A DNA stretch of 57,511 nucleotides, from NCBI GenBank assembly GCA_038065815.1, contig JBBTQF010000021.1, forward strand, positions 1-57,511, in the 5' to 3' direction. A program made the translations under genes and the position numbers. This DNA is from Patescibacteria group bacterium (GTDB lineage Bacteria; Patescibacteriota; Patescibacteriia; UBA9934; CAMTUG01). Under the pieces are notes generated by a model. It did not search any database, was not told where the DNA came from, and was given only the letters and a program-made list of their open reading frames with translations. Below, in pieces: positions 1 through 57,511 of this stretch. Numbering within the stretch: position 1 is the first letter of the stretch; the number at the start of each line of letters is the position of its first letter.

Positions 1-2
1 CG

Positions 3-2276
3 GCGGCCCTCGACGATACAGGTGGCGGCACCCTCGATGATGCTGATGGACTCGAAATCTCTCCATACCTGCACGAGCAAACGCAACACGCGCTTGAGGA
101 GGCGTATGAGACAGCCGTGCGTTTCAAGAATGATGAGATTTCGCCGTTGCATCTGTTTATTGGGGCTCTCACAACCGACGACGCCTCGCGGTTATTCGCG
201 CGTCTAGATATTTCATTTGAACAGGTCAAAGAGCCGCTTCTGCGTCGCCTCACCGCCCAACCAACGGCTGGCACTCCACGCATGGGCGAGTCGGCACAGG
301 AAGTGGTTTTGCAATCCGTCGCTTTTTCTCTCTCACACGGGCGTAAAAAAATTACGCCGATTGAGCTTATCATGGCGGCATACGATAATGATCCCTTTTT
401 GCAAGACTTACTTTTTAGCAAAAAAATTGAGCGTCAAGATTTTGAAAACGTTGTGGCTTGGGTGCGGGTGAGTGATGAGTTTGCTCGTCGCGCGCGAGCA
501 TTTTCAAAAGCCGCATCTCGCAAGCCAAAAGGTGCCATGAATCGTGCATACACATCGGTTATCACACCATTTCTTGATGCGCTCTCCGAGGATTTGACGC
601 GTGCCGCCGCCTACGGTCGTTTTCCAATACTAGTCAATCGTGAGCAAGAAATGAAGGCGATTTTGCGCGCGATTGAAGGTGGCTATCAAAGCGTTGTGCT
701 CGTTGGTGAGACTGGCGTTGGCAAGGAGGCTCTCATCACAGGGCTTGCGGATCGTATGGTAGAGGAACGCGTGCCTGCCATTTTGCAGGATAAGCGTCTG
801 GTACGCCTTTCGCTCCCGCATCTTGTCAGTGGTACTAGCGGTACTGAATCAGAGATGCGACTTCTCCAAGCTCTGCGCGAGATCGGCATGTCAGGCAACA
901 TCATCACAGTCGTAAAGGATATTGATCAGATGATCGGCACTGGACTCGATTTATCTGCGGTGCTCGCTTCCGAGCTCGACAAGCACTATACGTTTGTTAT
1001 CGCCACTACTACACCAGAGGCGTATGTTACGCGTGTTGAACGATCTGTACTCGGCCAGAAACTTATAAAAATTCCTATTACTGAACCGAGTGTTAATGAA
1101 GCGATTTTAGTGCTTGAGTCCAAAATTCCTGCCATTGAGTATCAACAGCGCGTTTTGTTTACCTATCAAGCTGTTTCGGCGTGTGTGCATTTTTCGGCGC
1201 GCTATTTGCACGAGCGTTTTTTGCCAGAGAAGGCGATTGAGCTCGCGCAGGAAGTGGCACTTGCTGTGCGACAAGGGAAGGGAGAACGCGCGCGAGTGAC
1301 GGCCGAGGATGTGGCAGAGATCGTGAGTGAGAAGTCGCATGTGCCGGTCACGGAAGTCTCATCAGACGAAAAAGAGACGCTCCTCAACATGGAGAATCGT
1401 TTGCATGAGCGCGTGATTGGCCAAGATGAGGCGATTAACGCCATCAGCTCGGCTTTGCGTCGCGCCCGCACAGCACTGCGGTCGGAGGATCGTCCAATCG
1501 CGACGTTTTTATTTCTTGGGCCGACTGGTGTTGGAAAGACAGAGCTGGCAAAAACTGTTTCCGAGGTGTATTTCGGCAGTGAGGACGCTATGGTGCGGTT
1601 TGATATGTCCGAGTTTCAGGGAGCAGAAGCTATTGAACGTCTGATCGGCGGGCCAGGACACGGCGGACTTCTCACAGAGGCGGTTCGTCAAAAACCGTTT
1701 GCGCTCTTACTGCTTGATGAGTTTGAGAAGGCTCATCCAGAAGTTCTTAATCTGTTTTTGCAGGTCATGGACGACGGCCGTCTTTCTGACGGCGCGGGTC
1801 GCCGGATTGATTTTACAAACGTGATTCTCATTGCCACATCCAACGCTGGTTCGGCGTACATTCAAGAAGCTGTACGGGCTGGAACTCCTATTGAGGAGAT
1901 TAAAGCGCGCCTCATTAATGAAGAGCTTAAAACTATGTATCGTCCGGAGCTCCTGAATCGTTTTGATGGGACGATTGTGCTAAAACCGCTTGGGATTGAT
2001 GAGGTAATTCAAATTGCATATTTATTGCTCGCAAAAGTTGCCGAGCGGTTGCAGGCAAAAGGAATTGCCTTGCGGATGGAAGATGCGGCGGTTGAGGAGA
2101 TTGCGAAAAAGGGATTTGATCCGCAATTTGGTGCACGGCCGTTGCGACGCGTGATTCAGGAGAGTGTTGATAATGCGATTGCGAATTTGATTTTGAAAGG
2201 CGAGGTTGGACGACGTGACACACTTGTAATCAAAGCTGGCGGTGTGGTGGAGATTGAGAAGGCACCTGAACTTTGA
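3..2276 (+). CDS. Clp/Hsp100-family AAA+ ATPase (ClpA/B/C-like), 5' end off-window
   Basis: The frame is open from nt 3, upstream of the listed 117 start (..ISPYLHEQTQHALEEAYETAVRFKNDEISPLHLF.. reads as a Clp_N repeat). The second ATPase module is canonical: GPTGVGKTELAK, LLLLDEFEKAH, GARPLRR. The first module is divergent: GETGVGKE, VVKDID. Confidence 0.85.
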   Translation, partial: AALDDTGGGTLDDADGLEISPYLHEQTQHALEEAYETAVRFKNDEISPLHLFIGALTTDDASRLFARLDISFEQVKEPLLRRLTAQPTAGTPRMGESAQEVVLQSVAFSLSHGRKKITPIELIMAAYDNDPFLQDLLFSKKIERQDFENVVAWVRVSDEFARRARAFSKAASRKPKGAMNRAYTSVITPFLDALSEDLTRAAAYGRFPILVNREQEMKAILRAIEGGYQSVVLVGETGVGKEALITGLADRMVEERVPAILQDKRLVRLSLPHLVSGTSGTESEMRLLQALREIGMSGNIITVVKDIDQMIGTGLDLSAVLASELDKHYTFVIATTTPEAYVTRVERSVLGQKLIKIPITEPSVNEAILVLESKIPAIEYQQRVLFTYQAVSACVHFSARYLHERFLPEKAIELAQEVALAVRQGKGERARVTAEDVAEIVSEKSHVPVTEVSSDEKETLLNMENRLHERVIGQDEAINAISSALRRARTALRSEDRPIATFLFLGPTGVGKTELAKTVSEVYFGSEDAMVRFDMSEFQGAEAIERLIGGPGHGGLLTEAVRQKPFALLLLDEFEKAHPEVLNLFLQVMDDGRLSDGAGRRIDFTNVILIATSNAGSAYIQEAVRAGTPIEEIKARLINEELKTMYRPELLNRFDGTIVLKPLGIDEVIQIAYLLLAKVAERLQAKGIALRMEDAAVEEIAKKGFDPQFGARPLRRVIQESVDNAIANLILKGEVGRRDTLVIKAGGVVEIEKAPEL

Positions 2277-2278
2277 GT

Positions 2279-3319
2279 ATGGAGATGTTATTAATTGGCA
2301 TAGCGTCTTTTGTTCTATCTGCAGTGTTGACGCGATTGATGATAGTTGTGGCAAAGCATTTTAATATCCTTGATCGTCCGACGGGAGAACTTAAAAAACA
2401 TCACACCTGCGCCGTCCCACTGATGGGTGGCGTGGCGATTTTTGTCACGATTGCGCTACTCGTGATGAGCTTGCTCGCGACCAGCGACGCGCTGACGTTC
2501 GGTCTCATGGATAATCAGCATTTCGTTGGCTTCTTGCTCGGCGGTCTCATCCTAATAATTGGTGGCATCTTCGATGATCGCTTTACACTGCCACCGCGTG
2601 TAACAATTTTGTTTCCGCTTGCGGCCGCGCTCGTGGCGGTTCTGTTCGGGATCGGTGTGTCCAAACTCTCTAACCCGTTTGGTGATCCGATTGAGCTCTC
2701 ATCACTTGCAAGTGGTAGTCTCACATTCGTATGGTTATTGCTAGTGATGTATACGACCAAATTTTTGGATGGTCTTGATGGCCTTGCAACTAGCATCTCG
2801 GCGATTGGTGTGTTCTTCATAACGCTTCTTGCTTTAACAGCCGTCTATTTTCAGCCGGATGCCGCCCTTTTTGGTGCCATCTCTCTGGGAGCGTTATTGG
2901 GTTTTTTTGTTTGGAATGTACATCCAGCAAAAATTTTTCTCGGCGAGGGCGGTAGTACATTCGTAGGCTACACACTTGGCGTTCTCGCGGTGATTGCAGG
3001 AAGTAAACTTGGGACGGCTCTGCTCGTTGTGTCCATACCATTTTTGGATGTATTGTGGGTCATTGGACGGCGTGTGCTCGTTGAGCATCGCTCGCCAGCA
3101 AAAGGTGATCGTAAGCACTTGCACCACCGTCTCCTTGACATGGGGTTCGGGCAAAGAGCTATCGTTTTCTGGTATGCTGTAGTCGCTGGAATGGCAGGGT
3201 TAGCCGCGCTCTCATTGCAGAGCCAGCAAAAAGTTTTGATGTTTGGAGCTCTTGTTGTCGGCATGATCGCGCTTGCTGTCGTAATCGTTCGAGCAAGCCG
3301 AACGCAGAGGTCTTTATGA
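2279..3319 (+). CDS. polyprenyl-phosphate N-acetylhexosamine-1-phosphate transferase (WecA/MraY family)
   Basis: Multi-pass hydrophobic protein with the family motifs GGIFDDRF, KFLDGLDGLA, FLGEGGSTFVGY and HLHHRLL. The start is ATG 2279, or TTG 2273 overlapping the clp stop. Confidence 0.8.
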   Translation: MEMLLIGIASFVLSAVLTRLMIVVAKHFNILDRPTGELKKHHTCAVPLMGGVAIFVTIALLVMSLLATSDALTFGLMDNQHFVGFLLGGLILIIGGIFDDRFTLPPRVTILFPLAAALVAVLFGIGVSKLSNPFGDPIELSSLASGSLTFVWLLLVMYTTKFLDGLDGLATSISAIGVFFITLLALTAVYFQPDAALFGAISLGALLGFFVWNVHPAKIFLGEGGSTFVGYTLGVLAVIAGSKLGTALLVVSIPFLDVLWVIGRRVLVEHRSPAKGDRKHLHHRLLDMGFGQRAIVFWYAVVAGMAGLAALSLQSQQKVLMFGALVVGMIALAVVIVRASRTQRSL

Positions 3320-3801
3320 ATAAACGGAGGTGGATATTCGTCCTTACTCTGTTGGTGACGCTCATCGTCATCGTTTATGTTTTTATATTTGCGCAGGTTG
3401 GCGAGACGAGTCAGCAGAGTCTGGCAATAGCTCGCGTACAGTTTTCAACAGGGCATGAAATTTTAGTAGAGGTTGCTGATGCTTTGAGTGAACAGGTGCA
3501 AGGTCTTTCATTTCGCCAAGGCCTTGAGGATGATAAGGGAATGTTGTTCACATACGACGAAAAAGATGAGCGGTTGTTTTGGATGAAGGACATGCTATTT
3601 TCAATTGATATAATATGGATCGTTGACAGCGTGATTGTTGGCGTAGAGCGTGAGGTACCACCGACCGGAGTAAACGAGACGCCAAAAATTTATGTCTCAC
3701 CTGTAGATGTTGACATGGTACTCGAGGTACCGGCAGGCTGGATGAGTCTGCAAGGCATCGAGGTCGGAGCGCATATTAAAGTAACAGACGTCCGCGAGTA
3801 A
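3316..3801 (+). CDS. DUF192-like secreted/membrane-anchored protein
   Basis: N-terminal TM/signal segment. GLSFRQGLEDDKGMLFTY...LFWMKDMLFSIDIIWI...VLEVPAGW matches my memory of the DUF192 pattern. ATGA overlap with the upstream gene. Confidence 0.7.
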   Translation: MNKRRWIFVLTLLVTLIVIVYVFIFAQVGETSQQSLAIARVQFSTGHEILVEVADALSEQVQGLSFRQGLEDDKGMLFTYDEKDERLFWMKDMLFSIDIIWIVDSVIVGVEREVPPTGVNETPKIYVSPVDVDMVLEVPAGWMSLQGIEVGAHIKVTDVRE

Positions 3802-3819
3802 GCGGACGTCCTTTTGTTT
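3787..3819 (+). terminator. intrinsic terminator hairpin
   Basis: GACGTCCGC-GAGTAA-GCGGACGTC is a perfect 9-bp stem followed by CTTTTGTTT. It overlaps the stop codon of the 3316..3801 ORF and lies between convergent genes. Confidence 0.7.
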
Positions 3820-3832
3820 CCTTTGCTGGCGT

Positions 3833-4594
3833 CTAAAAAAGGACGAGGTAGATGAGAAAAAATGCGATGGAGATGGCCACAGTGAGGCCAGCGATCAGTA
3901 ACAGCTCCTTATGCGCATCGTTCTGCGGTAGTTGAAACAGAGCGTTGTATGCGCGAGCAAGTCGCGCCACTTCCCACGGGTTGTTCGTAGGTTCTACGGC
4001 GACCGTTTCCAGCTTTGGGATACGATGAAGGTGGTCCGCGTCCATCTCTCCCAGTTGCGTCGCGTTTTGTCGTTGCGTATTTTCAGGCAGAGCGACGAGG
4101 GTCATGCCTGCTGGAAGGCTTTCATTTTGCACCAGTTCATAGTCATCATCAGCCGACAGATGATACCCTGAAAGCTGGTGGAAGTTTACACATCGGCCTG
4201 CCTCACCGATGCCATCGAGCGAGCCCGACGTGACCATGAAGAGAGGGCGAAGGGCATTGCGCAGTCGGAAGTCGAAAATGTGGTCCAGGTTTTCCGGATT
4301 CTCGAGTGCTAGGAAACAGCGTGCGCCTTGCTTGTAGCTTCTGTGATCCACGCGTTGCACCAGCTCTTCGAATTCTGCGTTGAGTTGCTGTCTCGGATAG
4401 AAGGCGTTGCGGATCACTCTCATGTCGTGAGTCGTACGTTCTCCATCGAATGGTTCGATGAGAAACCAGATGAAGAATTTGGCCGGTTTGGCTTCCAGCG
4501 CGCCGGAGAGCAAACCAGGCCATGTCCCGTTGATAAGGGCGAACTTCCACTTGTTCGTTTCCGCTCGCGGTTCCTTCCAGTTTTTTTCGCTCAT
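3833..4594 (-). CDS. hypothetical protein with C-terminal membrane anchor
   Basis: 253-aa ORF with a single hydrophobic C-terminal segment (LLLIAGLTVAISIAFFLIYLVLF). I recognise no family motif. Confidence 0.5.
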   Translation of the reverse strand: MSEKNWKEPRAETNKWKFALINGTWPGLLSGALEAKPAKFFIWFLIEPFDGERTTHDMRVIRNAFYPRQQLNAEFEELVQRVDHRSYKQGARCFLALENPENLDHIFDFRLRNALRPLFMVTSGSLDGIGEAGRCVNFHQLSGYHLSADDDYELVQNESLPAGMTLVALPENTQRQNATQLGEMDADHLHRIPKLETVAVEPTNNPWEVARLARAYNALFQLPQNDAHKELLLIAGLTVAISIAFFLIYLVLF

Positions 4595-4623
4595 GGTTAC
4601 TCCAGTGGATTTAACTTTACGGC

Positions 4624-4652
4624 TTGACGGGCATATTTGTCAATGCTATTGT
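4624..4652 (+). promoter_or_regulatory. candidate sigma70-type promoter for rplU
   Basis: TTGACG (4624-4629), a 17-nt spacer, then TATTGT (4647-4652), about 25 nt upstream of the rplU ATG. Confidence 0.4.
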
Positions 4653-4677
4653 GCCAGCACATTAAATATTTGTTGGT

Positions 4678-4986
4678 ATGTTTGCAGTGATTAAGACAGG
4701 TGGAAAACAGTATATTGTCCGCGAAGGGCAGGAGATTAAAGTTGAAAAAATCGAACTTGATGTGGGTAAATCTTTTGACATGGACGCTCTACTCATCGCA
4801 GATGATGAGGGGAATGAAGTGAAGGTCGGCCTACCACATATTGCAGGGGTCAAGATCAGCGCGCAAGTCGTCGAACACGGTCGCGCTGACAAAAAGCGCG
4901 TGGTAAAGTTTAAGGCGAAGTCGCGTTATCGTCGTCACACATCACATCGTCAACCGTTCACAAAAATCAAGATCGGAAAGATTTAG
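4678..4986 (+). CDS. rplU: 50S ribosomal protein L21
   Basis: MFAVIKTGGKQYIVREGQEIKVEKI... is the typical L21 N-terminus, and the ~100-aa length fits. Confidence 0.9.
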   Translation: MFAVIKTGGKQYIVREGQEIKVEKIELDVGKSFDMDALLIADDEGNEVKVGLPHIAGVKISAQVVEHGRADKKRVVKFKAKSRYRRHTSHRQPFTKIKIGKI

Positions 4987-5585
4987 ATTTCTTTTCGCCC
5001 CATCATCGCTTCGCCGAGAGTTATTTCATCCGCGAATTCGAGATCAGCACCAAGCGGTAAACCTCGCGCGAGTTTTGTCGCACGACGTCCGTGTTTGTGA
5101 ATCTGTTTTGCGAGATAGAGCATCGTTGTCTCACCGTGCACGTTTGGACTAAACGCAAGGATGACTTCCTTGAGCTCTGGTGAGTTGGCAACGCGTGCTA
5201 GCAGTTCATGGATATGCAAGACATCTGGCGTAACTCCTTCCACTGGATTTAGAAGTCCGCCAAGTACAAAATAGTGGCCGTGATACGTGCCAGTGAGTTC
5301 AATCGTGGAGATGTCACGTGGCTCTGCGACCACGCACAGCACATCGGTTCGACGCTTCGAATCCTCGCACAACTCGCACAATGTTCGCTCGGAGTACGTT
5401 TTACAGAGTTTACACACCGTAATTTCCTTACTCAAGTTCATGATTGATCTGGAAAAATGTTCGAGCTCTACTTGCGGGAGTCGCAAGAGCGCAAAGACAT
5501 AACGTAGGGCCGTTTTTGGTCCTACGCCAGGCAGTTGCGAAAATGCTGCAACAAGATTATGGATCGGTGCCGGAAATTTCCTCAC
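4983..5585 (-). CDS. recR: recombination protein RecR
   Basis: HhH-like QLPGVGPKTALRYVF, C4 zinc finger CKLCKTYSERTLCELC, and a Toprim-like VVAEPRDISTIE segment. Sits in the ybaB-recR arrangement. Confidence 0.9.
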   Translation of the reverse strand: MRKFPAPIHNLVAAFSQLPGVGPKTALRYVFALLRLPQVELEHFSRSIMNLSKEITVCKLCKTYSERTLCELCEDSKRRTDVLCVVAEPRDISTIELTGTYHGHYFVLGGLLNPVEGVTPDVLHIHELLARVANSPELKEVILAFSPNVHGETTMLYLAKQIHKHGRRATKLARGLPLGADLEFADEITLGEAMMGRKEI

Positions 5586-5881
5586 ATCCCAAAATTTTTA
5601 AACGCATCAAGTCCTCCCATTTCCTTCATTTTTCCCGCCATCTCTTTCTGCACTTTTTTTACGGCCTCGTTCGTCGCCTCTCTGATAGCTTCCTGCAGTT
5701 TTGTTTTTTGTGAGAGCAACTCATCATCAATGCGCACGTCGAGGACTTCTTGATTCCCGTTCATCTTTACAACGACTTTGCCCCATGACGCCGAACCCTC
5801 GAGTTGTATCTCGGCTAGAGCCGATTGTATCGTCTTTGCCTGACTACGCAGGTCCTTAATCTGTTTGATTTTGTTGAACAT
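5582..5881 (-). CDS. ybaB: YbaB/EbfC nucleoid-associated protein
   Basis: 99-aa protein (..MNGNQEVLDVRIDDELL..DKTKLQEAI.. type sequence) immediately upstream of recR with a 4-nt overlap. Confidence 0.85.
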   Translation of the reverse strand: MFNKIKQIKDLRSQAKTIQSALAEIQLEGSASWGKVVVKMNGNQEVLDVRIDDELLSQKTKLQEAIREATNEAVKKVQKEMAGKMKEMGGLDAFKNFGM

Positions 5882-5896
5882 AATTTTTTGTTTAGC

Positions 5897-7300
5897 TTAA
5901 AATGCTGGCGGTGGTGGCGGTGGTGGCGGCGGCGGGGCTACTGGCGCCATTTTCATATCAAGATTTTTAAAACTAGCGCGTTTTTCGTCAAAGAAAAGTT
6001 TGACGATGCCAGTCGGGCCATTGCGATGTTTAGCGATGTGGATCTCTGCAATGGAGCGTTCTTCCGGCGCGAGTTCATCTGGACGATACCCCTTATCAGC
6101 AGCTTTACGATATATAAAGAGGACGACGTCAGCATCCTGTTCAATACTACCAGACTCGCGCAAGTGAGCGAGTTTTGGAATTGCCGGCTTGGTTAGTTCA
6201 ACCGCGCGGTTGAGCTGTGACAAACAGAGAATCGGAATGTTGAGCTCGCGCGCGAGTTGCTTCAGACCACGACTCATCTCGGCAACTTCCTGAACGCGAT
6301 TGTCCTGGTTCCTATATCCTCCACGGCCTTCCATTAGCTGTAGATAGTCAATTACAAGCAATCCTAATCCATGCTCTGCCTGCAAGCGTCGCGCTTTGGT
6401 GCGTATTTCCATAATGCTCGTGCCTGCCGTGTCATCAATGTAAATCGGCGCTTCAGACAGAATGCCGAGGGCGTTGCCGATGCGCGGAAAATCATCGTCA
6501 CGCTCCGAGAGTCGGCCGGTGCGCAGGCGCCATAAGTCTATGTTCGCCTCGGCGCAAATCAAGCGATCGACGAGTTGTTCCTTTGACATCTCAAGGCTGA
6601 ATAGTCCAACAGGTTTTTTTGTTTTTACAGCGGCGTTACGTGCGATATCAAGTGCCAGAGATGTTTTTCCAACCGATGGTCGTGCCGCAAGAATGATCAG
6701 ATCCGACGGTTGCAGGCCAGCCAACACATTGTCGAGTTCGGAAAATCCGGTCGGCAAACCGCGTAGTTTTCCGCGTTCCCGATGTAGTTCATCAATGCGC
6801 TCAAATGCTTCCGTCAGCACATCACGCAGTGGTGCGAAGGTTTGCTTTAAAAACTTTTTTGATACATTGAACAACGATTGTTCCGCCTCATCAAGCACAA
6901 TTTCCGTATCCTCCTCTTCGTTGTAGCCGAGCTCGGCGATTTTGCTTGCCGCCGACAGCAGGCGTCGTAGCGTGGCTTTTTTTTGAATAATTTTTGCGTA
7001 GTGCACGACGTTCCCAGCCGTGGCAATTGTATTGGTGAGCTCTGCAATCGCTGAACGTCCACCAATTGACTGTAGCTGATTTTTTTCCTCCAGCCGATTC
7101 CCGAGAGAGAGCAGATCAATCGGCTCGTGCTTCGCGTACAAGTCCATAACCGCCTCAAACATGATGCGGTGCGCGTCCTTGTAAAAATCATCAGCATGCA
7201 GGAGGTCTGCGATTTTTATGAGCGCCTCTGGATCAATCAGCAAACAGCCTAGCAGTGATTGCTCGGCCTCAAGGTTCTGTGGGGGGATGCGATTTTTCAT
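5897..7300 (-). CDS. dnaB: replicative DNA helicase DnaB with poly-proline C-terminal tail
   Basis: PPQNLEAEQSLLGCLL N-terminal motif, Walker A ARPSVGKTSLAL, Walker B LLVIDYLQLM, then a RecA-like core. Preferred start is MKNRIPPQ (7300); the ORF extends to 7321. Confidence 0.9.
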   Translation of the reverse strand: MKNRIPPQNLEAEQSLLGCLLIDPEALIKIADLLHADDFYKDAHRIMFEAVMDLYAKHEPIDLLSLGNRLEEKNQLQSIGGRSAIAELTNTIATAGNVVHYAKIIQKKATLRRLLSAASKIAELGYNEEEDTEIVLDEAEQSLFNVSKKFLKQTFAPLRDVLTEAFERIDELHRERGKLRGLPTGFSELDNVLAGLQPSDLIILAARPSVGKTSLALDIARNAAVKTKKPVGLFSLEMSKEQLVDRLICAEANIDLWRLRTGRLSERDDDFPRIGNALGILSEAPIYIDDTAGTSIMEIRTKARRLQAEHGLGLLVIDYLQLMEGRGGYRNQDNRVQEVAEMSRGLKQLARELNIPILCLSQLNRAVELTKPAIPKLAHLRESGSIEQDADVVLFIYRKAADKGYRPDELAPEERSIAEIHIAKHRNGPTGIVKLFFDEKRASFKNLDMKMAPVAPPPPPPPPPPAF

Positions 7301-7365
7301 ATGCGTGCCTATCTTAACCACAGATCTATTCGCGTGGAAGAGGAGAAACTGGGTATAATCTGTTA

Positions 7366-8478
7366 ATGCTATATATTCGATTTATTCGGGCCGTGGTTAT
7401 CATGATTGCGACGATTCTTGGTTTGGGCATCCTCGGATTGCCACTTGTTTTTGCGCGGGCGGGCTACGGCATTGGGTTAGTTGAGCTGATCCTTGTTGGC
7501 GTATCAATGACCTGTCTATATCTTATGTATGCCGAGATGACACTCGATGTCAGAGGAAAAAATCGTTATGCCGGTTATATGCGACAGTTACTCGGAGCTC
7601 GAGCAGGGGTCATTGCAGGTGTCCTGTTTATGATCAGCATGTTCGGCGGTATGTTGCCTTTTCTCATTGTAACAGGTCCGTTTTTGCAGGGACTGTTTGG
7701 GGTCAATGTCTTGACTGGCTCAATTATCATGTGGTTGCTAGCCTCGACTATGATGTTTGGAGGGATGCGATTTGTCGTACGTGCAGAGTTTGGAATTATT
7801 TTGAGTCTGACTGTTGTCTATTTACTCTTGATGATTTTTAGTTTCCCACACGTTGATTGGATAAATGTGCGGTGGAGTAGTGATCCGCAAGCGACGCTGT
7901 TACCCATCGGTGTTATCCTGTTTGCCCTTGGTGGCATTGGCGCGATTCCTGAAATGCACGACCTGCTTGGACGCGAGCGAAAAAAAATTCGTAAAGCAAT
8001 TATCGTTGCCATGTCATTTTTAATTGTCCTCTACGCTCTTTTTGCATTGTTTGTTGTTGGCGCGCTAGGTCCAATCGTGTCACAAAATCCACTTCCGATT
8101 CTGGCACAGCTTCTTCCAAAGTCTATTGGCATTCTTGGTCTGCTTGTCGGTACGGTTTCGGCTTTTTCTATCTACACCGTCATTGGCTCGGAACTCATCG
8201 AGACATTCCGAGTTGATTTTGGCTGGAAGAAATTTTCCGCATGGCTTGTCGTGATTACCTTGCCTCTTATAGCTTATCTTGCAGGAGCTCGAGAACTCAC
8301 TGCAGTCATGGGTTTTTTTGGTAGCACTTTTGGCGCGGCAGTTGGCCTCTTTATTGTTGTGGCTTATGGTAAGACAAAAGCACCGCGTCTTGTCCCATTG
8401 TGGGTGCGTTATCCTGTTGGCGCGGTTTTTTTGCTAGGAGCTCTCGTTGAAATCAGCTATACTTTAGGAGTGTTATGA
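7366..8478 (+). CDS. amino-acid-permease-like polytopic membrane transporter
   Basis: 370-aa protein made almost entirely of hydrophobic segments. The GLGILGLPLVFA N-terminal motif resembles amino acid/auxin-type permeases. Confidence 0.55.
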   Translation: MLYIRFIRAVVIMIATILGLGILGLPLVFARAGYGIGLVELILVGVSMTCLYLMYAEMTLDVRGKNRYAGYMRQLLGARAGVIAGVLFMISMFGGMLPFLIVTGPFLQGLFGVNVLTGSIIMWLLASTMMFGGMRFVVRAEFGIILSLTVVYLLLMIFSFPHVDWINVRWSSDPQATLLPIGVILFALGGIGAIPEMHDLLGRERKKIRKAIIVAMSFLIVLYALFALFVVGALGPIVSQNPLPILAQLLPKSIGILGLLVGTVSAFSIYTVIGSELIETFRVDFGWKKFSAWLVVITLPLIAYLAGARELTAVMGFFGSTFGAAVGLFIVVAYGKTKAPRLVPLWVRYPVGAVFLLGALVEISYTLGVL

Positions 8479-8927
8479 GAGCAAGGCGCTTTCTCAAATT
8501 TTGGCTCCTCGATTATGTGACGGCAACGATTGTGAGTATTGCCATCGTGGTTGCGATTGTTTCGTTGTTTGAGATGCCGAATCTGGTGGCGGTTGCCTAC
8601 GTCTACATCCCCATAAACGCCTTGTGGGTCGCGTTCATAGCGTTTCGAGGGATCAAAAAAGAAGCCACGCATCGTTTCCTCATTGCCGGCATCTGGCTTG
8701 GACTTGATGGGGTTGTTGATCTCTTGGTGATCCGATTTTTCTACGGCTTTCAGAATCCATTTGTTGTCATTTTTGGCGTCGCATCGCTCATCACTTATGG
8801 TGTGAAATACTTTGCGATTGTTACTGCGTCGAGTCTTGCCCAGCGAGTTGGAGGCGCATTGCCTTCACCACGTTCAGAGTTAGCAGGGCAACTGTCATCG
8901 GTCCGACGCCGCCGGGAACAGGTGTAA
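8475..8927 (+). CDS. small integral membrane protein
   Basis: ATGA overlap with the upstream permease and several hydrophobic segments. The 3' 107 nt overlap the folD 3' end on the opposite strand. Confidence 0.45.
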   Translation: MRARRFLKFWLLDYVTATIVSIAIVVAIVSLFEMPNLVAVAYVYIPINALWVAFIAFRGIKKEATHRFLIAGIWLGLDGVVDLLVIRFFYGFQNPFVVIFGVASLITYGVKYFAIVTASSLAQRVGGALPSPRSELAGQLSSVRRRREQV

Positions 8928-9660
8928 GAAATCCTGCGATTTTTGCTACAGACGGGTCAACGTCCCCGAGGAGTCCCTCGGGCGTTTTTGTTGTGCCGAC
9001 GTCAATTACGATTGCTCCCGGTTTCACTTGGTTAGCTTTGATGCTATGTGGTTTGCCAAGCGCGACGATGAGGATATCTGCGTTGGAGTAATTGAGTAAT
9101 TGAGTAACTGGGTAATTGACGGATTTAATACCGCGTTCCTTCAGCAACACCATAAGTGGCCTAGCAAAAAATTCTGAACAAATCAGTTGTGCTGTTTTAT
9201 TTCGTACGTCCACACCTGTCGCGTCAATGAGTTTCATAATACCGAGCGCGACTGGCGGAACAAGGCCGGGCTCGCCAGCCCCAAGACGACGTATATTTTC
9301 TGGATGAAAGCCGTCTATATCTTTTAGTGGATCAATTGCTTGCACAACGCGATCTTCATCCTGCGATGGAAGTGGAAATTGTACGAGAATACCATGAATC
9401 TCCGCTCGATGATTTAGCTCGTTGATCTTTGCGACGAGATCATCCGTCGAGATCGAACTTGGATACAAAAATTTCTCAAAGCGAATGCTAACTTCCTCAC
9501 ACGCCTTTTCTTTAAGACTCACATACAGGTGTGATGCCGGATCATTACCAACTAAAATCGCGACCATGCCGGGGCGACTTGGAAGTGTGGCGATCATCGC
9601 CTTTACTTTTGAGCGAATCTTTGTCGCCAGTTGTTTTCCGTCAAGAAGTTGTGCGAGCAT
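8821..9660 (-). CDS. folD: bifunctional methylenetetrahydrofolate dehydrogenase/cyclohydrolase FolD
   Basis: LDGKQLATKIRSKVK..., YVSLKEKACEEV, GFHPENIRRL, and TPVPGGVGPMTVALL at the C-terminus. Confidence 0.9.
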   Translation of the reverse strand: MLAQLLDGKQLATKIRSKVKAMIATLPSRPGMVAILVGNDPASHLYVSLKEKACEEVSIRFEKFLYPSSISTDDLVAKINELNHRAEIHGILVQFPLPSQDEDRVVQAIDPLKDIDGFHPENIRRLGAGEPGLVPPVALGIMKLIDATGVDVRNKTAQLICSEFFARPLMVLLKERGIKSVNYPVTQLLNYSNADILIVALGKPHSIKANQVKPGAIVIDVGTTKTPEGLLGDVDPSVAKIAGFLTPVPGGVGPMTVALLTLNVVKAMRLQLAGQDSTQ

Positions 9661-9689
9661 AATGGCAGGAGACTATCACAAAACGCATT

Positions 9690-10976
9690 TTACGAGTATC
9701 GCAACTCTGGATACAACGGAAACTGATTTGTGAACTCTTGAACTTCCTGTCGAATCGTTTTGAGCTCATCGGCTTTGCTCGAGGACGTGATCGCTCGATC
9801 GATCCAACTCGCGATCAATTTCATTTCTTCCTCCTTCATGCCTCGAGATGTGATGGCTGGTGTCCCAAGGCGAATGCCGGAAGGATCGAATGGCTTGCGA
9901 GGATCAAAGGGCACGGTGTTTTTGTTGACCGTAATTCCAGCGGCGTCGAGAGCGAGTTGAGCTTCTTTGCCCGAGATATTTTTTTTTGTAAGATCAACGA
10001 CCATCAAGTGATTGTCTGTGCCACTCGTAACGAGCTCAAATCCACGCTCCATGAGTGCCGTGGCCAACGCTTTTGCATTTTTTACGATTTGATGTCCATA
10101 CTCAACAAACTCTGGACGCGAGGCTTCTTCAAGAGCAACAGCAATCGCCGCGGTCTGATGATTGTGTGGCCCACCTTGAATCCCTGGGATAATTGCGCGA
10201 TCAACGAGTGTCGGCATGTTAAGGACACTGCGCTCCACTGCTTTGAGCGGAGTTGAGGTGTTGCCGTTACACAGAATCATCGCACCTCGAGGACCTCGCA
10301 ATGTTTTGTGCGTCGTTGTGGTGATGACGTCCGCAATACCAGCGGGCGATGGATGATCGCCTGAAACAATGAGTCCGGCGATGTGTGAGATGTCAGCCAT
10401 CAAGTACGCGCCGCAACTATCCGCAACCTCGCGCGCTTTCTGCCAATCAATGATGCGCGGATAGGCCGTCGCTCCAACAATAAGCAACTTCGGTCGGTAC
10501 TCTTTTGCCAAGTTCATCATTTGATCAAAGTCCATGTAGCCGTTTTTGTCCGACGTGTACTGCACGGATTTGTAATAGCGGCCGGAAAAGTTCACGGGAA
10601 GTCCGTGCGTCATGTGGCCACCGAAGCTCAAGCTCATGCCCATCAGTGTCTCGCCCGGATCAAGCAAGGCGAACATGACGGCGATGTTGGCGGCACAACC
10701 GCTTGCCGGCTGGACGTTGGCGTGATCAACCCCAAATAATTTTTTAGCTCGATCGCGCGCCAAGTTTTCGATCACGTCCACATACTCACAACCGCCGTAG
10801 TAGCGTCCGCCCGGATAACCTTCCGAATATTTATTCGTGCCAATCGAACCGAGCGCCTCAAGCACAGCAACCGAGACAAAGTTTTCTGACGGAATCATCT
10901 CAAGTCCATGTCGTTCTCGGTTGAGCTCATTCTGAAGCGCGATGGCAATAGTTGGATCAGTTGATGCAAGTTTCAT
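9690..10976 (-). CDS. glyA: serine hydroxymethyltransferase
   Basis: LEMIPSENFVS, YSEGYPGGRYYGGCE and TTTTHKTLRGPRG (PLP lysine motif). The start is taken at MKLASTDP; the ORF extends to 11054. Confidence 0.9.
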   Translation of the reverse strand: MKLASTDPTIAIALQNELNRERHGLEMIPSENFVSVAVLEALGSIGTNKYSEGYPGGRYYGGCEYVDVIENLARDRAKKLFGVDHANVQPASGCAANIAVMFALLDPGETLMGMSLSFGGHMTHGLPVNFSGRYYKSVQYTSDKNGYMDFDQMMNLAKEYRPKLLIVGATAYPRIIDWQKAREVADSCGAYLMADISHIAGLIVSGDHPSPAGIADVITTTTHKTLRGPRGAMILCNGNTSTPLKAVERSVLNMPTLVDRAIIPGIQGGPHNHQTAAIAVALEEASRPEFVEYGHQIVKNAKALATALMERGFELVTSGTDNHLMVVDLTKKNISGKEAQLALDAAGITVNKNTVPFDPRKPFDPSGIRLGTPAITSRGMKEEEMKLIASWIDRAITSSSKADELKTIRQEVQEFTNQFPLYPELRYS

Positions 10977-11052
10977 AGTGCGGACATTGTAGTGCGTTCT
11001 GCCAACATTGACAAAGGGCGTCATTTCAACGATCCTTTTAGTTGGAGGTCTC

Positions 11053-11496
11053 ATGGTTCACGAAAAGATCTGGCGGTGCAATGCTCACCTCGGAGAGATC
11101 GAGAGGATGTGGAGGATTTCGCACCACAAGCAGATCGAGATTCCATTCACGCATCTTGAGCGAGCCGTGGTCAGTCTCATGCTCATTCTCTTGAAGGCAC
11201 GCAACGTCTCACGTTCGTTGCACGATAAGCGTACGAATACGCGTCTCGTTTACGAATTGGCGATCGCCTTCGTCATCATCGGTCACGCGCACTACAACAG
11301 CCCATTGGCTTGGCGGTTAAGGAACGATATGTACGATTTTTTGACACTTAAGGGGGCGCGATGGGAGATCGTTCGCGCGCTGAATCTGGTCTCTCCAAGC
11401 GAGGAGATCGTGACCGATTCAGAAATAACGGAACAAAACGCCATATTGGAACCGGTCGAACCGTTCACAATCCTTCATTCCAATAGCAGTAATTGA
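11053..11496 (+). CDS. hypothetical protein
   Basis: The ATG is preceded by GGAGG at -9 and the gene is divergent from glyA. No recognisable motif. Confidence 0.35.
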   Translation: MVHEKIWRCNAHLGEIERMWRISHHKQIEIPFTHLERAVVSLMLILLKARNVSRSLHDKRTNTRLVYELAIAFVIIGHAHYNSPLAWRLRNDMYDFLTLKGARWEIVRALNLVSPSEEIVTDSEITEQNAILEPVEPFTILHSNSSN

Positions 11497-11586
11497 TTCT
11501 GCAAGGAGCTACACTTTCTCGCCCGCGCTATTTTTGCGCGGGCTCCGTCTTTTCAAGATGCCTATTTGTTGATAATCTTTCGTCGT

Positions 11587-12855
11587 ATGATTGATCAGTT
11601 TCAAAAAGTGCATTTAGTAGGGGCTGGTGGGATCGGGCTTTCGGCTCTTGGGAAGTGGTATTTACATCGCGGGGCTCGCGTGACGGGTTCGGATTTGGTG
11701 AGTTCGGCGCAGACGGACGAGCTTTTGGAGTCTGGGGCAACCATCAAGATTGGACAAGGAATCGAGCACGTGCCGGACGATGTTGAGTTGCTCATTTACT
11801 CACCGGCTGTGCCAATGGATAACCCAGAAAGGGCTCGAGCACGAGAGCTTGGCGCGATTGAGATGAGTTATCCGCAGGCGCTTGGTGAGATGGCCAAACA
11901 GTATCGCACCATCGCCGTTACCGGAACGCACGGCAAGAGCACGATTACGGCGATGATCGGTCTGATTCTCGAGACTGCAGGACTTGATCCAACTGTTATC
12001 GTCGGATCAAAAGTTTACTCGTGGCCACAAAAAAATTTTCGTGCTGGTGCGTCAAATCTTTTCGTTGTTGAAGCGTGCGAGCATTTGGCGAGTTTTCTGA
12101 ATATCCATCCAGACATCGCGGTCATTACAAATATTGAAATGGATCATCCGGATTTTTATCGCGATCTCGCGCACGTGCAAGAAACGTTCGCGCAGTTCAT
12201 GAGTCAGGTGAAGGAAAAAGTCTTTTTGGGTGAAAAAGATTTCAACCTCGATGCGCCGCATCTCGAAGGCTTGTCACTCAAAATCCCCGGAGAGTTCAAC
12301 GTCATGAACGCCCATTGCGCCGCCGCAGTCGCCAAGCATCTCGGCGTGGCGGATGAGGTTATAGTGAAGACCCTCAATGCTTTTGAGGGGTTATGGCGTC
12401 GCTTTGAGCGCGTCAGCGTGTGGAGGGGCGCGGACATCATCAGCGACTACGGACATCATCCAACCGCTATCGTGGCGACGTTGAAAGGAACTCGAGAATT
12501 TTTTCCCAATCGTCGTATCGTCCTATGCTTTCAACCGCATCAACATTCTCGAACAAAGGAATTGTTCAACGATTTTGTTCCATCGTTTGATGGAGCGGAC
12601 GTTTTGGTAATTGCAGAGATATATGCGGTTAGCGGGCGCCTCGAGGCCGAGGGAGATGTTTCAAGTGAAGATCTAGTCGCCTCTGTAAAAAAGAGAGATA
12701 ATGAGAAGGGAACCGTTCGCGATATTTTCTACGCAAAGGATCTAGATGAGGCTGAACGCGAGTTGCGAGACATTATTCAACCATCGGACGTTGTGCTCAT
12801 CATGGGCGCAGGGGATATAGACGACGTAGCAAGAAGGTTTGCCTCATATGAATGA
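11587..12855 (+). CDS. murC: UDP-N-acetylmuramate--L-alanine ligase
   Basis: VHLVGAGGIGLSALG Rossmann N-terminus, GTHGKSTITAMI P-loop, and Mur ligase middle and C-terminal regions (DYGHHPT). Alternative start at 11566. Confidence 0.9.
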   Translation: MIDQFQKVHLVGAGGIGLSALGKWYLHRGARVTGSDLVSSAQTDELLESGATIKIGQGIEHVPDDVELLIYSPAVPMDNPERARARELGAIEMSYPQALGEMAKQYRTIAVTGTHGKSTITAMIGLILETAGLDPTVIVGSKVYSWPQKNFRAGASNLFVVEACEHLASFLNIHPDIAVITNIEMDHPDFYRDLAHVQETFAQFMSQVKEKVFLGEKDFNLDAPHLEGLSLKIPGEFNVMNAHCAAAVAKHLGVADEVIVKTLNAFEGLWRRFERVSVWRGADIISDYGHHPTAIVATLKGTREFFPNRRIVLCFQPHQHSRTKELFNDFVPSFDGADVLVIAEIYAVSGRLEAEGDVSSEDLVASVKKRDNEKGTVRDIFYAKDLDEAERELRDIIQPSDVVLIMGAGDIDDVARRFASYE

Positions 12856-13005
12856 AAGCGATCATGAGATTATGTGGATTCCTGCTGAGGATTTTCTCAA
12901 TTCGTCAGCTGCTGATTTTCAGAAGTGGGCTGTGAGACAAGTATCTGGTGAATGAATGTTGACTTATTGCCAATCAAGCCATTTTATGTTAATTTTTAGG
13001 CAGAT

Positions 13006-13341
13006 ATGAATAAAATCATCTACAAAATTGCTCAAGGTTTACGTAAAATAGGTGTGAATTTTGATGAGATTAATGATCCGCGAGTTAAAGCCATGCAAGC
13101 CGCTATTCAAAAGCTTGGTTCGGTTGAGTTCAAAATTGAATTGGAATCCGATGGATCCTGGGTTGCTGAATCTGTTAACATTGATGGAATTATCACCGGT
13201 GGCTCTATGCGTCAAAATATCAACGAGATGATCAGGGATGCTATTTTTACCTATTTCGAGATTCCGCCATACTTGTGTAACGACGCGCTCGTGACGTCTT
13301 CCTCGGAATCTATGGTTCTCGAGCAGCGTGTTTATGCCTAG
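13006..13341 (+). CDS. hicB: HicB-like antitoxin
   Basis: ESDGSWVAESVNIDGIITGGSMRQNINEMIRDAIFTYFE matches the HicB/UPF0150 fold pattern. It overlaps the downstream hicA-like ORF by 8 nt. Confidence 0.6.
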   Translation: MNKIIYKIAQGLRKIGVNFDEINDPRVKAMQAAIQKLGSVEFKIELESDGSWVAESVNIDGIITGGSMRQNINEMIRDAIFTYFEIPPYLCNDALVTSSSESMVLEQRVYA

Positions 13342-13573
13342 CGAGAGTCTGGCAGATGTCACACAAAAAGACTGGATACGTGCCTGCCTCAAACTGGGAC
13401 TACGCGTCGAAACAAAATATGGCAAAGGAAGTCATGTCCTTGTTTGTCACCCGATGGAGGGTATGAAGTACACGTTGCAACGCGATTTACATCGTTTGAT
13501 AAATATCAAGATTTTCAATCAACTAAAAAAGTGGGGATTTAACGAAGAGGAGATCTTAAATGCCCTGCGTTAA
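13334..13573 (+). CDS. hicA: HicA-like mRNA interferase toxin
   Basis: ~80-aa protein. TQKDWIRACLKLGLRVETKYGKGSHVLVCHP fits the HicA (YcfA) pattern ..l.k.Gf......GSH. Confidence 0.7.
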   Translation: MPSESLADVTQKDWIRACLKLGLRVETKYGKGSHVLVCHPMEGMKYTLQRDLHRLINIKIFNQLKKWGFNEEEILNALR

Positions 13574-13594
13574 CATACATTCATTGGACGAACT

Positions 13595-14047
13595 ATGACT
13601 ATGAACACAAAAGCGGTCATCGAGTATTTCGAGTCGTTTCTGAAGCGCGTGGGAGAGCGCAAAGGCGCGCTCCTCAACATTCATTCCGGCGAGGGTGAGA
13701 GCGCGGTAATGTATATGGAGCCGACGTATGAGGTCAGTGAATTTGATGCTGATACAGTTCATGAGAAGTGGCCTTATGCTGACAAAGGGTTCGATCTAGT
13801 GCTGGATATATTTTGCTACGAGCATCAGCGAACAGACGAACAAAAGGCGACATATCGCCGTGAGCTCAAGCGGGTTATGAAGGATGACGGCTTATATTTA
13901 CTCTCGCTTGCTAATAATGAATGGAGGCTAGAGACGAAAGAGGAAGTTGAGCGAGGCTTCTTTCCGAGCTTCGTGCTTGTTGATTACACGCTTGATGCTG
14001 AAAATGGGCCATCGTATATCTTCCGCAAGAACGCATCAGTTTTATAA
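13595..14047 (+). CDS. small class-I SAM-methyltransferase-like protein (tentative)
   Basis: LLNIHSGEGESA is a degenerate motif I. FDLVLDIFCYEH and LKRVMKDDGLYLLS resemble motifs II/III of Methyltransf_11-type enzymes. Confidence 0.4.
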   Translation: MTMNTKAVIEYFESFLKRVGERKGALLNIHSGEGESAVMYMEPTYEVSEFDADTVHEKWPYADKGFDLVLDIFCYEHQRTDEQKATYRRELKRVMKDDGLYLLSLANNEWRLETKEEVERGFFPSFVLVDYTLDAENGPSYIFRKNASVL

Positions 14048-14064
14048 GTACGGCTCTTATTACT

Positions 14065-14931
14065 ATGGATTTTCAGGAAAATATTTTACTTTCCATGCAC
14101 ACAAGTTTTCGCGTTGGAGGACCAGCGCGATGGTTTGTTCAGGTAAAAAGTATTAAGGAGATTGAGGAGGCGATGATATTTGCGAAAGAAAAAAATATAA
14201 CATGGTTTATACTTGGCGGTGGAACAAACACGCTTGTCTCGGATAAAGGGTTTGATGGGCTGGTGATTAAGATGGCAAATCGAGAAGTGAAGATTGAAGG
14301 CGGACGTGTGGTTGTTGGATCTGGAGCCATGACTGTCAATATTGCTCGTATCGCGGCGGACGCTGGTCTGTCAGGACTCGAGTGGGCCGCCTCGCTTCCG
14401 GGAACGATTGGCGGAGCGGTGCGTGGTAACGCTGGATGTTTTGGGGGGGAGATGAAAGATGTAGTCGAGTCAATCAGCGTTCTCCAAAGCGATTTTGTGG
14501 CCGAGCGACGGAATAGTGATTGTAAGTTTGGTTATCGAGATTCGGTGATTAAGCACTCAAAAGAAATTATTGTCGAGGTGACGCTAAAACTTGTTCAAGG
14601 TGATAAAGTGGAGATCAAGAAAAAGATGGAGGAGGTGATGAGCAGGCGAAATACAACTCAACCGATCGCATCTGGCACGGCTGGCTGTGTGTTCAAGAAT
14701 CCACTTGTTGAAGGCAAGCTTATGAGTTGCGGAAAGATTATTGACGACCTCGGCCTCAAAGGAACAAAGATCGGCGGCATTCAAATTTCGGATGTGCATG
14801 GCAATTTTCTTATCAATCTTGGAGGTGCGACCGCAGATGATGTTGTACAGATGATCTCACTTATTAAGACACGTTCGAGGAATGGACTTGGCATTCAGCT
14901 GTCAGAAGAGATAGAATACATTGGCTTTTAA
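14065..14931 (+). CDS. murB: UDP-N-acetylenolpyruvoylglucosamine reductase
   Basis: HTSFRVGGPARWF, ILGGGTNTLVSD, PGTIGGAVRGNAGCFGGE and a C-terminal MurB_C-like region. Confidence 0.9.
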   Translation: MDFQENILLSMHTSFRVGGPARWFVQVKSIKEIEEAMIFAKEKNITWFILGGGTNTLVSDKGFDGLVIKMANREVKIEGGRVVVGSGAMTVNIARIAADAGLSGLEWAASLPGTIGGAVRGNAGCFGGEMKDVVESISVLQSDFVAERRNSDCKFGYRDSVIKHSKEIIVEVTLKLVQGDKVEIKKKMEEVMSRRNTTQPIASGTAGCVFKNPLVEGKLMSCGKIIDDLGLKGTKIGGIQISDVHGNFLINLGGATADDVVQMISLIKTRSRNGLGIQLSEEIEYIGF

Positions 14932-14937
14932 GAGTTT

Positions 14938-15264
14938 ATGCACATTACGATTTTACACGCGAGAAACATCGAGATGACTGAAGCGATTCAGACGTATATT
15001 GAAGAGAAGTTCATGAGCCTTGCAAAGTATATGGAGGCCCTTGAACCTGTTGATAAGTGCGACATCGAGATCGGCAAGCTGACGGAGCATCATCACAAAG
15101 GAAAAATTTTCTTTGCGGAAATTACGATGCAGATCCCCGGCGATCTTATTCGCATTGAGGTGACAGAGGAAAATCTATACGCCGCGATTGATAAGGCCAA
15201 AGATGAACTCAAAGTGAAATTAATTAAAATTAAGGAACGGAGGATTGATGCTCGCAAAGGGTAA
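14938..15264 (+). CDS. hpf: ribosome hibernation promoting factor (RaiA/HPF family, short form)
   Basis: 108-aa protein. The motifs ..MTEAIQTYIEEKF..L.KY and LYAAIDKAKDELKVKL are typical of the sigma-54 modulation/HPF family. Confidence 0.85.
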   Translation: MHITILHARNIEMTEAIQTYIEEKFMSLAKYMEALEPVDKCDIEIGKLTEHHHKGKIFFAEITMQIPGDLIRIEVTEENLYAAIDKAKDELKVKLIKIKERRIDARKG

Positions 15265-15272
15265 GGTAGTCT

Positions 15273-18071
15273 ATGAGCCTCCTCACAAAAGTTTTCGGCG
15301 ACCCGAATGTTAAAGTAATTAAGGAGCTCCGCCAACGTGTTGCGGAGATTTCTGTTTTTGAACAGCAGATGGAGGCGCTTGATGAACAAGGTGTGCTTTT
15401 AAAAACCGAGGAGCTCAAAAATAAGTTTAAGACAGGCATATCACTCGATGGTATTTTGCCCGAGGCATTTGCTCTTGTTCGAGAAGTTTCACGACGCATG
15501 CTTGGACAACGGCATTATGATGTACAGCTCATGGGCGCGCTCACTCTGCATCGTGGCCACATTGCCGAGATGCGCACAGGTGAGGGAAAGACGCTTACCG
15601 CGACCGCCCCGTTGTACCTCAACGCTTTGACTGGTAAAGGCGCTCATCTCGTCACTGTCAACGATTATCTTGCCAAGCGCGACGCAGTTTGGATGGGACA
15701 AATTTTTCACAAACTCGGCCTTTCGGTTGGCTGTATTCAACATGAGGGTGGTTACGTGTACGATCCGCATTTCAGGGCAGTGGGGACAGATGTTACAGAT
15801 GGTGCAGATGGGACAAAAGATAAGGAAGAACGTCAGACAGATTCATTCAAAGTGCAGATGGATTTTCTGCGTCCTGTTGAACGCCGACAGGCTTACGAAG
15901 CAGACATCACCTACGGCACAAACAACGAATTTGGATTTGATTATTTGCGTGACAACATGGCGCCGTCGCTTAAGGAAAAAGTCCAGCGCGGACTCAACTA
16001 TGCGATCGTTGACGAGGTTGATTCGATTTTGATTGATGAGGCACGTACACCGCTCATCATCAGCGCGCCAGCAGAAGAGTCTGCGGATCTTTATCGAACA
16101 TTTTCACAGTTCGTAAAACAGCTTGTGGCCAACGAGGATTACAACATTGATGAGAAGATGCGTGCGGCCACACTCACCGAGGCCGGTATCCACAAAATGG
16201 AGAAGGCGCTCGGTGTTGAAAATCTCTACGTCGCCTCTGGGAGCACTTACATTCATCATCTCGAGCAGGCGCTCAAAGCGGAGACTCTTTTCAAGAATGA
16301 TCAGGAGTATGTCGTCAAGGACGGTGAGATTATTATTGTTGATGAGTTCACAGGACGGATGATGGTTGGTCGTCGTTATTCGGACGGACTTCATCAGGCA
16401 ATCGAGGCCAAAGAGGGCGTCGAGATTCGTAAAGAGAGCCAAACGCTTGCCACCATTACATTCCAGAATTATTTCCGCATGTACGATAAGCTCGCCGGCA
16501 TGACTGGAACGGCGGCGACGGAGGCGGAGGAGTTTGCCAAAATCTATAAGCTCGAGGTGACGCAGATTCCACCAAATCAACAAAATAGACGTCGTGATTT
16601 GCCGGATCGCGTGTATAAATCGCAGATGGGGAAGTTTAAGGCCGTCGTGCGCGAGGTAGAGGAGCGGCACAAAATGGGTCAGCCAGTTCTACTGGGCACG
16701 GCTTCGATTGAGAAAAATGAGATCCTTGGTTTATTGCTGACGCAAGCCGGCGTGCCACATCAAATTTTGAACGCAAAAAATCATGAAAAAGAAGGCGAGA
16801 TCATTGCGCAGGCTGGAAGACCAGGAGGTGTGACGGTGGCAACGAACATGGCCGGGCGTGGTGTGGACATTATTCTTGGGGGAAACCCACCGACGCCCGA
16901 GGACGCGCAAAAAGTGCGAGAATGTGGTGGACTTTGCGTGATAGGCACGGAGCGTCATGAGTCGCGTCGTATTGATCATCAGTTGCGCGGACGCTCTGGA
17001 CGTCAGGGCGATGATGGTTTGACGCAGTTTTATGTTTCGATGGAAGATGATCTGATGCGCATTTTCGGTTCTGATCGCGTGCGCGCGATGATGGATCGTC
17101 TCGGTATTCCGGATGATCAGCCGATTGAGAATAAAATTGTCACTGGCTCTATCGCCCAAGCGCAGACGCGACTCGAGGGTCACAACTTTGACACGCGTAA
17201 ACATCTTCTTGAGTACGATGATGTGCTCAACAAGCATCGTCAGATTATGTACGCCCGTCGCGATGAGCTTTTGCGACTTGCCGATGGTGACGTTCTCGAC
17301 GCGTATCGCAAAAAGATTCTTGAGCTCATAGAGGCAGAGGTTGAACAGGTGGTGAATTTTCATACTGGTCAAACGGTCAGCGCGCCGAACGCGAAGACTC
17401 CAGATGAAAATCCGCGCGAGATTCAAGAAGTCGTCTCAACAATTGTGCCATTGTTAGATGAGCAAAAGAGGGAGCTTCATGATTTGATCACACCGCTCTC
17501 TCGCGATCGTATGAAACTTGCGGAGCAACGCGATGCATTTATTCGACGGGTGATGGACTTGGCGATTGGAGGGTATAACAAGTTTGCCGAGCAAGTACCG
17601 GACGCAAAAGAGCGTATGCGCATTGAACTCTCAATGCTTTTACGCTCGAACGATCATTTGTGGATTGAGCATTTGACGGTGATGCGTGATTTGCGCACCT
17701 CGATCGGACTTCGCGGGTATGGTCAGCGCGATCCACTTATTGAATACAAGCGCGAGGCGATTTTACACTTTGATCGTTTGCAAGATGCGATTCAGGGGAA
17801 TATTGTTTACAATTTTTTCAAAATGACAGCGCATATTGCCAAAGCCAAAGAGGCTCTGGCGCGTATTCCAAATCTGCTCCAACGCGCTGGGGTGACCATG
17901 AGTGGCGCGGTCAAGGAGATGCAAGTAAAATCCTTGCAACCAAACGGAGGCACATCCCAAATAGGCGGGGCTACCACGCCCCGCAACGTGGACGTTGTCG
18001 AAAAAGTAGGTCGCAACGACCAATGTCCGTGTGGGTCCGGAAAGAAGTATAAGAAGTGTCATGGGGCGTGA
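15273..18071 (+). CDS. secA: preprotein translocase ATPase SecA
   Basis: MRTGEGKTLTATAPLYLNAL, DEVDSILIDEARTPLIIS, TNMAGRGVDI, and the C-terminal zinc motif CPCGSGKKYKKCHG. Confidence 0.95.
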   Translation: MSLLTKVFGDPNVKVIKELRQRVAEISVFEQQMEALDEQGVLLKTEELKNKFKTGISLDGILPEAFALVREVSRRMLGQRHYDVQLMGALTLHRGHIAEMRTGEGKTLTATAPLYLNALTGKGAHLVTVNDYLAKRDAVWMGQIFHKLGLSVGCIQHEGGYVYDPHFRAVGTDVTDGADGTKDKEERQTDSFKVQMDFLRPVERRQAYEADITYGTNNEFGFDYLRDNMAPSLKEKVQRGLNYAIVDEVDSILIDEARTPLIISAPAEESADLYRTFSQFVKQLVANEDYNIDEKMRAATLTEAGIHKMEKALGVENLYVASGSTYIHHLEQALKAETLFKNDQEYVVKDGEIIIVDEFTGRMMVGRRYSDGLHQAIEAKEGVEIRKESQTLATITFQNYFRMYDKLAGMTGTAATEAEEFAKIYKLEVTQIPPNQQNRRRDLPDRVYKSQMGKFKAVVREVEERHKMGQPVLLGTASIEKNEILGLLLTQAGVPHQILNAKNHEKEGEIIAQAGRPGGVTVATNMAGRGVDIILGGNPPTPEDAQKVRECGGLCVIGTERHESRRIDHQLRGRSGRQGDDGLTQFYVSMEDDLMRIFGSDRVRAMMDRLGIPDDQPIENKIVTGSIAQAQTRLEGHNFDTRKHLLEYDDVLNKHRQIMYARRDELLRLADGDVLDAYRKKILELIEAEVEQVVNFHTGQTVSAPNAKTPDENPREIQEVVSTIVPLLDEQKRELHDLITPLSRDRMKLAEQRDAFIRRVMDLAIGGYNKFAEQVPDAKERMRIELSMLLRSNDHLWIEHLTVMRDLRTSIGLRGYGQRDPLIEYKREAILHFDRLQDAIQGNIVYNFFKMTAHIAKAKEALARIPNLLQRAGVTMSGAVKEMQVKSLQPNGGTSQIGGATTPRNVDVVEKVGRNDQCPCGSGKKYKKCHGA

Positions 18072-18080
18072 CGCCAGACT

Positions 18081-18719
18081 ATGAAAATTTTTTTTGTTTG
18101 CCTAGGTCTGTTGGCGCTTCTCGGCGCTGGATGCACAACGTCGACAACGTCAAAAATGCCGGATGAGTTTTACGCTCGTGGCTCGTGGCGGTTTGATGGC
18201 GACGAGTCGGTGATTAATTTTGGCGTCAAAGGCGTGGCGATTATCGACATGCATTTTACCCGCCAGACAGCTGATCAGTATTTGATTGACGGCACGGTGA
18301 CCTACAAAGACGAAACGCTAGGCTGTGATATTTTTCCACGCTTCACCCTTTGCCCCAAGAACACATGCGAAGTGGTCGGCACGACCGTGGGCGAACTGAC
18401 TGGAGTGGCCGCCGTACGCGGTTCGCAGTTGGAAATGAGCACTCACTGGCTCACGAAGCCCGACGAATCGGCCACCTTCTTTTGCTCCGACACCATCACC
18501 AGCACCAACAGCGGCTGGGCGGTGTGGCAAACCATGGGTCCGCTCGGTGCCAAAATCGTTGACGAGCCGTGGGGCGTCGACATTTCCGGTTCCTTCATCG
18601 ACGACCTCCCCATTGGTGAAGTCACCGATACCCCCGTCATTTCGGCAAACTTCAACGTCGAAGCCAACGACGTCACCGCCGAAGGCTTAATCGGCTTTTA
18701 TCGCAACAAGCCGGAATAA
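18081..18719 (+). CDS. lipoprotein of unknown function
   Basis: Signal peptide with lipobox LLGAGC at residues 13-18. Confidence 0.55.
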   Translation: MKIFFVCLGLLALLGAGCTTSTTSKMPDEFYARGSWRFDGDESVINFGVKGVAIIDMHFTRQTADQYLIDGTVTYKDETLGCDIFPRFTLCPKNTCEVVGTTVGELTGVAAVRGSQLEMSTHWLTKPDESATFFCSDTITSTNSGWAVWQTMGPLGAKIVDEPWGVDISGSFIDDLPIGEVTDTPVISANFNVEANDVTAEGLIGFYRNKPE

Positions 18720-18881
18720 TTTTACGCTACGTTCCTCTGGAAAATGCTAAGATGTTTCAGTCTCGTCTTGGAGCCGAGATACTGGTACTCCACCACAAAG
18801 GCCATATGGGTGGTGGCGATGGCACAACCGAACTCCCGGAAGCGCTCGAGGTAGTGCTCTCATTCTAGCTATGTTGAATCT

Positions 18882-19529
18882 ATGAAACTTTTGATATTTG
18901 ATTTTGATGGGGTGATCATTGATAGTTTTGGTATTTTGTATCAGTCGGCGCTTGAAGCGTATCCGGACATTGGAAGCGAGGAGGATTTTCGACGTTTGCA
19001 CGAAGGGAACATTTACCAAACGGTGACGGAGCGGGAGAATCAAAACGCCATTACGATTGAGCATCCATTATTCGCCCGTTACATTCCACGTATGCTTGAA
19101 CTACCACCCGTTCTTGGTATGGTAGAACTGGTGCGTGAGCTCACAGACATCTTGCCAGCAATTGTGGTGAGCTCGTGCCTGAACGATCCTATCAAGGTTT
19201 ATTGTAATAAATATGGCTTGGCTGGTTTGTTTAGGGAGTTTTATGGCGCCGATATTGAGAAGAGTAAGGTGTACAAAATGCGAACGGCACTTAAAGCGTT
19301 TGGGCTCGAGTCGAGTGAGGCGGTGATAATTACGGACACGCTCGGCGATTTGCGCGAGGCCGTAATCGTTGGCGTGCCATCCATCGCTGTCACGTGGGGA
19401 TTCCATACTGCGGAGACACTCCGACGCGGTTCACCAGCACATTTTGCCTTTAGTGTTGAGGAATTAAAGAAAATTTTGCTAAACTTAGCCACGGGCCGTC
19501 TCCCGATGACGGCCGCCATCTCCCGGTGA
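18882..19529 (+). CDS. HAD-superfamily hydrolase (phosphatase-like)
   Basis: MKLLIFDFDGVIIDS (DxD motif I), VVSS (motif II) and ITDTLGDLREA (motif IV-like). Confidence 0.75.
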   Translation: MKLLIFDFDGVIIDSFGILYQSALEAYPDIGSEEDFRRLHEGNIYQTVTERENQNAITIEHPLFARYIPRMLELPPVLGMVELVRELTDILPAIVVSSCLNDPIKVYCNKYGLAGLFREFYGADIEKSKVYKMRTALKAFGLESSEAVIITDTLGDLREAVIVGVPSIAVTWGFHTAETLRRGSPAHFAFSVEELKKILLNLATGRLPMTAAISR

Positions 19530-19544
19530 CGGCCAGATTTATCT

Positions 19545-19800
19545 ATGTCAAAGGAATTTGAAACACATATTCTAAACATCGACAAAAACGAGATTGTAAA
19601 AAGACTCGAGGCGCTTGGAGCAAAAAAGGTTAAGGATGTTTTGCAAAATTGAGCTTGCCTACAAGTGCAATCATGTTTCTGGTCAGACAGGCATCGGTGG
19701 TAGCGAAGAAATTGAGATGTACGTCTCTGACATGGAGAAAGTTAAAGAGTTTTTTCTTGCTGACATTCGACATTGATGAGTGGCCGATGATTGGAAGGCA
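19545..19800 (+). pseudogene. decayed CYTH/CyaB-like gene
   Basis: The 35-codon ORF MSKEFETHILNIDKNEIVKRLEALGAKKVKDVLQN* looks like a CYTH N-terminus. Out-of-frame pieces follow (..EEIEMYVSDMEKVKEFFLA.. and ..TFDIDEWPMIG..), interrupted by stops. Confidence 0.45.
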
Positions 19801-19880
19801 ATGAAGGAAATTTGCTTTCCAAAAAACTCTTGATTTTTTTCTTGATATGTGCGATGGTTTAATTATATTTTCTATGGCGT

Positions 19881-20099
19881 ATGCGACTCTTCGGTCGTCC
19901 AAGATCGGAGCCCATCGCCAAATTCCTAAGTCAGTGTCCGAACTGCGATAGGCTTGGGCGGTGGGTCGGGACAACGCGACAACAAAACAGTCGTCTCTAC
20001 TTTGAAATGCTCTGCCGTGGATGCAGTGAGGAGTACCTCGAGGAAGACAAGCAATGGGAGATTCTCCTGCACGCAAATACTTCGCCGAGCGCTGTCTGA
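19881..20099 (+). CDS. small zinc-ribbon protein (tentative)
   Basis: 72-aa ORF with CPNC...CRGC pairs. It lies in the same decayed patch, so it may not be functional. Confidence 0.3.
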   Translation: MRLFGRPRSEPIAKFLSQCPNCDRLGRWVGTTRQQNSRLYFEMLCRGCSEEYLEEDKQWEILLHANTSPSAV

Positions 20100-20162
20100 T
20101 TTAACCTCTTATTTCCTCCTTTTGCAGGAGGAATTTTATGAGACTGGCACGTACTACCAGTC

Positions 20163-20537
20163 TCATTTGTCTGTATCAGTCGGCATCGGGTCGAGTTCAA
20201 AGACGACAGCCGCGCCTTCTTCCTGATCCTTACAAAAAATACGCGCCAAATAGGAGAGCGTCTGTACCTTGCTTCCATGCGCAAGCCTCGACAGGTCCTC
20301 GTTGTTGACGATCTGCATCATCTGCTCGTAGCGCCGTACTGTACGAATACGGCGCAACAATTTTTCTATCTTGCCATTCTTGAGAACAGCGCGAATCTCT
20401 ACAACATCTCCGGCGCGCAACCAGCATGGCCCCCAACACTCCGATCGTACTAGCAGATCTTTTTCACCTTGAGTGATGAGATTATAGGTCGTTCGTGAGA
20501 CCCACAAGACGAGCAATCCTTTTTTTGATCGTGTCAT
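20163..20537 (-). CDS. ASCH/PUA-like domain protein (tentative)
   Basis: 124-aa ORF whose size and ...GDVVEIR...IRTVRRY pattern resemble ASCH domains. Weak call. Confidence 0.4.
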   Translation of the reverse strand: MTRSKKGLLVLWVSRTTYNLITQGEKDLLVRSECWGPCWLRAGDVVEIRAVLKNGKIEKLLRRIRTVRRYEQMMQIVNNEDLSRLAHGSKVQTLSYLARIFCKDQEEGAAVVFELDPMPTDTDK

Positions 20538-20617
20538 GCTTCCTCCGGCCTGTCACACTAGCGCACAGACGCCCTTGCGTCAATCCAAGCACCAGCAGTA
20601 GAATACTTGCCGAATCT

Positions 20618-22264
20618 ATGCAGACCCCTCGTTATCGTGTTATTTCCCGTTGGAGCGTTCGTTTGAGCGTTTTAGGCGCAATGCTTTTGTTCATTGTTTC
20701 GTTTGCCGTGGTCTTTCCGCAGTATACGTTTGGCATCCTTGAGCAGGACGATTTTCGTTTGGGTCTTGATCTGCGAGGCGGTACGCATTTGGTCTATGAG
20801 GCCGACATGAGCGACATCGCCGAGGCAGAGCGTGGTTCTGCGCTCTCTGGCGTAAAGGACGTTGTTGAGCGTCGCGTGAACGCGTTTGGCGTTGCGGAAC
20901 CTATCGTGCAGACGACTGTTACCGACGGCCATCATCGCATTATCATTGAGCTTGCCGGCGTGCTCGACGTAACGCAAGCCGTTCAGCTCATTGGTGAGAC
21001 ACCGATTCTTGAGTTCAAGGAGCAGAATCCAAATTTTGATGTTGAGCCTAACGAGACGCAACAATCTATTATTGATTCCGCAAATACAATCACGCAACAG
21101 AAAGCGGATGAGGCTTTGCAAATGGCGCTTGCTGGTGAATCTCTTTCCGTCATCGCATCAAGTTATGGCGTTCTGACTGGTGAGGTTACTGTGAAAGAGG
21201 GCGAGGGTTATGACGAGGCGATCTCGGCTGTTCGTGACAGCACTCTCATCGCAGGTACAGTCCTTCCGTTGGTTTATGATGTTGCAGACGGCTGGACGAT
21301 TTTAAAGTTTTTGGAACAAACAGATGCTGGGTATCGTTTTGAAGAAGCTCTCTTTTTTGAGACGCGCTTTGAGCACCTCGATTCGTATCAGTCGGCGTTG
21401 TGGCAGAATACGGAGCTTTCCGGAAAGGATCTTAAAAATGCACAGGTCGTTTTTGATCCAAATACAAATGAGCCGTATATTCTTCTTACGTTCAACGAGA
21501 ATGGCGCGAAGTTGTTTGAAGAGATTACAGGCCGTAACGTCGGTTTTCCCGTCGCGATTTTTCTCGACGGTGAGGTTATCAGCGCACCAACAGTTAATGA
21601 GAAGATCGTAGGTGGAGAGGCACAGATTCAAGGGAACTTCACATTGCCCGAGGCCAAACTTTTGGCACAGCGTTTGAACGCCGGAGCTCTTCCTGTCCCG
21701 CTTGAAATCATCTCGCAACAGACAGTGGGGCCAACGCTCGGTAAGGAATCACTTGATTTGAGTTTGATGGCAGGACTCATCGGTTTTTTGCTTGTTATCT
21801 TGTTTATGATTTTTTACTACCGTTTGCCGGGAGTTCTGTCCGTGCTCGCACTCATTCTCTATGTCGCACTAAACTTGTTTTTTTGGAAGCTCTTGGATGT
21901 GACAATCACACTTGCGGGTATTGCAGGCTTCATTTTGTCCATGGGAATTGCCGTTGACGCCAACGTGCTCATTTTTGCGCGTCTTAAAGAAGAGTTGGAC
22001 TCTGGACGAGATCTCCCGACCGCAGTCGAGGAGGCCATGAGGCGTGCATGGACCTCGATTCGTGATGGCAACATGACCACACTCATTGCGACCGCGATTT
22101 TGTTCTGGTTTAGCACGAGCTTTATCAAAGGCTTTGCGCTCACGCTCGCGATCGGTGTGCTGTTGTCTATGTTCTCGGCAATCGTTGTCACGCGCGCCTT
22201 ACTGCGTCTTGTTGCAGGTTGGCGTTTTGTAAAACTGGGCTGGTTGTTCGGTGTCAAAAAATAG
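20618..22264 (+). CDS. secD: protein translocase subunit SecD
   Basis: N-terminal TM segment, LGLDLRGGTHLVYEA, a periplasmic domain, and a C-terminal 6-TM block with GFILSMGIAVDANVLIFARLKEE. The start is taken at MQTPRY (20618); the listed 20495 start overlaps the upstream antisense gene. Confidence 0.9.
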   Translation: MQTPRYRVISRWSVRLSVLGAMLLFIVSFAVVFPQYTFGILEQDDFRLGLDLRGGTHLVYEADMSDIAEAERGSALSGVKDVVERRVNAFGVAEPIVQTTVTDGHHRIIIELAGVLDVTQAVQLIGETPILEFKEQNPNFDVEPNETQQSIIDSANTITQQKADEALQMALAGESLSVIASSYGVLTGEVTVKEGEGYDEAISAVRDSTLIAGTVLPLVYDVADGWTILKFLEQTDAGYRFEEALFFETRFEHLDSYQSALWQNTELSGKDLKNAQVVFDPNTNEPYILLTFNENGAKLFEEITGRNVGFPVAIFLDGEVISAPTVNEKIVGGEAQIQGNFTLPEAKLLAQRLNAGALPVPLEIISQQTVGPTLGKESLDLSLMAGLIGFLLVILFMIFYYRLPGVLSVLALILYVALNLFFWKLLDVTITLAGIAGFILSMGIAVDANVLIFARLKEELDSGRDLPTAVEEAMRRAWTSIRDGNMTTLIATAILFWFSTSFIKGFALTLAIGVLLSMFSAIVVTRALLRLVAGWRFVKLGWLFGVKK

Positions 22265-22269
22265 TTTAT

Positions 22270-23166
22270 ATGGTATTTGATGTTATCAAAACGAAAAAGA
22301 TATGGTTTGCGCTTTCTGGTTTGTTGATTGGAGGTAGCATCATCGCTCTTGCGGTGTTTGGATTGCGCATGGGTATTGATTTCACTGGCGGATCGCTCAT
22401 GACAGTACAATTCGAAAACGCGCCTACAACGGATGCAGTACGTTCCTCAATTGTATCGTTCGGTTATGAAGGCACTCGCGTACAGTCAACAGAAGGCGGC
22501 GCATTTATCGTGCGTCTGCCAAGTCTAGCAGAGGAGGAGCATCAAGCCGTGCTCTCCAACCTTGAGGCGCAGTTTGGAGCATTCGAAGAACAGCAGTATC
22601 AACTTGTTGGACCGGTGTTTGGTGCGGAGCTCCTTAAAAAAGCGATTTGGGCGATTGTGCTCGTTCTTACACTCATTACACTTTATGTAACCTATGTATT
22701 CCGAAAAGTTTCTGATCCGGTTGCATCATGGAAGTATGGCGTTATCACGATGATTGCCGCTTTCCATGACATTATTATTCCGATTGGACTTTTCGCTATT
22801 TTGGGGTATTTCCTCAACTATCAAATTGATTCAGCCTTTGTGGCGGCGATTCTCACAGTGCTTGGATACTCAATCAACGATACGATTATAGTGTTTGACC
22901 GTGTGCGTGAGAATTTGATGCATAGATCGAGTGCGGAGAGTCTGGAAGAAACCGTTAGTAAGAGTGTACGTCAAACGGCTGTGCGCTCCATTAACACTTC
23001 GGTCACGACACTGCTCGCGCTTTTTGCTATTTTATTTTTCGGCGGTGAAACAACGCGCGCGTTTGCTCTTGCACTGATCGTCGGCATCATTTCCGGAACG
23101 TATTCGTCAATTTTTATCGCGAGTCCATTGCTTATTGTGTGGGAAAAGTGGAGCCGTAAGGCATGA
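22270..23166 (+). CDS. secF: protein translocase subunit SecF
   Basis: GIDFTGGSLMTVQF, LGYSINDTIIVFDRVREN. The start is taken at MVFDVIKTKK, just after the secD stop. Confidence 0.9.
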   Translation: MVFDVIKTKKIWFALSGLLIGGSIIALAVFGLRMGIDFTGGSLMTVQFENAPTTDAVRSSIVSFGYEGTRVQSTEGGAFIVRLPSLAEEEHQAVLSNLEAQFGAFEEQQYQLVGPVFGAELLKKAIWAIVLVLTLITLYVTYVFRKVSDPVASWKYGVITMIAAFHDIIIPIGLFAILGYFLNYQIDSAFVAAILTVLGYSINDTIIVFDRVRENLMHRSSAESLEETVSKSVRQTAVRSINTSVTTLLALFAILFFGGETTRAFALALIVGIISGTYSSIFIASPLLIVWEKWSRKA

Positions 23167-23208
23167 TGTGATAAAATAAAGACTCTTTACACAATAGTCT
23201 AGCTGGCC

Positions 23209-24798
23209 ATGCCGTTTTTTGCAATCACGTTTGATCTTTCCGGAATTGAGGCCCTACTTGCACGACCGGATATCCTGCTGACCAACTTATTGGTTTATGT
23301 CGGATGGATTCCGATTTTTGGAGTGCTTGTGTGGGGCTTTCTTGAAGTTTGGTTGCATCACCGCCAGGAGCATTATCGTTTGCACCAAAATTACGTTTTA
23401 CTTGCGATTGACGCTCCGAAAATGACAGAGCAGAGCCCTATGGCAATGGAGCACGTTTTTGCGACTATCGCGGCTGTTTGGGGAGGTCCGAATTTTCGTG
23501 AAAAATGGATTGACGGTGAGGTCTCGCCGATTTTTAGTTTTGAGCTTGTGAGTATCGGCGGTTATATTCAGTTTTTTGTCCGCGTGCCGAAAAAGTATCG
23601 CGACCTGGTTGAGGCCGGTCTTTATTCAGCTTATCCAGATATTGAAATCACAGAAGCCGAGGATTACGCGACCTCGGCGCCGGACAAATACCCAGACGAG
23701 AATTATCGTGCGTGGGGCTGTGAGCTAAAACTCAAAAATGATAATCATTTCCCAATTCGTACCTATCAAATGTTTGAACATCGTCTTTCGCAGGAACTCA
23801 AAGACACGATTGGGCTGACGCTCGAGCAGTATGCGAAGTTGAAGCCCGGCGAGCAGTTATGGACGCAGATTATCGTCCAGAATGATCCGGAGCAACATTG
23901 GGTCAAGGTTGGAGTGAAATATATTAACGAGACTATTGGGAAACCAGAGAAAAACGCGCACAAGACTTCGGTTTTTGGTGGGGTCGTTTCAGGGCTGAAG
24001 TCGTTGTCAGAGCAAGTTGCGTTTCAGGCAATCGGTTTTGGCGGCGGGGAACACGCTGAAGAGAAAAAGGAGGATCCGTGGAAATTTTTGCGTTCAACAC
24101 CACTCGACAAAGTGAGGCTTGATCTTGTTTCGCAGAAAATCGGCAAGCCTGGATGTCGGGTGAAAATCCGCCACGTCTATATTGCCAAGCACGCGTCGTG
24201 GAATAAAAGCGCGCGCGATAAAATGCTCAAGGGCGTATTTTATCAATTTGCACATCTCGATAGTAATGCCTTTGGTCGTGTTAAAAGCGTAAATCCGAAG
24301 GATGACTATTTTTGGCAGAAGTGGTTTAAGGAAATTCGCGCGACAAACGTGGTGCGAGCGTACAAAAAGCGTGATGGTGAACGTGGTGGCAAACCATTCA
24401 TTCTGAATACGGAGGAGCTCGCCACGCTTTGGCACATGCCGTCAATTTTGGTTCTCGCGCCGTCCGTTAAGAAGACCCTTGCAAAGCGCGCTGAACCGCC
24501 GGTGCAATTGGAGATTGCAGATGAGCTTACTCCTGACATCATGACGCCAGCTCGTCTTCAGCACGTGCTGGAGATACTGCCAGTTGAGGTGGTCGAGCCA
24601 CGGTTGCCGGCGATGGTGCGAAAGGTTGAGAAGGTTGAAAGGCATGAGAAGGTTGAAAAACCAAAAGCGTTGGATGCACAAAGAACGGTCGTAAAACCAA
24701 AAGAGATTCCGGATGTGCTCCGTGTTCTGCTTGACCCCGATGTTGAGCTCGAGGATGTTGGTCTTTCCGATCCGCCTCAATCTAGAGACGCCATCTAA
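23209..24798 (+). CDS. membrane-anchored protein homologous to the N-terminal half of the 52471..54942 ATPase
   Basis: One N-terminal TM segment. FSFELVSIGGYIQFFVRVPKKYRDLVEAGLYSAYPDIEITEAEDY, FPIRTYQMFE and ILNTEELATLWHMPS align by eye with FAFEIVSHEKLIKFYVTIPRRYQEFISQQMTAQHPDAFIEEVEDY, FPFRTFRKLE and ILNVEEMASLWHLPL of the fused protein. Confidence 0.65.
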   Translation: MPFFAITFDLSGIEALLARPDILLTNLLVYVGWIPIFGVLVWGFLEVWLHHRQEHYRLHQNYVLLAIDAPKMTEQSPMAMEHVFATIAAVWGGPNFREKWIDGEVSPIFSFELVSIGGYIQFFVRVPKKYRDLVEAGLYSAYPDIEITEAEDYATSAPDKYPDENYRAWGCELKLKNDNHFPIRTYQMFEHRLSQELKDTIGLTLEQYAKLKPGEQLWTQIIVQNDPEQHWVKVGVKYINETIGKPEKNAHKTSVFGGVVSGLKSLSEQVAFQAIGFGGGEHAEEKKEDPWKFLRSTPLDKVRLDLVSQKIGKPGCRVKIRHVYIAKHASWNKSARDKMLKGVFYQFAHLDSNAFGRVKSVNPKDDYFWQKWFKEIRATNVVRAYKKRDGERGGKPFILNTEELATLWHMPSILVLAPSVKKTLAKRAEPPVQLEIADELTPDIMTPARLQHVLEILPVEVVEPRLPAMVRKVEKVERHEKVEKPKALDAQRTVVKPKEIPDVLRVLLDPDVELEDVGLSDPPQSRDAI

Positions 24799-24825
24799 TC
24801 TTCTCTCCAATTTGTCTCTTTTATT

Positions 24826-26688
24826 ATGACCACGTTTCCGACGCCACCTTCATACGACCACGACCATGAAAATGATGTCATTTATTTTGCGCGCACGAAT
24901 TTTCGTAATCAGATGCGCAAGTTTGGTATCAAAACGGATGACCGCCGCCGTCATATGTATCTGATCGGCAAAACCGGCGTCGGAAAAACGACGCTTCTTG
25001 AAAATATGGTACTGGCGGATATCTATAAGGGGCACGGACTTGCGATTGTGGATCCGCACGGAGATTTTGCCGAAAAAATTATTGATTACATTCCAGATCA
25101 TCGTATTGAAGATGTTGTCTACTTTAATCCGGCGGATATGGATTTTCCGACGTCGTTTAATATTTTGGAGTCAGAAGACGACACACACAAGCACTTGATC
25201 GCCAGTGGTCTGATGGGAGTCTTCAAAAAGATTTGGCCAGATGTGTGGAGCGCGCGCATGGAGCATATCATGAATAATTGTATTCTGGCCTTGCTCGAGA
25301 ATCCGGGGAACACATTGCTCGGCATCAATCGTATTCTCGTTGACCAACATTTTCGTCGTAGCATCATTGTCAATTTGCGAGACCCTGTGGTCAAGTCTTT
25401 TTGGATCACAGAGTTCGAGCAGTGGGACGTTAAATTTCGCAGTGAGGCTATCGCCCCAATTCAAAACAAAGTTGGTCAGTTTTTATCAACGTCACTCATT
25501 CGCAACATAGTCGGTCAACCAGTCTCCTCAATCGTACCGCGCGAGATGATGGACACGCGTAAAATTTTCATTATCAACCTTGCCAAGGGTCGCATTGGTG
25601 AGGACGCCTCGCGTCTCATGGGCGGTATGCTCATTACCAAAATGCAACTTTCGGCAATGGAGCGCGTGGATATGCTGGAAAAGGACCGTCAAGATTTCTA
25701 TCTCTATATTGACGAGTTTCAAAACTTTGCCACCGAGTCATTTGCGAACATCTTGTCCGAGGCGCGTAAATATCGCCTTGCTCTTATCATGGCTCACCAG
25801 TACGTAGAACAGCTTGAGGAGGAGGTCGCGGCGGCCGTGTTTGGCAACGTGGGGACGATAGTTTCATATCGTGTAGGCGCTGGAGACGCAGAGAAACTTG
25901 CCATCGAATTCGCTCCACGTTTTTTGGAGGAAGATTTGGTGAATCTTCCAAAGTTTCATATTTATTTGAAGCTGATGATTGACGGAATTGCCTCTGATGC
26001 GTTTTCAGCAACGACCTTGCCCCCGATTGCGGCGAAAACGAACAGTTTACAGCGTGTGATTGACGCCTCGCGCAGAAAGTATGGCCACAAGCGCGAGGAG
26101 GTTGAGAACTCAATTATTTCATGGAGCGAGTCAAGACCGGAAGGAGCAACACCCTCGGCAGTAGCGGCGCTTGGACTTCGAGAGGAGAAGCAAGGACGAA
26201 AGCTCAATGAGTATGAGTGTACGCGTTGTGGCAAGAAGTTACTTTTGCCAGTTGAGCTCGATAAAAGTCGTCCAATTTATTGTGAGACGTGTATTGAGTT
26301 GGTGAGGGCGGAACGCAAAGCAGGCAAACCACCCGAGGTAAAAAAACCGGAGGAAAAGAAGGAGTCCGAGACACCAAAACTCGCACAGACGGAAGCGATT
26401 CAGAAGCCGGTAGGTGAGACGATGTCGTTAAGTGCGCTTAAGGGAGATCCAAAAATAGAGGTCAAATCGGTTACAGCGGAGAAGCCGGCTCCTGTCGTGC
26501 CTACACCCTCCTCACCAAGCCCCACGAGCACAGAGGAACACAAACGCCGTCGCCGGCGTCATGGCGGAGGTGGAGCTCATCATTCGACAGGTTTGACCCC
26601 TTCAACAAGCTCCGGGTCTTCGACTGGTACAAGCACTTCACACACTCCCAGGCCGAGCTCCGGTGGGGACGAATTATTCCCGTGGTAA
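24826..26688 (+). CDS. VirD4/TraD-like (FtsK-HerA superfamily) P-loop ATPase with C-terminal zinc ribbon and disordered tail
   Basis: Walker A LIGKTGVGKTT, DPHGD, Walker B YLYIDEFQNF, and RKYRLALIMAHQY. A C-x2-C-x17-C-x2-C motif (CTRCGKKLLLPVELDKSRPIYCETC) is followed by a K/E/P/S/T-rich tail. Confidence 0.75.
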   Translation: MTTFPTPPSYDHDHENDVIYFARTNFRNQMRKFGIKTDDRRRHMYLIGKTGVGKTTLLENMVLADIYKGHGLAIVDPHGDFAEKIIDYIPDHRIEDVVYFNPADMDFPTSFNILESEDDTHKHLIASGLMGVFKKIWPDVWSARMEHIMNNCILALLENPGNTLLGINRILVDQHFRRSIIVNLRDPVVKSFWITEFEQWDVKFRSEAIAPIQNKVGQFLSTSLIRNIVGQPVSSIVPREMMDTRKIFIINLAKGRIGEDASRLMGGMLITKMQLSAMERVDMLEKDRQDFYLYIDEFQNFATESFANILSEARKYRLALIMAHQYVEQLEEEVAAAVFGNVGTIVSYRVGAGDAEKLAIEFAPRFLEEDLVNLPKFHIYLKLMIDGIASDAFSATTLPPIAAKTNSLQRVIDASRRKYGHKREEVENSIISWSESRPEGATPSAVAALGLREEKQGRKLNEYECTRCGKKLLLPVELDKSRPIYCETCIELVRAERKAGKPPEVKKPEEKKESETPKLAQTEAIQKPVGETMSLSALKGDPKIEVKSVTAEKPAPVVPTPSSPSPTSTEEHKRRRRRHGGGGAHHSTGLTPSTSSGSSTGTSTSHTPRPSSGGDELFPW

Positions 26689-26690
26689 GT

Positions 26691-28175
26691 ATGCCTTCAA
26701 ATCAAGATGACTACTCTGGAGCTTTCAGCTCCGTTCAACCACAGCCAGTGGTGGCGCCAAAGCAAGCGTCTGAATTTGAGGCGTTCGTGGCCCGTCGTCA
26801 CGAGCCGCCGGAAACGCTTCCGATGCGCGGGGCCGTCTCTGATGCAGATATTTCCTTGTTTGGTCAGACGAATTACAGTCGCGGTTATGCCTCGGCGCGT
26901 TATATTTTTGGCATCAAACGAAAGGATCGCCGTCGTCACCTGTACGTCATTGGTAAGAGCGGTGTTGGAAAAACAAAATTGCTGGAACAGCTTATTCGCG
27001 CGGACATTCATTATGGACACGGCGTCGGGGTGATTGATCCACACGGAGATTTGATCAGCGCCATCATCGAGTTTGTGCCAGAAAATCGCATCAATGATGT
27101 TGTGATCATAGATCCTGCGGATCGTGATTTTCCCATCTCATTCAACCCAATCGCCAACGTGGCGGATGAAGACAAACACATGGTGACGGATTCCATCATC
27201 GAGATTTTTAAAAAGCAATTTGCCAGCGATTGGTCACCACGCATTGAACACTTGCTTCGTTTCTCAACGCTGGCCATGATTGATTATCCGAAAGGCACTC
27301 TCAACGGCATGGTGTCTCTGCTTTCAAGTGGCCCTTATCGCAGTAAGGTGATTGAGCACATCAAGGACACTGTCGTCCGGCGTTTTTGGGCGATTGAGTT
27401 TCCAGAGTGGTCGCAACGTTATGATGCCGAGGCAGTGTCGCCGTTGCTCAACAAACTCGGGCAATTGCTTGCCGATCCCTTGATGCGCAATATTTTTGGT
27501 CAGCAAGAGAGCAAGGTTGACCTTTACGAGATCATGCGTAAAAAACAGATTTTACTGGTCAACCTTTCAAAGGGGCGTATTGGGGATGATAAAAGTGCCT
27601 TTTTCGGAGCGGTGCTCATCACCAAACTTTATCAAGCCTCGATGCAACGAATCCGACTGCCGGAAAAAGAGCGCACGCCATACTACTTGTACGTTGATGA
27701 GTTTCAGAATATTGCCACAAAGACTTTTGAGAATATTTTGGCCGAGGCACGCAAGTTTGGACTCAATCTCACAGTCGCCAATCAAAATCTTTCCCAGCTC
27801 TCGGCGAGTTTGCGTTCGTCACTGTTTGGCAACGTGGCCAGTATAGTCGTTTTTCAAATCAGCGCGGAAGACGCGGCGATTATGGAGATGGAGATGAAGC
27901 CCGTGTTTGAGGTGCAGGATATGATTAACTTATCCGAGCGCGAGGTTTATGTGAAGATGACTATTGATGGACGTCGTTGGGATCCATTCTCGGCAGATGT
28001 CCTTTCTGTCAATCCACCAAAACATACTCCATTCACGGAAAAGATTATGATGCAGAGTCGAGAGAAATATGCACGGCGTCGGGAAGAAGTGGAAAAACAG
28101 CTTGAGGGAGGCGATGCGGAAGAACAAAAAAGGCAGGAGGCGCAGAAGATTTCCATGGATGAGATTATTGTGTAA
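26691..28175 (+). CDS. VirD4/TraD-like P-loop ATPase, paralog of 24826..26688
   Basis: VIGKSGVGKTK, DPHGD, YLYVDEFQNI and RKFGLNLTVANQN, collinear with the upstream ATPase core. The start is ATG 26691, 3 nt after the upstream stop. Confidence 0.75.
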   Translation: MPSNQDDYSGAFSSVQPQPVVAPKQASEFEAFVARRHEPPETLPMRGAVSDADISLFGQTNYSRGYASARYIFGIKRKDRRRHLYVIGKSGVGKTKLLEQLIRADIHYGHGVGVIDPHGDLISAIIEFVPENRINDVVIIDPADRDFPISFNPIANVADEDKHMVTDSIIEIFKKQFASDWSPRIEHLLRFSTLAMIDYPKGTLNGMVSLLSSGPYRSKVIEHIKDTVVRRFWAIEFPEWSQRYDAEAVSPLLNKLGQLLADPLMRNIFGQQESKVDLYEIMRKKQILLVNLSKGRIGDDKSAFFGAVLITKLYQASMQRIRLPEKERTPYYLYVDEFQNIATKTFENILAEARKFGLNLTVANQNLSQLSASLRSSLFGNVASIVVFQISAEDAAIMEMEMKPVFEVQDMINLSEREVYVKMTIDGRRWDPFSADVLSVNPPKHTPFTEKIMMQSREKYARRREEVEKQLEGGDAEEQKRQEAQKISMDEIIV

Positions 28176-28186
28176 GGTACAGTGGT

Positions 28187-29209
28187 ATGCGCATTCTTGG
28201 AATTGAAACAAGCTGTGATGAAACGTCAGTGGCGATTGTCGAAGGCCAAGGGGAACGTGTCAGGCTGAAGGCGCAACTGACGAACTCACAGATGAAAGAG
28301 CACGCAAAATTTGGAGGCGTCGTGCCAGAAGTTGCGGCACGGCGTCACGTTGAGTTTCTGATGCCGATGCTTGAGCGGGTAGTCACTCGGGACGGAAAGG
28401 GAATTGATGCGGTTGCCGTGACCTACGGCCCTGGTCTTGTTGGAGCCCTGCGTGTTGGTGTTGAGTCCGCTAAGACGCTCGCAACCATCTGGGACAAACC
28501 GCTCATCGGAGTTAATCATCTCGAAGGACATATTTACGCAAATTGGCTTGATCGCACAGCGCGTCAAAAACCGATTGTCTTTCCAGCACTCTGTTTGATT
28601 GTTTCGGGTGGTCATACCGAGATTATTTTTATGCCCAGGCATGGGATGTATGAGCTCGTTGGCGAAACGCGCGACGATGCCGCTGGCGAGGCGTTTGATA
28701 AAGTCGCCAAGATGTTGGGACTCGGGTATCCCGGAGGTCCGGAGGTTGCTAAAATGGCGTTGAAAGGTGATGAGAAACGGTTTGATCTACCTCGCCCGAT
28801 GCTCGATTCCGATGACTTTGACTTTAGCTTTTCCGGGTTGAAGACGGCGGTGTTGTACACTATTCGTGAGCTCAAAAAAAATCCTTCTGCAAAAACAAAA
28901 GCTGATCTGTGTGCCAGTTTTCAGGCAGCTGCCGTTGGTGTGCTTGTCGGCAAAACAACCCGAGCAATTGAACAGATGAAACCAAAGACCGTTTTACTTG
29001 GAGGCGGTGTCTCTGCAAATGTGCAGTTACGAAAAAAGCTCGGCAATGCGATCAAGAAGAGCTCTCCTAAAACGCTCTATGTTATTCCGCCGATGAAATA
29101 TACGACCGACAACGCAGGTATGATCGCGGCGGCGGGCTACTTCAAACTTTTGCGTGATGAGACCTCCGACCCTCTCACACTCGAGGCGGATCCAAATCTT
29201 TCGTTATGA
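28187..29209 (+). CDS. tsaD: tRNA N6-adenosine threonylcarbamoyltransferase TsaD
   Basis: ILGIETSCDETSVAIV, VNHLEGHI, SGGHTEI and GGGVSAN motifs. Confidence 0.9.
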   Translation: MRILGIETSCDETSVAIVEGQGERVRLKAQLTNSQMKEHAKFGGVVPEVAARRHVEFLMPMLERVVTRDGKGIDAVAVTYGPGLVGALRVGVESAKTLATIWDKPLIGVNHLEGHIYANWLDRTARQKPIVFPALCLIVSGGHTEIIFMPRHGMYELVGETRDDAAGEAFDKVAKMLGLGYPGGPEVAKMALKGDEKRFDLPRPMLDSDDFDFSFSGLKTAVLYTIRELKKNPSAKTKADLCASFQAAAVGVLVGKTTRAIEQMKPKTVLLGGGVSANVQLRKKLGNAIKKSSPKTLYVIPPMKYTTDNAGMIAAAGYFKLLRDETSDPLTLEADPNLSL

Positions 29210-29727
29210 ATACGAAGCAAAACAATTACGCTTTTATTGATAGTCAGAACTTGAATTTGGCTATTCGTGAGCTTGGATGGAAGATAGATTTTGCTAAGTT
29301 TAGGGTTTATCTGAAAGAGAAGTACGGGGTTTCGCAGGCTTACATGTTTATTGGTTTTGTTTCCGGAAACCAGGCCCTCTATACTAGACTTCAGAAGTGT
29401 GGATTTATTTGCGTTTTTAAGCCGACGCTAGTTCATGCTGACGGAACAGTGAAAGGAAACTGCGATGCAGAATTGGTTTTGCATGCGATGATTGAATATC
29501 CGAATTACGATCAGGCCGTTATTGTAACGGGAGACGGCGATTTTCAGTGTCTTGCAAAGTATTTTGTTGAACAGGGAAAACTCAAGTGTTTGCTCATTCC
29601 CAATCGAAAAAAGTATTCGGCTCTATTGAAGTACAATATATTCTGGAAATTTCATCGTTTTATGAACGATTTGCAGACACTTCTTGAATACAAAAAGAAA
29701 GGGCCCCATAAGGACGGAACCTTATAG
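29206..29727 (+). CDS. NYN-domain (LabA-like) putative RNase
   Basis: NNYAFIDSQNLNLA... and VIVTGDGDFQCL are the acidic signature segments of NYN/LabA proteins. ATGA overlap with tsaD. Confidence 0.8.
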   Translation: MNTKQNNYAFIDSQNLNLAIRELGWKIDFAKFRVYLKEKYGVSQAYMFIGFVSGNQALYTRLQKCGFICVFKPTLVHADGTVKGNCDAELVLHAMIEYPNYDQAVIVTGDGDFQCLAKYFVEQGKLKCLLIPNRKKYSALLKYNIFWKFHRFMNDLQTLLEYKKKGPHKDGTL

Positions 29728-29778
29728 GGCTTGCTTTCCATTCGTGATCTATAAAGATGATACCAATAAGAGCGGAAT

Positions 29779-29859
29779 ATGTCAAACACTCCTAACTACG
29801 ACTCATCCCACTTCGCTCCTTCGGAGCTACGAGGGATTTCGTCAAAAATATATGAGTAA
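29779..29859 (+). other. 26-codon upstream ORF plus hairpin element preceding paralog 1
   Basis: Encodes MSNTPNYDSSHFAPSELRGISSKIYE*. The first 9 codons copy the paralog N-terminus, and the TAA stop overlaps the main ATG (29852) by 8 nt. Contains the hairpin GCTCC-TTC-GGAGC (29815-29827). A near-identical unit sits at 35269..35349. Confidence 0.5.
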
Positions 29860-31582
29860 GACCCCAATTTTTGACTCAAAAGTAAAAGCGATCCTCGACG
29901 CCACGCAGCCCGGCGAACGGGTGTGTGAAATGACCGGGGAGAAGTGGATGATGGATGCCGAGGAGATTTCTTGGTACAAAAAGTTCAACGTGCCACCGTC
30001 ACCGTTTTCGCCGCGCGTGCGCATGTGGCACATGACCAACTTTTTTGCCGTGTATCAGTGGTGGTGGAATAAGCATCCAGAAACCGGCGCGCCGGTGTTG
30101 AGCTATGTCCATCCGGCTTCGAAGATTAAGGTCTTGCCGGACAAGGAGTGGTTTGAGCGTGAGATGGCGGATTATGGACGTGCGATTGACTCGAGTCGAT
30201 CGTTCCTCGATCAATTCCGCGCGCTTCAACTTGACGTGCCGATTAACGCCACGCGCAACTTTGTTGATCCAGAGAATTCCATCGCCACGGTTTCGCTCGG
30301 CGATCGTAATGGTTATTTTGTCTCTGCGTCGCAATCGGAGGATTCGTTTTACTTGCTCGACACCCAGTTTGGCACGCGCACCATGGACGCTAACGGTGGC
30401 ATCAACGTGACGGATTCTTACCACATCAATCATTCGTTGCGTTTGCATGGCTGTCAGTTTATTTACGAGTCGCGCGATTGCATGAGCTCGTCTTTTTTGT
30501 TTGATTGTCGTAACTGCGAGTTCTGTTTTGGTGCCGCCAATAAACGTAATCGCAAATACGTCTGGTTTAATGAGCAGTTGAATAAGGAAGAATGGGAACG
30601 CCGACGGGCAGAAGTTGATCTTGGAAGCTATGCGCAAATGACTGCGACATTTGATCGTTTTACCAAATTGATTCGCGAAGAAGCCATTTGGCCGCAGAAT
30701 TTTAACGAAGGCTCAGAAGACTGCTTGGGCGATTACTTAATCAAGTGCAGTGATTTACAACATTGCTTGTACGGCATCGATAGTCACGGCGGATATTTTT
30801 GCTACGGTTTGTATAATGGCAATGACAACGCTTTTAGTTGCGCCATTCCTGGCGAGCATAATTATCAATCTGGGCCCGTTGGCAATACGTCGAACTCACG
30901 ATTTTCTTGTACGCTCGTGCGTTGTGACAATTTAGAGTACAGCATGAACTGCTACGACTGTACCGATTGTTTCGGTTGTGTCGGTCTGCGCAAAAAGCAA
31001 TTCCATATTTTTAACAAAGCGTATGCTGAAGAAGAATATTGGAAGGTCCTCGACGAGATCAAGTGCGCCATGCTTGAGCACGACGAATATGGCCGTCCGT
31101 TTCCGATCAACTTTGGATTCAACTATTATCCTGATTCCGGGCCGGTGATGTATTTTGGTGCGACGATTGAAGATTGGGATGTGGTCGGACGCGACCACTT
31201 CGAGGCCTCCGCCGACGGCGCATTTGGCACGCTGTCACTTGATGATCCGCGGATGCGCGAAGTCGATCAACTACCTGATCATATTCGCGACCTCGACGAC
31301 GACTGGATCGGTAAGCCTATTGCTGATCGCGCCATCAATCGCCCGTTCGCCCTTACCAAGGCTGAAGTCAACTATCTTAAAAAGTTTAACCTAGCCGCTC
31401 CGCGCCGACACTTCACCGCCCGCATGCTCGACTTGTTCTATTCTATGAGTAGCGGTCCCTTCATTGAGCAGACCTGTTTCTCCTGTGCCAAGCAGGTTGT
31501 CATGGCCACCAATCGCGCGTATCCTGAGCGTAAGGTTTATTGCAATGTATGTTATTTGAAGTATCTTGAAGTTCACGGATAA
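29852..31582 (+). CDS. Cys-rich repeat protein, tandem paralog 1 of 5 (uncharacterised family)
   Basis: MSKTPIFDSKVKAILDA..., FLFDCRNCEFCFGAANKRNRKYVWFNEQLNKEEW, CYDCTDCFGCVGLRKKQFHIFNKAYAEEEYW, and the C-terminal CFSC-x18-CNVCYLKYLE. The listed 29684 start is an out-of-frame-conserved extension. Confidence 0.8.
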   Translation: MSKTPIFDSKVKAILDATQPGERVCEMTGEKWMMDAEEISWYKKFNVPPSPFSPRVRMWHMTNFFAVYQWWWNKHPETGAPVLSYVHPASKIKVLPDKEWFEREMADYGRAIDSSRSFLDQFRALQLDVPINATRNFVDPENSIATVSLGDRNGYFVSASQSEDSFYLLDTQFGTRTMDANGGINVTDSYHINHSLRLHGCQFIYESRDCMSSSFLFDCRNCEFCFGAANKRNRKYVWFNEQLNKEEWERRRAEVDLGSYAQMTATFDRFTKLIREEAIWPQNFNEGSEDCLGDYLIKCSDLQHCLYGIDSHGGYFCYGLYNGNDNAFSCAIPGEHNYQSGPVGNTSNSRFSCTLVRCDNLEYSMNCYDCTDCFGCVGLRKKQFHIFNKAYAEEEYWKVLDEIKCAMLEHDEYGRPFPINFGFNYYPDSGPVMYFGATIEDWDVVGRDHFEASADGAFGTLSLDDPRMREVDQLPDHIRDLDDDWIGKPIADRAINRPFALTKAEVNYLKKFNLAAPRRHFTARMLDLFYSMSSGPFIEQTCFSCAKQVVMATNRAYPERKVYCNVCYLKYLEVHG

Positions 31583-31606
31583 AACCAAAACCCCGCTTGC
31601 GCGGGG
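31581..31606 (-). terminator. intrinsic terminator for the minus-strand RNA
   Basis: The minus strand reads CCCCGC-GCAA-GCGGGG followed by UUUUGGUUUU. On the plus strand the hairpin has no U-tract after it. Confidence 0.7.
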
Positions 31607-31693
31607 AGTTGGCAGTCTCGATTCGGTACGAGTGACCTGGATTGCTACCTAAATCAAGAGTATCCTAATTTAGGATTGTCGTCAAACTGTTTG

Positions 31694-31764
31694 TGGTGGA
31701 GGCGCGGGGATTTGAACCCCGGAAACCATGGGTAGCAATCCAGGTTTCGTATCAAACCGCCCCC
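31694..31764 (-). ncRNA. tRNA-like element (Ala-type acceptor, T-arm, encoded CCA, no D-arm)
   Basis: The minus strand reads GGGGGCG GUUUGAUAC GAAACC-UGG-AUUGCUAC-CCA-U-GGUUUC CGGGG-UUCAAAU-CCCCG CGCCUCC A CCA. It has a 7-bp acceptor stem with G3.U70, a perfect T-arm with a consensus-like loop, and a long arm whose loop carries UGC. It is only 71 nt and lacks a D stem-loop. Confidence 0.5.
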
Positions 31765-31776
31765 ACCACAGTAAAA

Positions 31777-31782
31777 ATTATA
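31777..31782 (-). promoter_or_regulatory. -10 box (TATAAT) for the minus-strand tRNA-like transcript
   Basis: The minus strand reads TTGGGA, 18 nt, TATAAT, 6 nt, then UGUGGU-GGGGGCG. This puts the predicted start at about 31770. Confidence 0.45.
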
Positions 31783-31789
31783 TTAAAAT

Positions 31790-33529
31790 ATGGCTTCCAC
31801 TCCCAACTACGATGCTAAAGTAAAAGCGATCCTCGATGCCACAACGCTTGGTGAGCGTGTTTGTGCGATCACAGGAGAGAAGTGGACGCAGGACTCCAAG
31901 GAGCTGGAGATTTACCGTCGCTTCAATGTACCGCCACTGAAGATTTGCACCAACGCTTTATGGAAGTGGATGGCATTTTATGATGCCGGATTTCAATTTT
32001 GGTGGAATAAGCACGCCGAGACGGGGAAGCCGGTGCTCAGTTTTCATCATCCCGCTTCCGGGATCCGCGTTCTGCCCGACGTCGAATGGCATGCTAAAGA
32101 TTTTTCCACCATCACTGCCGATGTCGATCCGACCAAATCGTTTTTCGATCAGCTTCGCGCTCTCGAACTCTGTGTTCCTTTTATGGCGACGTTTGATCGC
32201 CAGCCACCGGAGAACTCGATCACTCTTTTCTCCTTTGGCGATCGCAATAGCTACTTCACTTTCGCATGTCAGTCCGAGCGCTGTTTCTTTTCTGCTGGCG
32301 CCTTTCAAGCTGAAGGTTCGTCGCTCTTGTGGCTCACCAATCAAATCACCGACAGTCATTGGATTTTGAAATCCGACCGTCTGTTTCGCTGTCGCTATGT
32401 TCGTGAGTCGTTGGATTGTATCGACAGTGCCTTTTTGTTTGACTGCCGTAATTGCCAAAATTGTTTTGGGGTCGTCAACAAACGCAATCGTCAATACCTG
32501 TTCATGAATGAGCAGTTGAGCAGGGCCGAGTACGAAGCCCGAATGTTGACGATTGATCTTGGCAAGCGATCGGAAGTGGAAAAATACAGCCAGCAATTCG
32601 ATGCACTGCTCGCCAAGGAAGGCGTTTGGCCGGAAAACTTCAACGTCAACACCCAAGAATCCGTTGGTGAATATTTGGTTAACGCTGTGCGCTCACAGCA
32701 ATGCTTTGCCGCCGCAGACGCTCCGACCGATCAGTATCGCAGTGCGTGGTCTTATGGACTCAATCAACACAACGCTAACATGTGGGGATCGATCGACAGC
32801 AGTGATTGCTATATGTCCGTGGCTTGTCCAAACTCGAGCAAAAGTAATTTTTCTTACCGCTCGTTCCGTTTGGATAACTGCGAGTTCTGCGTCATGTCGT
32901 CGGATCTACGCGATTGTTTTGGGTGTGTAGGTCTGAAGAAAAAACGGTTTTGTATTTTCAACAAACAGTACACGGAGGAGGAATATTGGAGAATCGTCGA
33001 TGAAATCAAATCGGCGATGTTGGAGAGGGGAGAATATGGAACGTATTTGCCAACTGCGTTGTCGACGACTTTCGTGCCAGAGTCTGGCGCGGTGGTCTAT
33101 ACCGGCGCTTCACCCGAGGAGCTGGCCATGTTTGGAGGGAATTTGTTTGGCGCCGAAGACGATGGAGCCACCGGAGCCGATCGCATTGATCCAAGCAAGG
33201 CTCGCAAGCGCGAGGACATTCCGGACGCGATTGATGATTTAACGGACGAATGGGTCGGCGTACCCATTTACGACGAAGTTTCCAAACGCACTTTCACCTT
33301 TTTGCGTCCAGAAGTGGAGCATTACCGCCGCCTGCGTGTTGCCCCGCCAAACATCCATTTTATTCGCCGTCTGCATGAAGTTTCTCACGCCGGCCAGGTG
33401 GCGGCCTTCGAACCTGCCAGCTGTACCAAATGCCAACAAGCGGTCACCATCGCCAAAAATATTCGCTACCCCCACCGCCGCATTTATTGCAGAGCCTGTT
33501 ATACGGCGTTTGTGGAAAAGAATGGATGA
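31790..33529 (+). CDS. Cys-rich repeat protein, tandem paralog 2 of 5
   Basis: MASTPNYDAKVKAILDA..., FLFDCRNCQNCFGVVNKRNRQYLFMNEQL, CFGCVGLKKKRFCIFNKQYTEEEYW, and CTKC-x18-CRACYTAFVEKNG. Confidence 0.8.
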   Translation: MASTPNYDAKVKAILDATTLGERVCAITGEKWTQDSKELEIYRRFNVPPLKICTNALWKWMAFYDAGFQFWWNKHAETGKPVLSFHHPASGIRVLPDVEWHAKDFSTITADVDPTKSFFDQLRALELCVPFMATFDRQPPENSITLFSFGDRNSYFTFACQSERCFFSAGAFQAEGSSLLWLTNQITDSHWILKSDRLFRCRYVRESLDCIDSAFLFDCRNCQNCFGVVNKRNRQYLFMNEQLSRAEYEARMLTIDLGKRSEVEKYSQQFDALLAKEGVWPENFNVNTQESVGEYLVNAVRSQQCFAAADAPTDQYRSAWSYGLNQHNANMWGSIDSSDCYMSVACPNSSKSNFSYRSFRLDNCEFCVMSSDLRDCFGCVGLKKKRFCIFNKQYTEEEYWRIVDEIKSAMLERGEYGTYLPTALSTTFVPESGAVVYTGASPEELAMFGGNLFGAEDDGATGADRIDPSKARKREDIPDAIDDLTDEWVGVPIYDEVSKRTFTFLRPEVEHYRRLRVAPPNIHFIRRLHEVSHAGQVAAFEPASCTKCQQAVTIAKNIRYPHRRIYCRACYTAFVEKNG

Positions 33530-33530
33530 T

Positions 33531-35267
33531 ATGAGTAACACCCCCAACTACGACGCCAAAGTAAAAGCCATCCTCGACGGGCTCACGCCCGGGGAGCGGG
33601 TTTGTGCTATCACGGGCGAGAAGTGGATGATGACGGAGGAGGAGATTGGGTGGTACAGGAAGTTCAATGTCCCGCCGTCGAAGTATTCTCCAAGTGCGCG
33701 CATCAAACTGGTTATGGGATACTTTGTTGTTTTTGACATGTGGTACAACAAGCACGCCGACACGGGCGCGCCAATTATCTCCACAACCCACCCCGCCTCA
33801 GGCATTCGTGTCCTCCCAGATTTGGAATGGTTTAATCGAGATTTCATTTCTCACGGACAAAATTTGCAGGCATCAAATTCTTTTTTTGACCAACTCTACG
33901 CACTGAGTCGACGTGTTCCTGTTGCCGCTACCTTTAATTATAAGGTCCCGGAAAACTCGGTGGCTTTTATTTCGTTTGGTGATCAAGACAGCTACTTTGT
34001 GCTGGCCTGTAAGTCCAAGCGCTCCTTCTTTTGCGGGAATGCCCATGATGTGGAGGATTCGGCTGAACTCGTCGCCGTGGAAAATGTCAGACAGTCATAC
34101 GCAGTGGTGCACAGCCAGCGTATTTTTAATTGCCGTTTTTTGCTGGAATGTTATGACTGCATAAACTTGCATTTTCTTTTTGATTGCCGAAACTGTGAGT
34201 TCTGTTTTGGTGCTACCAATCAACGGAATAAAAAGTATTTATGGTTCAATGAGCAGTTGAGCAAGGAAGAGTGGGAGCGACGTTTTGCCGAGATTGACCT
34301 TCGCTCACGTGAGGCACTTGATGAGATACAGCAACATTTTTCGGAGTTGATGCAGACACAAACTGTCTGGCCGGAGAATTTTAATGTCAATGCCGTCGAC
34401 TCAAGCGGAGAATACATTATTGAGTCGACAGATGTGCGTGACGGCTACTACATCATGCGTGGCTGTCGTAATTTAGATAACAGCTGCTACGCCTTTGGCT
34501 TACCGTCGCATGATTGCTACACCGTCTGCGCGCCGATTGGCGCCTCGGATTGTTATTACGGGATTGGACAAGAGCAGTGCTCACAGGTGCGCTTCGCCTT
34601 GTCTATCCTAGCTCGTAACATGAATACCGAATATTGCAATGTTTGTTTTGATTGCGAGAATTGCTTTGGTTGTATCGGTCTGCGTCACAAGAAGTTTTGT
34701 ATTTTGAACAAGCAATACACGGAAGAGGAGTACTGGAAGGTCCTTGATGAACTGAAGTGTGCCATGCTTGACCGTGGAGAATACGGCGAGCTGCCACCTA
34801 TGAAGTTTGGGACTCAACACTGGAGCGGCTCTGGTGCTCGGGTGTTGTACGGAGCGAGCAAGGATGAGTGTTTGAAGCTTGGTGCCGTCGACTTTCCGGT
34901 CGGCGCAGAGGGGTCTGAAGGCCCAATTGTTGATTCCGCGTCCCTGCATTCACTCGACTCAATTCCAGACCGCATCGACTCAATCGAAGAGGTGACTGGC
35001 AAACCGTACTTCGATCCCGCTGCAAATCGTCGTTTTAGTTATCAAAAGACCGAGCTCGAACTGTACGCCAGGCTCGGTGTAGCACCGCCGCGCAAACATC
35101 CGACGCGTCGACTGACAGATCATTACCACGAAATGAGCATGGCTGTTTTTGAGGACGGACACTGTGAAAAGTGCAACCAACAAATACGCGTTGCCAAGAA
35201 TATGACGTATCCAAATCGAAAATTATATTGCAAATCCTGTTATTTGGCGTTTATCGAAACTCGCTAA
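33531..35267 (+). CDS. Cys-rich repeat protein, tandem paralog 3 of 5
   Basis: MSNTPNYDAKVKAILDG..., starting 1 nt after the paralog-2 stop (junction AATGGATGATATGAGT). FLFDCRNCEFCFGATNQRNKKYLWFNEQL, CFDCENCFGCIGLRHKKFCILNKQYTEEEYW, and CEKC-x18-CKSCYLAFIE. Confidence 0.8.
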   Translation: MSNTPNYDAKVKAILDGLTPGERVCAITGEKWMMTEEEIGWYRKFNVPPSKYSPSARIKLVMGYFVVFDMWYNKHADTGAPIISTTHPASGIRVLPDLEWFNRDFISHGQNLQASNSFFDQLYALSRRVPVAATFNYKVPENSVAFISFGDQDSYFVLACKSKRSFFCGNAHDVEDSAELVAVENVRQSYAVVHSQRIFNCRFLLECYDCINLHFLFDCRNCEFCFGATNQRNKKYLWFNEQLSKEEWERRFAEIDLRSREALDEIQQHFSELMQTQTVWPENFNVNAVDSSGEYIIESTDVRDGYYIMRGCRNLDNSCYAFGLPSHDCYTVCAPIGASDCYYGIGQEQCSQVRFALSILARNMNTEYCNVCFDCENCFGCIGLRHKKFCILNKQYTEEEYWKVLDELKCAMLDRGEYGELPPMKFGTQHWSGSGARVLYGASKDECLKLGAVDFPVGAEGSEGPIVDSASLHSLDSIPDRIDSIEEVTGKPYFDPAANRRFSYQKTELELYARLGVAPPRKHPTRRLTDHYHEMSMAVFEDGHCEKCNQQIRVAKNMTYPNRKLYCKSCYLAFIETR

Positions 35268-35268
35268 T

Positions 35269-35349
35269 ATGTCCAAAACGCCCAATTACGACGCATCCCA
35301 CTTCGCTCTTGCAGAGCTACGTAAGGACTGCGTCAAAATTTATGAATAG
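35269..35349 (+). other. 26-codon upstream ORF plus hairpin element preceding paralog 4
   Basis: Encodes MSKTPNYDASHFALAELRKDCVKIYE*. Same 73-nt offset to the main ATG (35342) as at paralog 1. The hairpin is GCTCT-TGC-AGAGC (35305-35317). Confidence 0.5.
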
Positions 35350-37072
35350 GACTCCAAATTTTGACTTGAAGGTAAAAGCCATCCTCGACGCTACCAAACC
35401 CGGCGAGCGGGTGTGTCCGATTTCGGGGGAAACGTGGATACTCACGAGCGAAGACATTGAGCGGTATCGCGGTTGGGGAGTGCCACCGCCGATTTATTCG
35501 CCAACGATTCGCATGAAAGAGCTCGCCGGTTGGGGCGCGGGGATTGATTTGTGGTGGAAGCCGCATTTTCAAACCGGTAAAGCGATTCTGTCTGGCATCC
35601 ATCCAGATTCTTTTAGTCCAGCCATAACTGACAAAGAGTGGTTTGAAAAAGATTGGGGTGCGGAGCATCCGCTCGATGTTGATCTTGCCAAACCCATCCT
35701 AGAGCAAACCAAGCCGCTGTTCGATCGCGTGCCATATCCTGCGCTATCAACCCACGGTTCAGTTAATTGTGTTGGATGTGGCATAGTTGACTGTGTTGAC
35801 TCCTACATGGTTTTTGGCAGTAAAATGGTCAAAGATAGTTGGTACGCCTTCCGCACCCAGTACAGCGAACGGGTGATGGACGCGCCGTTTTTACTACGCT
35901 GTGAAAACGTTTTTGCTTCGGCCAAGTCTGTTAGCTGCAATAACTGCGTCAGCATTTTTGAGTGCAACCAGTGCATCAACTCGGCATTTTTGTTTGATTG
36001 TCAGAATTGCGAAGAGTGTTTTTGTTCATCAAACTTGCGCCACAAGCAGTACGTTTTCATGAATGAACAATTGAACAAAGAAGAATATCAAAAGCGCATG
36101 GCGGAAATTGATTTGTCCTCGACAGCACAGTTTGAACAATGGAAAACTACCTTCCGTCATCTGGTAGGTGAAAAAACCATTTGGCCGGAAAACTTCAGTG
36201 TCAATGTGCAGAACTGTGTTGGGGAGGGAATGATGGATTGTCTCGACTGTTCTGGATTTTTGATGGACAACTCCCGTAATATTCAAAACGGCTGGAACAT
36301 TTTTGATTCCGAGCACTTGGATACCGTGGTCATCTCCTATAATTCCAACGATTGTTATGGCGTCAGTGTGGCCCTCGCTTCGCACAACATCAAGTTTTCT
36401 TTCGTTGCCTACCAGTCGCAGGATTGCGAGTACGTGGTCAATTGCTACAACTGCGAGCATTGTTTTGGTTGTGTCGGACTCAACCGCAAGAAGTTTAATA
36501 TTTTCAACAAGCAGTACAGTGAACAAGATTATTGGCGACTTGTCGACGAAATCAAATGTGCCATGCTGGAGCGGGGAGAGTATGGACGATTTTTCCCGGC
36601 GGCTTATTCTCCGCTCGGCATGAAATACGGCTACGGCTATGTCGTTGCTCCGTTGACGAAGGAAGAACTCACCAAGCTCGGAGGACTCGATTTGGATCCA
36701 ATCGCGGGAATGCGCTTCGCGCCGTACGACGTTAACGCTCCGACATCAAATGTTGACGAAGTCCCTGATCGGATTGTGGATATAACTGATGAATGGGTCG
36801 GGAAGCAATTTTTTGACGCTGAAGCCAATCGGCGTTATGCAGTAAACGCTCAAGAGCTTGCTTATCGAAAAGAACACGGCTATCCATTCCCGCTTCGGCA
36901 CTACACGTCGCGGCTGAAGGATATAGTCGCTTCCTGCAACGGACCCATCCAGGAGTCAGCGCGTTGTGCCAAGTGCAACAAGGAGATTATGACCAGCTCA
37001 AGCACTATTTACTCTAAACGCACCGTTTATTGTAAGGCGTGTTATTTAAAGTTTATTGAATCTAACGGATAA
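35342..37072 (+). CDS. Cys-rich repeat protein, tandem paralog 4 of 5
   Basis: MNRTPNFDLKVKAILDA..., FLFDCQNCEECFCSSNLRHKQYVFMNEQL, CYNCEHCFGCVGLNRKKFNIFNKQYSEQDYW, and CAKC-x18-CKACYLKFIESNG. Confidence 0.8.
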   Translation: MNRTPNFDLKVKAILDATKPGERVCPISGETWILTSEDIERYRGWGVPPPIYSPTIRMKELAGWGAGIDLWWKPHFQTGKAILSGIHPDSFSPAITDKEWFEKDWGAEHPLDVDLAKPILEQTKPLFDRVPYPALSTHGSVNCVGCGIVDCVDSYMVFGSKMVKDSWYAFRTQYSERVMDAPFLLRCENVFASAKSVSCNNCVSIFECNQCINSAFLFDCQNCEECFCSSNLRHKQYVFMNEQLNKEEYQKRMAEIDLSSTAQFEQWKTTFRHLVGEKTIWPENFSVNVQNCVGEGMMDCLDCSGFLMDNSRNIQNGWNIFDSEHLDTVVISYNSNDCYGVSVALASHNIKFSFVAYQSQDCEYVVNCYNCEHCFGCVGLNRKKFNIFNKQYSEQDYWRLVDEIKCAMLERGEYGRFFPAAYSPLGMKYGYGYVVAPLTKEELTKLGGLDLDPIAGMRFAPYDVNAPTSNVDEVPDRIVDITDEWVGKQFFDAEANRRYAVNAQELAYRKEHGYPFPLRHYTSRLKDIVASCNGPIQESARCAKCNKEIMTSSSTIYSKRTVYCKACYLKFIESNG

Positions 37073-37074
37073 GT

Positions 37075-37442
37075 ATGTCCCTGTCTAGAAATAACTTTGC
37101 TTACATCGATGGTGCTAATCTCTACAAAGGTGTGGCTGGAGACGGCTGGAAACTTGATTATCGTCGCTTTCGTGTCTGGTTGGAAGAAAAGTACGGTGTG
37201 AGCTGTTGTTGATGTTTATGAACAAAATTGTGACAAGGCCATTATTGTTTCTGGAGATGGTGACTATGCCAGTTTGGTTGTATTTTTGAGTGAAAAAAGA
37301 AAGTTGGTCTCGATTCTTTCTCCAAACAAGCACTGTTCTATTCTTCTGAAAAGGACGAACGTGGCGATTGGATACCTGATGGATTATCGACCTCGTATAG
37401 GCCAAAAATGAAAAGGCCCCCGATGCAGACGAAACTGCATAA
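37075..37442 (+). pseudogene. NYN-domain gene remnant (internal deletion plus frameshifts)
   Basis: MSLSRNNFAYIDGANLYKGVAGDGWKLDYRRFRVWLEEKYGVSCC* aligns with the first 43 aa of the intact NYN gene. The frame then shifts to ..DVYEQNCDKAIIVSGDGDYASLVVFLSEKRKLVSILSPNK.., and shifts again to KKAPDADETA* (compare KKKGPHKDGTL*). About 50 central codons are missing. Confidence 0.75.
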
Positions 37443-37496
37443 GGGTCCTTTTCGTAGTGATGACTATAAGATACCATTCTTTCAGAATTTGTCAAT

Positions 37497-37637
37497 ATGT
37501 CCAACACACCGGTCAAAATGGAAAACACCTGCTTTGATTGCGGCAAGCCGGTCACCACTTACGTCAACAATCTTTTTACCGAGCGTCATGTATACTGTCG
37601 AGAGGATTACCTCAAGTTTATCGAACAAAATGGCTGA
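37497..37637 (+). CDS. 46-aa collapsed paralog (N-terminal 5 residues fused to the C-terminal zinc ribbon)
   Basis: Encodes MSNTPVKMENTCFDCGKPVTTYVNNLFTERHVYCREDYLKFIEQNG*. It keeps the family junction (..AATGGCTGATATGTCC) with paralog 5, and the last Cys of the ribbon is replaced by Asp. It may be a remnant rather than a functional gene. Confidence 0.4.
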   Translation: MSNTPVKMENTCFDCGKPVTTYVNNLFTERHVYCREDYLKFIEQNG

Positions 37638-37638
37638 T

Positions 37639-39255
37639 ATGTCCAAGACTCCGAACTTCGACAGCAAAATTAAAATGATTATTGACGTCATGCCGCAAGA
37701 TAATGATGCCGAAATTTGTCGCAAATTTCAGGTACCGCCGATCGGCATGGAGCCGGATAAATTGCTTGACTATTTGAATGGCTTCAACACCGGTTTGGCC
37801 TTTTTCTGGAAGCCTCACATGACGACCGGTCGGCCGCTTCTCTCCGCGATTCATCCGGACAATCCGATTCCCATCGTCAGCGAAGACGAGTGGGCTTCGG
37901 CGGATTATACTAGTGCGGCGCAAGAGATTGATCCGACTCGATCAGTGATGGATCAACTGTGGGACTTGGTAACGACCGTTCCCCATAATCCAACACGCTG
38001 TGTGCAAGCCGTTAACTCCATTGCCATTGGGTGTGTTGGCGTACAGAATTGCTATTGCGTCGCCGGTTCGCATTTACTTAACCGTTGTTTTTATACCTAC
38101 GCCCTTATTAAAGGGGAGGATTGCATTGACGTCGGCAACGGTATTCAGGTGGCGCGATCTTATCAGTGCGGCGGGAGCAACGAGATCAGTGATTGTCAGT
38201 TTGTTTATGAGTCGCGGGCCTGTCTGAACTCCTCATTTCTGTTTGACTGCTGGAATTGCGACTCCTGCTTCGGCGCCACGAATCAGCGCCATAAAAAATA
38301 TATTTGGTTCAACGAGCAGTTAAGCAAAGAGGAATATCAACAACGTGTTGGTCAGATAGATTTATCCGATGCTGACGTCGTTGAAGCATACTGGCAAAAG
38401 TTTTTCACGCTTTGGAAATCGCAAGGTGTCTGGCCGTTCGCCTTTTCCGTTGGTAACACCGAGGCGGAAGGGGAACATCTGTTTGGGTGCGTTCGTTGTG
38501 ACGGGTGTTTTTTGCAGAGTAAATCGACAGACTGTTATCGTTGTCGGTTTGGTCTGGAAAATAGCGGTTGCGCCTATACCTCTGGCGGAGGTTACGAACA
38601 AGATTGTTACCTGTCTACCGGCGGAGGCTACGGGGCAAAAAACAAATTTTGCGCCGGTACAAACAAGTGTATTTCTTGTGAGTACTGTCACAACTGTCGT
38701 GACTGCGAAAATTGTTTTGCTTGCGTTGGTCTTCAGCGTAAAAAATTCTGCGTCTTCAATAAGCAATACACGGAAGAGGAATACTGGCCGCTGGTAGACG
38801 AACTCAAAACTAGGATGCTTGCGAGTGGGGAGTATGGCCGTTTTTTTGAGGCCAAATTTTCTCCGTCAGGATTCCAATACTCTGCCGGGGAACTCTACGT
38901 CAGCTATTCCGCGCAACGTCTGCGTGAATACGATGCGCCGACGTTTGATCCTCGCCGTGGTCAGGTGCTCGGCCCGCAACCAACAGACCAGGCGATCTAT
39001 GACCCTGAAATTGGGCGGTACTACACGATCACTTCAGTCGAGAGACAGATGTATAAGGCCAAGCATTGGCCACTGCCGCGTAAGCACTTTGTTACACGGC
39101 TGACCGAACTCATCCGATTGTCTAATTCACCAATCGTTGAGGAGGCCGTCTGTGGATTGTGCGCGCAAGCGATAGTCACTTATAGAAATTTTTCTTTTCC
39201 CGAGCGGACGGTGTATTGTAATGAGTGTTATCTTAAGTTTTTGGAGACTAAATAA
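37639..39255 (+). CDS. Cys-rich repeat protein, tandem paralog 5 of 5 (shorter, divergent)
   Basis: MSKTPNFDSKIKMIIDV..., FLFDCWNCDSCFGATNQRHKKYIWFNEQL, CENCFACVGLQRKKFCVFNKQYTEEEYW, and CGLC-x18-CNECYLKFLETK. It lacks the ERVC..TGEKW block and part of the C-terminal region. Confidence 0.75.
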   Translation: MSKTPNFDSKIKMIIDVMPQDNDAEICRKFQVPPIGMEPDKLLDYLNGFNTGLAFFWKPHMTTGRPLLSAIHPDNPIPIVSEDEWASADYTSAAQEIDPTRSVMDQLWDLVTTVPHNPTRCVQAVNSIAIGCVGVQNCYCVAGSHLLNRCFYTYALIKGEDCIDVGNGIQVARSYQCGGSNEISDCQFVYESRACLNSSFLFDCWNCDSCFGATNQRHKKYIWFNEQLSKEEYQQRVGQIDLSDADVVEAYWQKFFTLWKSQGVWPFAFSVGNTEAEGEHLFGCVRCDGCFLQSKSTDCYRCRFGLENSGCAYTSGGGYEQDCYLSTGGGYGAKNKFCAGTNKCISCEYCHNCRDCENCFACVGLQRKKFCVFNKQYTEEEYWPLVDELKTRMLASGEYGRFFEAKFSPSGFQYSAGELYVSYSAQRLREYDAPTFDPRRGQVLGPQPTDQAIYDPEIGRYYTITSVERQMYKAKHWPLPRKHFVTRLTELIRLSNSPIVEEAVCGLCAQAIVTYRNFSFPERTVYCNECYLKFLETK

Positions 39256-39264
39256 TTTCCGTTT

Positions 39265-39912
39265 ATGTCAGAAAAGATTTCTTTCACTACGTCCGACGGC
39301 GTCACAATCGTCGGTAATTTGTACAAAGGCGGATCGGAACGCTTTGCTATTTTTTTGCACATGCGGCCTTCGACTAAAGAAGGTTGGGACGCCCTGGCGA
39401 CGAAACTGCAGGGTGAGCACGAGGTTACTGGATTGGCGATCGACGAACGCGGGCATGGGGAGTCGACCATGGGTGGGAAGCTCGATTATGAGACGTTTAC
39501 CGACGACAAGGCCAAGATACTCGACGTCGAAGCGGCGTTTGAGTATTTAAAAAGCCTCGGAGCGCGTGAGGAAAATACGATTATCATCGGCGGATCGATC
39601 GGCGCGAATTTGGCAATTTGGTTTTCGGTTCAGCATCCTGGAATGAAAAAGGTGATCGCTCTTTCGCCGGGGCTGTTGTATCGCGGAGTGTCGACTGATG
39701 ATAAAATTACACAGTTGCATCCAGATCAAAAAGTCTTGTTAGTCGCCAGCGATGACGACGAGCACCGCGCCTATGAAGGCGTGCAGGCCCTGCATCAGTT
39801 GAATCCAGACAAGACAGATTTGTGGTTGTTGAGCGGCGCGGGTCATGCGGAAACGATGCTCACCAAACAAGCGGATTTGACGGAGCGGATTATTGATTGG
39901 CTAAGTAAATAG
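39265..39912 (+). CDS. alpha/beta-fold hydrolase
   Basis: HMRPS oxyanion-type segment, nucleophile elbow GGSIGA (G-x-S-x-G), late Asp (VASDDDEH) and His (GAGHAE). Confidence 0.7.
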   Translation: MSEKISFTTSDGVTIVGNLYKGGSERFAIFLHMRPSTKEGWDALATKLQGEHEVTGLAIDERGHGESTMGGKLDYETFTDDKAKILDVEAAFEYLKSLGAREENTIIIGGSIGANLAIWFSVQHPGMKKVIALSPGLLYRGVSTDDKITQLHPDQKVLLVASDDDEHRAYEGVQALHQLNPDKTDLWLLSGAGHAETMLTKQADLTERIIDWLSK

Positions 39913-39923
39913 ATTACCTCTGC

Positions 39924-40742
39924 ATGAGTATCATTCAAGCGTTGGTGTTAGGCGTCGTTCAGGGCATCAGCGAGTTTTTACCGATCTCGAGTTCAGGGCA
40001 TTTAATTTTGGTGCCACAGATTTTTGGCTGGGCTGATCATGGATTAGTGTTTGATGTGGCGATGCATTTGGCAACGCTGATTGCCATCGTCTATGTCTTC
40101 TGGTCAGAGATTAAAGGAATGCTCATAAGCTGCCTACGTTTTTTTAGTAGCCGGCCGGCTAGTAAAAGTACGGTGGACGACGTTGCCAATAGAAAGTTAG
40201 CGCTGATGATTATTGTGGCGACGATTCCGGCAGTGATTGTCGGATTGATGTTTGGTGACGTCATTGAGGCGACGTTTCGATCGGCGAAGTTGATCGCGGT
40301 GAGTTTGATTTTTTGGGGCCTCGTGCTTGCCATCGCCGACAAAGTGGCGGCCAAGCGCAAAACGTATACCTCTGTCGGATGGAAGCAAGCGATCGTTGCC
40401 GGTATCGGTCAGGCGATTGCTCTAATTCCAGGTACCTCTCGTAGCGGTATTACGATTTCGGCCGGACTCTTTACAGGTATGGATCGCATTCAGGCGGCGC
40501 GTTTTTCATTTTTGTTAAGCATCCCTGCAATTGCTGGCGCTGTGGCCTTCACTTCCGCCAAAATCATCTCGAGTGGAGCCTCGGTAGATTGGTTGCCAAT
40601 GCTTTTCGGCTTTGTCTCCGCGCTCGTGGCAGGCATTTTTAGCATCCGTTGGTTGTTGCGATTTATTTCAAAAACAAGCTACGTATGGTTTGCGGTTTAT
40701 CGCATCATTATTGCCACGATCATCTTGACTGTAATTTTCTAA
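39924..40742 (+). CDS. uppP: undecaprenyl-diphosphate phosphatase
   Basis: GVVQGISEFLPISSSGHLIL and PGTSRSGITISAGL are the BacA/UppP signature motifs. Polytopic membrane protein. Confidence 0.9.
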   Translation: MSIIQALVLGVVQGISEFLPISSSGHLILVPQIFGWADHGLVFDVAMHLATLIAIVYVFWSEIKGMLISCLRFFSSRPASKSTVDDVANRKLALMIIVATIPAVIVGLMFGDVIEATFRSAKLIAVSLIFWGLVLAIADKVAAKRKTYTSVGWKQAIVAGIGQAIALIPGTSRSGITISAGLFTGMDRIQAARFSFLLSIPAIAGAVAFTSAKIISSGASVDWLPMLFGFVSALVAGIFSIRWLLRFISKTSYVWFAVYRIIIATIILTVIF

Positions 40743-41164
40743 TGGTGTATACCAACGTTCAGATCGAGGTGAGTATGCTTTGGGTCCCGCCAATTTATTC
40801 ATTATTCGACTGCTTTTCAGAGTGGCTCGAAAACAAACGTATCATCACCGTCAGCCCCGCAGAAATCCTTGCTGGCGTAATGAGGAATAAGCCATCGGTC
40901 ATGGTGGTCAGCATGAACAAGAGCGGTAGTGGATCTGATGATCGGGTGTGGCGTTTCAGCTTCAGGCAAGGAAGCAAGGACGGTCCTGTCTGGCACCGCG
41001 CGACAATTCACTCTAGCACTGCGCATCCACTTCCTGTGATTTTCTCGATCCTCGTCTACTCAATCAGCAAGGCAGGCATAATCCGAGAACCGCATCGGGT
41101 TCTATCGCGCCACGGTGCGGTATGCAAGGCCTTTCTGATGCGTCATCACGGCGTTCATAAGTAG
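40742..41164 (+). CDS. hypothetical protein
   Basis: TAATG overlap with uppP. 140-aa protein with no recognisable motif. Confidence 0.35.
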   Translation: MVYTNVQIEVSMLWVPPIYSLFDCFSEWLENKRIITVSPAEILAGVMRNKPSVMVVSMNKSGSGSDDRVWRFSFRQGSKDGPVWHRATIHSSTAHPLPVIFSILVYSISKAGIIREPHRVLSRHGAVCKAFLMRHHGVHK

Positions 41165-41236
41165 CCAGCCTCTTTTTCCACGTAGCGACCCTCGTACAAG
41201 CTTACGGGGGTCGCGTGCATTTCAGAGTTTCCATAT

Positions 41237-41401
41237 ATGGCCAATAGACGCAAAGTTCTCGTCGGCATGTCTGGCGGAGTGGATTCTTCACTCTCCGCCA
41301 ACTACGGATCCCTGACCGAGTACCTCGGCGCCAACGCCCTCCGCGCCAGCATCAATACCAGGCATCATACATCGTCCGTCGACGAGTACCCTGAGGCCTG
41401 A
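41237..41401 (+). pseudogene. orphan 5' fragment of mnmA
   Basis: MANRRKVLVGMSGGVDSSLSA then runs into unrelated GC-rich sequence. 35 nt (41252-41286) are identical to 42464-42498 inside the full mnmA gene. Confidence 0.65.
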
Positions 41402-41593
41402 CACCTCAACTTCTGCCCCTGCTTCGCGACCCCTGGACTTTCGTCCATGGGCCGCCTGTCTTTATAAAGACATACCAAAACAACCAGTTTTTACTGGCGT
41501 TTTTGTTTCGAGTGTTTGACACTGTTACAAATACCTAGTCGGAAAAAGAATATAGTGATAAGCTTTTGGGTAAGATTCATTTACACCACTTTT

Positions 41594-42211
41594 ATGAGAG
41601 AGATGCCAATGGATATGTCAGAAATTGTCCATGAACCAGAAACAGAAAAATCAAGTGCGCAACTAGTATGGGAAAAAGAAAAAGCTGAGTTATTGCTTCG
41701 TTTTCCTGAACTTGCACTCGCGCCAAAATTTTGTGAGGAGTTTAATGACGAGAAAAAATGGCAGGAGATTACCCCCGAAGTATTAGCCGCCGGACGAGGG
41801 GGAGCTGGCTTTATAGTTAAAGAACAACGTATATCTCTTGGGCTTGACGAGAACGACACGATTAGCATGGAGCGAATCCTGGCATTTACGCTGACGCCCG
41901 AGACGCGGCGGTTTGTAGAGACTATGCAACGTCTTCGTCAAGAGTCTGATCCTGACATTTTTGATTATCTAGTGGAGGCTAGCGGAGGAAAATATACGGA
42001 TGAATTAGGCACAATTTTAATGTCTGACATTAGCAGGAGGAGCAATAATAATAGTCGGGTGCTAGACCATGATGGAGAGTTAGTAGATTGGATTAGGCCA
42101 CTTTATCGAAAATATCAAGGGCATCCTGAGGCTTCAAGCGCTCTAGCGTATCAAAATGCAAAAGAAGGGATTTTGTTGCCAGAGGTTGAAGAAAGTATCC
42201 GGTTGATATAA
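41594..42211 (+). CDS. hypothetical acidic protein carried on the insertion in mnmA
   Basis: 205-aa ORF from ATG 41594 (the listed TTG start is 41516), followed by a strong terminator. No recognisable family. Confidence 0.5.
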   Translation: MREMPMDMSEIVHEPETEKSSAQLVWEKEKAELLLRFPELALAPKFCEEFNDEKKWQEITPEVLAAGRGGAGFIVKEQRISLGLDENDTISMERILAFTLTPETRRFVETMQRLRQESDPDIFDYLVEASGGKYTDELGTILMSDISRRSNNNSRVLDHDGELVDWIRPLYRKYQGHPEASSALAYQNAKEGILLPEVEESIRLI

Positions 42212-42260
42212 GTGTTTCTGTCCGGACAAATCTTTTCTCTGGTCGTAAAGAGATAAAAAA

Positions 42261-42289
42261 TCCCCGACTCAAGTCGGTGATTTTTTTTG
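42261..42289 (+). terminator. intrinsic terminator
   Basis: TCCCCGACT-CA-AGTCGGTGA stem followed by a T8 run, with an A-run upstream, so it is possibly bidirectional. Confidence 0.7.
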
Positions 42290-42427
42290 CCTGATTTAGG
42301 CAATGCCAAGTTTTTGACCGATTTTATGAAAGCGTCGATCGAATTGAGTCAACATGACTTTGATCGAGATTAGGCTATCTTCAAATCGATCGAGTCGATA
42401 TTCAACTGTGGACAATTCCACAAAAGT

Positions 42428-43519
42428 TTGTTAAATTCTTCCTCTGTGTCATCCATTAACCCAAAAGTTCTCGTCGGCATGTCTGGCGGAGTGGATTCAA
42501 GTCTCTCCGCGGCCTTGCTGTTGGAACAGGGCTATGACGTGATTGGCGCTTTCATGAAAAACTGGAGCGGCTCGACGAAGGTCTGTGATGAGACGGAAGA
42601 ATTTCAAGAGTGCGACTGGCGCACGGAGCGACGTGACGCCATGCGCGTTGCGGCCCAACTCGGCATTCCCTTTTTGACATTTGATTTTGAGAGGGAGTAT
42701 CGGGAGAAAGTCGTCGATTACATGGTGCGCGAGTACGCCGTCGGTCGCACGCCGAATCCTGACGTCATGTGCAACAAGTTCATGAAGTTTGCTCTCTTCG
42801 TGAAAGAGGCGGACAAGCTCGGGTGTGAGTTTGTCGCAACTGGGCATTATGCACGAATAAAAAATAAAGTAGTTTTGATGGCCGGGACGGATCCAAACAA
42901 GGATCAATCATACTTCCTCTGCCAGATTCCGCGCGAGGTTCTTCATCGAGTAATTTTTCCTGTTGGCGATATGCTGAAGTCGCAGGTCCGTGATGAAGCT
43001 CGCGCGCGAGGTCTTGTTGTGGCCGACAAGAAGGATAGTCAAGGTGTTTGTTTTATTGGTGAGTTCGACATGACCGAGTTTCTCCAAGATTATATTGAAA
43101 AAAAACCTGGTAAAATTGTCGACACCAACGGCAAAGAAGTTGGTGATCATCAAGGCTTGCCGTTTTACACCATTGGTCAACGTGAGGGACTCGAGATTGG
43201 TGGCTTGAAGACGCCATATTATGTCGTCGAGAAAAACGCCGAGCGCAACGAAATAATCGTCTCGAGTAACTTTCATGAAGCGTTGTATCGCACAGAACTT
43301 ACGGCCACGGATATGAATTGGCTTGTTGATTCTCGCGTCTCATTTTCATGCCATGCCCGCATTCGTTATCGTCAGCCACTTGAGCAATGCGAGGTTAAGA
43401 TACTTGATGATAGTCGTCTGAATGTAAAGTTTGACAAACCACAGCGCGCTGTAACACCAGGACAGTTTATTGTTTTTTATGATGGCGACGTGGTGATCGG
43501 CGGAGCTGTGATTGAATAA
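42428..43519 (+). CDS. mnmA: tRNA 2-thiouridine(34) synthase MnmA
   Basis: VLVGMSGGVDSSLSA PP-loop, catalytic-Cys regions (PNPDVMCN, DSQGVCFIG), and a C-terminal barrel. The start is uncertain: TTG 42428 or the internal ATG 42478, because the ancestral 5' end appears displaced to 41237. Confidence 0.9.
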   Translation: MLNSSSVSSINPKVLVGMSGGVDSSLSAALLLEQGYDVIGAFMKNWSGSTKVCDETEEFQECDWRTERRDAMRVAAQLGIPFLTFDFEREYREKVVDYMVREYAVGRTPNPDVMCNKFMKFALFVKEADKLGCEFVATGHYARIKNKVVLMAGTDPNKDQSYFLCQIPREVLHRVIFPVGDMLKSQVRDEARARGLVVADKKDSQGVCFIGEFDMTEFLQDYIEKKPGKIVDTNGKEVGDHQGLPFYTIGQREGLEIGGLKTPYYVVEKNAERNEIIVSSNFHEALYRTELTATDMNWLVDSRVSFSCHARIRYRQPLEQCEVKILDDSRLNVKFDKPQRAVTPGQFIVFYDGDVVIGGAVIE

Positions 43520-43527
43520 AAAATTTC

Positions 43528-43553
43528 GCCCCGGCCATGTTTATGGTCGGGGC
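43528..43553. terminator. bidirectional terminator hairpin between convergent genes
   Basis: GCCCCGGCCAT-GTTT-ATGGTCGGGGC. The minus-strand reading is followed by GAAATTTTTT. Confidence 0.6.
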
Positions 43554-43566
43554 TATTGATGATTCT

Positions 43567-44082
43567 CTACTTCGAATCGTGGTAGCGTATCACACACGCG
43601 TCGAGGTAGATATCATAGACTTTCTCCTCATTCGTTTTGTAGCGCGGTTGCGTTCGAGGCAAAGCACGCGGAAGGAGCACAATCGTTCCGTGCGGCATTC
43701 GTCTTGTTGGCCTGATGACGACTCGGTATCCGGCTATGTGCACGATAACGACTCCGTCAAGGTTCACCGTACTTACAAAGTAGCCTTGCGCTCGCGCCCC
43801 TTCGGCGAGGATGCGACCGAGCGGATGGTCAGGTAGAAGTGGTGAGTCAGACTGTTCGTTCTGCAAGATGCACCGCAAAGACGTCAGTGCATTGTCACGC
43901 GTAATCTGTCCGGCAATCGCCATTAGTATGCGTCGCGCCTCTTTCTGATCCGTCTGCCAAAGCTCGCGAGCTCTTCTCGCAATGAGGTTGATCGGAGCCG
44001 GACCTCTTGAATCACATTTGTCCAAATCTACAATCATGCCACGAGCTAGGTTCAAGATTCCTGACAGAGGCGCTGTGTGCAT
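43567..44082 (-). CDS. hypothetical protein
   Basis: 171-aa ORF ending at the terminator hairpin. No recognisable motif. Confidence 0.45.
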   Translation of the reverse strand: MHTAPLSGILNLARGMIVDLDKCDSRGPAPINLIARRARELWQTDQKEARRILMAIAGQITRDNALTSLRCILQNEQSDSPLLPDHPLGRILAEGARAQGYFVSTVNLDGVVIVHIAGYRVVIRPTRRMPHGTIVLLPRALPRTQPRYKTNEEKVYDIYLDACVIRYHDSK

Positions 44083-44176
44083 TCTTTCCCCAAGAGCAGT
44101 TCAGGAACACTATCACCTTTTTGCCTAGCGGTCAATACCTAGACGTTTGTCTTTATTTTACGTATAGTTGCACGAT

Positions 44177-45997
44177 ATGCCGTCACAAGAATACATTCGC
44201 AATTTCTGCATTATTGCCCATATTGACCATGGAAAATCAACTTTGGCGGATCGCTTGCTTGAGCTGACCGGCACGGTCGAAAAGAGAAAAATGCAGGAGC
44301 AGATTTTGGATACAATGGAGCTTGAACGCGAAAAAGGCATTACGATTAAACTTGCGCCAGCGCGGATGTTTTATAAAAAGTCTTCCAAAGCCTCTGCCCT
44401 ATCTGACTCCTTCGCCCTTAATCTCATTGACACCCCAGGGCATGTGGATTTCACCTACGAGGTTTCTCGGTCCCTCGCCTCTGTCGAGGGAGCAGTTTTG
44501 CTTGTTGACGCCACGCAGGGTGTGCAGGCACAGACGATCGGCAACCTCTATCTTGCCCTTGAGCAAAATCTCACCATTATTCCGGTGCTCAACAAGATTG
44601 ACTTACCGGCGGCTGACGTTCCGAGATTTAGAGAGGAACTCGTTAAACTGATCGGCTGTAAACCCGAGGAGATTTTACTTGTATCAGGAAAAACAGGAGA
44701 GGGAGTGCCAGCTCTTCTGGACGCTATTGTTGAGCGTGTTCCGCCACCGTCTGGCAATGACATGGCGACTTCGCCAGCTCGCGCCGTTGTTTTTGATGCC
44801 AAGTATGATGAGTACAAGGGAGTCGTCGCCTATGTTCGCGTGATTGATGGAACTTTCAAAAAAGGTGATCGGATGAAAATGCTCCAGACATTTACTGATT
44901 CGGAGATCATCGAGCTTGGCGCGCTGACTCCCGGTTATTATCCTTTGAGGGAACTCGAAACAGGACAGATTGGCTACATCGTTACAGGTTTTAAGGAAAT
45001 TTCTGCGTGTCGTGTTGGCGATACGATAGGGCATGCTGGCGAGGAAACATTGCCACTTCCCGGATATCGTGAGGTCAAGCCAATGGTGTACGCTGGTATT
45101 TTTTGTAAGGAGGGAAGCGCGTACAGTCAACTGCGCGAGGCGATGGAGAAACTTAAACTCAACGACGCCGCGCTTGTATTTGAAGCGGAGCATTCTCCCG
45201 CGCTTGGCTATGGGTTTCGTGTCGGCTTGCTCGGAATGTTGCATCTGGAGATCGTCACGGAGCGACTTAAGCGTGAGTTCAATCTCGATCTGATGATCAC
45301 TACGCCGTCGGTGGTTTATCGCGTTACCAGTCGAGGTAGTCATGTATTTTTAATTAAGTCTCCGCTTGAATTGCCGGATCCGTCGCACATTGAGCTTGTC
45401 GAAGAGCCGTGGGTCAACGTGGATATTATTACGCCAAAAGAATTTATTGGTGCGATTATGAAACTCTCACAGGAGCGAAAGGGGATTTATCAGACAACGA
45501 GTTATCTATCTGATGATCGTGTCATTTTAAAATACGAACTTCCTCTCGCATCCGTTATCGTTGATTTTTACGATGCCTTGAAGACTGTTTCGAGTGGGTA
45601 TGGTTCGATGAATTATGAGGTGATTGGTTATCGTCCCGCAGATGTTGTACGACTCAATATTCTTGTGGCTGAAGAGCAGGTTGAGGCTTTCGCGACGCTA
45701 GTCTATCGAGACGAGGCAGAGCGCGTAGGCAGACGAGTTGTGGAGAAACTGAAAACGGCGATTCCAAAACAAATGTTTGAGATAAAATTGCAGGCGGCGA
45801 TTGGCGGGAAAATCGTTGCGGCAGAGCGCATCTCGGCTTTGCGTAAAGATGTCACTGCAAAACTCTACGGCGGTGACGTGACTCGAAAACGTAAACTGCT
45901 CGAGAAGCAAAAGAAGGGCAAGAAAAAAATGATGGCGCTTGGCGCAGGATCGGTGGAGATTCCAACGGAGGCGTATCTGACCGTTTTAAAAAGGTGA
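44177..45997 (+). CDS. lepA: elongation factor 4 (LepA)
   Basis: IRNFCIIAHIDHGKSTLADRL, DTPGHVDF, NKIDL, and the LepA-specific C-terminal domain (..GGDVTRKRKLLEKQKKGKKKM..). Confidence 0.95.
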   Translation: MPSQEYIRNFCIIAHIDHGKSTLADRLLELTGTVEKRKMQEQILDTMELEREKGITIKLAPARMFYKKSSKASALSDSFALNLIDTPGHVDFTYEVSRSLASVEGAVLLVDATQGVQAQTIGNLYLALEQNLTIIPVLNKIDLPAADVPRFREELVKLIGCKPEEILLVSGKTGEGVPALLDAIVERVPPPSGNDMATSPARAVVFDAKYDEYKGVVAYVRVIDGTFKKGDRMKMLQTFTDSEIIELGALTPGYYPLRELETGQIGYIVTGFKEISACRVGDTIGHAGEETLPLPGYREVKPMVYAGIFCKEGSAYSQLREAMEKLKLNDAALVFEAEHSPALGYGFRVGLLGMLHLEIVTERLKREFNLDLMITTPSVVYRVTSRGSHVFLIKSPLELPDPSHIELVEEPWVNVDIITPKEFIGAIMKLSQERKGIYQTTSYLSDDRVILKYELPLASVIVDFYDALKTVSSGYGSMNYEVIGYRPADVVRLNILVAEEQVEAFATLVYRDEAERVGRRVVEKLKTAIPKQMFEIKLQAAIGGKIVAAERISALRKDVTAKLYGGDVTRKRKLLEKQKKGKKKMMALGAGSVEIPTEAYLTVLKR

Positions 45998-47775
45998 CAA
46001 CAGAGTCAAAGGTCACAGAGGATATGGAAAAGATTTGGAAAGTAGCAGAGGTAATGCCGGATGAGTGGAAGGTTGGGTTTCCCGAAATTCATTCGGTAGT
46101 TTTGCAAATTTTATGGAACAGGGGAATTAAAACACAACGTCAGATTGATGAGTTTTTGAGTCCGGATTGGAGCCGAGATGTGCACTCGGCTTTTGATTTT
46201 TTTCAGATGAAGGACGCGGTGGCGCGGATTTTTTTGGCTCTCGAAGGTGATGAGATGATCACTGTGCACGGGGATTATGACGCAGACGGCGTCTGCGCAT
46301 CAACAGTGCTTATGTCCACACTGCGAGATATTATCCGTAAATTTTCAATTCCCAATTCCAAATTTCCAACTGTCTTTCTTCCGCATAGAGAAAAAGACGG
46401 TTACGGACTTTCTGTCAAGACGGTAGAACATCTAAACGAGTACGAAAAAACAAAACTTATCATCACCGTTGATTGTGGCATCAGCAACAATGAAGCGATC
46501 GCACGCGCAAAAGAGTTCGGCATGGACGTGATCGTCTGCGATCACCATCAGATGCCTGAAGTGTTAACCACGGATGCGATTCTTTTGCACCCGCTTGTGC
46601 CAGGTGAGACATATCCAAACAAAAAGCTGTGTGGAACTGGCGTTGCATACAAACTTGCCTGCGCCCTTGTAGATGAAGCACAGAGACGCGGACTCGAAAT
46701 CCCGCAAGGGTACGAGAAATGGCTACTTGATCTCGTTGCAATTGCTACTGTTACTGACATGATGCCACTCATCGCAGAAAATCGAGTTCTGGAAAAATTT
46801 GGGTTAATTGTGCTCAATAAGACAAAACGTCTAGGACTCAAGGCACTGCTTGGCATTGCAGGGCTTGATGGAAAACTGCTTGACACATGGTCAATTGGAT
46901 TTCAGATTGGGCCGAGGATTAATGCGGCCGGTCGCATGGATCATGCCAACTCTGCCTATGAGCTCCTTATGTGTGAAGATCCGCTCGATGCTGAAAGGCT
47001 CGCTGTCGCACTTAATCAATCAAATGTTAGCCGTCAGAAAGCATCAGAGGCTCTTTATCTCACTGCAAAAAAACAAATTGGCGAGGCGCGAGATCGTTCT
47101 ATTTTGTTTGCGATTGGAGAAGGGTGGTCTATCGGACTTGCAGGTCTTGTCGCGGGAAAGCTAATGCAGGATTATTCGTTGCCAGTGTTTGTGATCTGTA
47201 AACAAGAGGAAGGTAAGTATGCTGGTTCCGGTCGCAGTATGCATGGATTCGACGTGACTACGGCGATGAAAAAAGCCAGCGCGTCCCTCGTTCGATTCGG
47301 AGGGCATCCGCAAGCTTGTGGTTTGTCGCTCGTCGGCGAGGAAAATCTCAAAACCTTTCAGAGCATCATGGAGGCTGAAGCCAAGTCCTACTTTGAGACG
47401 CATGATCGGACGCCTACTCTTGCCGTCGAAGCAGAGGTTGCACCAAGTATCGTCACATGGGAACTTCTTGAAGCGATGGCTCCGCTTGAGCCGTACGGCG
47501 AAGCGCATCTACGGCCACTTTTGAAGAGTCCTCATGTCACAGTGATGGTGGCAGAGACGATGGGCTTGGATAGAAAGCATTTACGTTTGACTATTCGTGA
47601 AGCGGATCACCCATTTTATTTTAAGTGCGTTGGTTTTCGCATGGGCGAATGGGTGCAGAAATTACGCGTCGGTGATACCATTGAGATCGTCTATGAAGCC
47701 GGTGTGAATGAGTGGAATGGAAACAGAGAGATTCAGTTGCGGATTGTGGATATAAGGAAAGCCATCGAGTTATGA
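45994..47775 (+). CDS. recJ: single-stranded-DNA-specific exonuclease RecJ
   Basis: DHH motifs HGDYDADG, VDCG and CDHH, plus DHHA1 GGHPQACG. Confidence 0.85.
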   Translation: MTTESKVTEDMEKIWKVAEVMPDEWKVGFPEIHSVVLQILWNRGIKTQRQIDEFLSPDWSRDVHSAFDFFQMKDAVARIFLALEGDEMITVHGDYDADGVCASTVLMSTLRDIIRKFSIPNSKFPTVFLPHREKDGYGLSVKTVEHLNEYEKTKLIITVDCGISNNEAIARAKEFGMDVIVCDHHQMPEVLTTDAILLHPLVPGETYPNKKLCGTGVAYKLACALVDEAQRRGLEIPQGYEKWLLDLVAIATVTDMMPLIAENRVLEKFGLIVLNKTKRLGLKALLGIAGLDGKLLDTWSIGFQIGPRINAAGRMDHANSAYELLMCEDPLDAERLAVALNQSNVSRQKASEALYLTAKKQIGEARDRSILFAIGEGWSIGLAGLVAGKLMQDYSLPVFVICKQEEGKYAGSGRSMHGFDVTTAMKKASASLVRFGGHPQACGLSLVGEENLKTFQSIMEAEAKSYFETHDRTPTLAVEAEVAPSIVTWELLEAMAPLEPYGEAHLRPLLKSPHVTVMVAETMGLDRKHLRLTIREADHPFYFKCVGFRMGEWVQKLRVGDTIEIVYEAGVNEWNGNREIQLRIVDIRKAIEL

Positions 47776-48206
47776 AAAAGCCAATAAGGATTTTTACAGA
47801 CGGAGGGGCAAGAGGGAACCCTGGGCCTGCTGGCTCTGGCGCGTATTTATTGTGGCTTGATGAGGATGGAAAGGTGACGAGCGTTGCTGGAGAGGTTAGT
47901 GAATACATCGGCGAGACAACTAATAATCAGGCCGAGTATAAGGCGATTGTTTTCGGCCTTCAAAAGGCCAGAGAGCTCGGTGCAACACACGTAGATCTCG
48001 TCATGGATTCAGAGCTTGCTATGAAACAGCTCAATGGACAGTACAAAGTGAAGAATGCGGAGCTCGCAAAACGATTTCACGAAGTGTGCGAGCTCAAACA
48101 TTACTTCAAAAAGGTTACGTTTAGGCATGTCCGGCGTGAGCTAAACAAGCACGCAGATGCGCTGGTCAACAAAGCGATTGACTCAAAATCTTTGTCCGTC
48201 TTTTAG
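47772..48206 (+). CDS. rnhA: ribonuclease HI
   Basis: IFTDGGARGNPGPAG, TNNQAEYKA and DSELAMKQL carry the RNase H catalytic D-E-D residues. ATGA overlap with recJ. Confidence 0.85.
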   Translation: MKKPIRIFTDGGARGNPGPAGSGAYLLWLDEDGKVTSVAGEVSEYIGETTNNQAEYKAIVFGLQKARELGATHVDLVMDSELAMKQLNGQYKVKNAELAKRFHEVCELKHYFKKVTFRHVRRELNKHADALVNKAIDSKSLSVF

Positions 48207-48242
48207 TGACTAGCACTGTGATCTCGTGTATACTTCTTTATT

Positions 48243-49286
48243 ATGGCCCTGTTTGGGAAACAAAAAACGCAAACGTATCTAGGTGTTGATATTGGAACAG
48301 GTGGAGTCAAAGTTGTTGAGCTCGCAAATGAGAAAGGTCGCGCTCGTTTAATGACCTATGCGTATACTGAACGACGAAGCGCAGAGGCTGGCGCTTGGCT
48401 TTTAGATGAGCCCAAAAAAGCGGCAACTCTGCTCGCGAAGATGGTGAATGAGTGCGGAGCGACCGCCACACGAGCGGTGAGTGGCTTGCCACAACACGTC
48501 GTGTTTGATGCGATTATTTCCATTGCGTCTGTGAAGGATCCAAAACAGCGCAAAGGGCTTATTGAGGCGCAAGTGCGTAAACTTACGCCGATTCCATTTG
48601 AGCAAATGATTTTAGATTCCAAGATTCTCGATGATGATATCAAGAATAGTGAGTATACGCGTGTATTAGTTACCGGCGCACCAAAGGCGATTGTGCAAAA
48701 ATATATTGAGATATTTAGACTCGCAAAAATCAGACTAATCGCGCTAGAAACAGAGGCGTTTGCACTTGTGCGTTCGCTTGTCGGTAAGGATCGTTCGAAC
48801 ATTATGCTCATAGATATAGGCTCTCGTCGCACAAACCTTTCCGTAGTCGAGAATGGCACTCCAGTGCTCTCGCGTTCACTGAACGTTGGAGGGGCGTTAA
48901 TCAGTCAAAAGATTGCGGATCAGATGGGCGTCGGACTTGGTGAGGCAGAGCAGATCAAAATTGATCTCTCAAAGGCGAGCAAAGCTGAAGTCCCTCCGTC
49001 GGCTGAAATTATTCTTCAGCCAATTCTCAACGAGGTGCATTACACCTTTCGTCTTCTCTCCGAGCGCGGACTCCAAACAGGTCAGGTTGAAAAAGTCATC
49101 CTCACTGGTGGCTCGACTTCTCTGCCTGGTCTAGTTGATTATCTCACGCAGAAACTCAACATAAATGTTTATCTTGGCGACCCTTTTGCGCGCGTCGCAG
49201 TGCCTCAAACTTTGCGTCCTGTTCTCGATGAGATTGGTCCGCGGTTTGCTGTCGCGCTTGGTCTTGGAATGCGAGACATCGAGTAA
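48243..49286 (+). CDS. pilM: type IV pilus assembly protein PilM
   Basis: YLGVDIGTGGVKVVEL actin-like ATPase N-terminus. The size and ..DIGSRRTNLSVVENG.. fit PilM. Confidence 0.8.
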   Translation: MALFGKQKTQTYLGVDIGTGGVKVVELANEKGRARLMTYAYTERRSAEAGAWLLDEPKKAATLLAKMVNECGATATRAVSGLPQHVVFDAIISIASVKDPKQRKGLIEAQVRKLTPIPFEQMILDSKILDDDIKNSEYTRVLVTGAPKAIVQKYIEIFRLAKIRLIALETEAFALVRSLVGKDRSNIMLIDIGSRRTNLSVVENGTPVLSRSLNVGGALISQKIADQMGVGLGEAEQIKIDLSKASKAEVPPSAEIILQPILNEVHYTFRLLSERGLQTGQVEKVILTGGSTSLPGLVDYLTQKLNINVYLGDPFARVAVPQTLRPVLDEIGPRFAVALGLGMRDIE

Positions 49287-49321
49287 TTGATCTATGTACG
49301 CGAGGTCACAATAGATACACT

Positions 49322-49675
49322 ATGCCAAGCAAACCATCAATTCTGATCATAGACTCTGATGCCTACCTTGCTGGTATGTTCGGTCGAAAGTTTGAAGCAG
49401 AAGGATGGAAGGTTTCCGTGACAGAGACGATGGTAGATGCAGAAAAGGCTTTGCAGAAAAAAGTTCCGTCGGTTATTTTGCTTGAGCCGGACATGAATCA
49501 GGACCGTTCCGAGGCGCTTATTAAGAGCGCTTTTGCGCCTGTTATAATTCTGACGACGTTGAGCGAGAAGCAAGAGATTGAGCGCATGAAGCGAGCCGGA
49601 GCTATCGCTTATTTGCTAAAAGGCCATTTTGTGCCGTCAGAGGTTGTAGCAAAGGTGAAAAGTCTGATAAAATAA
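49322..49675 (+). CDS. stand-alone response-regulator receiver domain
   Basis: ILIIDSD, LLEPDM (putative phospho-Asp), ILTT and LLKG fit the CheY-like pattern. Confidence 0.65.
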   Translation: MPSKPSILIIDSDAYLAGMFGRKFEAEGWKVSVTETMVDAEKALQKKVPSVILLEPDMNQDRSEALIKSAFAPVIILTTLSEKQEIERMKRAGAIAYLLKGHFVPSEVVAKVKSLIK

Positions 49676-49692
49676 TTTCTGTTGCAGGAAAT

Positions 49693-50193
49693 ATGAACTT
49701 AAAAAATCAACAAGGAATAAGTCTCATCGAAGGTCTTGTGATTGCTGGAATTATTGGGCTTATGGGAACGCTTGCCGCAGTCGCCCTTAATTCGGCGCGT
49801 GAACAAGCCCGCGATGCAAAACGACTTGCTGATGTGACGCGCATGCAGGCGTCGTTGGAGCTCTATTTTAATGATTTGAATAGTTATCCTGTTGTTGAGC
49901 AGGCAACGGCACTTGGTGAAAGCGGAGCGTCCTGTCTTGGCGGTGAAGGGTTTGCCACGAACTGTGATAAGTCTGCGGAAACGGTTTTTATGGATCCTGT
50001 GCCGTCTACTCCGGAGGCAGGGCTCAAGGAATTGATAGGTTGTAGTGGTATTACAAACGCTTATTGCTACGTTGGAAATGCCGATACGTACAAAATTCAG
50101 TTTGAGCTTGAAAATGAAAATCCAGAGGCAGGTCTGCAGAAGGGGGCGAATTGTGCGACCGAGTCGAATGTTAAGGCTGGCGCGTGTGAGTAA
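49693..50193 (+). CDS. type IV pilin/pseudopilin-like protein
   Basis: The N-terminus KNQQG-ISLIEGLVIAGIIGLMGTLA has the prepilin Gly cleavage site, Glu+5 and a hydrophobic helix. Four Cys lie in the C-terminal half. Confidence 0.7.
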   Translation: MNLKNQQGISLIEGLVIAGIIGLMGTLAAVALNSAREQARDAKRLADVTRMQASLELYFNDLNSYPVVEQATALGESGASCLGGEGFATNCDKSAETVFMDPVPSTPEAGLKELIGCSGITNAYCYVGNADTYKIQFELENENPEAGLQKGANCATESNVKAGACE

Positions 50194-50204
50194 TCTTCTC
50201 CCAT

Positions 50205-51581
50205 GTGATTCAGCTCTATAACACCCTTTCCCGTCAAATTGAGTCCTTAAGGCCAATAAATCCGCCAAAAATTGGCCTTTATTCTTGTGGACCGACGGTT
50301 TATAGTTTTGCCCATATTGGTAACTTGCGTGCTTACGTTATTTGGGACACATTGCGTCGCACTCTTACGCTCAACGATTTACAAGTTCAGCACGTCATGA
50401 ACATTACGGATGTCGGACATTTAACTGATGATGCTGACTCTGGCGAGGATAAAATGATCATTGCTATGCGTCGTGAAGGGAAGAGTGCGTTCGATATTGC
50501 CGAGTTTTATACCAAAGCTTTTTTGAGCGACATGAGACGACTCAATGTTCTTGAGCCACATGCCATGCCACGTGCAACTGCTCATGTCGCGGAACAGATT
50601 GAGATGATCAAGTTACTTGAAACACGCGGGTTCACCTACAGGACCACGGATGGCATCTATTTTGATACTTCAAAACTCGCGGACTACGGAAAGCTTTCGG
50701 GTCAAAAATTAGAGGAAAAAATGGCTGGCGTTCGCGTTGAGATGGGCGAGAAAAAGAGCCCGACGGACTTTGCTTTGTGGAAGTTTTCGCCTGCTAACGT
50801 CACGCGTGAAATGGAATGGGATTCTACTTGGGGTGTTGGTTTTCCAGGTTGGCACATTGAATGTTCGGCCATGAGCAGAAAATATCTTGGTGTGCCATTT
50901 GATATCCACACAGGTGGCGTAGATCATATTGCTGTCCATCATGAAAATGAGCTTGCGCAAACGGAAGGTGCCTTTGGAAAGTTACAGGCGAATATCTGGA
51001 TGCATAATGAGTTTTTGACTGTTGATGCAGGAAAAATGGGCAAGTCGCTGGGTAATATGTATAACATGCAGGATGTGCTGGATCGTCGCTTCGAGCCGCT
51101 CGCGTTTCGTTACTTGTGTCTTGGCACACACTATCGTACAAAACTCAACTTCACATGGGAGGCGTTGAAAGGCGCGCAAAATGCATTGCAAAAATTGTAC
51201 GAGCGCGTTCGAGAGCTTGAGGCGCCAGCAATTGGCTGTGCAGATTACGAGCGTGACTTTCTTTCAGCGATGAACAACGATCTAAACACGCCACAAGCGC
51301 TTGCAGTTATGTGGAGGCTTTTTGATGATGTTGAGCTACCAAGCGCTGGCAAGGCTCAATCGCTTTTGTATTTTGATCAAGTTTTAGGACTTGGACTTGA
51401 GAATTACATAGGGAAAGCTCTTGAGATTCCAGCCGATGTGCAATCTCTTGTGGATGATCGTCAACGGGCTCGAGTCGAAAAGGATTGGGCTCGCTCTGAC
51501 GAGCTTCGAGCTCAAATCCAAGCTCTCGGTTACGAAATTGATGACCGAGCTGTTGGAACACGATTGCGAAAAGTGGCTTAA
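50205..51581 (+). CDS. cysS: cysteine--tRNA ligase
   Basis: CGPTVYSFAHIGNLR (HIGH motif), GWHIECSAM, and KMGKSLGN (KMSKS motif). GTG start. Confidence 0.9.
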   Translation: MIQLYNTLSRQIESLRPINPPKIGLYSCGPTVYSFAHIGNLRAYVIWDTLRRTLTLNDLQVQHVMNITDVGHLTDDADSGEDKMIIAMRREGKSAFDIAEFYTKAFLSDMRRLNVLEPHAMPRATAHVAEQIEMIKLLETRGFTYRTTDGIYFDTSKLADYGKLSGQKLEEKMAGVRVEMGEKKSPTDFALWKFSPANVTREMEWDSTWGVGFPGWHIECSAMSRKYLGVPFDIHTGGVDHIAVHHENELAQTEGAFGKLQANIWMHNEFLTVDAGKMGKSLGNMYNMQDVLDRRFEPLAFRYLCLGTHYRTKLNFTWEALKGAQNALQKLYERVRELEAPAIGCADYERDFLSAMNNDLNTPQALAVMWRLFDDVELPSAGKAQSLLYFDQVLGLGLENYIGKALEIPADVQSLVDDRQRARVEKDWARSDELRAQIQALGYEIDDRAVGTRLRKVA

Positions 51582-51607
51582 TAGAGCCAAATTATCACAA
51601 CGCCCTA

Positions 51608-51636
51608 TTGACAAGATGGGGCTTTTGTGATATAAA
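51608..51636 (+). promoter_or_regulatory. near-consensus sigma70 promoter with extended -10
   Basis: TTGACA (51608-51613), a 17-nt spacer ending in TGA, then TATAAA (51631-51636). Confidence 0.65.
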
Positions 51637-51642
51637 TATACG

Positions 51643-51963
51643 TCGCGATGGGAGCTCGATCGCGCTGGTAGTGTGGATTGTTAACCACACGCCTTGGTAG
51701 GAGCTTAAATTAGTTAGTGACTTTTAGAGTCCGCAGAGAAACAGCAGAGCGGACCAAAGTGTGTGGTGTGGATCACCAAGACATCGCGTCTAAACGATCC
51801 TGGCTGGAGACAGAGCCAGTAGTGAACCATTGTGGTATGGTTACTACGAATCTGAAGGGGGGGAAGGGTGTCCGCACTCTCACTCTTCGTCCCCGACCTA
51901 ATCTTGCTGACCCCGTCACGCCCTTGTCTTAACAAGGAAGCGTGACGGGGTCTTACTTATTTT
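51643..51963 (+). ncRNA. unclassified ~320-nt structured RNA or long regulatory leader
   Basis: It lies between the promoter above and a 13+5-bp terminator hairpin (GACCCCGTCACGC..CCTTG/CAAGG..GCGTGACGGGGTC, 51909-51952) followed by TTACTTATTTT. Internal hairpins are GTGTGG/CCACAC, TCCGC/GCGGA, CTGGCT/AGCCAG and GTAGTGAACCAT/ATGGTTACTAC. The only ORFs here lack ATG/SD and are open on both strands. Confidence 0.55.
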
Positions 51964-51979
51964 GCTATACTATAAGCCT

Positions 51980-52468
51980 ATGCCTGATAAGAAAATAAAT
52001 CCTGCTGAACAACCTCTAGTAGATGCGCCTGATGGTATAATGTCGAGGGCGGAAACGGTTGAGTCAGCGCAACCGTTGTCACCAGAAGTTTCTCGTAGGC
52101 ACGAGGACATTTCCGTGCAAGTCACCACTCCACAGACGATAGACCCTCGGCATCAAATACCGATGACGTCTACTGCTAGCGACCCTCTTACAGCCGAAAT
52201 TGAGCAGGTTCTCTCGCAAGATCTTGACGAGCTATATAATGAGCTCGCTCCTGACAAGAAAGAACGGTTTAAGGTAGAAGGGGAGAAAGTCGCCAGTTTG
52301 ATTCGACAGATGATGAAAAAAGGGAAGTTACACACACGAAAAGTACTTGTACTGATTCGACGCTGGTTAGGACTCATCCCCGGAGTAAATCGTTTTTTTC
52401 TTGAGCAGGAATCCAAAATCAAAACCGACCGTATCTTGATGATCGAAGAGGAAGAAAAACAAAAATAA
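51980..52468 (+). CDS. hypothetical protein upstream of the fused ATPase
   Basis: ATG 51980 (the listed start is TTG 51962). It has a disordered N-terminus and a C-terminal amphipathic/hydrophobic segment LIRRWLGLIPGVNRFFLEQE. The stop is 2 nt before the next ATG. Confidence 0.5.
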   Translation: MPDKKINPAEQPLVDAPDGIMSRAETVESAQPLSPEVSRRHEDISVQVTTPQTIDPRHQIPMTSTASDPLTAEIEQVLSQDLDELYNELAPDKKERFKVEGEKVASLIRQMMKKGKLHTRKVLVLIRRWLGLIPGVNRFFLEQESKIKTDRILMIEEEEKQK

Positions 52469-52470
52469 TT

Positions 52471-54942
52471 ATGAACGAGACACTCGTGTTTTTTTTGGCA
52501 TCATGGCCTATTGTCCTCGGTTTAGGTATTTTTGCGTTTCGCTGGTACGCCCACCGTTTTTTGTACCGACATGGAAAGACGTTCAAAATGGTTACGCTCC
52601 TTGTCACATTGCCGAAGTTTCGCAGGGAGGATGAAACGAAAGAGGAGTTGACGACACAACGCGTTCAAGAGGATATTGGTGTTGATGAAACTTTTTTTTC
52701 CGCAATTGCCGGCTTGCATCCGCAGAGTGGCGTTACAGCATGGCTACTTGGACGCAATGATCACTTTGCTTTTGAGATTGTTTCTCACGAGAAGCTTATA
52801 AAATTTTACGTAACTATTCCGCGCCGTTATCAGGAGTTTATTTCCCAGCAAATGACAGCACAACATCCGGATGCGTTTATCGAGGAAGTTGAAGATTACA
52901 ATATTTTTTCACCAACCGGAGTTATTCTCGGTGGCTATTTACAGCAGAAACGTCAAGCATTTTTTCCGTTTAGAACATTTCGTAAGTTGGAAGCGGATCC
53001 TCTTAACGGACTCACTAATGCACTCTCAAAAATTCCATCGGAGAGTGGAGTTGCAATTCAGTACATTGTTCGTCCAGCGCACAGGAGTTGGCGCAAGGTA
53101 GGTGCTATCGTTGGAAGGAATATGCTTAAGGGGATGACGCTTGATGAAGCGATTCGTGGAAAGAAAAGAGGAGAGGGTTGGATGAAGGCATTTCAGAGTA
53201 AAAATAGTGAAACGATGAAACAGGAGAAGAGTGGCTCGTATTACATGACTCAAACGGAACAGGATATGACCAAGGGAATTGAGGAAAAAATTTCAAAAGG
53301 CGGGCTGGAAGTGAATATCAGGCTCGCAGTTTCGGCGGCTGGGGTCGAGGCGTCGTATGAGCTCTTAAAAGACGCGATGGCTGCGTTTTCTCAATTTAAC
53401 ATTTACGAATATGGGAACGCCCTTGAGAAGTTTATCCCACTGCGTAAACGACATTTGATCAGAAAGTTTATTTATCGCGGTTTTGATGAGACGCGCCGTG
53501 TGATTTTGAACGTAGAGGAGATGGCAAGTCTTTGGCATCTTCCGCTTAAGACGACCGAGACCCCGAATATTTTGTGGCTTAACGCGCGCACCGCCCCAGT
53601 GCCGACGAACATACCGCAAGAAGGGCTTATGCTCGGCTACAATATCTATCGTGGCCGTAAAACTGACATCCATATCAAGCGTAACGATCGTCAGCGTCAT
53701 ATGTATCTCGTTGGTAAATCTGGATCTGGAAAAACCGTCTTTATTCAGATGATGGCACTGCAGGACATAAAAAATGGGGAGGGGGTTTGTGTACTCGATC
53801 CGCACGGAGACATGATTGAATGGATTCTTGGCAACATTCCAAAAAATCGGATTGATGATGTTATCGTCTTTGATCCGTCTGATCTTGAGCGACCAGTCGG
53901 TCTCAACATGCTCGAGGTAAAGGATGAGACAATGAAGGACATGGCAGTGCAGGAGATGATTGCTATTTTCTACAAACTTTTTCCACCAGAGATGATTGGG
54001 CCAATGTTTGAACACTACATGCGAAATGTGATGCTTACGTTGATGGCCGATCCTGTGACGCAGGGTACGATCACGGAAATTCCGCGCATGTTTAGTGATT
54101 CCGAGTATCAAAAACAGTGGGTATCAAAGGTGAATGATCCAGTCGTTCGATCGTTTTGGGAAAATGAAATGGCAAAAACGAGTGATTTCCATAAGTCCGA
54201 GATGCTTGGTTATTTGATCTCGAAAGTTGGACGGTTTGTTGAAAACTCAATGATGCGTAATATTATTGGACAACAGCAATCTGGATTTGATGTGCGTGAG
54301 GTCATGGATAAGGGAAAGATTTTGCTGGTCAATCTAGCAAAGGGTCGCACAGGCGAGGTTAACGCGTCTCTACTTGGAATGATTATTGTCAGCAAATTAC
54401 AGATGGCGGCGCTTGCTCGAGCGGATATGCCAGAGGAATCTCGTAAGGATTTTTATCTGTACATTGATGAGTTTCAAAATTTCATCACGGACTCGATTTC
54501 GACGATTCTCTCGGAGGCGCGCAAGTATCGCCTCAACTTAATCGTCGGCCATCAGTACATGGGACAGCTTGTCAAAGATAATAAGACGGAAATACGCGAT
54601 GCGGTTTTGGGAAACGTCGGGTCAACGTTCGTGTCGCGTATTGGGCCTGAAGACGCGGAGACGCTTGAGAAGCTTTATACGCCGACGTTTAGTGGCTATG
54701 ATCTCATCAACTCGGATCAGTTTACTTGGTATGTGAAACTCATCATTGACAACACTCAAGTTAAACCGTTCACGATGAAGACATACGCTCCGGTTAAGTC
54801 TGATATAAAGCTCGCCTCTGCGATCAAGCAGTTGTCGAGGTTGAAATATGGACGAGATCGCGCGATCGTTGAGGCTGAAATTTTGGAGCGTTCGCGTATT
54901 CAAACATTGACGGTGCCCGCTCCTGTTTCAAAGCCACTTTAG
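52471..54942 (+). CDS. fused membrane N-domain plus VirD4/TraD-like P-loop ATPase
   Basis: N-terminal TM segment. Residues ~1-380 are homologous to the 23209..24798 protein. The C-terminal half has LVGKSGSGKT, DPHGD, YLYIDEFQNF and RKYRLNLIVGHQY, collinear with the 24826 and 26691 ATPases. Confidence 0.75.
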   Translation: MNETLVFFLASWPIVLGLGIFAFRWYAHRFLYRHGKTFKMVTLLVTLPKFRREDETKEELTTQRVQEDIGVDETFFSAIAGLHPQSGVTAWLLGRNDHFAFEIVSHEKLIKFYVTIPRRYQEFISQQMTAQHPDAFIEEVEDYNIFSPTGVILGGYLQQKRQAFFPFRTFRKLEADPLNGLTNALSKIPSESGVAIQYIVRPAHRSWRKVGAIVGRNMLKGMTLDEAIRGKKRGEGWMKAFQSKNSETMKQEKSGSYYMTQTEQDMTKGIEEKISKGGLEVNIRLAVSAAGVEASYELLKDAMAAFSQFNIYEYGNALEKFIPLRKRHLIRKFIYRGFDETRRVILNVEEMASLWHLPLKTTETPNILWLNARTAPVPTNIPQEGLMLGYNIYRGRKTDIHIKRNDRQRHMYLVGKSGSGKTVFIQMMALQDIKNGEGVCVLDPHGDMIEWILGNIPKNRIDDVIVFDPSDLERPVGLNMLEVKDETMKDMAVQEMIAIFYKLFPPEMIGPMFEHYMRNVMLTLMADPVTQGTITEIPRMFSDSEYQKQWVSKVNDPVVRSFWENEMAKTSDFHKSEMLGYLISKVGRFVENSMMRNIIGQQQSGFDVREVMDKGKILLVNLAKGRTGEVNASLLGMIIVSKLQMAALARADMPEESRKDFYLYIDEFQNFITDSISTILSEARKYRLNLIVGHQYMGQLVKDNKTEIRDAVLGNVGSTFVSRIGPEDAETLEKLYTPTFSGYDLINSDQFTWYVKLIIDNTQVKPFTMKTYAPVKSDIKLASAIKQLSRLKYGRDRAIVEAEILERSRIQTLTVPAPVSKPL

Positions 54943-54944
54943 TT

Positions 54945-55529
54945 ATGTCCGATCATTTCTATCCTGAACCTGAACTCGACCAGCCGGATCGAAGAGCTGA
55001 TCTTGTGCTTCGTATTTTGCGCCAGACGCAGGATAGTTTAACGCACGCGATTCAGTTACTTGAGCAGGGCGGGAGTGGTGTTGCAGATGATGTGCTGGAA
55101 AACCTGACGCTCGAAAAACAACGGCTCGACACGGAAGTTGCCGAGTCATCAACGCAACGTGTGCTGGAGGGAGTTTTTGACGGCCAGCAAATGGTGGCAA
55201 GTGACGGAGCTGTTTATCAAGTGCCGTCGAATTACGCGTCAAAGTCGAAACTTGTTGAAGGGGATTTGCTCAAGCTCACTATTCGACGTGATGGTGGATT
55301 TTTGTTCAAACAAACGGGACCGATTGAGCGTAAACGCATCGTCGGGACGTTGGCGTTGGAAAAGGAAAGCGGTGAATATGTTGTTGTGGGCCAGCAGTCC
55401 GATCGTTGGAGAGTCCTGCGAGCGAGTGTCACGTACTTCAAAGGTGAGCCCGGTGATGAGGCTGTTATCATGGTTCCTAAAACAACGCCAAGCTCTTGGG
55501 CGGCCGTAGAGAATATCCTGAAGGGGTAA
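54945..55529 (+). CDS. hypothetical protein (conserved-looking, unknown function)
   Basis: Starts 2 nt after the ATPase stop. ..VLEGVFDGQQMVASDGAVYQVPSNYASKSKLVEGDLLKL.. and ..VTYFKGEPGDEAVIMVPK..WAAVENI.. read like an S1/OB- or KOW-like small-barrel protein, but this is a guess. Confidence 0.5.
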   Translation: MSDHFYPEPELDQPDRRADLVLRILRQTQDSLTHAIQLLEQGGSGVADDVLENLTLEKQRLDTEVAESSTQRVLEGVFDGQQMVASDGAVYQVPSNYASKSKLVEGDLLKLTIRRDGGFLFKQTGPIERKRIVGTLALEKESGEYVVVGQQSDRWRVLRASVTYFKGEPGDEAVIMVPKTTPSSWAAVENILKG

Positions 55530-55573
55530 AAATTTGGAATACGCTTTGGATGTGATAAAGTGCAACTGGTCTT

Positions 55574-57061
55574 ATGTCCGAAACCCTTTATCGCAAATAT
55601 CGTCCGAAAACCTTTGCTGATGTTTCCGAGCAAGGGCACGTAAAAAATGCCTTACAAAATCAGCTCAAGAGCGGTACGCTTGGGCATGCTTATCTGTTTG
55701 CTGGTCCTCGAGGGGTTGGGAAGACAACGATGGCACGTCTGCTTGCCAAGTCCGTGAACTGTGAAAAATTGAAGGACGCAGAGCCATGCTTGAAATGTAA
55801 AAGTTGTCTTGAGATTGAACGTGGGGCAACTTTGGACGTAGTTGAAATTGACGCGGCCAGTCACACAGGTGTTGATGACGTCCGCGAGATGATCATTGAA
55901 AACATCCGCTTCGTTCCGAATTGGCTCAAAAAGAAAGTGTTCATCATTGATGAGGTTCATATGCTCACCATGCACGCATTTAATGCGCTCCTAAAGACAC
56001 TTGAGGAACCTCCGCCATACGCACTTTTTATTTTGGCAACAACAGAGCTTCATAAAGTTCCAGAAACGATTATATCGCGCTGTCAGCGTTTTGATTTTCA
56101 CCGTTTGCGACACGACGTGATTGTGGAGCGATTAAATGGGCTGGTGAAAGCGGAGAAGACGAAGGTAGAAAATGATGTTCTAGAGGTAATCGCGAGGCGC
56201 TCCGATGGTTGTATGCGCGACGCCGAAAGCCTGCTTGCTCAAGTGCTTGCCGTTGATGACCCATCGCTGGTTTTGCCTCCGTCATATGTGCAGGAGGCAA
56301 TAACATTCCTCGAAGTGTCTAGCACAGGGGAAGCAGTAAAGGCGATCAAAATTGTGAGCGACGCGGTGGAGCGAGGCGCGCGCATGGAGCCGTTTATGGA
56401 CGAGGTGCTGGCGCAGATGCGCCATTCAATGCTGAAGTCGCTTGGTTGTCAGATTGAGCCGCGCTATGATGCAGACGTTGAGAAACGATTGAGTGAACTT
56501 GGAAAGACGCTTGGCGCTCAGAGACTCCAAGAGATGTTACGCACCTTCATTGAAGATCGAGACCTATTTATGCGCGATCAATTTCCTCAAATCGCTCTAG
56601 AGATTTTTGCTGGACGCTTTGCGCTTCAAGATATTTTACAAGCCAACGGCGATACCCCTATGCCTATTAAGTCTCAAGCGCATGGCCATCAAGTCATAAC
56701 ACCCGATGATACACCCACGCGTGGCAATACTGGTGATCCGACAAAAATAAAAACAACGCTAGCTCAAATTAGGGATGGTTGGGTTGAGTGCTGTAAGGGA
56801 CTTGGCGAGCACAGCGCAACATTGCCTTTGGTGCTACAGAATGCGCAAGTCTCGGAGTTAAGCGGTGGAGAGTTGCGTTTAAGTTTTCCATTTCAGTTCC
56901 ATGCCCACCAAATCAATGAGTCTAAAAATAAACGTCTCATTGAGGATGCGCTGGCAAAAACTTTTTCCGAGCCAATCTATATAACTGCCCATTATGTGCC
57001 GACAAGCACCGAAGCCGTGATTACCGATCTTATTCAAGAATTTGGAGGATCAGTGGCGTAA
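55574..57061 (+). CDS. dnaX: DNA polymerase III subunit gamma/tau
   Basis: LYRKYRPKTFADV, GPRGVGKTT, zinc module CEKLKDAEPCLKCKSC, IIDEVHMLT, and SRCQRFDF. Confidence 0.9.
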   Translation: MSETLYRKYRPKTFADVSEQGHVKNALQNQLKSGTLGHAYLFAGPRGVGKTTMARLLAKSVNCEKLKDAEPCLKCKSCLEIERGATLDVVEIDAASHTGVDDVREMIIENIRFVPNWLKKKVFIIDEVHMLTMHAFNALLKTLEEPPPYALFILATTELHKVPETIISRCQRFDFHRLRHDVIVERLNGLVKAEKTKVENDVLEVIARRSDGCMRDAESLLAQVLAVDDPSLVLPPSYVQEAITFLEVSSTGEAVKAIKIVSDAVERGARMEPFMDEVLAQMRHSMLKSLGCQIEPRYDADVEKRLSELGKTLGAQRLQEMLRTFIEDRDLFMRDQFPQIALEIFAGRFALQDILQANGDTPMPIKSQAHGHQVITPDDTPTRGNTGDPTKIKTTLAQIRDGWVECCKGLGEHSATLPLVLQNAQVSELSGGELRLSFPFQFHAHQINESKNKRLIEDALAKTFSEPIYITAHYVPTSTEAVITDLIQEFGGSVA

Positions 57062-57075
57062 TTAACGCCTTTAAT

Positions 57076-57511
57076 ATGAAACGCTATCAACTCATCGCGA
57101 TTGTGCTCATCATGACAGCCGTGGCCCTCGGCATTCGCACTTATACCAATCGTCCTGACACGGATTATATTTCCACGGGTGTCAGCGGAAACCCGGATGC
57201 GGAGCAGGATACTCTGGCCGCCTCGTCAATCACGTGGAAAACGTTCACGACACTTTCTACGGATTCATTCAATGTTTCCTTTGATTATCCGGAGGGTTCG
57301 ACGATTGAGGAGGGAGCCAATGACAGCTTTCAGGCGTATGCGATTGTCAAGGATGGGAAGCGTGATGTTGTTGTTATGATTATTGACGACGCGAATAAAG
57401 ATGATTTCGTGAAAGCGATGACTGATGCTGATGCAACACAATCCACATCAGACCGTGGTGTAACATATCGAGGCGTCCCACAGGCAGATTCTGTGCTTGC
57501 GGGACTTTCTG
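57076..57511 (+). CDS. membrane-anchored hypothetical protein, 3' end off-window
   Basis: ATG 57076 with the frame open to the window end. MKRYQLIAIVLIMTAVALGI is a signal-anchor. It is absent from the ORF track because no stop is reached. Confidence 0.5.
   Translation, partial: MKRYQLIAIVLIMTAVALGIRTYTNRPDTDYISTGVSGNPDAEQDTLAASSITWKTFTTLSTDSFNVSFDYPEGSTIEEGANDSFQAYAIVKDGKRDVVVMIIDDANKDDFVKAMTDADATQSTSDRGVTYRGVPQADSVLAGLS

Follow-up and report, generated by a model that had tools for sequence, protein, structure and literature searches.

Split and fused DUF8128-class coupling proteins at two chromosomal loci in Patescibacteria

We find that the window, i.e. the whole 57,511-nucleotide stretch of Patescibacteria DNA analysed here, encodes three ATPases (ATP1, ATP2 and the C-terminal half of a fused protein) that are coupling-protein (T4CP) ATPases of the VirD4/TraD/TrwB type, as judged by Pfam thresholds, PDB sequence search and fold. 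The DUF8128 domain that accompanies them marks a distinct class, which serves as T4CP in the transfer clusters of monoderms and archaea, and DUF8128 modules are not a new kind of machine. We regard the window genes as chromosomally fixed paralogs of this class, most likely coupled to the phylum's T4SS encoded elsewhere, a reading that we hold with about even confidence.

The Patescibacteria, ultra-small and with minimal genomes, account for a large part of bacterial diversity. According to the passages of PMC12102498 used here, almost every genome retains about two ATPases that resemble coupling proteins, seemingly uncoupled from the T4SS essential for epibiotic growth. Where there had been only a vague annotation, the DUF8128 class, the predicted VirB4-like N-domain and the fixed operons (secDF at one locus, cysS/dnaX at the other) now allow testable hypotheses on the docking of the motor at the membrane, on its cargo and on the divergence of VirB4 and VirD4.

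Gene organisation and paralogy

The split locus contains the following features:

20495..22264, + strand: secD (start probably later); Pfam SecDF_P1_head, SecD_SecF_C
22219..23166, + strand: secF; Pfam SecDF_P1_head, SecD_SecF_C
23209..24798, + strand: DUF8128 membrane protein, 529 aa; ORF call
24826..26688, + strand: ATP1, T4CP-type ATPase, 620 aa; Pfam, motifs
24967..24990, + strand: ATP1 Walker A, GKTGVGKT; exact motif location
25699..25725, + strand: ATP1 Walker B, YLY(I/V)DEFQN; exact motif location
26218..26292, + strand: ATP1 zinc ribbon, CxxC-x17-CxxC; motif, Pfam zf_Tbcl_2
26668..26685, + strand: ATP1 C-terminal tip DELFPW, after a Ser/Thr/Pro-rich linker; motif
26682..28175, + strand: ATP2, second T4CP-type ATPase paralog, 497 aa from GTG 26682; Pfam, BLASTP
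26952..26975, + strand: ATP2 Walker A, GKSGVGKT; exact motif location
27684..27710, + strand: ATP2 Walker B, YLY(I/V)DEFQN; exact motif location

The fused gene and its immediate neighbours are:

51962..52468, + strand: 168-aa ORF directly 5' of the fused gene, 2-nt gap; conserved neighbour
52471..54942, + strand: fused DUF8128::T4CP, 823 aa; Pfam, PF26449, AF2
52477..52542, + strand: TM helix, aa 3-24; single hydrophobic segment
52588..53625, + strand: DUF8128 domain, aa ~40-385; PF26449
53713..53736, + strand: Walker A, GKSGSGKT; exact motif location
53926..54267, + strand: all-alpha insertion, aa 486-599; AF2 model
54454..54480, + strand: Walker B, YLY(I/V)DEFQN; exact motif location
54945..55529, + strand: 194-aa ORF directly 3' of the fused gene, before dnaX; conserved neighbour

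The protein at 23209..24798 has one hydrophobic segment (aa 21-49, nt 23269..23355; helix 20-59 in the AF2 model), followed by a cytoplasmic DUF8128 domain (aa ~60-420, ending in LATLWHMP at 24418..24441) and a disordered C-terminal tail; the core of the model has a pLDDT >90. Hydrophobicity of the sequences revealed no TM segment in ATP1 or ATP2. The ATG at 26691 is a more likely start for ATP2 than the GTG at 26682, and ATP2 ends in the tip DEIIV. All three ATPases contain the motifs DPHGD and EARK(Y/F)xL.

The split and fused genes are paralogous. In BLASTP comparisons with the fused protein the 23209..24798 protein showed 24% identity over 327 aa (E=2e-16; its aa 109-434 against aa 99-381), ATP1 41% (E=5e-109) and ATP2 37% (E=2e-91), and ATP1 and ATP2 were 43% identical to each other (E=2e-127); at the level of sequence, these similarities are far beyond chance. 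PF26449 (PF26449.1), i.e. DUF8128, is recorded in precomputed Pfam annotation for both the 23209..24798 and the 52471..54942 proteins and in all but one of the 240 homologues listed, the exception being a 306-aa fragment, and the family comprises 3,240 clusters at 50% identity (E<=1e-3). These results agree with a first-pass annotation of the window, which had paired the membrane protein with the N-terminal half of the fused protein and read the C-terminal half as a third copy of the ATPase. The ORFs lie where it had placed them, the single TM segment that it had given to 23209..24798 appears both as the hydrophobic segment and as the AF2 helix, and the motifs that it had named (Walker A, DPHGD, YLY(I/V)DEFQN and RK(Y/F).L.) were located exactly in all three ATPases.

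Class membership of the ATPases

The description of the ATPases as coupling-protein-like, also made at first pass, is upheld by profile searches, the PDB search and the fold. PF10412 (TrwB_AAD_bind, cut-off 20.5 bits) was passed by ATP1 (45.6 bits), ATP2 (40.5) and the fused protein (37.8), as were PF02534 (T4SS-DNA_transf, cut-off 20.1; 21.4, 35.0 and 40.3 bits respectively) and PF12696 (cut-off 22; 25-27.6 bits). ATP1 also matched DUF87, TraG-D_C and zf_Tbcl_2, DUF87 being marginal for the ATPases (21.8-27.9 bits, cut-off 23.2). A profile search of the PDB with the ATPase gave TrwB (3e-6) and DotL (2e-5) as the best sequence matches, and Foldseek matched the AF2 model of the fused protein (pLDDT 82.6) to TrwB and Cag-beta (E~1e-12, TMt 0.55-0.61). 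In this model the fused protein is predicted to have a TrwB-like fold with the all-alpha insertion in the NBD, as a helical insertion between strands 464-467 and 617-621.

The canonical two-helix TMD of T4CPs is not present, as there is one segment in the fused and DUF8128 proteins and none in ATP1 or ATP2. The NCBIfam equivalog and subfamily models for T4CPs (TraD, VirD4 CD1115 and others) reached at best 43-54 bits against cut-offs of 250-650. Matches to NCBIfam CedD, CedB and FtsK were weak, confined to the P-loop region and far under the cut-offs, and Pfam gave no FtsK_SpoIIIE match in the ATPases. A HerA-type assignment does not fit either, with PADLOC HerA below 23 bits and no partner genes in the window; PADLOC mad8 scored 44-65 bits on the ATPases, covering only the generic P-loop core.

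Structure of the DUF8128 domain

When the AF2 model of DUF8128 was searched with Foldseek, the top 13 matches were all TrwK/VirB4 chains, with E values from 5e-5 to 4e-3 and a probability of 1.0 at best, but with a TMq of only ~0.3. There was no TrwB, HerA or FtsK among the matches listed, which suggests that DUF8128 corresponds to the VirB4-specific N-terminal domain, and the model of the fused protein matched full-length TrwK/VirB4 over ~925 columns (E=3e-15). Sequence comparison gave no such signal: a search of the PDB with DUF8128 found no match even at E<=10, hhalign found no relation between DUF8128 and TrsD, none of the Pfam VirB4 families (CagE_TrbE_VirB, AAA_10, TraC_F_IV) was matched, and TIGR00929, whose cut-off is 643.1 bits, scored 18. 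The predicted fold of DUF8128, new here, is therefore called VirB4-N-terminal-domain-like with modest confidence, given the TM-score of ~0.3 and the silent sequence profiles. The N-domain protein had earlier been taken as the membrane part of the module; this holds as regards its TM anchor, but the predicted VirB4-NTD-like fold would make it more than an anchor.

Conservation of the two loci

Both loci are chromosomal and syntenic in Patescibacteria, the split locus as secD-secF-DUF8128-ATPase with variable outer flanks and the fused locus as cysS-small ORF-fused-small ORF-dnaX. An ATPase gene lies directly 3' of DUF8128 in 59 of the 71 evaluable loci, frequently as translationally coupled genes with a 4-nt overlap or 1-9 nt apart in relatives. 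This arrangement, together with colinearity with fused plasmid homologues, indicates that the DUF8128 protein and the ATPase very probably act together, as the first-pass annotation had argued from the fusion. At the fused locus, an ORF of ~157-176 aa homologous to the 168-aa ORF is the upstream neighbour of the fused gene in related loci L005 and L044, the P0154 contig has a 174-aa ORF with a 4-nt overlap at the start of the fused gene, and homologues of the 194-aa ORF follow that gene in L005, L044 and L049; family profile and PDB searches gave no family match for either flanking ORF. The fused protein is ~60% identical throughout many Uhrbacteria genomes and GC content is flat along the window, as expected of a core gene under purifying selection. 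The chromosomal site between housekeeping genes is fixed in dozens of genomes, and there is no integrase or tRNA gene in the 57-kb window.

The position directly after secDF, pointed out at first pass, is itself conserved, which is a new result here: a same-strand SecF lies upstream of DUF8128 in 47 of 62 evaluable related loci (within 500 bp in 30), the linkage is missing in the other 15, and in many of the remaining loci the genes are 1-2 kb apart. The gap between secF and DUF8128 in the window is 42 bp, with no convincing terminator found there. However, the whole murB-secA-secDF-...-mnmA block is syntenic among relatives, so the adjacency to secDF may reflect general genome conservatism. 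A role in a T4SS leaves this conserved operon linkage unexplained. The proximity of pilM and a pilin, which had also been remarked on, is not conserved in relatives.

ATP2 is limited to a subset of relatives and, wherever it is present, is always followed by the par array, which is encoded in the window as follows:

29852..39255, + strand: array of five par paralogs, an uncharacterised ~577-aa Cys-rich family; sequences, starts
29852..31582, 31790..33529, 33531..35267, 35342..37072, 37639..39255, + strand: probable par genes

The array lies directly 3' of ATP2 in related loci L001, L004, L009, L010, L011, L036 and L093. Each of the five par proteins, which are read as cytoplasmic, terminates in a CxxC-x17-CxxC ribbon, and none has a signal peptide or TM segment. 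The family has no match in Pfam, NCBIfam or the PDB and more than 1,500 homologues, for which the names given are Uhrbacteria or unclassified Patescibacteria, save one 'Pseudomonadota' label. Orthologues of ATP1 keep the zinc ribbon and the tail tips, and comparing them revealed that the ATP1 tip motif varies in step with whether ATP2 and the par array are present. The co-occurrence of ATP2 with the five-copy array and the covariation of the ATP1 tip with ATP2 are new here, and ATP2 and the array may be functionally linked.

T4SS genes and the origin of the class

Searches by tblastn with VirB4, VirB6-like, PrgI, Replic_Relax and hydrolase queries from three reference clusters gave zero matches in the window and zero in 87 related loci (roughly 1.5 Mb), and a Pfam scan of the larger window ORFs found housekeeping genes or no match, with no relaxase, VirB4 or channel gene. 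The earlier statement that the window lacks such genes is thus sustained by both methods, although several small ORFs without a Pfam match may encode very divergent VirB2/3/8-like proteins. That a T4CP is all that is detectable in the window and the 87 loci stands against coupling to a T4SS.

Distant homologues are carried by plasmids and phages. At least 80% of the fused protein is covered in 44 plasmid records and the N-domain alone is matched in 37; the plasmid homologues are 24-28% identical to the fused protein in alignments that cover 84-93% of it, and the split window genes align colinearly with a fused plasmid T4CP. In Embleya the cluster contains TrbL_4, PrgI, a VirB4-like protein, T4CP, Replic_Relax and NlpC/P60+SLT, and in Bacillus a DUF8128::T4CP homologue lies in a transfer cluster on a 27.5-kb B. 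subtilis plasmid; both clusters encode a VirB4-like ATPase plus PrgI (PrgI/VirB3-like), VirB6-like, Replic_Relax and cell-wall hydrolase proteins. The haloarchaeal cluster (Halorussus: T4SS_pilin, a 1092-aa ATPase, DUF8128 and T4CP) has a VirB4-like ATPase and a T4SS pilin. The presence of full-length homologues inside T4SS-type clusters indicates that the family is a conjugation-derived coupling protein and not an unrelated stand-alone machine. The suggestion that the module is a stand-alone system, which the first-pass annotation had said would be undermined by such clusters in relatives, therefore survives only as regards the lack of T4SS genes near the Patescibacteria copies.

That most T4CP genes are distant from virB4 in Patescibacteria is already published. 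The relevant passages of PMC12102498 report VirD4-type matches in 2,918 of 3,035 genomes, about two per genome, and 5,713 T4CP homologues in these 2,918 genomes, only 148 of them near virB4; VirB4 was found in 2,417. They also report that Ca. Southlakia epibionticum has an essential T4SS but a dispensable T4CP homologue, and that the T4SS of the phylum goes back to the monoderm MPF-FATA class. The dispensability of the T4CP and its occurrence in more genomes than VirB4 stand against a T4SS-coupled role and suggest that it is at least partly independent of the T4SS; in the same passages Quinonero-Coronel et al. 2025 raise the possible exaptation of T4CP homologues.

In the T4SS-coupled reading, the unit would be a single TM helix, a cytoplasmic VirB4-NTD-like DUF8128 domain and a VirD4/TrwB-type NBD with its all-alpha insertion, in one case as a single polypeptide (52471..54942) and in the other as an anchored DUF8128 protein plus soluble ATP1 and, here, also ATP2. 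The class would have arisen in the transfer machinery of monoderm bacteria and archaea and, in ABY1-type Patescibacteria (Uhrbacteria and relatives), have been duplicated and then fixed in housekeeping operons. By analogy with the family, DUF8128 would tether and organise the ATPase ring at the cytoplasmic face of the membrane, and ATP hydrolysis would drive recognition of a macromolecular substrate and its threading into a membrane channel, most likely that of the phylum's conjugation-derived T4SS, whose genes would lie in another part of the genome. Specificity for different substrates or adaptors might come from the separate paralogs and from the tails at the C-termini of ATP1 and ATP2.

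Alternative explanations

The main competitor, which we consider unlikely, is an exapted, T4SS-independent motor tied to Sec, i.e. a DUF8128-anchored ring working with SecDF/SecYEG or another non-T4SS channel. It would export, insert or extract proteins where membrane energisation is weak, with par proteins or other clients recruited via the ATP1/ATP2 tails. The conserved secD-secF-DUF8128-ATPase core between variable flanks, the 42-bp gap without a terminator, the distribution and dispensability of T4CP homologues (PMC12102498, passages as above) and the covariation of the ATP1 tip with ATP2 and the par array all favour it. However, the secDF linkage is lineage-restricted and open to the explanation from block synteny, the fused paralog lies away from sec genes, the par proteins have neither signal peptide nor TM segment, and no precedent was found for a T4CP working with Sec. 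A more elaborate version is doubtful: DUF8128 T4CPs would keep an ancestral VirB4-type N-domain, linking VirB4 to VirD4, the ABY1 duplicates would form a T4SS-free housekeeping motor sharing a transcript with SecDF, and the proteins of the expanded Cys-rich ~577-aa family would be clients or adaptors of ATP2.

Slightly less probable still is a conjugation-independent, FtsK/Ced-like pump for DNA uptake, export or chromosome segregation. Membership of the FtsK-HerA superfamily, ancestors that move DNA in conjugation, the conserved place of the fused gene beside dnaX, weak NCBIfam matches to the DNA import ATPases CedD and CedB and the zinc ribbon in ATP1 are consistent with such a role, but those matches and that to FtsK are P-loop only, a single TM helix per subunit is insufficient alone for a DNA channel, no DNA-binding domain was identified and the dnaX adjacency may be plain synteny. 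We regard as very improbable both the decayed remains of an integrated conjugative element and a HerA-type module for defence against phages since, despite homologues on plasmids and phages, the mad8 scores and weak HerA/DndH matches, all three ATPases have intact catalytic motifs, the fused protein is well conserved at a fixed housekeeping site, GC is flat with no integrase or tRNA gene found, no nuclease, Sir2 or NurA partner was found and the PADLOC matches are to the generic P-loop core only.

Comparison with known systems

The window genes are very probably the same genes as the T4CP homologues away from virB4 in PMC12102498, whose passages used here make no mention of the DUF8128 N-domain, split/fused paralogy or secDF linkage (SecD is absent from them as a term).

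The closest relatives are the plasmid-encoded DUF8128 T4CPs of Embleya sp. NBC_00896 (WP_331738717.1) and B. subtilis FUA2231 (WP_345805471.1) and the haloarchaeal split pairs, for which no experimental characterisation was found in the literature searched. They share the order TM helix, DUF8128, VirD4-type NBD, and they too come in fused and split forms. Unlike these proteins of T4SS-type clusters, the window copies are chromosomal, number three paralogs and have housekeeping surroundings, and ATP1 adds a zinc ribbon, a low-complexity tail and a tip motif.

The canonical T4CPs TrwB (R388), VirD4, TraD, Cag-beta and DotL likewise have a Walker A/B NBD with an all-alpha insertion, but they have a short two-helix TMD, lack the ~350-aa N-terminal cytoplasmic domain and are encoded beside a relaxase or T4SS, whereas the window genes are not. 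VirB4 (TrwK of R388) has a comparable two-domain layout, with ~400 aa of N-terminal domain ahead of a RecA-like ATPase, and the N-terminal TM anchor of the fused protein resembles a VirB3-VirB4 fusion. In contrast to VirB4, the window proteins give no VirB4 signal at the sequence level and their ATPase half is nearer T4CPs; the Embleya cluster has a bona fide VirB4-like gene separate from its DUF8128 T4CP.

T4CPs that lack a TMD and rely on a separate membrane protein are recognised architectural classes (ii and iii; PMC7431656). ATP1 and ATP2 are like these in having no TM segment and in being encoded next to a membrane-anchored partner, but their partner is a homologue of the fused paralog's N-terminal half, which marks a gene fission or fusion of one protein rather than an unrelated accessory.

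A split and a fused ATPase module in the window

The four open reading frames of the first-pass annotation are present as it described them. They are listed here with the tandem array of a Cys-rich family (the par array) that lies downstream of the split module:

23209..24798, DUF8128 membrane protein (N-domain protein), 529 aa, with one hydrophobic segment (aa 21-49)
24826..26688, ATPase ATP1, 620 aa, beginning 27 bp after the DUF8128 protein gene
26682 (GTG) or 26691 (ATG)..28175, ATPase ATP2, its frame overlapping or abutting the ATP1 stop
29852..39255, par array, five tandem Cys-rich cytoplasmic paralogs of ~577 aa
52471..54942, fused protein, 823 aa, DUF8128 joined to a type IV coupling protein (T4CP)

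All of the motifs that had been named for the ATPases (GK(T/S)GVGKT, DPHGD, YLY(I/V)DEFQN and RK(Y/F).L) were located, with the small exception that the fused copy reads GKSGSGKT. BLASTP bore out both proposed homologies, i.e. that of the membrane protein with the N-terminal part of the fused protein (aa 109-434 against fused aa 99-381, 24% identity, E=2e-16) and that among the three ATPase copies (ATP1/fused 41%, ATP2/fused 37%, ATP1/ATP2 43%). The three ATPases score above the Pfam gathering thresholds for TrwB_AAD_bind, T4SS-DNA_transf and TraG-D_C and far under every NCBIfam equivalog cut-off, and the fused-family profile matched TrwB and DotL by sequence in the PDB. In the AlphaFold2 model of the fused protein an all-alpha insertion (aa 486-599) lies where T4CPs have their all-alpha domain.

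Genomic setting

Housekeeping genes, closely packed and nearly all on one strand, make up the window in the following order:

clpB-like, GT4 glycosyltransferase (mraY-like), recR, dnaB, folD, glyA, Mur ligase (murC-like), murB
secA, secD, secF, split module, tsaD, NYN gene, five par-family paralogs, hydrolase, bacA
mnmA, lepA, recJ, rnhA, pilM, response regulator, pilin
cysS, 168-aa ORF, fused gene, 194-aa ORF, dnaX

A mobile island was considered and rejected, because GC content is flat (0.45-0.52), there are no tRNA genes in the window and the larger ORFs were found by Pfam scan to be housekeeping only. The homologues listed were all from Patescibacteria, mainly Ca. Uhrbacteria. The gap between secF and the DUF8128 gene is 42 bp and contains no terminator-like site; beyond this absence, a promoter and terminator scan around the module was uninformative, with counts near the shuffled expectation.

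Conservation of the neighbourhoods in relatives

We compared neighbourhoods in four long contigs and 80 GTDB representative loci using a BLAST-script analysis. An ATP1-type ATPase lies directly 3' of DUF8128 in 59 of the 71 evaluable loci, mostly with gaps of -4 to +9 nt, and SecF is upstream on the same strand in 47/62 (within 500 bp in 30 of these). The outer flanks differ between loci, so the conserved core is secD-secF-DUF8128-ATPase. The secDF linkage is lineage-restricted, being missing in several loci with ample upstream flank, including some titled Falkowbacteria and Kuenenbacteria. Many of the GTDB representative records with Patescibacteria-type loci (L009, L013, L020, L023-L025 and others) are titled 'uncultured Gammaproteobacteria bacterium'; such record titles are unreliable for taxonomy.

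In the other 12/71 evaluable loci no ATPase follows DUF8128. A recurrent subset of these, mostly from unclassified MAGs, has DUF8128 and then two large proteins without annotation. In five loci (L067, L076, L082, L083 and L084, at ~10000-17300; only L084 is titled Falkowbacteria, the others being unclassified MAGs) the DUF8128 gene stands alone in this way. Upstream of it is an ORF of ~340 aa, or 373 aa in L082; downstream come, in order, an ORF without annotation (~390-430 aa), the two large proteins (~780-880 and ~640-670 aa) and an ORF of ~365 aa.

The fused gene in relatives sits in the order cysS, ORF of ~157-176 aa, fused gene, ORF of ~200-240 aa, dnaX. Split and fused modules occur within one genome, in some only a few kb apart (L044, L049, L069). 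In the window the fused gene is flanked, with 2-nt gaps, by two small ORFs whose positions are kept in relatives:

51962..52468, + strand, 168 aa
54945..55529, + strand, 194 aa

Searches of Pfam, NCBIfam, PADLOC and the PDB gave no match for either; they may be subunits or adaptors.

The ATP1 tail, ATP2 and the par array

ATP1 orthologues usually end in a CxxC-x17-CxxC ribbon, a low-complexity linker and a conserved tip. Loci that also have ATP2, and exactly those, show D[DE][LIV]FPW or a near variant of it at the tip; where ATP2 is absent the commonest tip is PGQxIxF(D/E). Because this extreme C-terminus (within 26218..26685 in the window, and orthologues in homologous loci L001-L081) switches with ATP2 and the par array, the sequences suggest that it is a partner-binding tip.

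ATP2 itself ends in [DE][DE]I[IV]V and is restricted to a sublineage. In 7/7 related loci it is followed by 1-6 copies of the ~577-aa Cys-rich par family, which has a similar C-terminal ribbon; each par copy in the window ends in CxxC-x17-CxxC, like ATP1. The par array of relatives is directly 3' of ATP2 with nothing between, and in this genome only, tsaD and an NYN-domain gene (29206..29727, a predicted RNase) separate the two. With over 1,500 members of strikingly uniform length, the unannotated par family occurs at other loci too; the names given by sources are almost all Uhrbacteria or unclassified Patescibacteria, and searches of Pfam, NCBIfam, the PDB and PADLOC gave no match for it.

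Predicted structure of DUF8128

The N-domain had no match in our local copy of Pfam; precomputed database annotation assigns it to PF26449, named DUF8128, a family of 3,240 clusters at 50% identity. AlphaFold2 models (pLDDT 82.6 for the fused protein, above 90 for the core of the DUF8128 protein) were compared with the PDB using Foldseek. For the DUF8128 model, the 13 top-ranked matches were without exception TrwK/VirB4 chains from plasmid R388 (E down to 5e-5, with probability 1.0 and TMq ~0.3). Since TrwB, HerA and FtsK were not among the matches listed, the predicted structure suggests a likeness of DUF8128 to the VirB4-specific N-terminal domain and not to a P-loop fold. The fused model aligned with TrwK along the whole length of both (E=3e-15, ~925 columns), and its C-terminal half also matched TrwB and Cag-beta (TMt ~0.6). 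The likeness of DUF8128 to VirB4 is one of predicted structure; the N-domain profile found nothing among PDB sequences even at E<=10. A relation to TrsD of pGO1, which has been described as similar to the N-terminus of VirB4, was rejected (hhalign probability 0.2%). Read directly from the sequence, both proteins have basic residues after the TM helix, which would place DUF8128 and the ATPase in the cytoplasm.

Homologues outside the phylum

Using tblastn, the fused protein was covered to at least 80% by 44 plasmid records at 24-28% identity, and its N-domain alone matched 37 plasmid records (haloarchaea, Bacillus, Priestia and Niallia). The split N-domain had no plasmid match, i.e. the plasmid homologues are reached only by the N-domain of the fused paralog. 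The plasmid homologues sit in transfer clusters of T4SS type:

Embleya plasmid: TrbL_4 (VirB6-like), PrgI (VirB3-like), VirB4-like ATPase (domains P-loop_TraG/AAA_10/TraC_F_IV), DUF8128::T4CP, Replic_Relax, NlpC/P60+SLT
B. subtilis plasmid, 27.5-kb: DUF8128::T4CP, replication-relaxation protein, conjugal transfer proteins, VirB4-like ATPase, lytic transglycosylase/C40 peptidase
Halorussus limi plasmid (L088:1353-13012): VirB2-type T4SS_pilin, 1092-aa ATPase, split DUF8128 gene, T4CP-like ATPase

The Replic_Relax proteins may be MOB-L relaxases of the pLS20 type. This equation is not mentioned in PMC5313138, and the label is therefore kept to "Replic_Relax family". With hhalign the split-family profile and the Embleya protein aligned across DUF8128 over 305 columns that take in the ELAxLxHxP motif, and the Bacillus T4CP is colinear across the split genes of the homologous locus L021. 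Queries for VirB4, VirB6-like, PrgI, Replic_Relax and hydrolase proteins from pGO1, Embleya and Bacillus had no match either in the window or among 87 loci of Patescibacteria, roughly 1.5 Mb in all. Firmicutes phages also carry DUF8128::T4CP-like proteins matched by the fused N-domain:

JN638751.1 90955..91878: gp156 of Bacillus phage G
L091:7947-10205: ORF23 of the deep-sea thermophilic phage D6E, with a partition gene on one side and the integrase on the other

Discussion

We conclude with high confidence that the module genes are chromosomal paralogs, one fused and one split, of a DUF8128 class of T4CPs. T4CP architectural classes include proteins that have no TMD and rely on a membrane partner (PMC7431656). 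In the proposed mechanism DUF8128 would anchor the ATPases at the membrane and organise them into a ring, which would recruit and thread substrates. The first-pass annotation had proposed a stand-alone membrane translocation or DNA/protein-handling system; its observations are confirmed and this interpretation is supported in part.

The channel served may be the phylum's T4SS, encoded elsewhere, as the coupling-protein ancestry and the VirB4-like docking domain of the predicted structure would favour. PMC12102498 reports VirB4 in 2,417 Patescibacteria genomes and, in the ABY1 class, a T4SS near comF, recG and radA. The module may instead have an exapted role, which is favoured by its secDF operon, by the wider distribution of T4CPs than of VirB4 (the same paper counts 5,713 VirD4-type homologues in 2,918/3,035 genomes, with just 148 of the homologues near virB4) and by the dispensability of the T4CP homologue in Ca. 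S. epibionticum. The authors of that paper note this dispensability and state that exaptation "cannot be ruled out" (PMC12102498). The S. epibionticum Tn-seq paper names no T4CP. An ICE remnant or a defence system is disfavoured by the intact motifs, strong conservation, fixed chromosomal position and PADLOC matches of a generic kind only, and the defence reading was rejected.

Literature searches found no paper on DUF8128 or PF26449 and, for T4CPs of Patescibacteria/CPR, only PMC12102498 and a review. This analysis adds a DUF8128 domain that is VirB4-like in its predicted structure, the conserved secDF and cysS/dnaX operons, the association of ATP2 with the par family, and membership of the module in the class of T4CPs that serves transfer clusters of monoderms and archaea. 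The Halorussus plasmid, where a single DUF8128 gene is set between two large ATPases, has a layout reminiscent of the window's split module.

Follow-up and report, generated by a model that had tools for sequence, protein, structure and literature searches.

The window analysed here, a stretch of 57,511 nt from a Patescibacteria group bacterium (GCA_038065815.1 JBBTQF010000021.1), an Uhrbacteria-like organism with a tiny genome, carries five paralogous genes on the + strand, c1 to c5, encoding proteins of 538-579 aa that are mutually 33-45% identical. They stand downstream of a DUF8128-like gene and two ATPase genes, and are accompanied by NYN genes, gene remnants and small RNA genes:

23209-24798, + strand: DUF8128-like protein, one N-terminal membrane segment; first gene of a conserved block
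24826-26688, + strand: T4CP-like (TrwB/VirD4/TraD-type) ATPase 1; Pfam TrwB_AAD_bind (5.8e-12) and TraG-D_C
26682-28175, + strand: T4CP-like ATPase 2; Pfam TrwB_AAD_bind and T4SS-DNA_transf; PDB match to TrwB (1e9r) at 4e-7
29206-29727, + strand: intact NYN gene, 173 aa; Pfam NYN 3.8e-12
29693-29785, - strand: antisense small-RNA unit convergent with the NYN gene; promoter 29785-29757
29779-29859, + strand: c1 leader with a 26-codon uORF (MSNTPNYD...) and a hairpin at 29805-29837
29852-31582, + strand: c1, 576 aa; 887 bits against the family HMM
31583-31655, - strand: small partner RNA; intrinsic terminator at 31591-31606
31694-31764, - strand: tRNA-like gene without a D-arm; T-arm, G3:U70 and an encoded CCA; loop AUUGCUAC
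31790-33529, + strand: c2, 579 aa; copy used for the AlphaFold2 model
33531-35267, + strand: c3, 578 aa; starts 1 nt past the c2 stop codon
35269-35349, + strand: c4 leader, homologue of the c1 leader; 26-codon uORF, hairpin 35295-35329
35342-37072, + strand: c4, 576 aa
37075-37351, + strand: NYN pseudogene; residues 1-43 and 100-142 remain in two frames, middle deleted
37405-37495, - strand: second NYN-associated antisense RNA unit; promoter TTGACA-16-TATCTT with TG
37497-37637, + strand: family-gene relic (mini-ORF), MSNTP fused to the C-terminal zinc-finger segment, last Cys lost
37639-39255, + strand: c5, 538 aa; subtype without residues ~18-32 and ~470-492

The initial annotation had described five homologous ORFs at these positions on one strand, and the MAFFT alignment agrees: c2-c5 are 36-44% identical to c1, with 101 invariant columns, and DNA identity among the copies (60-76%) is confined to conserved blocks. 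The invariant columns include an N-terminal M-x-x-TP-x-(Y/F)D-x-K-x-K, a middle FLFDC.NC..CF...NEQL block and a C-terminal C-x2-C-x18-C-x2-C; a second block, CF.C(V/I)GL...NK.Y.E..YW..DE.K..ML..EYG, follows the FLFDC block after ~151 residues. All motif blocks of that annotation are present, with one slip in spacing, since the Tyr of its 'x18-YC' is itself the 18th residue. It had also noted a junction of 1 nt between c2 and c3 (AATGGATGATATG), recurring between the mini-ORF and c5 (AATGGCTGATATG), and both are there. The junction motif is the product of conserved terminal codons, and the arrangement of stop codon, 1 nt and ATG is also found in the arrays of many other genomes, which makes it a family-wide coupling feature.

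Protein architecture

The internal duplication suspected from the two blocks was recovered by hhalign, which aligns residues 152-255 with 303-406 (probability 99.1%, E=1.9e-18). The Cys-lined solenoid proposed at the outset likewise appears in the AlphaFold2 model of c2 (pLDDT 92.6, pTM 0.92). The model predicts a degenerate N-terminal treble-clef module whose zinc site would be lost in the subfamily of the window, where three of the four Cys are missing. The body is predicted to consist of two homologous narrow beta-solenoids with Cys or Ser lining at every third residue (the periodicity in the solenoids is 3/6/12), each ending in the model with a helix and a conserved cap, CxxCxxCFG...N-x-Q. 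A predicted helical linker then leads to a putative C-terminal CxxC-x18-CxxC zinc finger. Caps and termini are conserved, and the solenoid rungs (~161-200, ~301-360) and linker (~421-500) vary among paralogues, but are nonetheless conserved inside each orthogroup. The proteins are acidic (pI 5.4-5.9), contain 22-33 Cys each and have no signal peptide, lipobox or membrane segment. They are soluble and rod-shaped.

The initial annotation assigned no function, and our profile searches agree, as Pfam, NCBIfam, a PDB sequence search, PADLOC and PHROGs gave no family assignment. Conservation across the wide family falls almost wholly on Cys, Gly, Pro, aromatic residues and capping Asn, with no cluster that looks catalytic. 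Foldseek matched the solenoids to left-handed beta-helix proteins alone, and weakly. The hexapeptide-repeat members of that class (LpxA, LpxD, GlmU, gamma-carbonic anhydrase) are likewise parallel beta-solenoids with small residues pointing inward, but our family has two solenoids per chain, each with a CxxCxxCFG cap and helix, a period of 3/6/12 rather than 18, zinc-finger modules at both ends, no Hexapep profile match and no conserved catalytic residues, and the match probability is at most 0.16. The Tenebrio-type insect antifreeze protein, a 12-residue Cys-lined right-handed beta-helix, presumably shares with the family a very narrow coil of ~12 residues and an interior filled with Cys or Ser, whereas the family is cytoplasmic, much larger, has extra domains and lacks a TCT ice-binding face. 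TmAFP was absent from the top 50 Foldseek PDB matches.

The C-terminal Cys quartet is 94-97% conserved across the wide family, and the terminal modules are of the same type as zf_Tbcl (PF13451), zf_Tbcl_2 (PF23477) and the CxxC-x17-CxxC of NCBIfam TIGR04272. Distant members score 27.8 with zf_Tbcl_2 (gathering score 27) and 23.1 with zf_Tbcl (24), and the zinc-finger matches of the window proteins themselves are under curated cutoffs. Small Methanosarcina proteins carrying a CxxC-x17-CxxC-type domain bind zinc (PMC12704099). The zf_Tbcl-type families are, however, domains of 35-50 residues, mostly in small proteins, and here they flank a body of ~480 residues that is outside any model.

Spread and age of the family

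At 50% identity the family falls into 3,569 clusters, whose members come from Uhrbacteria, Kerfeldbacteria and metagenomes and have a uniform length of ~550-600 aa; its presence in Uhrbacteria fits the earlier mention of similar hypothetical proteins in CPR bins. It is an ancient multigene family of the Parcubacteria group (Uhrbacteria, Kerfeldbacteria and relatives). Tandem arrays are the rule, with 2 to at least 9 same-strand genes separated by 1-nt gaps or overlapping, and a single MAG may hold up to at least 26 copies. Every copy in the window has orthologues elsewhere (62-82% identical, vs 31-50% between paralogues). In the related loci, designated by L numbers, they are 78-82% identical for c1 (L076, L073, L015), 70-75% for c2 (L001, L002, L003, L076), 66% for c3 (L003), 69-72% for c4 (L076, L001) and 62-65% for c5 (L002, where the orthologue is similarly shortened). 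In these comparisons dN is 0.13-0.27 and dS is saturated, and there are no near-identical DNA tracts between copies. Judged by these alignments, each copy belongs to an old orthogroup on which purifying selection acts, and none is a recent product of unequal crossing-over. The initial view of old and not recent copies is supported by these comparisons, and the reading of the junction as a crossover signature is not. The idea of a diversifying, variable surface family is weakened by the purifying selection, the lack of signal peptide or membrane segment and the acidic pI.

RNA elements and NYN genes

The RNA elements noticed around the array are real. The stop codon of the c1 leader uORF overlaps the c1 start codon, the c1 and c4 leaders are 84% identical, and at least 12 other loci have the leader with its conserved hairpin, whose loop varies in length, 5' of family genes. 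The tRNA-like gene at 31694-31764 has a TATAAT promoter box at 31777-31782 and a fold z-score of -6.1; it was not detected by ARAGORN, reached 39.5 bits with the Rfam tmRNA model (in the tRNA-like domain only, under the gathering score of 47) and 99.6 bits with a purpose-built covariance model. Twelve such genes, all with G3:U70, encode CCA and have the loop U33-U34-N-N-Y37-A38-C-C. Nine of the 12 have a family gene no more than 150 nt away, vs 1 of 17 canonical tRNAs (Fisher p=2e-4), in a test that is biased because the loci were all picked around family genes. They are far fewer than the protein copies, are absent from the arrays of L002, L003, L007, L017, L022, L039, L067 and L084, and in L077 and L079 the RNA is present with no family gene on the piece examined.

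These array-gap genes form a distinct G3:U70 class. They share with tRNA-Ala and the tRNA-like domain of tmRNA the G3:U70 pair, T-arm, ACCA end and reduced or absent D-arm, but the Rfam tmRNA model matches them at its two ends only (22-42 bits, gathering score 47), and they lack an mRNA-like domain or tag ORF. They have an anticodon-like arm (U33-U34-N-N, pyrimidine 37) that is paired by the partner RNA, whose 5' part (31636-31649) is complementary to that arm in the neighbouring tRNA-like RNA. The cognate duplex has 14 bp (-25.5 kcal/mol), and L005, L076, L077 and L021 show compensatory changes. The partner RNA probably has its own promoter, whose -35 and -10 boxes stand out better in homologues than they do in the window. 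The arrangement is not that of a circularly permuted tmRNA.

The initial annotation placed an NYN gene at the array start and a decayed one before c5. The first is confirmed by Pfam and also matches the PADLOC 'LabA-like NYN nuclease' model (4.8e-6); for the second, tblastn finds residues 1-43 at 37075-37203 (4e-11) and 100-142 at 37226-37351 (1e-6). The antisense unit at 29693-29785 has a TTGACA-17-TATCAT promoter with TG (11 of 12 matches) and a terminator, an 11-bp hairpin plus U-run, that overlaps the NYN stop codon. The unit at 37405-37495 is 81% identical to L033:9906-10014 and alignable with the other five units; promoter and covarying stem are conserved in 6 loci. NYN homologues adjoin family genes in L009, L023, L033 (two), L060 (two) and L076, and overall at 8 of ~80 related loci; they are absent from most arrays and all distant single-copy relatives. 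This survey suggests that NYN genes are facultative passengers, not the founders of the array that they had been taken for. Of the initial interpretation, homology, duplication, solenoid and age stand, and NYN seeding and the crossover signature do not. The enrichment of tRNA-like and NYN RNase genes inside arrays speaks against the motor-client reading given below, as it points to RNA and not to translocation.

The upstream ATPase block

The DUF8128-like protein has a hydrophobic segment near residue 27 (KD19 2.14) and matches phrog_5156 over positions 65-356; its L073 orthologue is assigned to PF26449 (DUF8128), and the gene is syntenic in L002, L008, L015, L020, L028, L063 and L067. The two ATPases have no membrane segment. 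In its C-terminal part ATPase 1 has a CxxC-x17-CxxC zinc finger, the type also seen at the family C-terminus, with matches to zf_Tbcl_2 (residues 458-490, E=3.8e-4) and TIGR04272 (19.7 bits, cutoff 36) that stay under the cutoffs. The order DUF8128, ATPase 1, ATPase 2, array is found in 14 of the 23 genomes of the genome scan, and also in L073 and in L067, a Kerfeldbacteria locus with five family copies, which makes at least 16 genomes. Among loci with compared coordinates, the gap between ATPase 2 and the first copy is 20-130 nt in 8 and 200-930 nt in 4. Other genes intervene in L076 and in the window, where tsaD and the NYN gene stand before c1. Most arrays of the same genomes are away from the block, and in other lineages (L070, L080, L081, L084, L085) no ATPase occurs within 8-10 kb of arrays or single copies. 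The block is neighboured by housekeeping genes (secDF, uppP), is conserved across two candidate phyla and has no virB4 or other T4SS channel gene nearby. The conserved link of the array to the upstream DUF8128 and T4CP-like ATPase genes was absent from the initial annotation.

VirD4-like T4CP homologues number about two in each Patescibacteria genome and are almost always distant from virB4, and their exaptation for another function has been raised as a possibility (PMC12102498). A passage of the same paper cites the T4CP homologue of Southlakia as not essential for epibiotic growth.

Possible roles of the family

Our tentative reading, which we regard as possible and well short of probable, is that the ATPase machine is served by the family as a set of binding or cargo modules; the link to the ATPases is a guess from gene order and one small shared domain. 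The proteins would be non-enzymatic, given the lack of a conserved polar cluster, and would act as rigid binding modules in which the solenoid surface of each paralogue recognises its own partner. Arrays with genes in one direction, often coupled in translation, would yield the paralogues together. An operon-like block, opened by the DUF8128 membrane protein and two soluble T4CP-like ATPases, would have the founding array as its distal part, and the paralogues might be clients of this membrane-anchored motor, as cargo or cargo-selecting adaptors, docking via the invariant terminal zinc-finger modules, one of which is present in ATPase 1 too. NYN genes and antisense RNAs would be self-contained passenger cassettes. 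There are parallels in the VirB2 pilin arrays of Patescibacteria T4SS, with average identity of 25% (PMC12102498), and in T4SS/T7SS effector arsenals, where tandem diverged paralogues also stand by FtsK/VirD4-superfamily ATPases in reduced-genome episymbionts. Yet here no channel gene is near, the ATPases lack membrane segments, the proteins are large, folded and predicted to contain zinc, with no known translocation signal, and synteny is the only link.

The main rival, which we hold to be rather unlikely, is an RNA-centred role in which the alanine-type tRNA-like RNAs of the arrays would be bound or used by paralogues, whether these are RNP partners, aminoacyl-tRNA-dependent transferases or tRNA-mimic sensors. 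RNA would be touched by the treble-clef modules at both protein ends, each paralogue being paired with a different RNA or target, and NYN RNases and structured leaders would share one RNA economy. It draws on the clustering of tRNA-like genes near family genes, the recurrence of NYN genes and hairpin leaders, and a CDPS-domain gene within the L073/L074 array, cyclodipeptide synthases being users of aminoacyl-tRNA. But the acidic pI is unusual among RNA binders, no known RNA-binding fold was detected, and the scarcity of the RNAs, the eight arrays without any, the RNAs of L077 and L079 and the biased enrichment test all weaken it.

A role in metal or redox handling is unlikely. On this reading Zn, Fe or Fe-S would be bound by the CxxCxxC(xxC) coil ending each solenoid and by a Cys ladder that is semi-conserved, and so be stored, buffered or used in electron transfer. 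In its favour, CxxCxxC is well known as an Fe-S motif, Cys are abundant, C210, C219, C222 and C225 are 89-96% conserved in the wide family (C370, C376, C379 and C388, 75-96%), and the L070 gene lies among three radical-SAM genes. However, most ladder positions exchange Cys with Ser, Leu, Ile or Val, as packing residues would, window copies have Ala, Ser, Thr or Val in place of the fourth cap Cys (position 228), no ferredoxin or metallothionein profile match was found, and metal storage leaves dozens of conserved orthogroups unexplained.

There is a slim chance of a defence or conflict system directed at phages or competitors, with diversified paralogues as sensors alongside the NYN nuclease and HerA/FtsK-type ATPases. 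Defence systems often have multi-copy diversified families, the NYN protein matches the PADLOC nuclease model, the ATPases match mad8, HerA and DndH models, and AbiEii and NTase_sub_bind genes are nearby in L067 and L076; but the ATPase matches reflect a common P-loop superfamily only, PADLOC has no match for the family itself, most arrays lack NYN, and the strong purifying selection, long-term conservation of each orthogroup and housekeeping surroundings of a block kept across two candidate phyla fit poorly. Slimmer still is the prospect of left-handed-beta-helix-type acyltransferases with paralogue-specific substrates: the sole structural neighbours are LpxD, GlmU, LpxA, gamma-carbonic anhydrase, PglB (best E=5e-4) and phage hexapeptide proteins, and the L070 copy has glycosyltransferase and Asn-synthase genes nearby, but the Foldseek TM-score is at most 0.1, the probability and periodicity are those given above, there is no Hexapep Pfam match and the solenoids have no conserved His, Asp or Glu cluster across the wide family.

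We give hardly any credence to a locally amplified, currently diversifying variable-surface family driven by unequal crossing-over, for which same-strand tandem copies, conserved junctions, the deletion relic and the pseudogene inside the array might speak, and which is largely refuted by the orthologue identities, the selection regime, the lack of near-identical tracts to drive ongoing recombination, a junction encoded by terminal codons in many genomes and the absent secretion signals. In the relic itself five codons from the N-terminal end run into the final ~40 of a deleted family gene, and it is matched by tblastn with residues ~486-576 of c1, c4 and c5 (E=1e-7 to 4e-9).

A tandem array of five cysteine-rich, predicted solenoid proteins

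The window carries five co-oriented copies of a family of Cys-rich, predicted zinc-finger beta-solenoid proteins, delimited by ORF listing and alignment.

Family copies in the window, with amino-acid identity to their orthologues elsewhere
29852-31582, plus strand: copy c1; orthologue identity 78-82%
31790-33529, plus strand: copy c2; 70-75%
33531-35267, plus strand: copy c3; up to 66%
35342-37072, plus strand: copy c4; 69-72%
37639-39255, plus strand: copy c5; 62-65%

Copies c2-c5 are 36-44% identical to c1, and the alignment has 101 invariant columns, which include every motif block that the initial annotation had quoted in describing five homologous co-oriented ORFs. The internal duplication that it had suspected is clear in profile comparison (hhalign, residues 152-255 against 303-406: probability 99.1%, E=1.9e-18), and the N-terminal motif E..(W/I)Y.KFNVPP...R reappears close to the C-terminus (95% probability in a comparison of the same type). 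The gene at 29206-29727 is, as had been proposed, a genuine member of Pfam NYN (3.8e-12), and the second NYN copy is indeed decayed, a pseudogene at 37075-37351 whose middle is deleted. The mini-ORF at 37497-37637 is another relic, in which a family gene survives as its first five codons fused to its last ~40. The array is real, and the family is described in no database. Our solid results concern its architecture, how old the copies are and what selection acts on them, their genomic organisation, and two associations, with a block of T4CP-like ATPases and with tRNA-like RNAs.

The body of the protein had no match in Pfam, NCBIfam, PADLOC or PHROG, for the five copies and ten distant relatives, and a PDB sequence search had no match to the family; all these searches yielded terminal zinc-finger hints and nothing more. 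The family itself is large: its profile had 475 matches in an index of 5.8 billion proteins, and HMMER, run exhaustively on 1.84 billion cluster representatives, retrieved 3,569 clusters at E<=1e-3, with 1,426 at E<=1e-30. Among the 150 members listed, almost all full-length ones have 530-600 aa. Named members are annotated 'hypothetical protein' and come from Candidatus Uhrbacteria or Patescibacteria, with one 'zinc-binding domain-containing protein' from Kerfeldbacteria; Uhrbacteria and Kerfeldbacteria are separate candidate phyla inside the Parcubacteria group (NCBI taxonomy). The family is absent from phage records, save one marginal match where an IMG/VR contig ends, and a literature search that covered the family, zf_Tbcl, DUF8128 and Uhrbacteria paralogues turned up no description.

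Predicted fold and zinc-finger ends

The AlphaFold2 model of c2, built from a 122-sequence alignment, is confident (pLDDT 92.6, pTM 0.92) and has the following parts:

Residues 1-130: alpha/beta N-domain
Residues about 150-235: first solenoid
Residues 245-277: helical cap
Residues about 279-390: second solenoid
Residues 396-450: helices
C-terminus: beta-rich domain with a zinc finger at its end

The proteins are acidic (pI 5.4-5.9) and have no hydrophobic segment. Searches of PDB and BFVD with the full model returned weak solenoid matches only, to left-handed beta-helix enzymes, the best Foldseek neighbour being LpxD (4e79, E=5e-4, probability 0.16, TM 0.07-0.09), and a separate model of the N-domain (pLDDT 89) had no Foldseek neighbour below E=0.9. 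These neighbours might suggest an acyltransferase, but this reading is very improbable. Hexapeptide acyltransferases form left-handed helices of 18 residues per turn, whereas Cys and Ser recur in the family with a period of 3 residues and harmonics at 6 and 12; their catalytic residues lie at the trimer interface, whereas no His, Asp or Glu is conserved at >=80% in the solenoids of 122 wide-family members. Neither did the five copies or ten distant members match Hexapep (PF00132-type) at E<=1. Besides Cys, the residues conserved among the 122 members are mostly Gly, Pro, aromatic and capping Asn, which is weak evidence against an enzyme. The predicted fold, two narrow Cys-lined solenoids with zinc-finger ends, is without a solved relative.

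At the C-terminal end, C545, C548, C567 and C570 are present in all five copies and conserved at 94-97% among the 122 members, giving the CxxC-x17/18-CxxC pattern that defines zf_Tbcl_2 (PF23477)/TIGR04272. The zf_Tbcl_2 profile does not match the window copies; it reaches 27.8 bits (cutoff 27) in the distant member P0188 and 11.8-19.4 bits in other distant members. The N-terminal quartet C25, C28, C53 and C56 is found in ~60% of the 122 members (58-63% for the last three); c1-c4 keep C25 alone of the four, and c5 lacks the whole segment. The N-terminus resembles the zf_Tbcl (PF13451) treble clef in its E..(F/W)Y.K...P.P motif but has lost the CxxC...CxxC in the window copies, the best match to that profile being the distant member P0268 (23.1 bits, cutoff 24).

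Ancient copies under purifying selection

Paralogues are 31-50% identical inside any genome, whereas clear orthologues in other genomes match the individual window copies at 62-82% identity. Orthologue pairs have dN of 0.13-0.27 with dS saturated in 7 of 8, so that a dN/dS ratio is not properly computable, and the DNA identity between window copies nowhere exceeds 76% in any tract. Together these values indicate that the duplications are ancient and that the copies are under purifying selection. The initial annotation was therefore right that the copies are old and not recent, and the orthologue comparisons speak against its alternative that they are diversifying. Array membership and order shift among genomes in the manner of birth-and-death evolution. 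The junction in which a stop codon, one nucleotide and ATG follow one another had been taken for a mark of unequal crossover, but it is made of conserved terminal codons and is found again in the arrays of many genomes; it looks like an arrangement for translational coupling.

A conserved ATPase block precedes an array in many genomes

With each GTDB species represented by one genome, a scan gave 203 matching stretches, from which we kept 66 loci with 183 family copies in 23 MAGs. Same-strand arrays comprise up to at least nine genes, and copies per MAG up to at least 26. Three genes precede the array in the window:

23209-24798: DUF8128-like protein with one membrane segment, first gene of the block
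24826-26688: T4CP-like ATPase 1, with a C-terminal CxxC-x17-CxxC finger
26682-28175: T4CP-like ATPase 2

The same three genes precede an array in 14 of the 23 genomes, and also in locus L073 and in a five-copy contig of Kerfeldbacteria (at least 16 genomes in total). The block is flanked upstream by secDF, and uppP lies downstream of the array. Between ATPase 2 and the first copy the gap is 20-130 nt in 8 of the loci whose coordinates were compared and 200-930 nt in 4; the window itself has tsaD and the NYN gene inserted there. The finger of ATPase 1 scores 20.5 bits against zf_Tbcl_2 (cutoff 27) and 19.7 bits against TIGR04272 (cutoff 36). The linkage fails for other arrays, some of which lie elsewhere in the same genomes, and in lineages further removed the arrays or single copies examined are not accompanied by an ATPase.

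Several observations accompany these loci. The block (23209-28175), whose two ATPases are soluble, is kept in both Uhrbacteria and Kerfeldbacteria. In PHROG 5156, one profile of 824 positions spans DUF8128 and ATPase, which implies that the two parts form one protein in some (pro)phage genomes. The tsaD gene (tRNA t6A synthesis, 28187-29209) overlaps the NYN gene by 4 nt, a position unique among the related loci examined. In a distant lineage (L084:1-17400), at least 10 family members lie beside a ribosomal-protein operon, interrupted by an LCM-type methyltransferase gene and with no T4CP-like ATPase within 10 kb.

tRNA-like RNAs beside family genes

A 71-nt tRNA-like gene lies on the minus strand between c1 and c2, and a short RNA with a strong terminator at its end follows it. 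Such pairs occur in the window and in four homologous loci:

31583-31790, minus strand: tRNA-like and partner RNA pair (tRNA-like gene at 31694-31764)
L005:2020-2292; L076:8300-8520; L021:5700-5980; L077:735-1050: homologous pairs

The gene in the window has a G3:U70 acceptor stem, a T-arm, an anticodon-like arm, an encoded CCA and an upstream TATAAT box, and lacks a D-arm. We considered a reduced or permuted tmRNA. Rfam tmRNA (RF00023) covers only its two ends (39.5 bits, gathering score 47), with 26 nt standing for 328 model positions; ARAGORN called neither tmRNA nor tRNA; no tag-like ORF that ends ahead of the terminator was found in the sequences read; and the helices do not follow a permuted order. 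We also abandoned this reading on the grounds that related genes with a D-arm are called as odd tRNAs. A canonical tRNA is contradicted by the missing D-arm and by a pyrimidine, not a purine, at position 37 in all 11 aligned class members.

The 5' part of the short RNA contains 14 nt that are a perfect complement of the anticodon-like arm. This inverted repeat fits better as pairing between that arm and a separately promoted small RNA than as tmRNA helix P2, and the partner probably has its own promoter. The homologues in L005, L076, L077 and L021 retain the pairing (13-16 nt) via compensatory changes. Cognate duplexes have predicted energies of -21 to -25.5 kcal/mol, against -6 to -17 kcal/mol for non-cognate pairings that involve the RNA of the window or of L021; the partner segments of L005, L076 and L077 are nearly identical and interchangeable.

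A covariance model and ARAGORN extended the class to 12 genes, which share G3:U70, a U33-U34-N-N-Y37-A38-C-C loop and a ...UCCACCA end. Those of 75-78 nt are:

L021:13106-13180
L023:5450-5525
L024:9249-9323
L051:3604-3681
L061:8236-8312
L073:11894-11969
L073:13939-14014

ARAGORN labels class members Leu, Ser, Pro, Gly or Ala, despite the absence of a long (type-II) variable arm. In an Rfam comparison that left out the L024 and L061 genes, those of L021, L023, L051 and L073:11894 (by its identical copy in L074) score better as tmRNA ends than as tRNA, and L073:13939 (via L074) scores 36.5 bits as tRNA. G3:U70 is the established alanine identity element, and the 75-78-nt genes are predicted to accept alanine whatever their anticodon. 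Nine of the 12 tRNA-like genes, with most of the 75-78-nt ones among them, are no more than 150 nt away from a family gene, compared with 1 of 17 canonical tRNAs (p=2e-4), a comparison biased by the choice of loci around family genes.

Near the two G3:U70 genes of L073/L074, a gene between family copies (L073:16673-18103; L074:7378-8808) encodes a 476-aa fusion of a cyclodipeptide-synthase (CDPS) domain and a solute-binding domain; CDPSs use aminoacyl-tRNAs. In the metagenomic contig L077, the pair (789-1050, plus strand) lies inside a long putative ORF on the opposite strand (1-2534, minus strand) for a putative 844-aa protein with a signal-peptide-like start. Directly beside the tRNA-like gene of L076 is a DUF3800-IX RNA (8534-8597, minus strand; Rfam, 49 bits, gathering score 36.8), one of the DUF3800-associated motifs, whose function is not known (PMC5737381).

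Possible functions of the family

Genome size in episymbiotic CPR bacteria is about 1 Mb, yet some Uhrbacteria spend at least 26 genes on the family, roughly 4-5% of coding capacity as estimated from copy count. Since distinct orthogroups are kept under purifying selection, the family must do something central to the lifestyle of these bacteria.

Our preferred reading, offered tentatively, is that the family may supply the ATPase machine with a set of binding or cargo modules. The link is made by synteny and one shared small domain. A survey of Patescibacteria counted 5,713 VirD4-like T4CP homologues in 2,918 genomes, 148 of them near virB4; its authors suggested that these homologues may have been exapted, and noted that paired VirD4-like ATPases occur away from any T4SS in almost all Patescibacteria, in a role that is an open question (PMC12102498). 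We prefer a mechanism based on the ATPase machine because these homologues are mostly far from virB4 and possibly exapted (PMC12102498). The family would be a concrete candidate partner for the paired ATPases. The ORFs of the window that were scanned (15273-28175, 39265-39912 and 41516-42211) include no T4SS channel gene (virB4, virB6 or virB8).

An RNA-centred role ranks second and seems rather unlikely. The family loci reveal tRNA-like genes with alanine identity as a class, which in one subtype come with a partner RNA that is complementary to the anticodon-like arm; mimicry or regulation of tRNA in a new form could be what they represent. It is more doubtful still that arrays, G3:U70 RNAs and DUF8128/T4CP-like ATPases make up one undescribed, Parcubacteria-specific system, in which each paralogue would pair with an alanine-accepting tRNA mimic or other RNA and the complexes would be handled by a membrane-anchored FtsK/VirD4-type motor; such a system might serve to use Ala-tRNA-like donors outside the ribosome or to deliver RNP cargo into the host cell. 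Metal handling and a variable surface are at best slim prospects, as is defence, against which c1, c2 and c4 had no match to PADLOC profiles at E<=0.1.

Leaders and NYN cassettes

Copies c1 and c4 each carry a conserved leader of ~80 nt, with a 26-codon uORF overlapping the start codon and a hairpin of variable loop length; at least 12 other loci have leaders of this type ahead of family genes. The hairpin has almost no covariation because its sequence is too conserved, which neither supports nor refutes the structure.

In 8 loci NYN homologues adjoin family genes, mostly on the upstream side of a copy and close to it, and most arrays have none, which is at odds with the earlier proposal that NYN genes seeded the array; the cassette does not look like a seed. 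The 3' end of every NYN gene examined meets a convergent unit on the minus strand, which combines a near-consensus promoter with an intrinsic terminator; the terminator stem overlaps the last NYN codons and covaries among six loci. In the window these antisense units are:

29693-29785, minus strand
37405-37495, minus strand

Others are found in L033, L009, L076 and L023. We read NYN gene and antisense RNA as a self-contained cassette, possibly akin to a toxin-antitoxin pair, that comes and goes, and their layout resembles that of 3'-overlapping antisense antitoxins.

What the first reader, a model, noticed from the sequence alone, without database searches (positions are those of the whole stretch)
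31581..31789. Antisense tRNA-like RNA unit between paralogs 1 and 2, with a trailer complementary to its own anticodon-like arm
Seen in sequence, reading the minus strand: a perfect TATAAT box (31782-31777) is followed 7 nt later by UGUGGU, then a 71-nt tRNA-like module. The module has a 7-bp acceptor stem GGGGGCG/CGCCUCC with a G3.U70 wobble, a perfect T-arm CGGGG-UUCAAAU-CCCCG, discriminator A and an encoded CCA. It has no D-arm, only a 9-nt connector GUUUGAUAC. It also has a 9-bp bulged arm whose 8-nt loop AUUGCUAC contains UGC. The 5' leader UGUGGU pairs with ACCACA across the CCA end. The transcript continues past the CCA. It runs through a 7-bp palindrome (AUCCUAA-A-UUAGGAU) and a 15-nt segment (plus strand 31635-31649) that is perfectly complementary to the anticodon-like arm (31731-31745). 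It ends at a GC-rich hairpin plus UUUUGGUUUU terminator abutting the paralog-1 stop. Established knowledge: G3.U70 is the alanine identity element shared by tRNA-Ala and the tmRNA tRNA-like domain, and UGC is an Ala anticodon. The connector GAUACGA resembles the GAUUCGA D-loop analogue of tmRNAs. Inference: this is not a standard tRNA. It could be a D-armless Ala-tRNA mimic, a tmRNA-TLD-like minimal RNA, or a processed/regulated RNA whose trailer masks the anticodon arm. Its position inside the paralog array, antisense to it, is striking.
Basis: partly seen in the sequence, partly recalled or inferred. Interest (0 to 1): 0.65.

Follow-up and report, generated by a model that had tools for sequence, protein, structure and literature searches.

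The report
tmRNA-like mini RNA with antisense partner
Between two genes of a groundwater Uhrbacteria (CPR) genome lies a compact cassette of two small RNA genes: a 71-nt alanine-type tRNA-like RNA that resembles the tRNA-like domain of tmRNA, and a partner RNA whose first 15-16 bases pair with it. The pairing is kept by compensatory changes in other CPR genomes, and I found no description of such a pair.

Summary
The 71-nt module is not a tRNA. ARAGORN and Rfam at gathering score find nothing. Its loop varies between homologues, so UGC is not an anticodon.

The module is a divergent relative of the CDS-less, TLD-only tmRNA forms. These are known from mycobacteriophage DS6A and some organelles. 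Here I found them in 61 viral contigs and in Saccharibacteria MAGs. A covariance model built from the phage forms scores the window module 46.5 bits (E about 1e-8), against 21-28 bits for true tRNAs.

The trailer is best read as a second gene, B. In all seven related CPR units a sigma-70-like -35/-10 pair sits exactly 6 nt upstream of a seed complementary to the module's hairpin 5' strand and loop. A hairpin and terminator follow the seed.

B lies in tandem with the module in four Uhrbacteria-type units and convergent to it in three Peregrinibacteria/Peribacteria units. Loop and seed co-vary, with three double compensatory changes in L131 and different cognate pairs in the other lineages.

Best reading: an Ala-acceptor tmRNA-TLD mimic (A) controlled or neutralised by a dedicated antisense RNA (B). 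Transcription, charging and SmpB binding are untested. The kind of RNA is known; the paired arrangement is a new variant.

The parts
31777..31806 (-). Promoter P1 of RNA A: -35 TTGGGA (31806-31801), 18-nt spacer, -10 TATAAT (31782-31777). The -35 box lies inside the first codons of paralog 2, which is on the other strand.
   Evidence: Consensus scan, 10 of 12 positions. The -10 box is conserved in L131, L223 and L224.
31765..31770 (-). 5' leader UGUGGU. It pairs with ACCACA (31697-31692) and extends the acceptor stem over the CCA end in the primary transcript.
   Evidence: MFE fold. GUGGU/ACCAC(U) is kept in all four Uhrbacteria-type units.
31694..31764 (-). RNA A, a 71-nt tmRNA-TLD-like, alanine-type tRNA-like RNA. 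Segments: acceptor 5' strand 31764-31758; connector (D-loop analogue) 31757-31749; hairpin 31748-31722 with loop AUUGCUAC at 31739-31732; T arm 31721-31705; acceptor 3' strand 31704-31698; ACCA 31697-31694.
   Evidence: Sequence and fold. TLD-only covariance model R1 gives 46.5 bits, E 1.5e-8, full length. Seven CPR homologues show 95% paired cells, 10 of 18 pairs with changes on both sides, and invariant G3.U70.
31657..31685 (-). Putative promoter P2 of RNA B: -35 TTGACG (31685-31680), 17-nt spacer holding the non-conserved palindrome, -10 TACTCT (31662-31657). Six nt (31656-31651) separate it from the seed.
   Evidence: The same architecture occurs in all 7 units: 16-18-nt spacer and exactly 6 nt from the -10 box to the seed. 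The surrounding sequence and its length vary. In W itself the -10 box is weak, so P2 matches only 8 of 12 positions.
31581..31650 (-). RNA B, a partner small RNA of about 70 nt. Its seed AGGUAGCAAUCCAGGU is at 31650-31635, of which 31649-31635 are perfectly complementary to A at 31745-31731. UCGUA (31631-31627) is complementary to A's UACGA. A small hairpin lies at 31632-31617, the terminator stem at 31606-31591 and the U tract at 31590-31581.
   Evidence: Inverted repeat I2. Conservation and covariation. The seed is unpaired in B's own fold, and forming the A:B dimer gains about -18.7 kcal/mol. Terminator scan.
29852..31582 (+). Paralog 1, a convergent neighbour. Its stop codon abuts the cassette's terminator.
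   Evidence: Called genes. The same arrangement is seen in L131 and L225.
31790..33529 (+). Paralog 2, a divergent neighbour. Its start codon lies 7 nt from the -10 box of P1.
   Evidence: Called genes. The same arrangement is seen in L131.

Best explanation
The 207-bp spacer is a self-contained cassette of two small RNA genes on the minus strand.

**RNA A.** Gene A runs from promoter P1 and makes a 71-nt RNA. It has a 7-bp acceptor stem with the alanine identity pair G3.U70, discriminator A, an encoded CCA, a T arm, no D stem, and a single hairpin where tmRNA has helix P2a. This is the architecture of the CDS-less, TLD-only forms of tmRNA.

**RNA B.** Gene B runs from promoter P2 to the shared terminator and makes a small RNA of about 70 nt. 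Its extreme 5' end is a 15-16-nt seed. The seed is complementary to the 5' strand and loop of A's hairpin, and a further 5 nt pair with A's D-loop analogue.

**Shown here.** The structure of A, the A:B complementarity, its conservation and covariation across CPR lineages, and the conserved promoter-to-seed architecture of B.

**Inferred.**
- A is processed to a CCA end, charged by AlaRS and/or bound by SmpB, as other TLD-only RNAs are thought to be. It therefore interferes with or substitutes for part of trans-translation.
- B starts pairing at A's loop and unzips the hairpin and core. This inactivates A or marks it for cleavage by a double-strand RNase.
- B thus acts as a dedicated regulator or antidote. 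In the tandem Uhrbacteria arrangement the same pairing can also occur in cis in the unprocessed A precursor, which must read through B.
For: **A resembles TLD-only tmRNA.**
- Rfam's best local hit is tmRNA.
- A pattern scan retrieved 45 distinct 63-81-nt TLD-only RNAs from 61 viral contigs and from CPR MAGs. All those tested pass the Rfam tmRNA gathering score. They show strong covariation and an invariant G3.U70.
- The model built from them scores W at 46.5 bits, against 21-28 bits for true tRNAs.
- TLD-only forms are documented in PMC4131195 and PMC11915505. Those papers report that such a molecule inhibits tmRNA.

**Homologous units.**
- L223 and L224.
- L131, at the syntenic site between two paralogs downstream of two VirD4-like genes.
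- L222, L221 and L059.

**A:B pairing.**
- 15 of 15 pairs form in all four Uhrbacteria-type units. There are three double compensatory changes and one C-G to U.G change. Slid controls give only 12-38% paired.
- In L222, L221 and L059 the loop sequences differ and each has its own cognate seed, encoded on the opposite strand.
- Cognate cofold gain is -15 to -27 kcal/mol. Non-cognate pairs gain -0.7 to -10 kcal/mol. The exception is W and L223, whose seeds are identical and whose crosses give -13.6 and -22.7.

**B is a gene.**
- A -35/-10 pair with a 16-18-nt spacer sits exactly 6 nt before the seed in 7 of 7 units. The spacer between CCA and P2 varies from 42 to about 110 nt.
- The seed is unpaired in B's own fold, and a hairpin and terminator follow it.

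**Other.**
- The acceptor stem shows a compensatory change, C6:G67 to U6:A67.
- No other target of the seed exists in the 57.5-kb window.
Against: - There is no strand-specific RNA evidence. The only metatranscriptome signal is one unstranded 169-nt contig at depth 2 (31554-31722). It crosses both the CCA end and the terminator, so it could equally be operon mRNA or DNA.
- W fails the Rfam tmRNA gathering score, 28.2 against 47 bits, matching the 3' half only.
- The D-loop analogue has UG rather than the GG of TLDs. The GAC linker before the T arm is missing.
- Three of the four Uhrbacteria-type homologues have G instead of U at T-loop position 54. This argues against a fully canonical tRNA-like elbow.
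- P2's -10 box in W itself is weak (TACTCT).
- The covariation rests on few independent sequences: four Uhrbacteria-type units, of which three are distinct, plus three more distant units.
- Whether these genomes also have a normal ssrA and smpB could not be checked.
Confidence: 0.55

Rival explanations
1. B is the effector small RNA with other, unseen mRNA targets. A is a stable tRNA-like sponge or decoy that titrates B, in the way the tRNA-precursor spacer 3'ETS-leuZ sponges small RNAs in E. coli (my own knowledge, not checked here).
For: - B has the classical 5'-seed, hairpin and terminator design.
- The complementarity is symmetrical, so the data do not say which RNA regulates which.
Against: - No second match to the seed exists in the 57.5-kb window, even with 3 mismatches.
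- The seed differs completely between lineages while always matching the adjacent A. That is more natural for a private pair than for a regulator of conserved mRNAs.
Confidence: 0.15
2. There is one transcript from P1 to the terminator, and the trailer folds back on the hairpin to mask it or to control 3' processing. There is no separate B RNA.
For: - In the four tandem units no terminator separates A from the seed, so the A precursor must contain it.
- The leader-CCA pairing suggests that the precursor structure matters.
Against: - In L222, L221 and L059 the complementary element is on the other strand, beyond A's terminator. It can only act in trans there.
- A promoter-like pair keeps a fixed 6-nt distance to the seed in 7 of 7 units.
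- The MFE of the full W transcript keeps the TLD fold rather than the trailer pairing.
Confidence: 0.15
3. The repeats act at the DNA level, as two binding sites for a recombinase or regulator (an invertible or excisable segment), and not through RNA pairing.
For: - The two copies are inverted in some genomes and direct in others. A DNA site could tolerate that.
- Paralog junctions are insertion hot spots.
Against: - One copy always coincides exactly with the loop and 5' strand of a covarying RNA hairpin. The other always sits 6 nt after a promoter and before a terminator on the appropriate strand.
- G.U wobbles are tolerated in L131, L221 and L222. That fits RNA pairing, not identical DNA sites.
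- No recombinase gene is adjacent, and no inverted or deleted variant appears in the laid contigs.
Confidence: 0.05
4. It is a decayed tRNA-Ala or ssrA remnant, for example an integration scar, with no function. The complementarity is accidental.
For: - tRNA and tmRNA genes are common integration sites (PMC11915505).
- In L222 a 12-nt copy of A's 3' end lies 72 nt downstream.
- Relatives with the closest paralog-2 orthologues lack the unit.
Against: - Both acceptor strands are intact.
- The whole cassette is conserved in at least four genomes at three different loci, while its internal spacer drifts.
- Compensatory changes occur in A's helices and in the A:B duplex.
Confidence: 0.03
5. It is a D-armless decoding tRNA-Ala(UGC) used in translation.
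For: G3.U70, ACCA, a T arm, and UGC in the W loop.
Against: - The loop is 8 nt.
- UGC is absent from the L131 loop (AUUAUCAC) and from the L221 and L059 loops.
- Loop variation tracks the partner RNA, not a codon.
- ARAGORN does not call it.
Confidence: 0.02

Closest known systems
CDS-less (TLD-only) tmRNA forms: mycobacteriophage DS6A, jakobid mitochondria, Mallomonadaceae plastids (PMC4131195, PMC11915505). Also the 45 distinct phage and Saccharibacteria examples retrieved here.
   Same: - 63-81-nt RNA with a 7-bp acceptor stem, G3.U70, ACCA and a T arm.
- No D stem and a single P2a-like hairpin.
- No tag reading frame.
- A full-length, significant match to a model built from the retrieved examples.
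   Different: - W fails the Rfam tmRNA gathering score, which those forms pass.
- W has a single G in the D-loop analogue, no GAC linker, and a longer bulged hairpin with an 8-nt loop.
- W is chromosomal in CPR bacteria rather than part of a phage tRNA array.
- W has a dedicated complementary partner RNA. None of the 41 other distinct TLD-only modules scanned has a comparable one: their longest complements are 9 nt or shorter, and the direct-orientation partners of L221 and L222 could not be detected by that scan.
Full-length tmRNA (ssrA, Rfam RF00023) with SmpB
   Same: The alanine-acceptor tRNA-like domain. By inference, the same AlaRS and SmpB partners.
   Different: - No pseudoknots, no resume codon and no tag ORF.
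- A 1-nt indel between homologues rules out a conserved reading frame in B.
- It cannot carry out tagging or normal termination.
RNA-RNA toxin-antitoxin pairs: type I, and type VIII such as SdsR/RyeA and CreT/CreA (PMC10767807, PMC10097628)
   Same: - Two adjacent small genes, one of whose RNAs is complementary to the other.
- Patchy distribution, found in spots that carry classical TA modules in relatives.
- The RNA-toxin concept.
   Different: - Toxicity of A is not shown.
- A is a tRNA-like RNA, not an mRNA or a tRNA-sequestering small RNA.
- No Cas involvement.
- The pairing is a 5'-seed against a hairpin loop, in tandem or convergent non-overlapping genes.
Small RNA and sponge pairs derived from tRNA precursors (3'ETS-leuZ; my own knowledge), and mascRNA-type tRNA-like processing modules (Rfam RF01684)
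   Same: A tRNA-like element physically linked to a regulatory RNA segment. mascRNA gave a weak hit of 28.2 bits against a gathering score of 42.5.
   Different: - Those are by-products of real tRNA operons or of eukaryotic lncRNAs.
- Here both partners are dedicated genes and co-vary.

Membership tests
tmRNA / TLD-only tmRNA | 7-bp acceptor stem with G3.U70, discriminator A and a 3' CCA | tested here: met
   GGGGGCG/CGCCUCC + ACCA. G3.U70 is invariant in 6 of 6 distinct CPR homologues and in 28 of 28 phage forms.
tmRNA / TLD-only tmRNA | T arm of 5 bp with a canonical 7-nt T loop (UUCRANY) | tested here: inconclusive
   W has CGGGG-UUCAAAU-CCCCG. L131, L223 and L224 have UGCAAAU, with G at position 54.
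tmRNA / TLD-only tmRNA | No D stem, and a D-loop analogue of the form ..GG(A/U)(A/U)(A/U)CGA | tested here: inconclusive
   There is no D stem. W has UGAUACGA, so the CGA is kept and there is one G instead of GG. L131 has AGUGCGA.
tmRNA / TLD-only tmRNA | P2a-type helix leaving the core, joined to the T arm by a GAC/CAC linker | tested here: not met
   A helix is present, 9 bp with a bulge. No linker is present: the 3' strand runs straight into the T arm. By contrast 43 of 45 reference sequences have a G/C-A-C/U linker.
tmRNA / TLD-only tmRNA | Reaches the Rfam RF00023 gathering score | tested here: not met
   28.2 bits against 47, truncated 3' match only. Phage and Saccharibacteria TLD-only forms score 48-77 bits.
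tmRNA / TLD-only tmRNA | Full-length significant match to a covariance model of TLD-only forms, above true tRNAs | tested here: met
   R1 gives 46.5 bits, E 1.5e-8, model positions 1-70. True tRNAs in the same search score 21-28 bits.
tmRNA / TLD-only tmRNA | Alanylation by AlaRS and binding of SmpB | not testable with these tools
   Needs biochemistry. smpB and ssrA are not in the window, and the rest of the genome is not available.
Full tmRNA | mRNA-like domain with a resume codon, tag ORF and stop | tested here: not met
   There is no room for it in A. B and the spacer have no conserved frame, given indels and variable length.
Canonical tRNA-Ala | Cloverleaf with a D arm, a 7-nt anticodon loop and a conserved anticodon | tested here: not met
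   ARAGORN finds 0 genes. The loop is 8 nt and UGC is not conserved.
Antisense RNA pair / RNA-RNA toxin-antitoxin (type I or type VIII-like) | Two adjacent independently transcribed RNAs with extended, co-varying complementarity | tested here: met
   The promoters are predicted only.
Antisense RNA pair / RNA-RNA toxin-antitoxin (type I or type VIII-like) | One RNA is toxic and the other neutralises it | not testable with these tools
   Only the analogy with the reported inhibition of tmRNA by a TLD-only molecule (PMC4131195).
tRNA/tmRNA integration scar | A partial 3' gene fragment duplicated from a full gene, with no selection on it | tested here: not met
   Both acceptor strands are present. 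The cassette is conserved at three loci with compensatory changes.

The most novel reading that the evidence does not exclude
The cassette is an RNA-only addiction or conflict module of CPR bacteria. A is a tmRNA-TLD mimic that poisons or hijacks ribosome rescue by titrating SmpB, AlaRS or EF-Tu. B is a cognate antisense RNA that keeps A harmless. Together they would form a toxin-antitoxin pair in which both partners are structured non-coding RNAs and the toxin is a tRNA mimic.
Probability: 0.2. Interest if true: 0.85.

Novelty: new variant of a known kind. Interest (0 to 1): 0.72.

Why it matters
TLD-only tmRNA-like RNAs have been treated as rare curiosities: one mycobacteriophage and a few organelles. 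This work shows two things.

- They are common in uncultivated phages.
- A divergent chromosomal branch in several CPR lineages comes with a private antisense partner whose pairing is maintained by compensatory evolution.

If A really engages AlaRS and SmpB, the pair would be the first example of trans-translation machinery being modulated by a dedicated RNA-RNA switch, or of an RNA-only toxin-antitoxin built on a tRNA mimic. CPR bacteria have reduced translation systems and no genetics.

The idea is directly testable with two short synthetic RNAs, recombinant AlaRS and SmpB, and expression in E. coli. The finding also gives annotators a new non-coding gene pair that tRNA, tmRNA and Rfam tools all miss.

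Tried and rejected
- **Standard detectors.** ARAGORN (tRNA and tmRNA) and Rfam at gathering score on the whole window found nothing.
- **Phage collection.** blastn with the locus and with the module alone gave only T-arm/acceptor matches to att sites and to tmRNAs of Caulobacter phages.
- **A loose genome pattern.** This wasted one genome scan.
- **Recent-insertion idea.** Six closer paralog-2 orthologue loci lack the unit. However, the neighbouring paralog in L150 is not the orthologue of paralog 1 (45% identity), and the unit is present at the syntenic site in the distant L131/L225. I therefore dropped the simple "lineage-specific insertion" reading in favour of patchy retention or array rearrangement.
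- **Permuted or two-piece tmRNA, or a tag ORF in the trailer or B.** Rejected. The tmRNA_permuted hit is 17 bits and spurious, and there is no conserved reading frame.
- **Partner complement in the TLD-only class.** Among the 41 other distinct TLD-only modules scanned, the longest complements were 9 nt or shorter. The direct-orientation partners of L221 and L222 could not be detected by that scan.
- **W-type module or seed in viral contigs.** None found.
- **RNA evidence.** Only one unstranded, low-depth metatranscriptome contig. No RNA runs hold L223 or L224.
- **Seed of the further variant in groundwater run X6** (run X4 holds other variants). Read laying does not print the internal 85 nt, so it could not be read.
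- **More units next to relatives of the L131 paralog.** Four look-ups found none.
- **Function of the paralog family.** No Pfam, NCBIfam or PDB-sequence hit. A confident AlphaFold model found no Foldseek match.
Full report
**1. The observation**

- TATAAT lies at 31782-31777.
- The leader UGUGGU precedes a 71-nt module at 31764-31694.
- The module has acceptor stem GGGGGCG/CGCCUCC with G3.U70, a 9-nt connector, a 9-bp bulged hairpin with loop AUUGCUAC, T arm CGGGG-UUCAAAU-CCCCG, discriminator A and an encoded CCA.
- A trailer follows and ends in a GC hairpin plus UUUUGGUUUU, abutting the stop codon of the upstream gene.

The predicted MFE structure of the 195-nt transcript is exactly this fold, with the leader paired to ACCACA. 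The z-score is -6.8, and the module alone folds the same way.

The 15-nt complement (31635-31649 against 31731-31745) is perfect. These are the only two matches in the window even with three mismatches allowed. A consensus scan finds a TTGGGA-18-TATAAT promoter and the terminator on the minus strand.

**2. What it is not**

ARAGORN finds no tRNA or tmRNA in the whole window. Rfam finds nothing at gathering score. In a permissive local search the best hits are tmRNA (28.2 bits, 3' half only, gathering score 47) and mascRNA (28.2 against 42.5).

The module is therefore neither a standard tRNA nor a standard tmRNA. The tmRNA_permuted hit (17 bits) merely aligns the terminator and is spurious.

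**3. Context**

The window is a chromosomal piece of a groundwater Candidatus Uhrbacteria (Patescibacteria/CPR) genome.
- It carries SecA, SecDF, TsaD, MnmA, LepA, Mur genes and two VirD4/TrwB-like genes.
- The "paralogs" are five tandem genes of about 576-615 aa. They belong to a very large CPR family with no Pfam, NCBIfam or PDB relative.
- A confident AlphaFold model (pTM 0.84) has no Foldseek match.

**4. The module belongs with TLD-only tmRNA forms**

A structure-shaped pattern first retrieved a 65-nt Saccharibacteria RNA and 71-nt Acidobacteriota RNAs.

The literature documents tmRNA forms reduced to the tRNA-like domain (TLD). These occur in mycobacteriophage DS6A, jakobid mitochondria and Mallomonadaceae plastids. 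A similar molecule is reported to inhibit tmRNA, perhaps by titrating SmpB (PMC4131195; PMC11915505).

A pattern for that architecture found 61 viral contigs and 9 genome contigs, giving 45 distinct 63-81-nt sequences.
- All have G3.U70, a GG(W)3CGA connector, a variable hairpin, a GAC/CAC linker, a T arm and ACCA.
- All that I tested pass the Rfam tmRNA gathering score.
- About a third of the phage copies lie in tRNA arrays.
- Their three helices co-vary strongly: 98.6% of cells are paired and 11 pairs change on both sides, against 49-58% paired in slid controls.

A covariance model built from 28 phage sequences (R1) gave these scores:

| Sequence | R1 score |
|---|---|
| Saccharibacteria RNAs | 62-75 bits |
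| Window module, full length | 46.5 bits (E about 1.5e-8) |
| True tRNAs | 21-28 bits |

The window module is thus a significant but divergent relative. It has UG instead of GG in the D-loop analogue and lacks the GAC linker.

**5. Homologous units and the second gene**

A metagenome scan for the hairpin stem with any loop found two units, L223 and L224. Searching paralog loci with R1 found another, L131.

Alignment shows which parts are conserved.
- Conserved: the module, a 16-mer (AGGUAGCAAUCCAGGU in W), a small hairpin and the terminator.
- Variable: the stretch between CCA and the 16-mer, which ranges from 42 to about 110 nt.
- Exception within the variable stretch: a TTGAC(A/G) box, 17 nt, a TAnnnT box and 6 nt.

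Three further CPR modules retrieved by the pattern scans are L222 and L059 (Peregrinibacteria) and L221 (Peribacteria). Each carries a copy of its own hairpin-loop sequence nearby in direct orientation. The complement is therefore on the opposite strand, where a hairpin and terminator follow it.

A uniform scan shows the same architecture in all seven units. A -35/-10 pair matching 8-11 of 12 positions, with a 16-18-nt spacer, ends exactly 6 nt before the first seed nucleotide on the strand that carries the complement.

I conclude that the "trailer" is a separate small RNA gene, B. Its 5' end is a seed against A's hairpin 5' strand and loop.

**6. Evidence that A and B pair**
- In the four Uhrbacteria-type units 15 of 15 positions pair in every sequence. 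L131 differs from W by three adjacent double compensatory changes in the loop (GCU to AUC in A, AGC to GAU in B) and one C-G to U.G change. Slid controls give 12-38% pairing.
- The more distant units have different loops, each with a cognate 12-16-nt seed: AUUGUCAC, AAUUGACAUC and ACUUGACGC.
- B also pairs with A's D-loop analogue. W has UCGUA against UACGA, and L059 has CCAGAAU against AUUCUGG.
- Cofolding favours the cognate dimer by 15-27 kcal/mol. Non-cognate combinations gain 0.7-10 kcal/mol. The exception is W and L223, whose seeds are identical and whose crosses give 13.6 and 22.7.
- The seed is unpaired in B's own fold.
- A's own helices also co-vary among the seven CPR modules: 95% paired, 10 of 18 pairs with changes on both sides, G3.U70 invariant. 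This alignment was fitted to the model, which biases it towards the model's structure.
- Among the 41 other distinct TLD-only modules scanned, none had a downstream or upstream complement longer than 9 nt. That scan could not detect the direct-orientation partners of L221 and L222.
- The W-type module and seed are absent from viral contigs.

**7. Location**
- L131 (and L225) has the unit between two paralogs that follow two VirD4-like genes, as in the window. The site is syntenic, although the proteins are only 43-45% identical.
- L059 has its module convergent to a tandem pair of family members.
- L223 lies upstream of ksgA, L224 lies between a peptidase and a HIT gene, and L221 lies after a gene that looks like a superoxide dismutase from motifs in its alignment.
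- Loci with the closest paralog-2 orthologues (60-83% identity) lack the unit. Some of them carry a DUF433/PIN-like toxin-antitoxin pair, a transposase or other cargo at paralog junctions. Their arrays are rearranged.

The distribution is therefore patchy. The association with the paralog family is suggestive but not established.

**8. Mechanism**

Shown:
- Two adjacent RNA genes.
- A folds like a TLD-only tmRNA with alanine identity elements.
- B's 5' seed is complementary to A, and the complementarity is maintained by compensatory change.

Inferred, from established knowledge of tmRNA-SmpB and of TLD-only molecules (PMC4131195):
- A is matured by RNase P and 3' trimming to a CCA end. It is recognised by AlaRS through G3.U70 and may bind SmpB. 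It thereby modulates ribosome rescue.
- B nucleates on the 8-nt loop, invades the hairpin and D-loop analogue, and inactivates or destabilises A.

Points against a fully canonical TLD role:
- The Rfam score is sub-threshold.
- The GG and the GAC linker are missing.
- Three homologues have G54 in the T loop.

Expression is unproven. The only RNA signal is an unstranded, depth-2 contig spanning 31554-31722.

**9. Rivals**

| Reading | Assessment |
|---|---|
| B as effector and A as sponge | Not excluded |
| Purely cis masking | Contradicted by the convergent units |
| DNA-level sites | Disfavoured by G.U tolerance and by the promoter and terminator context |
| Decayed scar | Contradicted by conservation and covariation |
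| Decoding tRNA-Ala(UGC) | Contradicted by the variable 8-nt loop |

**10. Novelty and verdict**

TLD-only tmRNA-like RNAs are known. A chromosomal CPR branch with a dedicated, co-varying antisense partner did not turn up in the papers I searched, and none of the tools annotates it.

I class it as a new variant of a known kind. Interest is about 0.7. There is a 0.2 chance that it is an RNA-only toxin-antitoxin built on a tRNA mimic.

Noticed in passing
window 29852-39255 (five tandem genes); L131, L059, L127-L149, L229-L232: A very large CPR-restricted protein family of about 576-615 aa, with more than 1500 homologues and several tandem copies per genome. It has no Pfam, NCBIfam or PDB-sequence match. 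A confident AlphaFold model (pTM 0.84) has no Foldseek PDB hit. The N- and C-terminal domains of about 60 aa are homologous to each other, and the middle carries Cys-rich C..C..CFGC repeats.
   Followed up: partly
L151-L153, L152 1322-2380, L229 2257-2631, L232 739-1323, L133/L135 upstream of 4001: Junctions between tandem paralogs carry different cargo in different genomes. Examples are a DUF433/PIN-like toxin-antitoxin pair, an rve transposase, a glyoxalase, an unknown 194-aa ORF and long inverted-repeat (MITE-like) elements. The junctions behave as insertion hot spots.
   Followed up: partly
L154-L214 (IMG/VR viral contigs), L001, L215-L217 (Saccharibacteria MAGs), L218-L220: 61 viral contigs and several MAG contigs carry 63-81-nt TLD-only tmRNA genes, 45 of them distinct. 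All that were tested pass the Rfam tmRNA gathering score. About a third of the phage copies sit inside tRNA arrays. This is far more than the single phage example (DS6A) cited in the papers I read.
   Followed up: partly
L002 3325-3500, L003 3104-3400, L004 4850-4920: Acidobacteriota MAGs carry 71-nt D-armless G3.U70 modules with loop CUGCAAA (R1 35-36 bits). Further aberrant tRNA-like sequences follow directly, and ARAGORN does not call them.
   Followed up: no
L134 5859-5933; L142 5795-5829: A 75-nt cloverleaf that ARAGORN calls tRNA-Leu(UAG) has a GGGCCCG/CGGGUCC acceptor stem with G3.U70 and no long variable arm. It lies just downstream of a paralog. L142 has a similar 3' half in the same position.
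   Followed up: no
L160 5277-5565: An Rfam group I intron hit (82 bits) overlaps the TLD-only tmRNA hit at 5423-5488 in a viral contig.
   Followed up: no
window 31692-31769 as seen in groundwater runs X4 and X6: Other contigs in the same aquifer samples carry variants of the unit. One in run X6 has loop CUUAUCAU, connector UUGGUGCGA, the same terminator and a TTGACA box 12 nt after CCA. Its seed could not be read with the tools.
   Followed up: partly
L222 3312-3323: A 12-nt copy of the module's 3' end (ACGGCTCCACCA) lies exactly 72 nt downstream of the real CCA end. It falls inside the convergent partner RNA, so that RNA could also pair with A's acceptor 3' strand. Alternatively it is an att-like scar.
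   Followed up: no
window 24826-28175 and L225 1-2462: Two adjacent VirD4/TrwB-like coupling-protein genes precede the paralog array both in the window and in the distant relative L225. In the window, TsaD and a NYN-domain gene lie between them and the array.
   Followed up: no

Follow-up and report, generated by a model that had tools for sequence, protein, structure and literature searches.

Between cysS and a conserved operon for a VirD4/TrwB-like ATPase the genome of a Patescibacteria group bacterium carries a stand-alone transcription unit which is confined to one species. The unit resides in a slot of variable content. It most likely specifies a non-coding RNA, an orphan; we hold this view tentatively and rate it slightly below an even chance. 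The unit has a promoter-like site of its own and a terminator of its own, and the operon behind it has a separate promoter. The original prediction had left a choice between a free-standing RNA and a long attenuator or riboswitch-type leader of the operon. The first proposal is the one which finds support; the layout of the locus speaks against the leader.

Genomic setting and features

The window, i.e., the whole stretch of 57,511 nucleotides which was analysed, is contig C21 of a 775-kb genome (G000; 54 contigs, 98.9% complete). According to CysS the nearest named species representatives are Candidatus Uhrbacteria MAGs with 60-64% identity. The sequencing runs which contain the stretch of the element are groundwater and aquifer metagenomes. 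Under crude ORF calling the genome has 65 gaps of at least 300 nt, so a gap of this size is not rare. The features discussed are as follows.

50205-51581, plus strand: cysS, cysteinyl-tRNA synthetase (Pfam tRNA-synt_1e, 1.7e-92), left border of the variable slot
51602-51622, plus strand: hairpin which contains the -35 hexamer, then a T-run; terminator-like site, -13.1 kcal/mol
51608-51636, plus strand: promoter-like site P1, TTGACA at 51608-51613, 17-nt spacer, TG at 51628-29, TATAAA at 51631-36
51640-51905, plus strand: body of the predicted transcript with an inferred start, used for folds, shuffles and comparison with genomic windows
51642-51665; 51684-51698/51753-51767; 51675-82/51793-800; 51801-51818; 51819-51847; 51857-51894, plus strand: helices of the predicted MFE fold of the body
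51642-51691, plus strand: 5' module, a transcript-start hairpin and a GUGUG/CACAC hairpin, which resembles the 5' UTR at C11:23203-23350 of the same genome
51717-51932, plus strand: 71-codon GTG ORF, stop within the terminator loop; coding status leans to spurious
51909-51963, plus strand: predicted intrinsic terminator, interrupted stem and U-rich tail, -35.2 kcal/mol, seen in every fold
51963-51982, plus strand: predicted promoter P2 of the operon, extended -10 box TGCTATACT at 51963-51971, 8 nt, ATG at 51980; the promoter scan lists the site with its TG
51980-55529, plus strand: conserved operon, right border of the slot, assigned by Pfam and by synteny with cysS across the order; outside of the element

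The operon consists of the genes for a 162-aa protein (51980-52468), the 823-aa VirD4/TrwB-like ATPase (52471-54942) and a 194-aa protein; dnaX follows. A paralogous ATPase module at 23.2 kb had been said to have no such element, and indeed the gap upstream of it measures just 42 nt.

Promoter and terminator

P1 was originally described as one of the best sigma70-like promoters of the window. TTGACA, the 17-nt spacer, the TG and TATAAA are all present as described; the -10 box, however, is without the usual final T. Because the sixth base of the -10 box is an A, P1 is missing from the listing of the promoter scan. The pattern TTGACA-N14-15-TGnTAnnnX is found at 29 sites in the 775 kb of the genome. 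X is T in 26 of them, A in three, P1 included, and C or G in none. This tally places P1 in the strong-promoter class of this genome, with a rarer variant of the -10 box.

Inspection of the 29 sites by eye discloses a recurrent architecture. TTGACA often lies within a short hairpin which is followed by a T-run and then by TGnTAnnnT. At several sites a hairpin starting with CGTCG comes next, at the transcript start. Examples are C26:15382, C26:9785, C11:23203, C31:9888 (contig:position) and 51608 in the window. The hairpin and T-run at such promoters may double as terminator of the upstream gene. The hairpin at 51602-51622 looks like the terminator of cysS and, at the same time, like part of this terminator-promoter composite.

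At its other end the unit closes with a terminator which had been noted as an interrupted stem ahead of the ATPase operon. The hairpin comprises 19 bp (51909-51952), a U-rich tail follows, and the next ATG is at 51980. Judged by their sequences both appear to be real, the promoter-like site (51608-51636) as well as the strong terminator (51909-51963). Thus the unit shows, as sequence predictions, both marks of a stand-alone sRNA gene: a promoter and an intrinsic terminator of its own.

From these elements the following picture can be drawn. P1, a sigma-70-type promoter like those of the strongest units of this genome, would start an RNA near 51642. The RNA would open with a 5' hairpin protecting it from decay which depends on the 5' end; 5' stem-loops are known to protect RNAs in this manner. 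It would continue for about 315 nt through several hairpins and stop at the intrinsic terminator of -35 kcal/mol. The product would be non-coding and would play no role in attenuating the ATPase operon, which would start at its own extended -10 box. In addition, the terminator would shield the downstream leaderless start from transcription arriving from upstream; a read-through transcript would bury the AUG required at the 5' end.

The downstream operon

The promoter of the operon speaks against a leader. The small-protein gene which opens the operon has a TGnTAnnnT box 3-12 nt before its in-frame ATG, and this holds for 24 of 24 loci in the order, the present one among them. Altogether 27 loci were examined, 20 from genomes and seven from metagenome contigs; three (L019, L022, L028) were dropped because they had no small-protein match or no complete locus. 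With a -10 box that close to the start codon the mRNA would be leaderless. The sequences therefore indicate a leaderless mRNA for the ATPase operon throughout the order, transcribed from an extended -10 promoter. No ribosome-binding site precedes the first ATG of the operon.

In the window the -10 box of the operon is located 3' of the terminator of the element. Leaderless translation requires an AUG at the 5' end of the RNA. Consequently, read-through from P1 would not serve the first gene. Further, in 16 of the 24 loci the gap between cysS and the ATG of the small-protein gene is just 1-105 nt, which leaves no room for a leader. A leader would be expected to share one transcript and one promoter with its operon, and here P2 is predicted between terminator and ATG; it would also be expected to carry a sensor domain conserved across orthologous operons, and such a domain was not found. 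The Rfam search returned no cis-regulatory family. All this speaks against the proposed attenuator or riboswitch leader of 51980-55529 and in favor of a free-standing unit.

Structure of the body

Several local hairpins had been claimed, and the computed folds do predict several. How much structure the element has beyond chance is another matter. The full 326 nt have a shuffle z of -5.45 (-4.76 for the opposite strand), a value which is largely due to the inclusion of the terminator. The 266-nt body without the terminator has a z of -2.04, and 5 of 200 shuffles fold equally well. Equal folding is reached by 6.1% of 1497 sampled genomic windows of 266 nt, or 4.1% after GC adjustment. By these models the body would be moderately structured at best, only mildly more so than chance.

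The original prediction further pointed to complementary words, among them two GUCCGC segments competing for one partner, as a clue to an alternative-pairing switch. All the words exist, yet some are displaced by 1-2 nt from where they had been placed; the positions are 51644-50 for CGCGATG, 51782-88 for CATCGCG, 51870-75 for the second GTCCGC and 51876-80 for ACTCT. Exact 7-mer repeats in the body occur at chance level, three direct against 2.0 expected and two inverted against 1.9; hence the competing GUCCGC segments carry little weight, and the switch loses its clue. 6-mers are enriched, with 19 direct repeats against 7.8 expected (p 0.006) and 15 inverted ones against 8.0 (p 0.048). The best long-range helix, 51684-98/51753-67, has 15 nt with 87% complementarity.

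The 5' module has one counterpart. A comparison with the 5' UTR on contig C11 yields 22 identical positions out of 28 (shuffle p 0.0012, uncorrected for 28 comparisons). The genome contains just these two sites. C11:23203-23350 consists of a promoter and a 5' UTR ahead of a protein-coding gene which is truncated by the contig end and has a clear ribosome-binding site.

A protein-sponge RNA of the CsrB/RsmY type was considered and rejected. GGA motifs are not enriched in the element (8 against 4.7 expected), and ANGGA occurs once against 1.3 expected.

The 71-codon open reading frame

The statement that the unit has no credible ORF was too strong. An ORF of 71 codons which starts with GTG covers two thirds of it. 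An ORF of at least this length occurs in 6.8% of 5000 shuffles (p 0.068), and the GTG is the second codon of the open frame. AGGAG is located 13 nt ahead of the GTG; this is uninformative because the genome barely uses such motifs. With start codons crudely taken as the first in frame, AGGAG or GGAGG within 22 nt of the start is seen in just 29 of 572 long ORFs, close to the approximately 3% which chance would give, and Shine-Dalgarno motifs in this genome show no preferred spacing.

The predicted 71-aa product has no Pfam match. In a search of 1.84 billion representatives only the sequence itself and artefacts from repeat proteins were returned. The latter are TPR-like proteins and a protein of 827 aa with 10 stretches; they are considered artefacts because about 7-10 bits per repeat are summed over 4-10 near-identical copies. 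Among 5.8 billion clusters the identical 71-aa sequence stands alone, recorded as a predicted protein on three contigs, with no variant cluster. Measured against real 71-codon pieces the frame has a low codon score (-0.041, 3rd percentile), one which 17% of spurious ORFs attain as well. AlphaFold2 models the product with a mean pLDDT of 52.8 and a pTM of 0.29; the Atlas model has a pLDDT of 0.28. A small-protein gene would show conservation of its ORF in relatives, codon usage of the typical kind or a fold predicted with confidence; none of these was found. The 71-codon ORF thus leans toward non-coding.

Conservation and the variable slot

The original prediction had named lack of conservation as one ground for refuting it, and conservation is indeed lacking in everything searched. 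In its own genome BLAST of the element finds only the element itself, and in 40 relatives it finds no match. A covariance model, R1, finds none in 150 other genomes of the order at E ≤1; R1 (266 positions, 72 pairs) derives from a single sequence with its centroid fold and is therefore a weak model of limited reach, and the run over 150 genomes used the stricter filters which apply above 40 genomes. With filters off R1 had no match in 11 loci (best E 1.4, on the wrong strand). Phage and plasmid collections contain nothing similar. DNA runs of three other studies are identical to the element over the parts covered.

In the closest relative found (L054; CysS 80% and ATPase 88% identical) the gap is 38 nt and the element is absent. 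In the closest GTDB relative by CysS (G004, 72%) the assembly is interrupted precisely at this point, with cysS and the small-protein gene on separate contigs (C146 and C51).

The synteny of cysS, small protein and ATPase is conserved across the order. The space between cysS and the operon is not: in 8 of the 24 loci gaps of 367-1056 nt have unrelated contents. L027 has a tRNA, L024 and L029 have minus-strand ORFs, L032 has a 39-codon ORF with a hydrophobic stretch, L053 an ORF which looks Nudix-like by eye, and L033 a gap of 436 nt. The gap between cysS and operon is a variable insertion slot. The element has no similarity to the slot contents of other genomes in tblastx or blastn; it was therefore rejected as a relic of the genes which occupy the slot elsewhere.

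In one other genome (G003; L034 2913-3653, contig C28) the space between cysS and the leaderless operon contains a unit of about 670 nt which runs from a promoter to a terminator. It is GC-rich, strongly structured (z -5.06, 20 shuffles) and single-copy. It has no match in Rfam, and BLAST against 40 relatives returned only promoter-like matches of 26-32 nt. Possibly this unit is itself a large non-coding RNA. By eye this unit resembles the element, with the same promoter layout and two 5' hairpins; homology was rejected on tests. blastn joins the two over the promoter stretch only (E 0.018), a stretch which also matches other promoters, a local alignment of the first 65-70 nt has a score of 8 which is reached by 33% of shuffles, and R1 finds no match. 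It is very unlikely that both belong to a single family of large non-coding RNAs, bound to this locus and fast-evolving. If true, such a family would be kept beside a leaderless VirD4-like ATPase operon in a CPR order with no detectable SRP pathway.

Known RNA families and the SRP pathway

The failure to match the element by eye to known RNAs was borne out by an Rfam covariance search of the window, which returned nothing at gathering score. At E ≤10 the region 51500-52050 has only five matches; all score far below threshold, and they owe their scores mostly to the terminator. RNase P RNA (RF00010, RF00011) and tmRNA (RF00023) were dismissed as identities of the element. It matches neither, and the genome has its copies elsewhere, RNase P RNA at C23:129-501 (150.8 bits) and a standard tmRNA at C8:1601-1942 (128.6 bits). 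6S RNA (RF00013) was not found in the genome at E ≤10. A 6S identity of the element is most improbable, since it has no match to the model and its predicted fold is multi-branched with just a 3-bp contact between the ends.

SRP RNA (RF00169, RF01854) likewise has no match in the genome at E ≤10. With neither SRP RNA nor 6S RNA in sight the element came to be considered as a divergent SRP RNA. This reading falls because the partner protein is missing. In 21 genomes of the order, i.e., G000 and 20 relatives, all of which have cysS, the M domain of Ffh (PF02978) is found in none; the SRP54 GTPase domain which is common to Ffh and FtsY (PF00448) is above cut-off in none, with matches at P-loop level only. 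The small SRP RNA is found in 0 of 21 genomes, the large one in 0 of 1, and TIGR00959 has no real match in G000. The controls of these searches were positive in 12-14 of 14 model genomes. An SRP RNA identity was therefore rejected. In the literature on the SRP of Saccharibacteria and Uhrbacteria we found no report of such an absence. A study of TM7x and its host mentions ftsY and an SRP protein (PMC10768705), which has no bearing on the order considered here. If real, an entire CPR order would be without the near-universal SRP system.

Elsewhere in the window, at 31585-31790 on the minus strand, we noticed a unit some 190 nt long, flanked by two genes on the plus strand. Behind a TATAAT box comes a tRNA-like module of 71 nt whose acceptor includes a G3:U70 pair and whose CCA is encoded. 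The tmRNA model gives it 39.5 bits, and neither ARAGORN nor the Rfam tRNA model calls it. The 100 nt or so 3' of the module contain a 13-nt complement to its middle arm, and a terminator comes next. A copy, 77% identical over 185 nt, is present in a genome of another family (G012). In G000 the unit coexists with the standard tmRNA.

Evidence of RNA and rival explanations

In one metatranscriptome run a contig of 216 nt, at a depth of 3, is identical to 51612-51827; such contigs show neither ends nor strand. In this run (X12) it is the sole cover of a 901-nt stretch, and the uncovered parts carry no weight. The contig starts about 30 nt upstream of the inferred transcript start and may for this reason derive from cysS read-through or from DNA in the library. 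It could represent any of the three, RNA of the unit, cysS read-through or library DNA.

The preference for a non-coding RNA is backed by the class of P1, the strong terminator, the separate promoter of the operon, the orthologous operons mostly free of inserts, the library contig, the mild excess of structure and an ORF which looks spurious. It is weakened by the lack of conservation, the modest z of the body, the final A of the -10 box, the start of the contig ahead of the inferred transcript start, an ORF over two thirds of the unit and a 5' module which recurs in the 5' UTR of a protein-coding gene. It has to be weighed against four other explanations. A small gene is possible, though doubtful. 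The unit would then produce an mRNA with a structured 5' UTR of 75 nt for an orphan basic protein of 71 aa. The parts succeed each other as in a gene, from the promoter via the 5' module and the ORF to the terminator, frames of this length are infrequent in shuffles, the GTG comes almost at the start of its frame, and the identical sequence is on record as a predicted protein. In addition, the 5' module recurs on C11 ahead of a protein-coding gene. These points are met by the missing homologues, variants and Pfam match, the low codon score and the low pLDDT values. Alternatively, the element could be a functionless insert, young or decaying, in which a promoter-like site and a terminator remain. 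The variability of the slot, the confinement to one species, the -10 box which lost its usual final T and the modest structure all fit. We consider an insert unlikely, because there is no similarity to slot contents elsewhere, to phage or plasmid DNA or to the rest of the own genome, and because a genome of 775 kb would hardly retain for long 350 nt of junk in which the terminator is still intact; also, the RNA-library contig covers part of the element.

The remaining two explanations are both most improbable. A long attenuator or riboswitch-type leader which controls the ATPase operon via termination and read-through would account for a terminator just 17 nt ahead of the ATG of the operon, for short words with two possible partners and for the enriched 6-mers; moreover, a 7-codon mini-ORF with an ATG starts 11 nt after the -10 box of P1. 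This mini-ORF has no match in the G003 unit, and an ATG in that range is expected in about one case in nine. Against a leader, a promoter of the operon's own follows the terminator, a ribosome-binding site is missing, this leaderless layout recurs in every locus compared, most loci have no room for a leader, and the 7-mer pairings do not exceed chance. A highly divergent housekeeping RNA, e.g., one akin to 6S RNA which the Rfam models missed, would fill a vacancy, as a 6S-like RNA is unaccounted for in this genome. Such an RNA should recur in relatives, yet R1 detects it in none and the closest relative is empty at the site. Further, the element is predicted to fold into several branches and its ends are not joined by a long closing stem, RNase P RNA and tmRNA are encoded elsewhere, and SRP RNA is excluded. 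The orphan non-coding RNA thus is the explanation we prefer.

If a stable RNA is made, it would join the very small number of regulatory RNA candidates described for an Uhrbacteria-like CPR bacterium. The reach of this is small because the element is confined to one species. The more useful outcomes are an operon without a leader, with a leaderless layout order-wide, the insertion slot, and an order in which no Ffh, FtsY or SRP RNA was seen in the genomes searched.

Comparison with known systems

Like an attenuator or riboswitch leader the element is a structured stretch which ends in a terminator just 5' of an operon. It differs in that the operon has its own promoter after the terminator, that a conserved aptamer is missing and that most orthologous operons are without the element. 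With 6S RNA it shares the format of a stand-alone RNA gene of the abundant type, in a genome in which no other 6S RNA was found. Unlike 6S RNA it exceeds the 187-position model RF00013 by about 130 nt, is not predicted to fold into a rod with a closing stem and is not conserved. Orphan small-protein genes (<75 aa) also have a promoter, a 5' UTR, an ORF, here of 71 codons, and a terminator, and a predicted protein is recorded for this one; its ORF departs from them by atypical codon usage, no homologue and a very low fold confidence. Compared to trans-encoded sRNA genes which are specific to a strain or species the element is, at about 315 nt, long for the class, has no known target, chaperone or homologue, and includes a 71-codon ORF. 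Yet it has in common with them the intergenic position, an own sigma-70-type promoter, a U-tailed terminator, hairpins and the lack of a conserved ORF.
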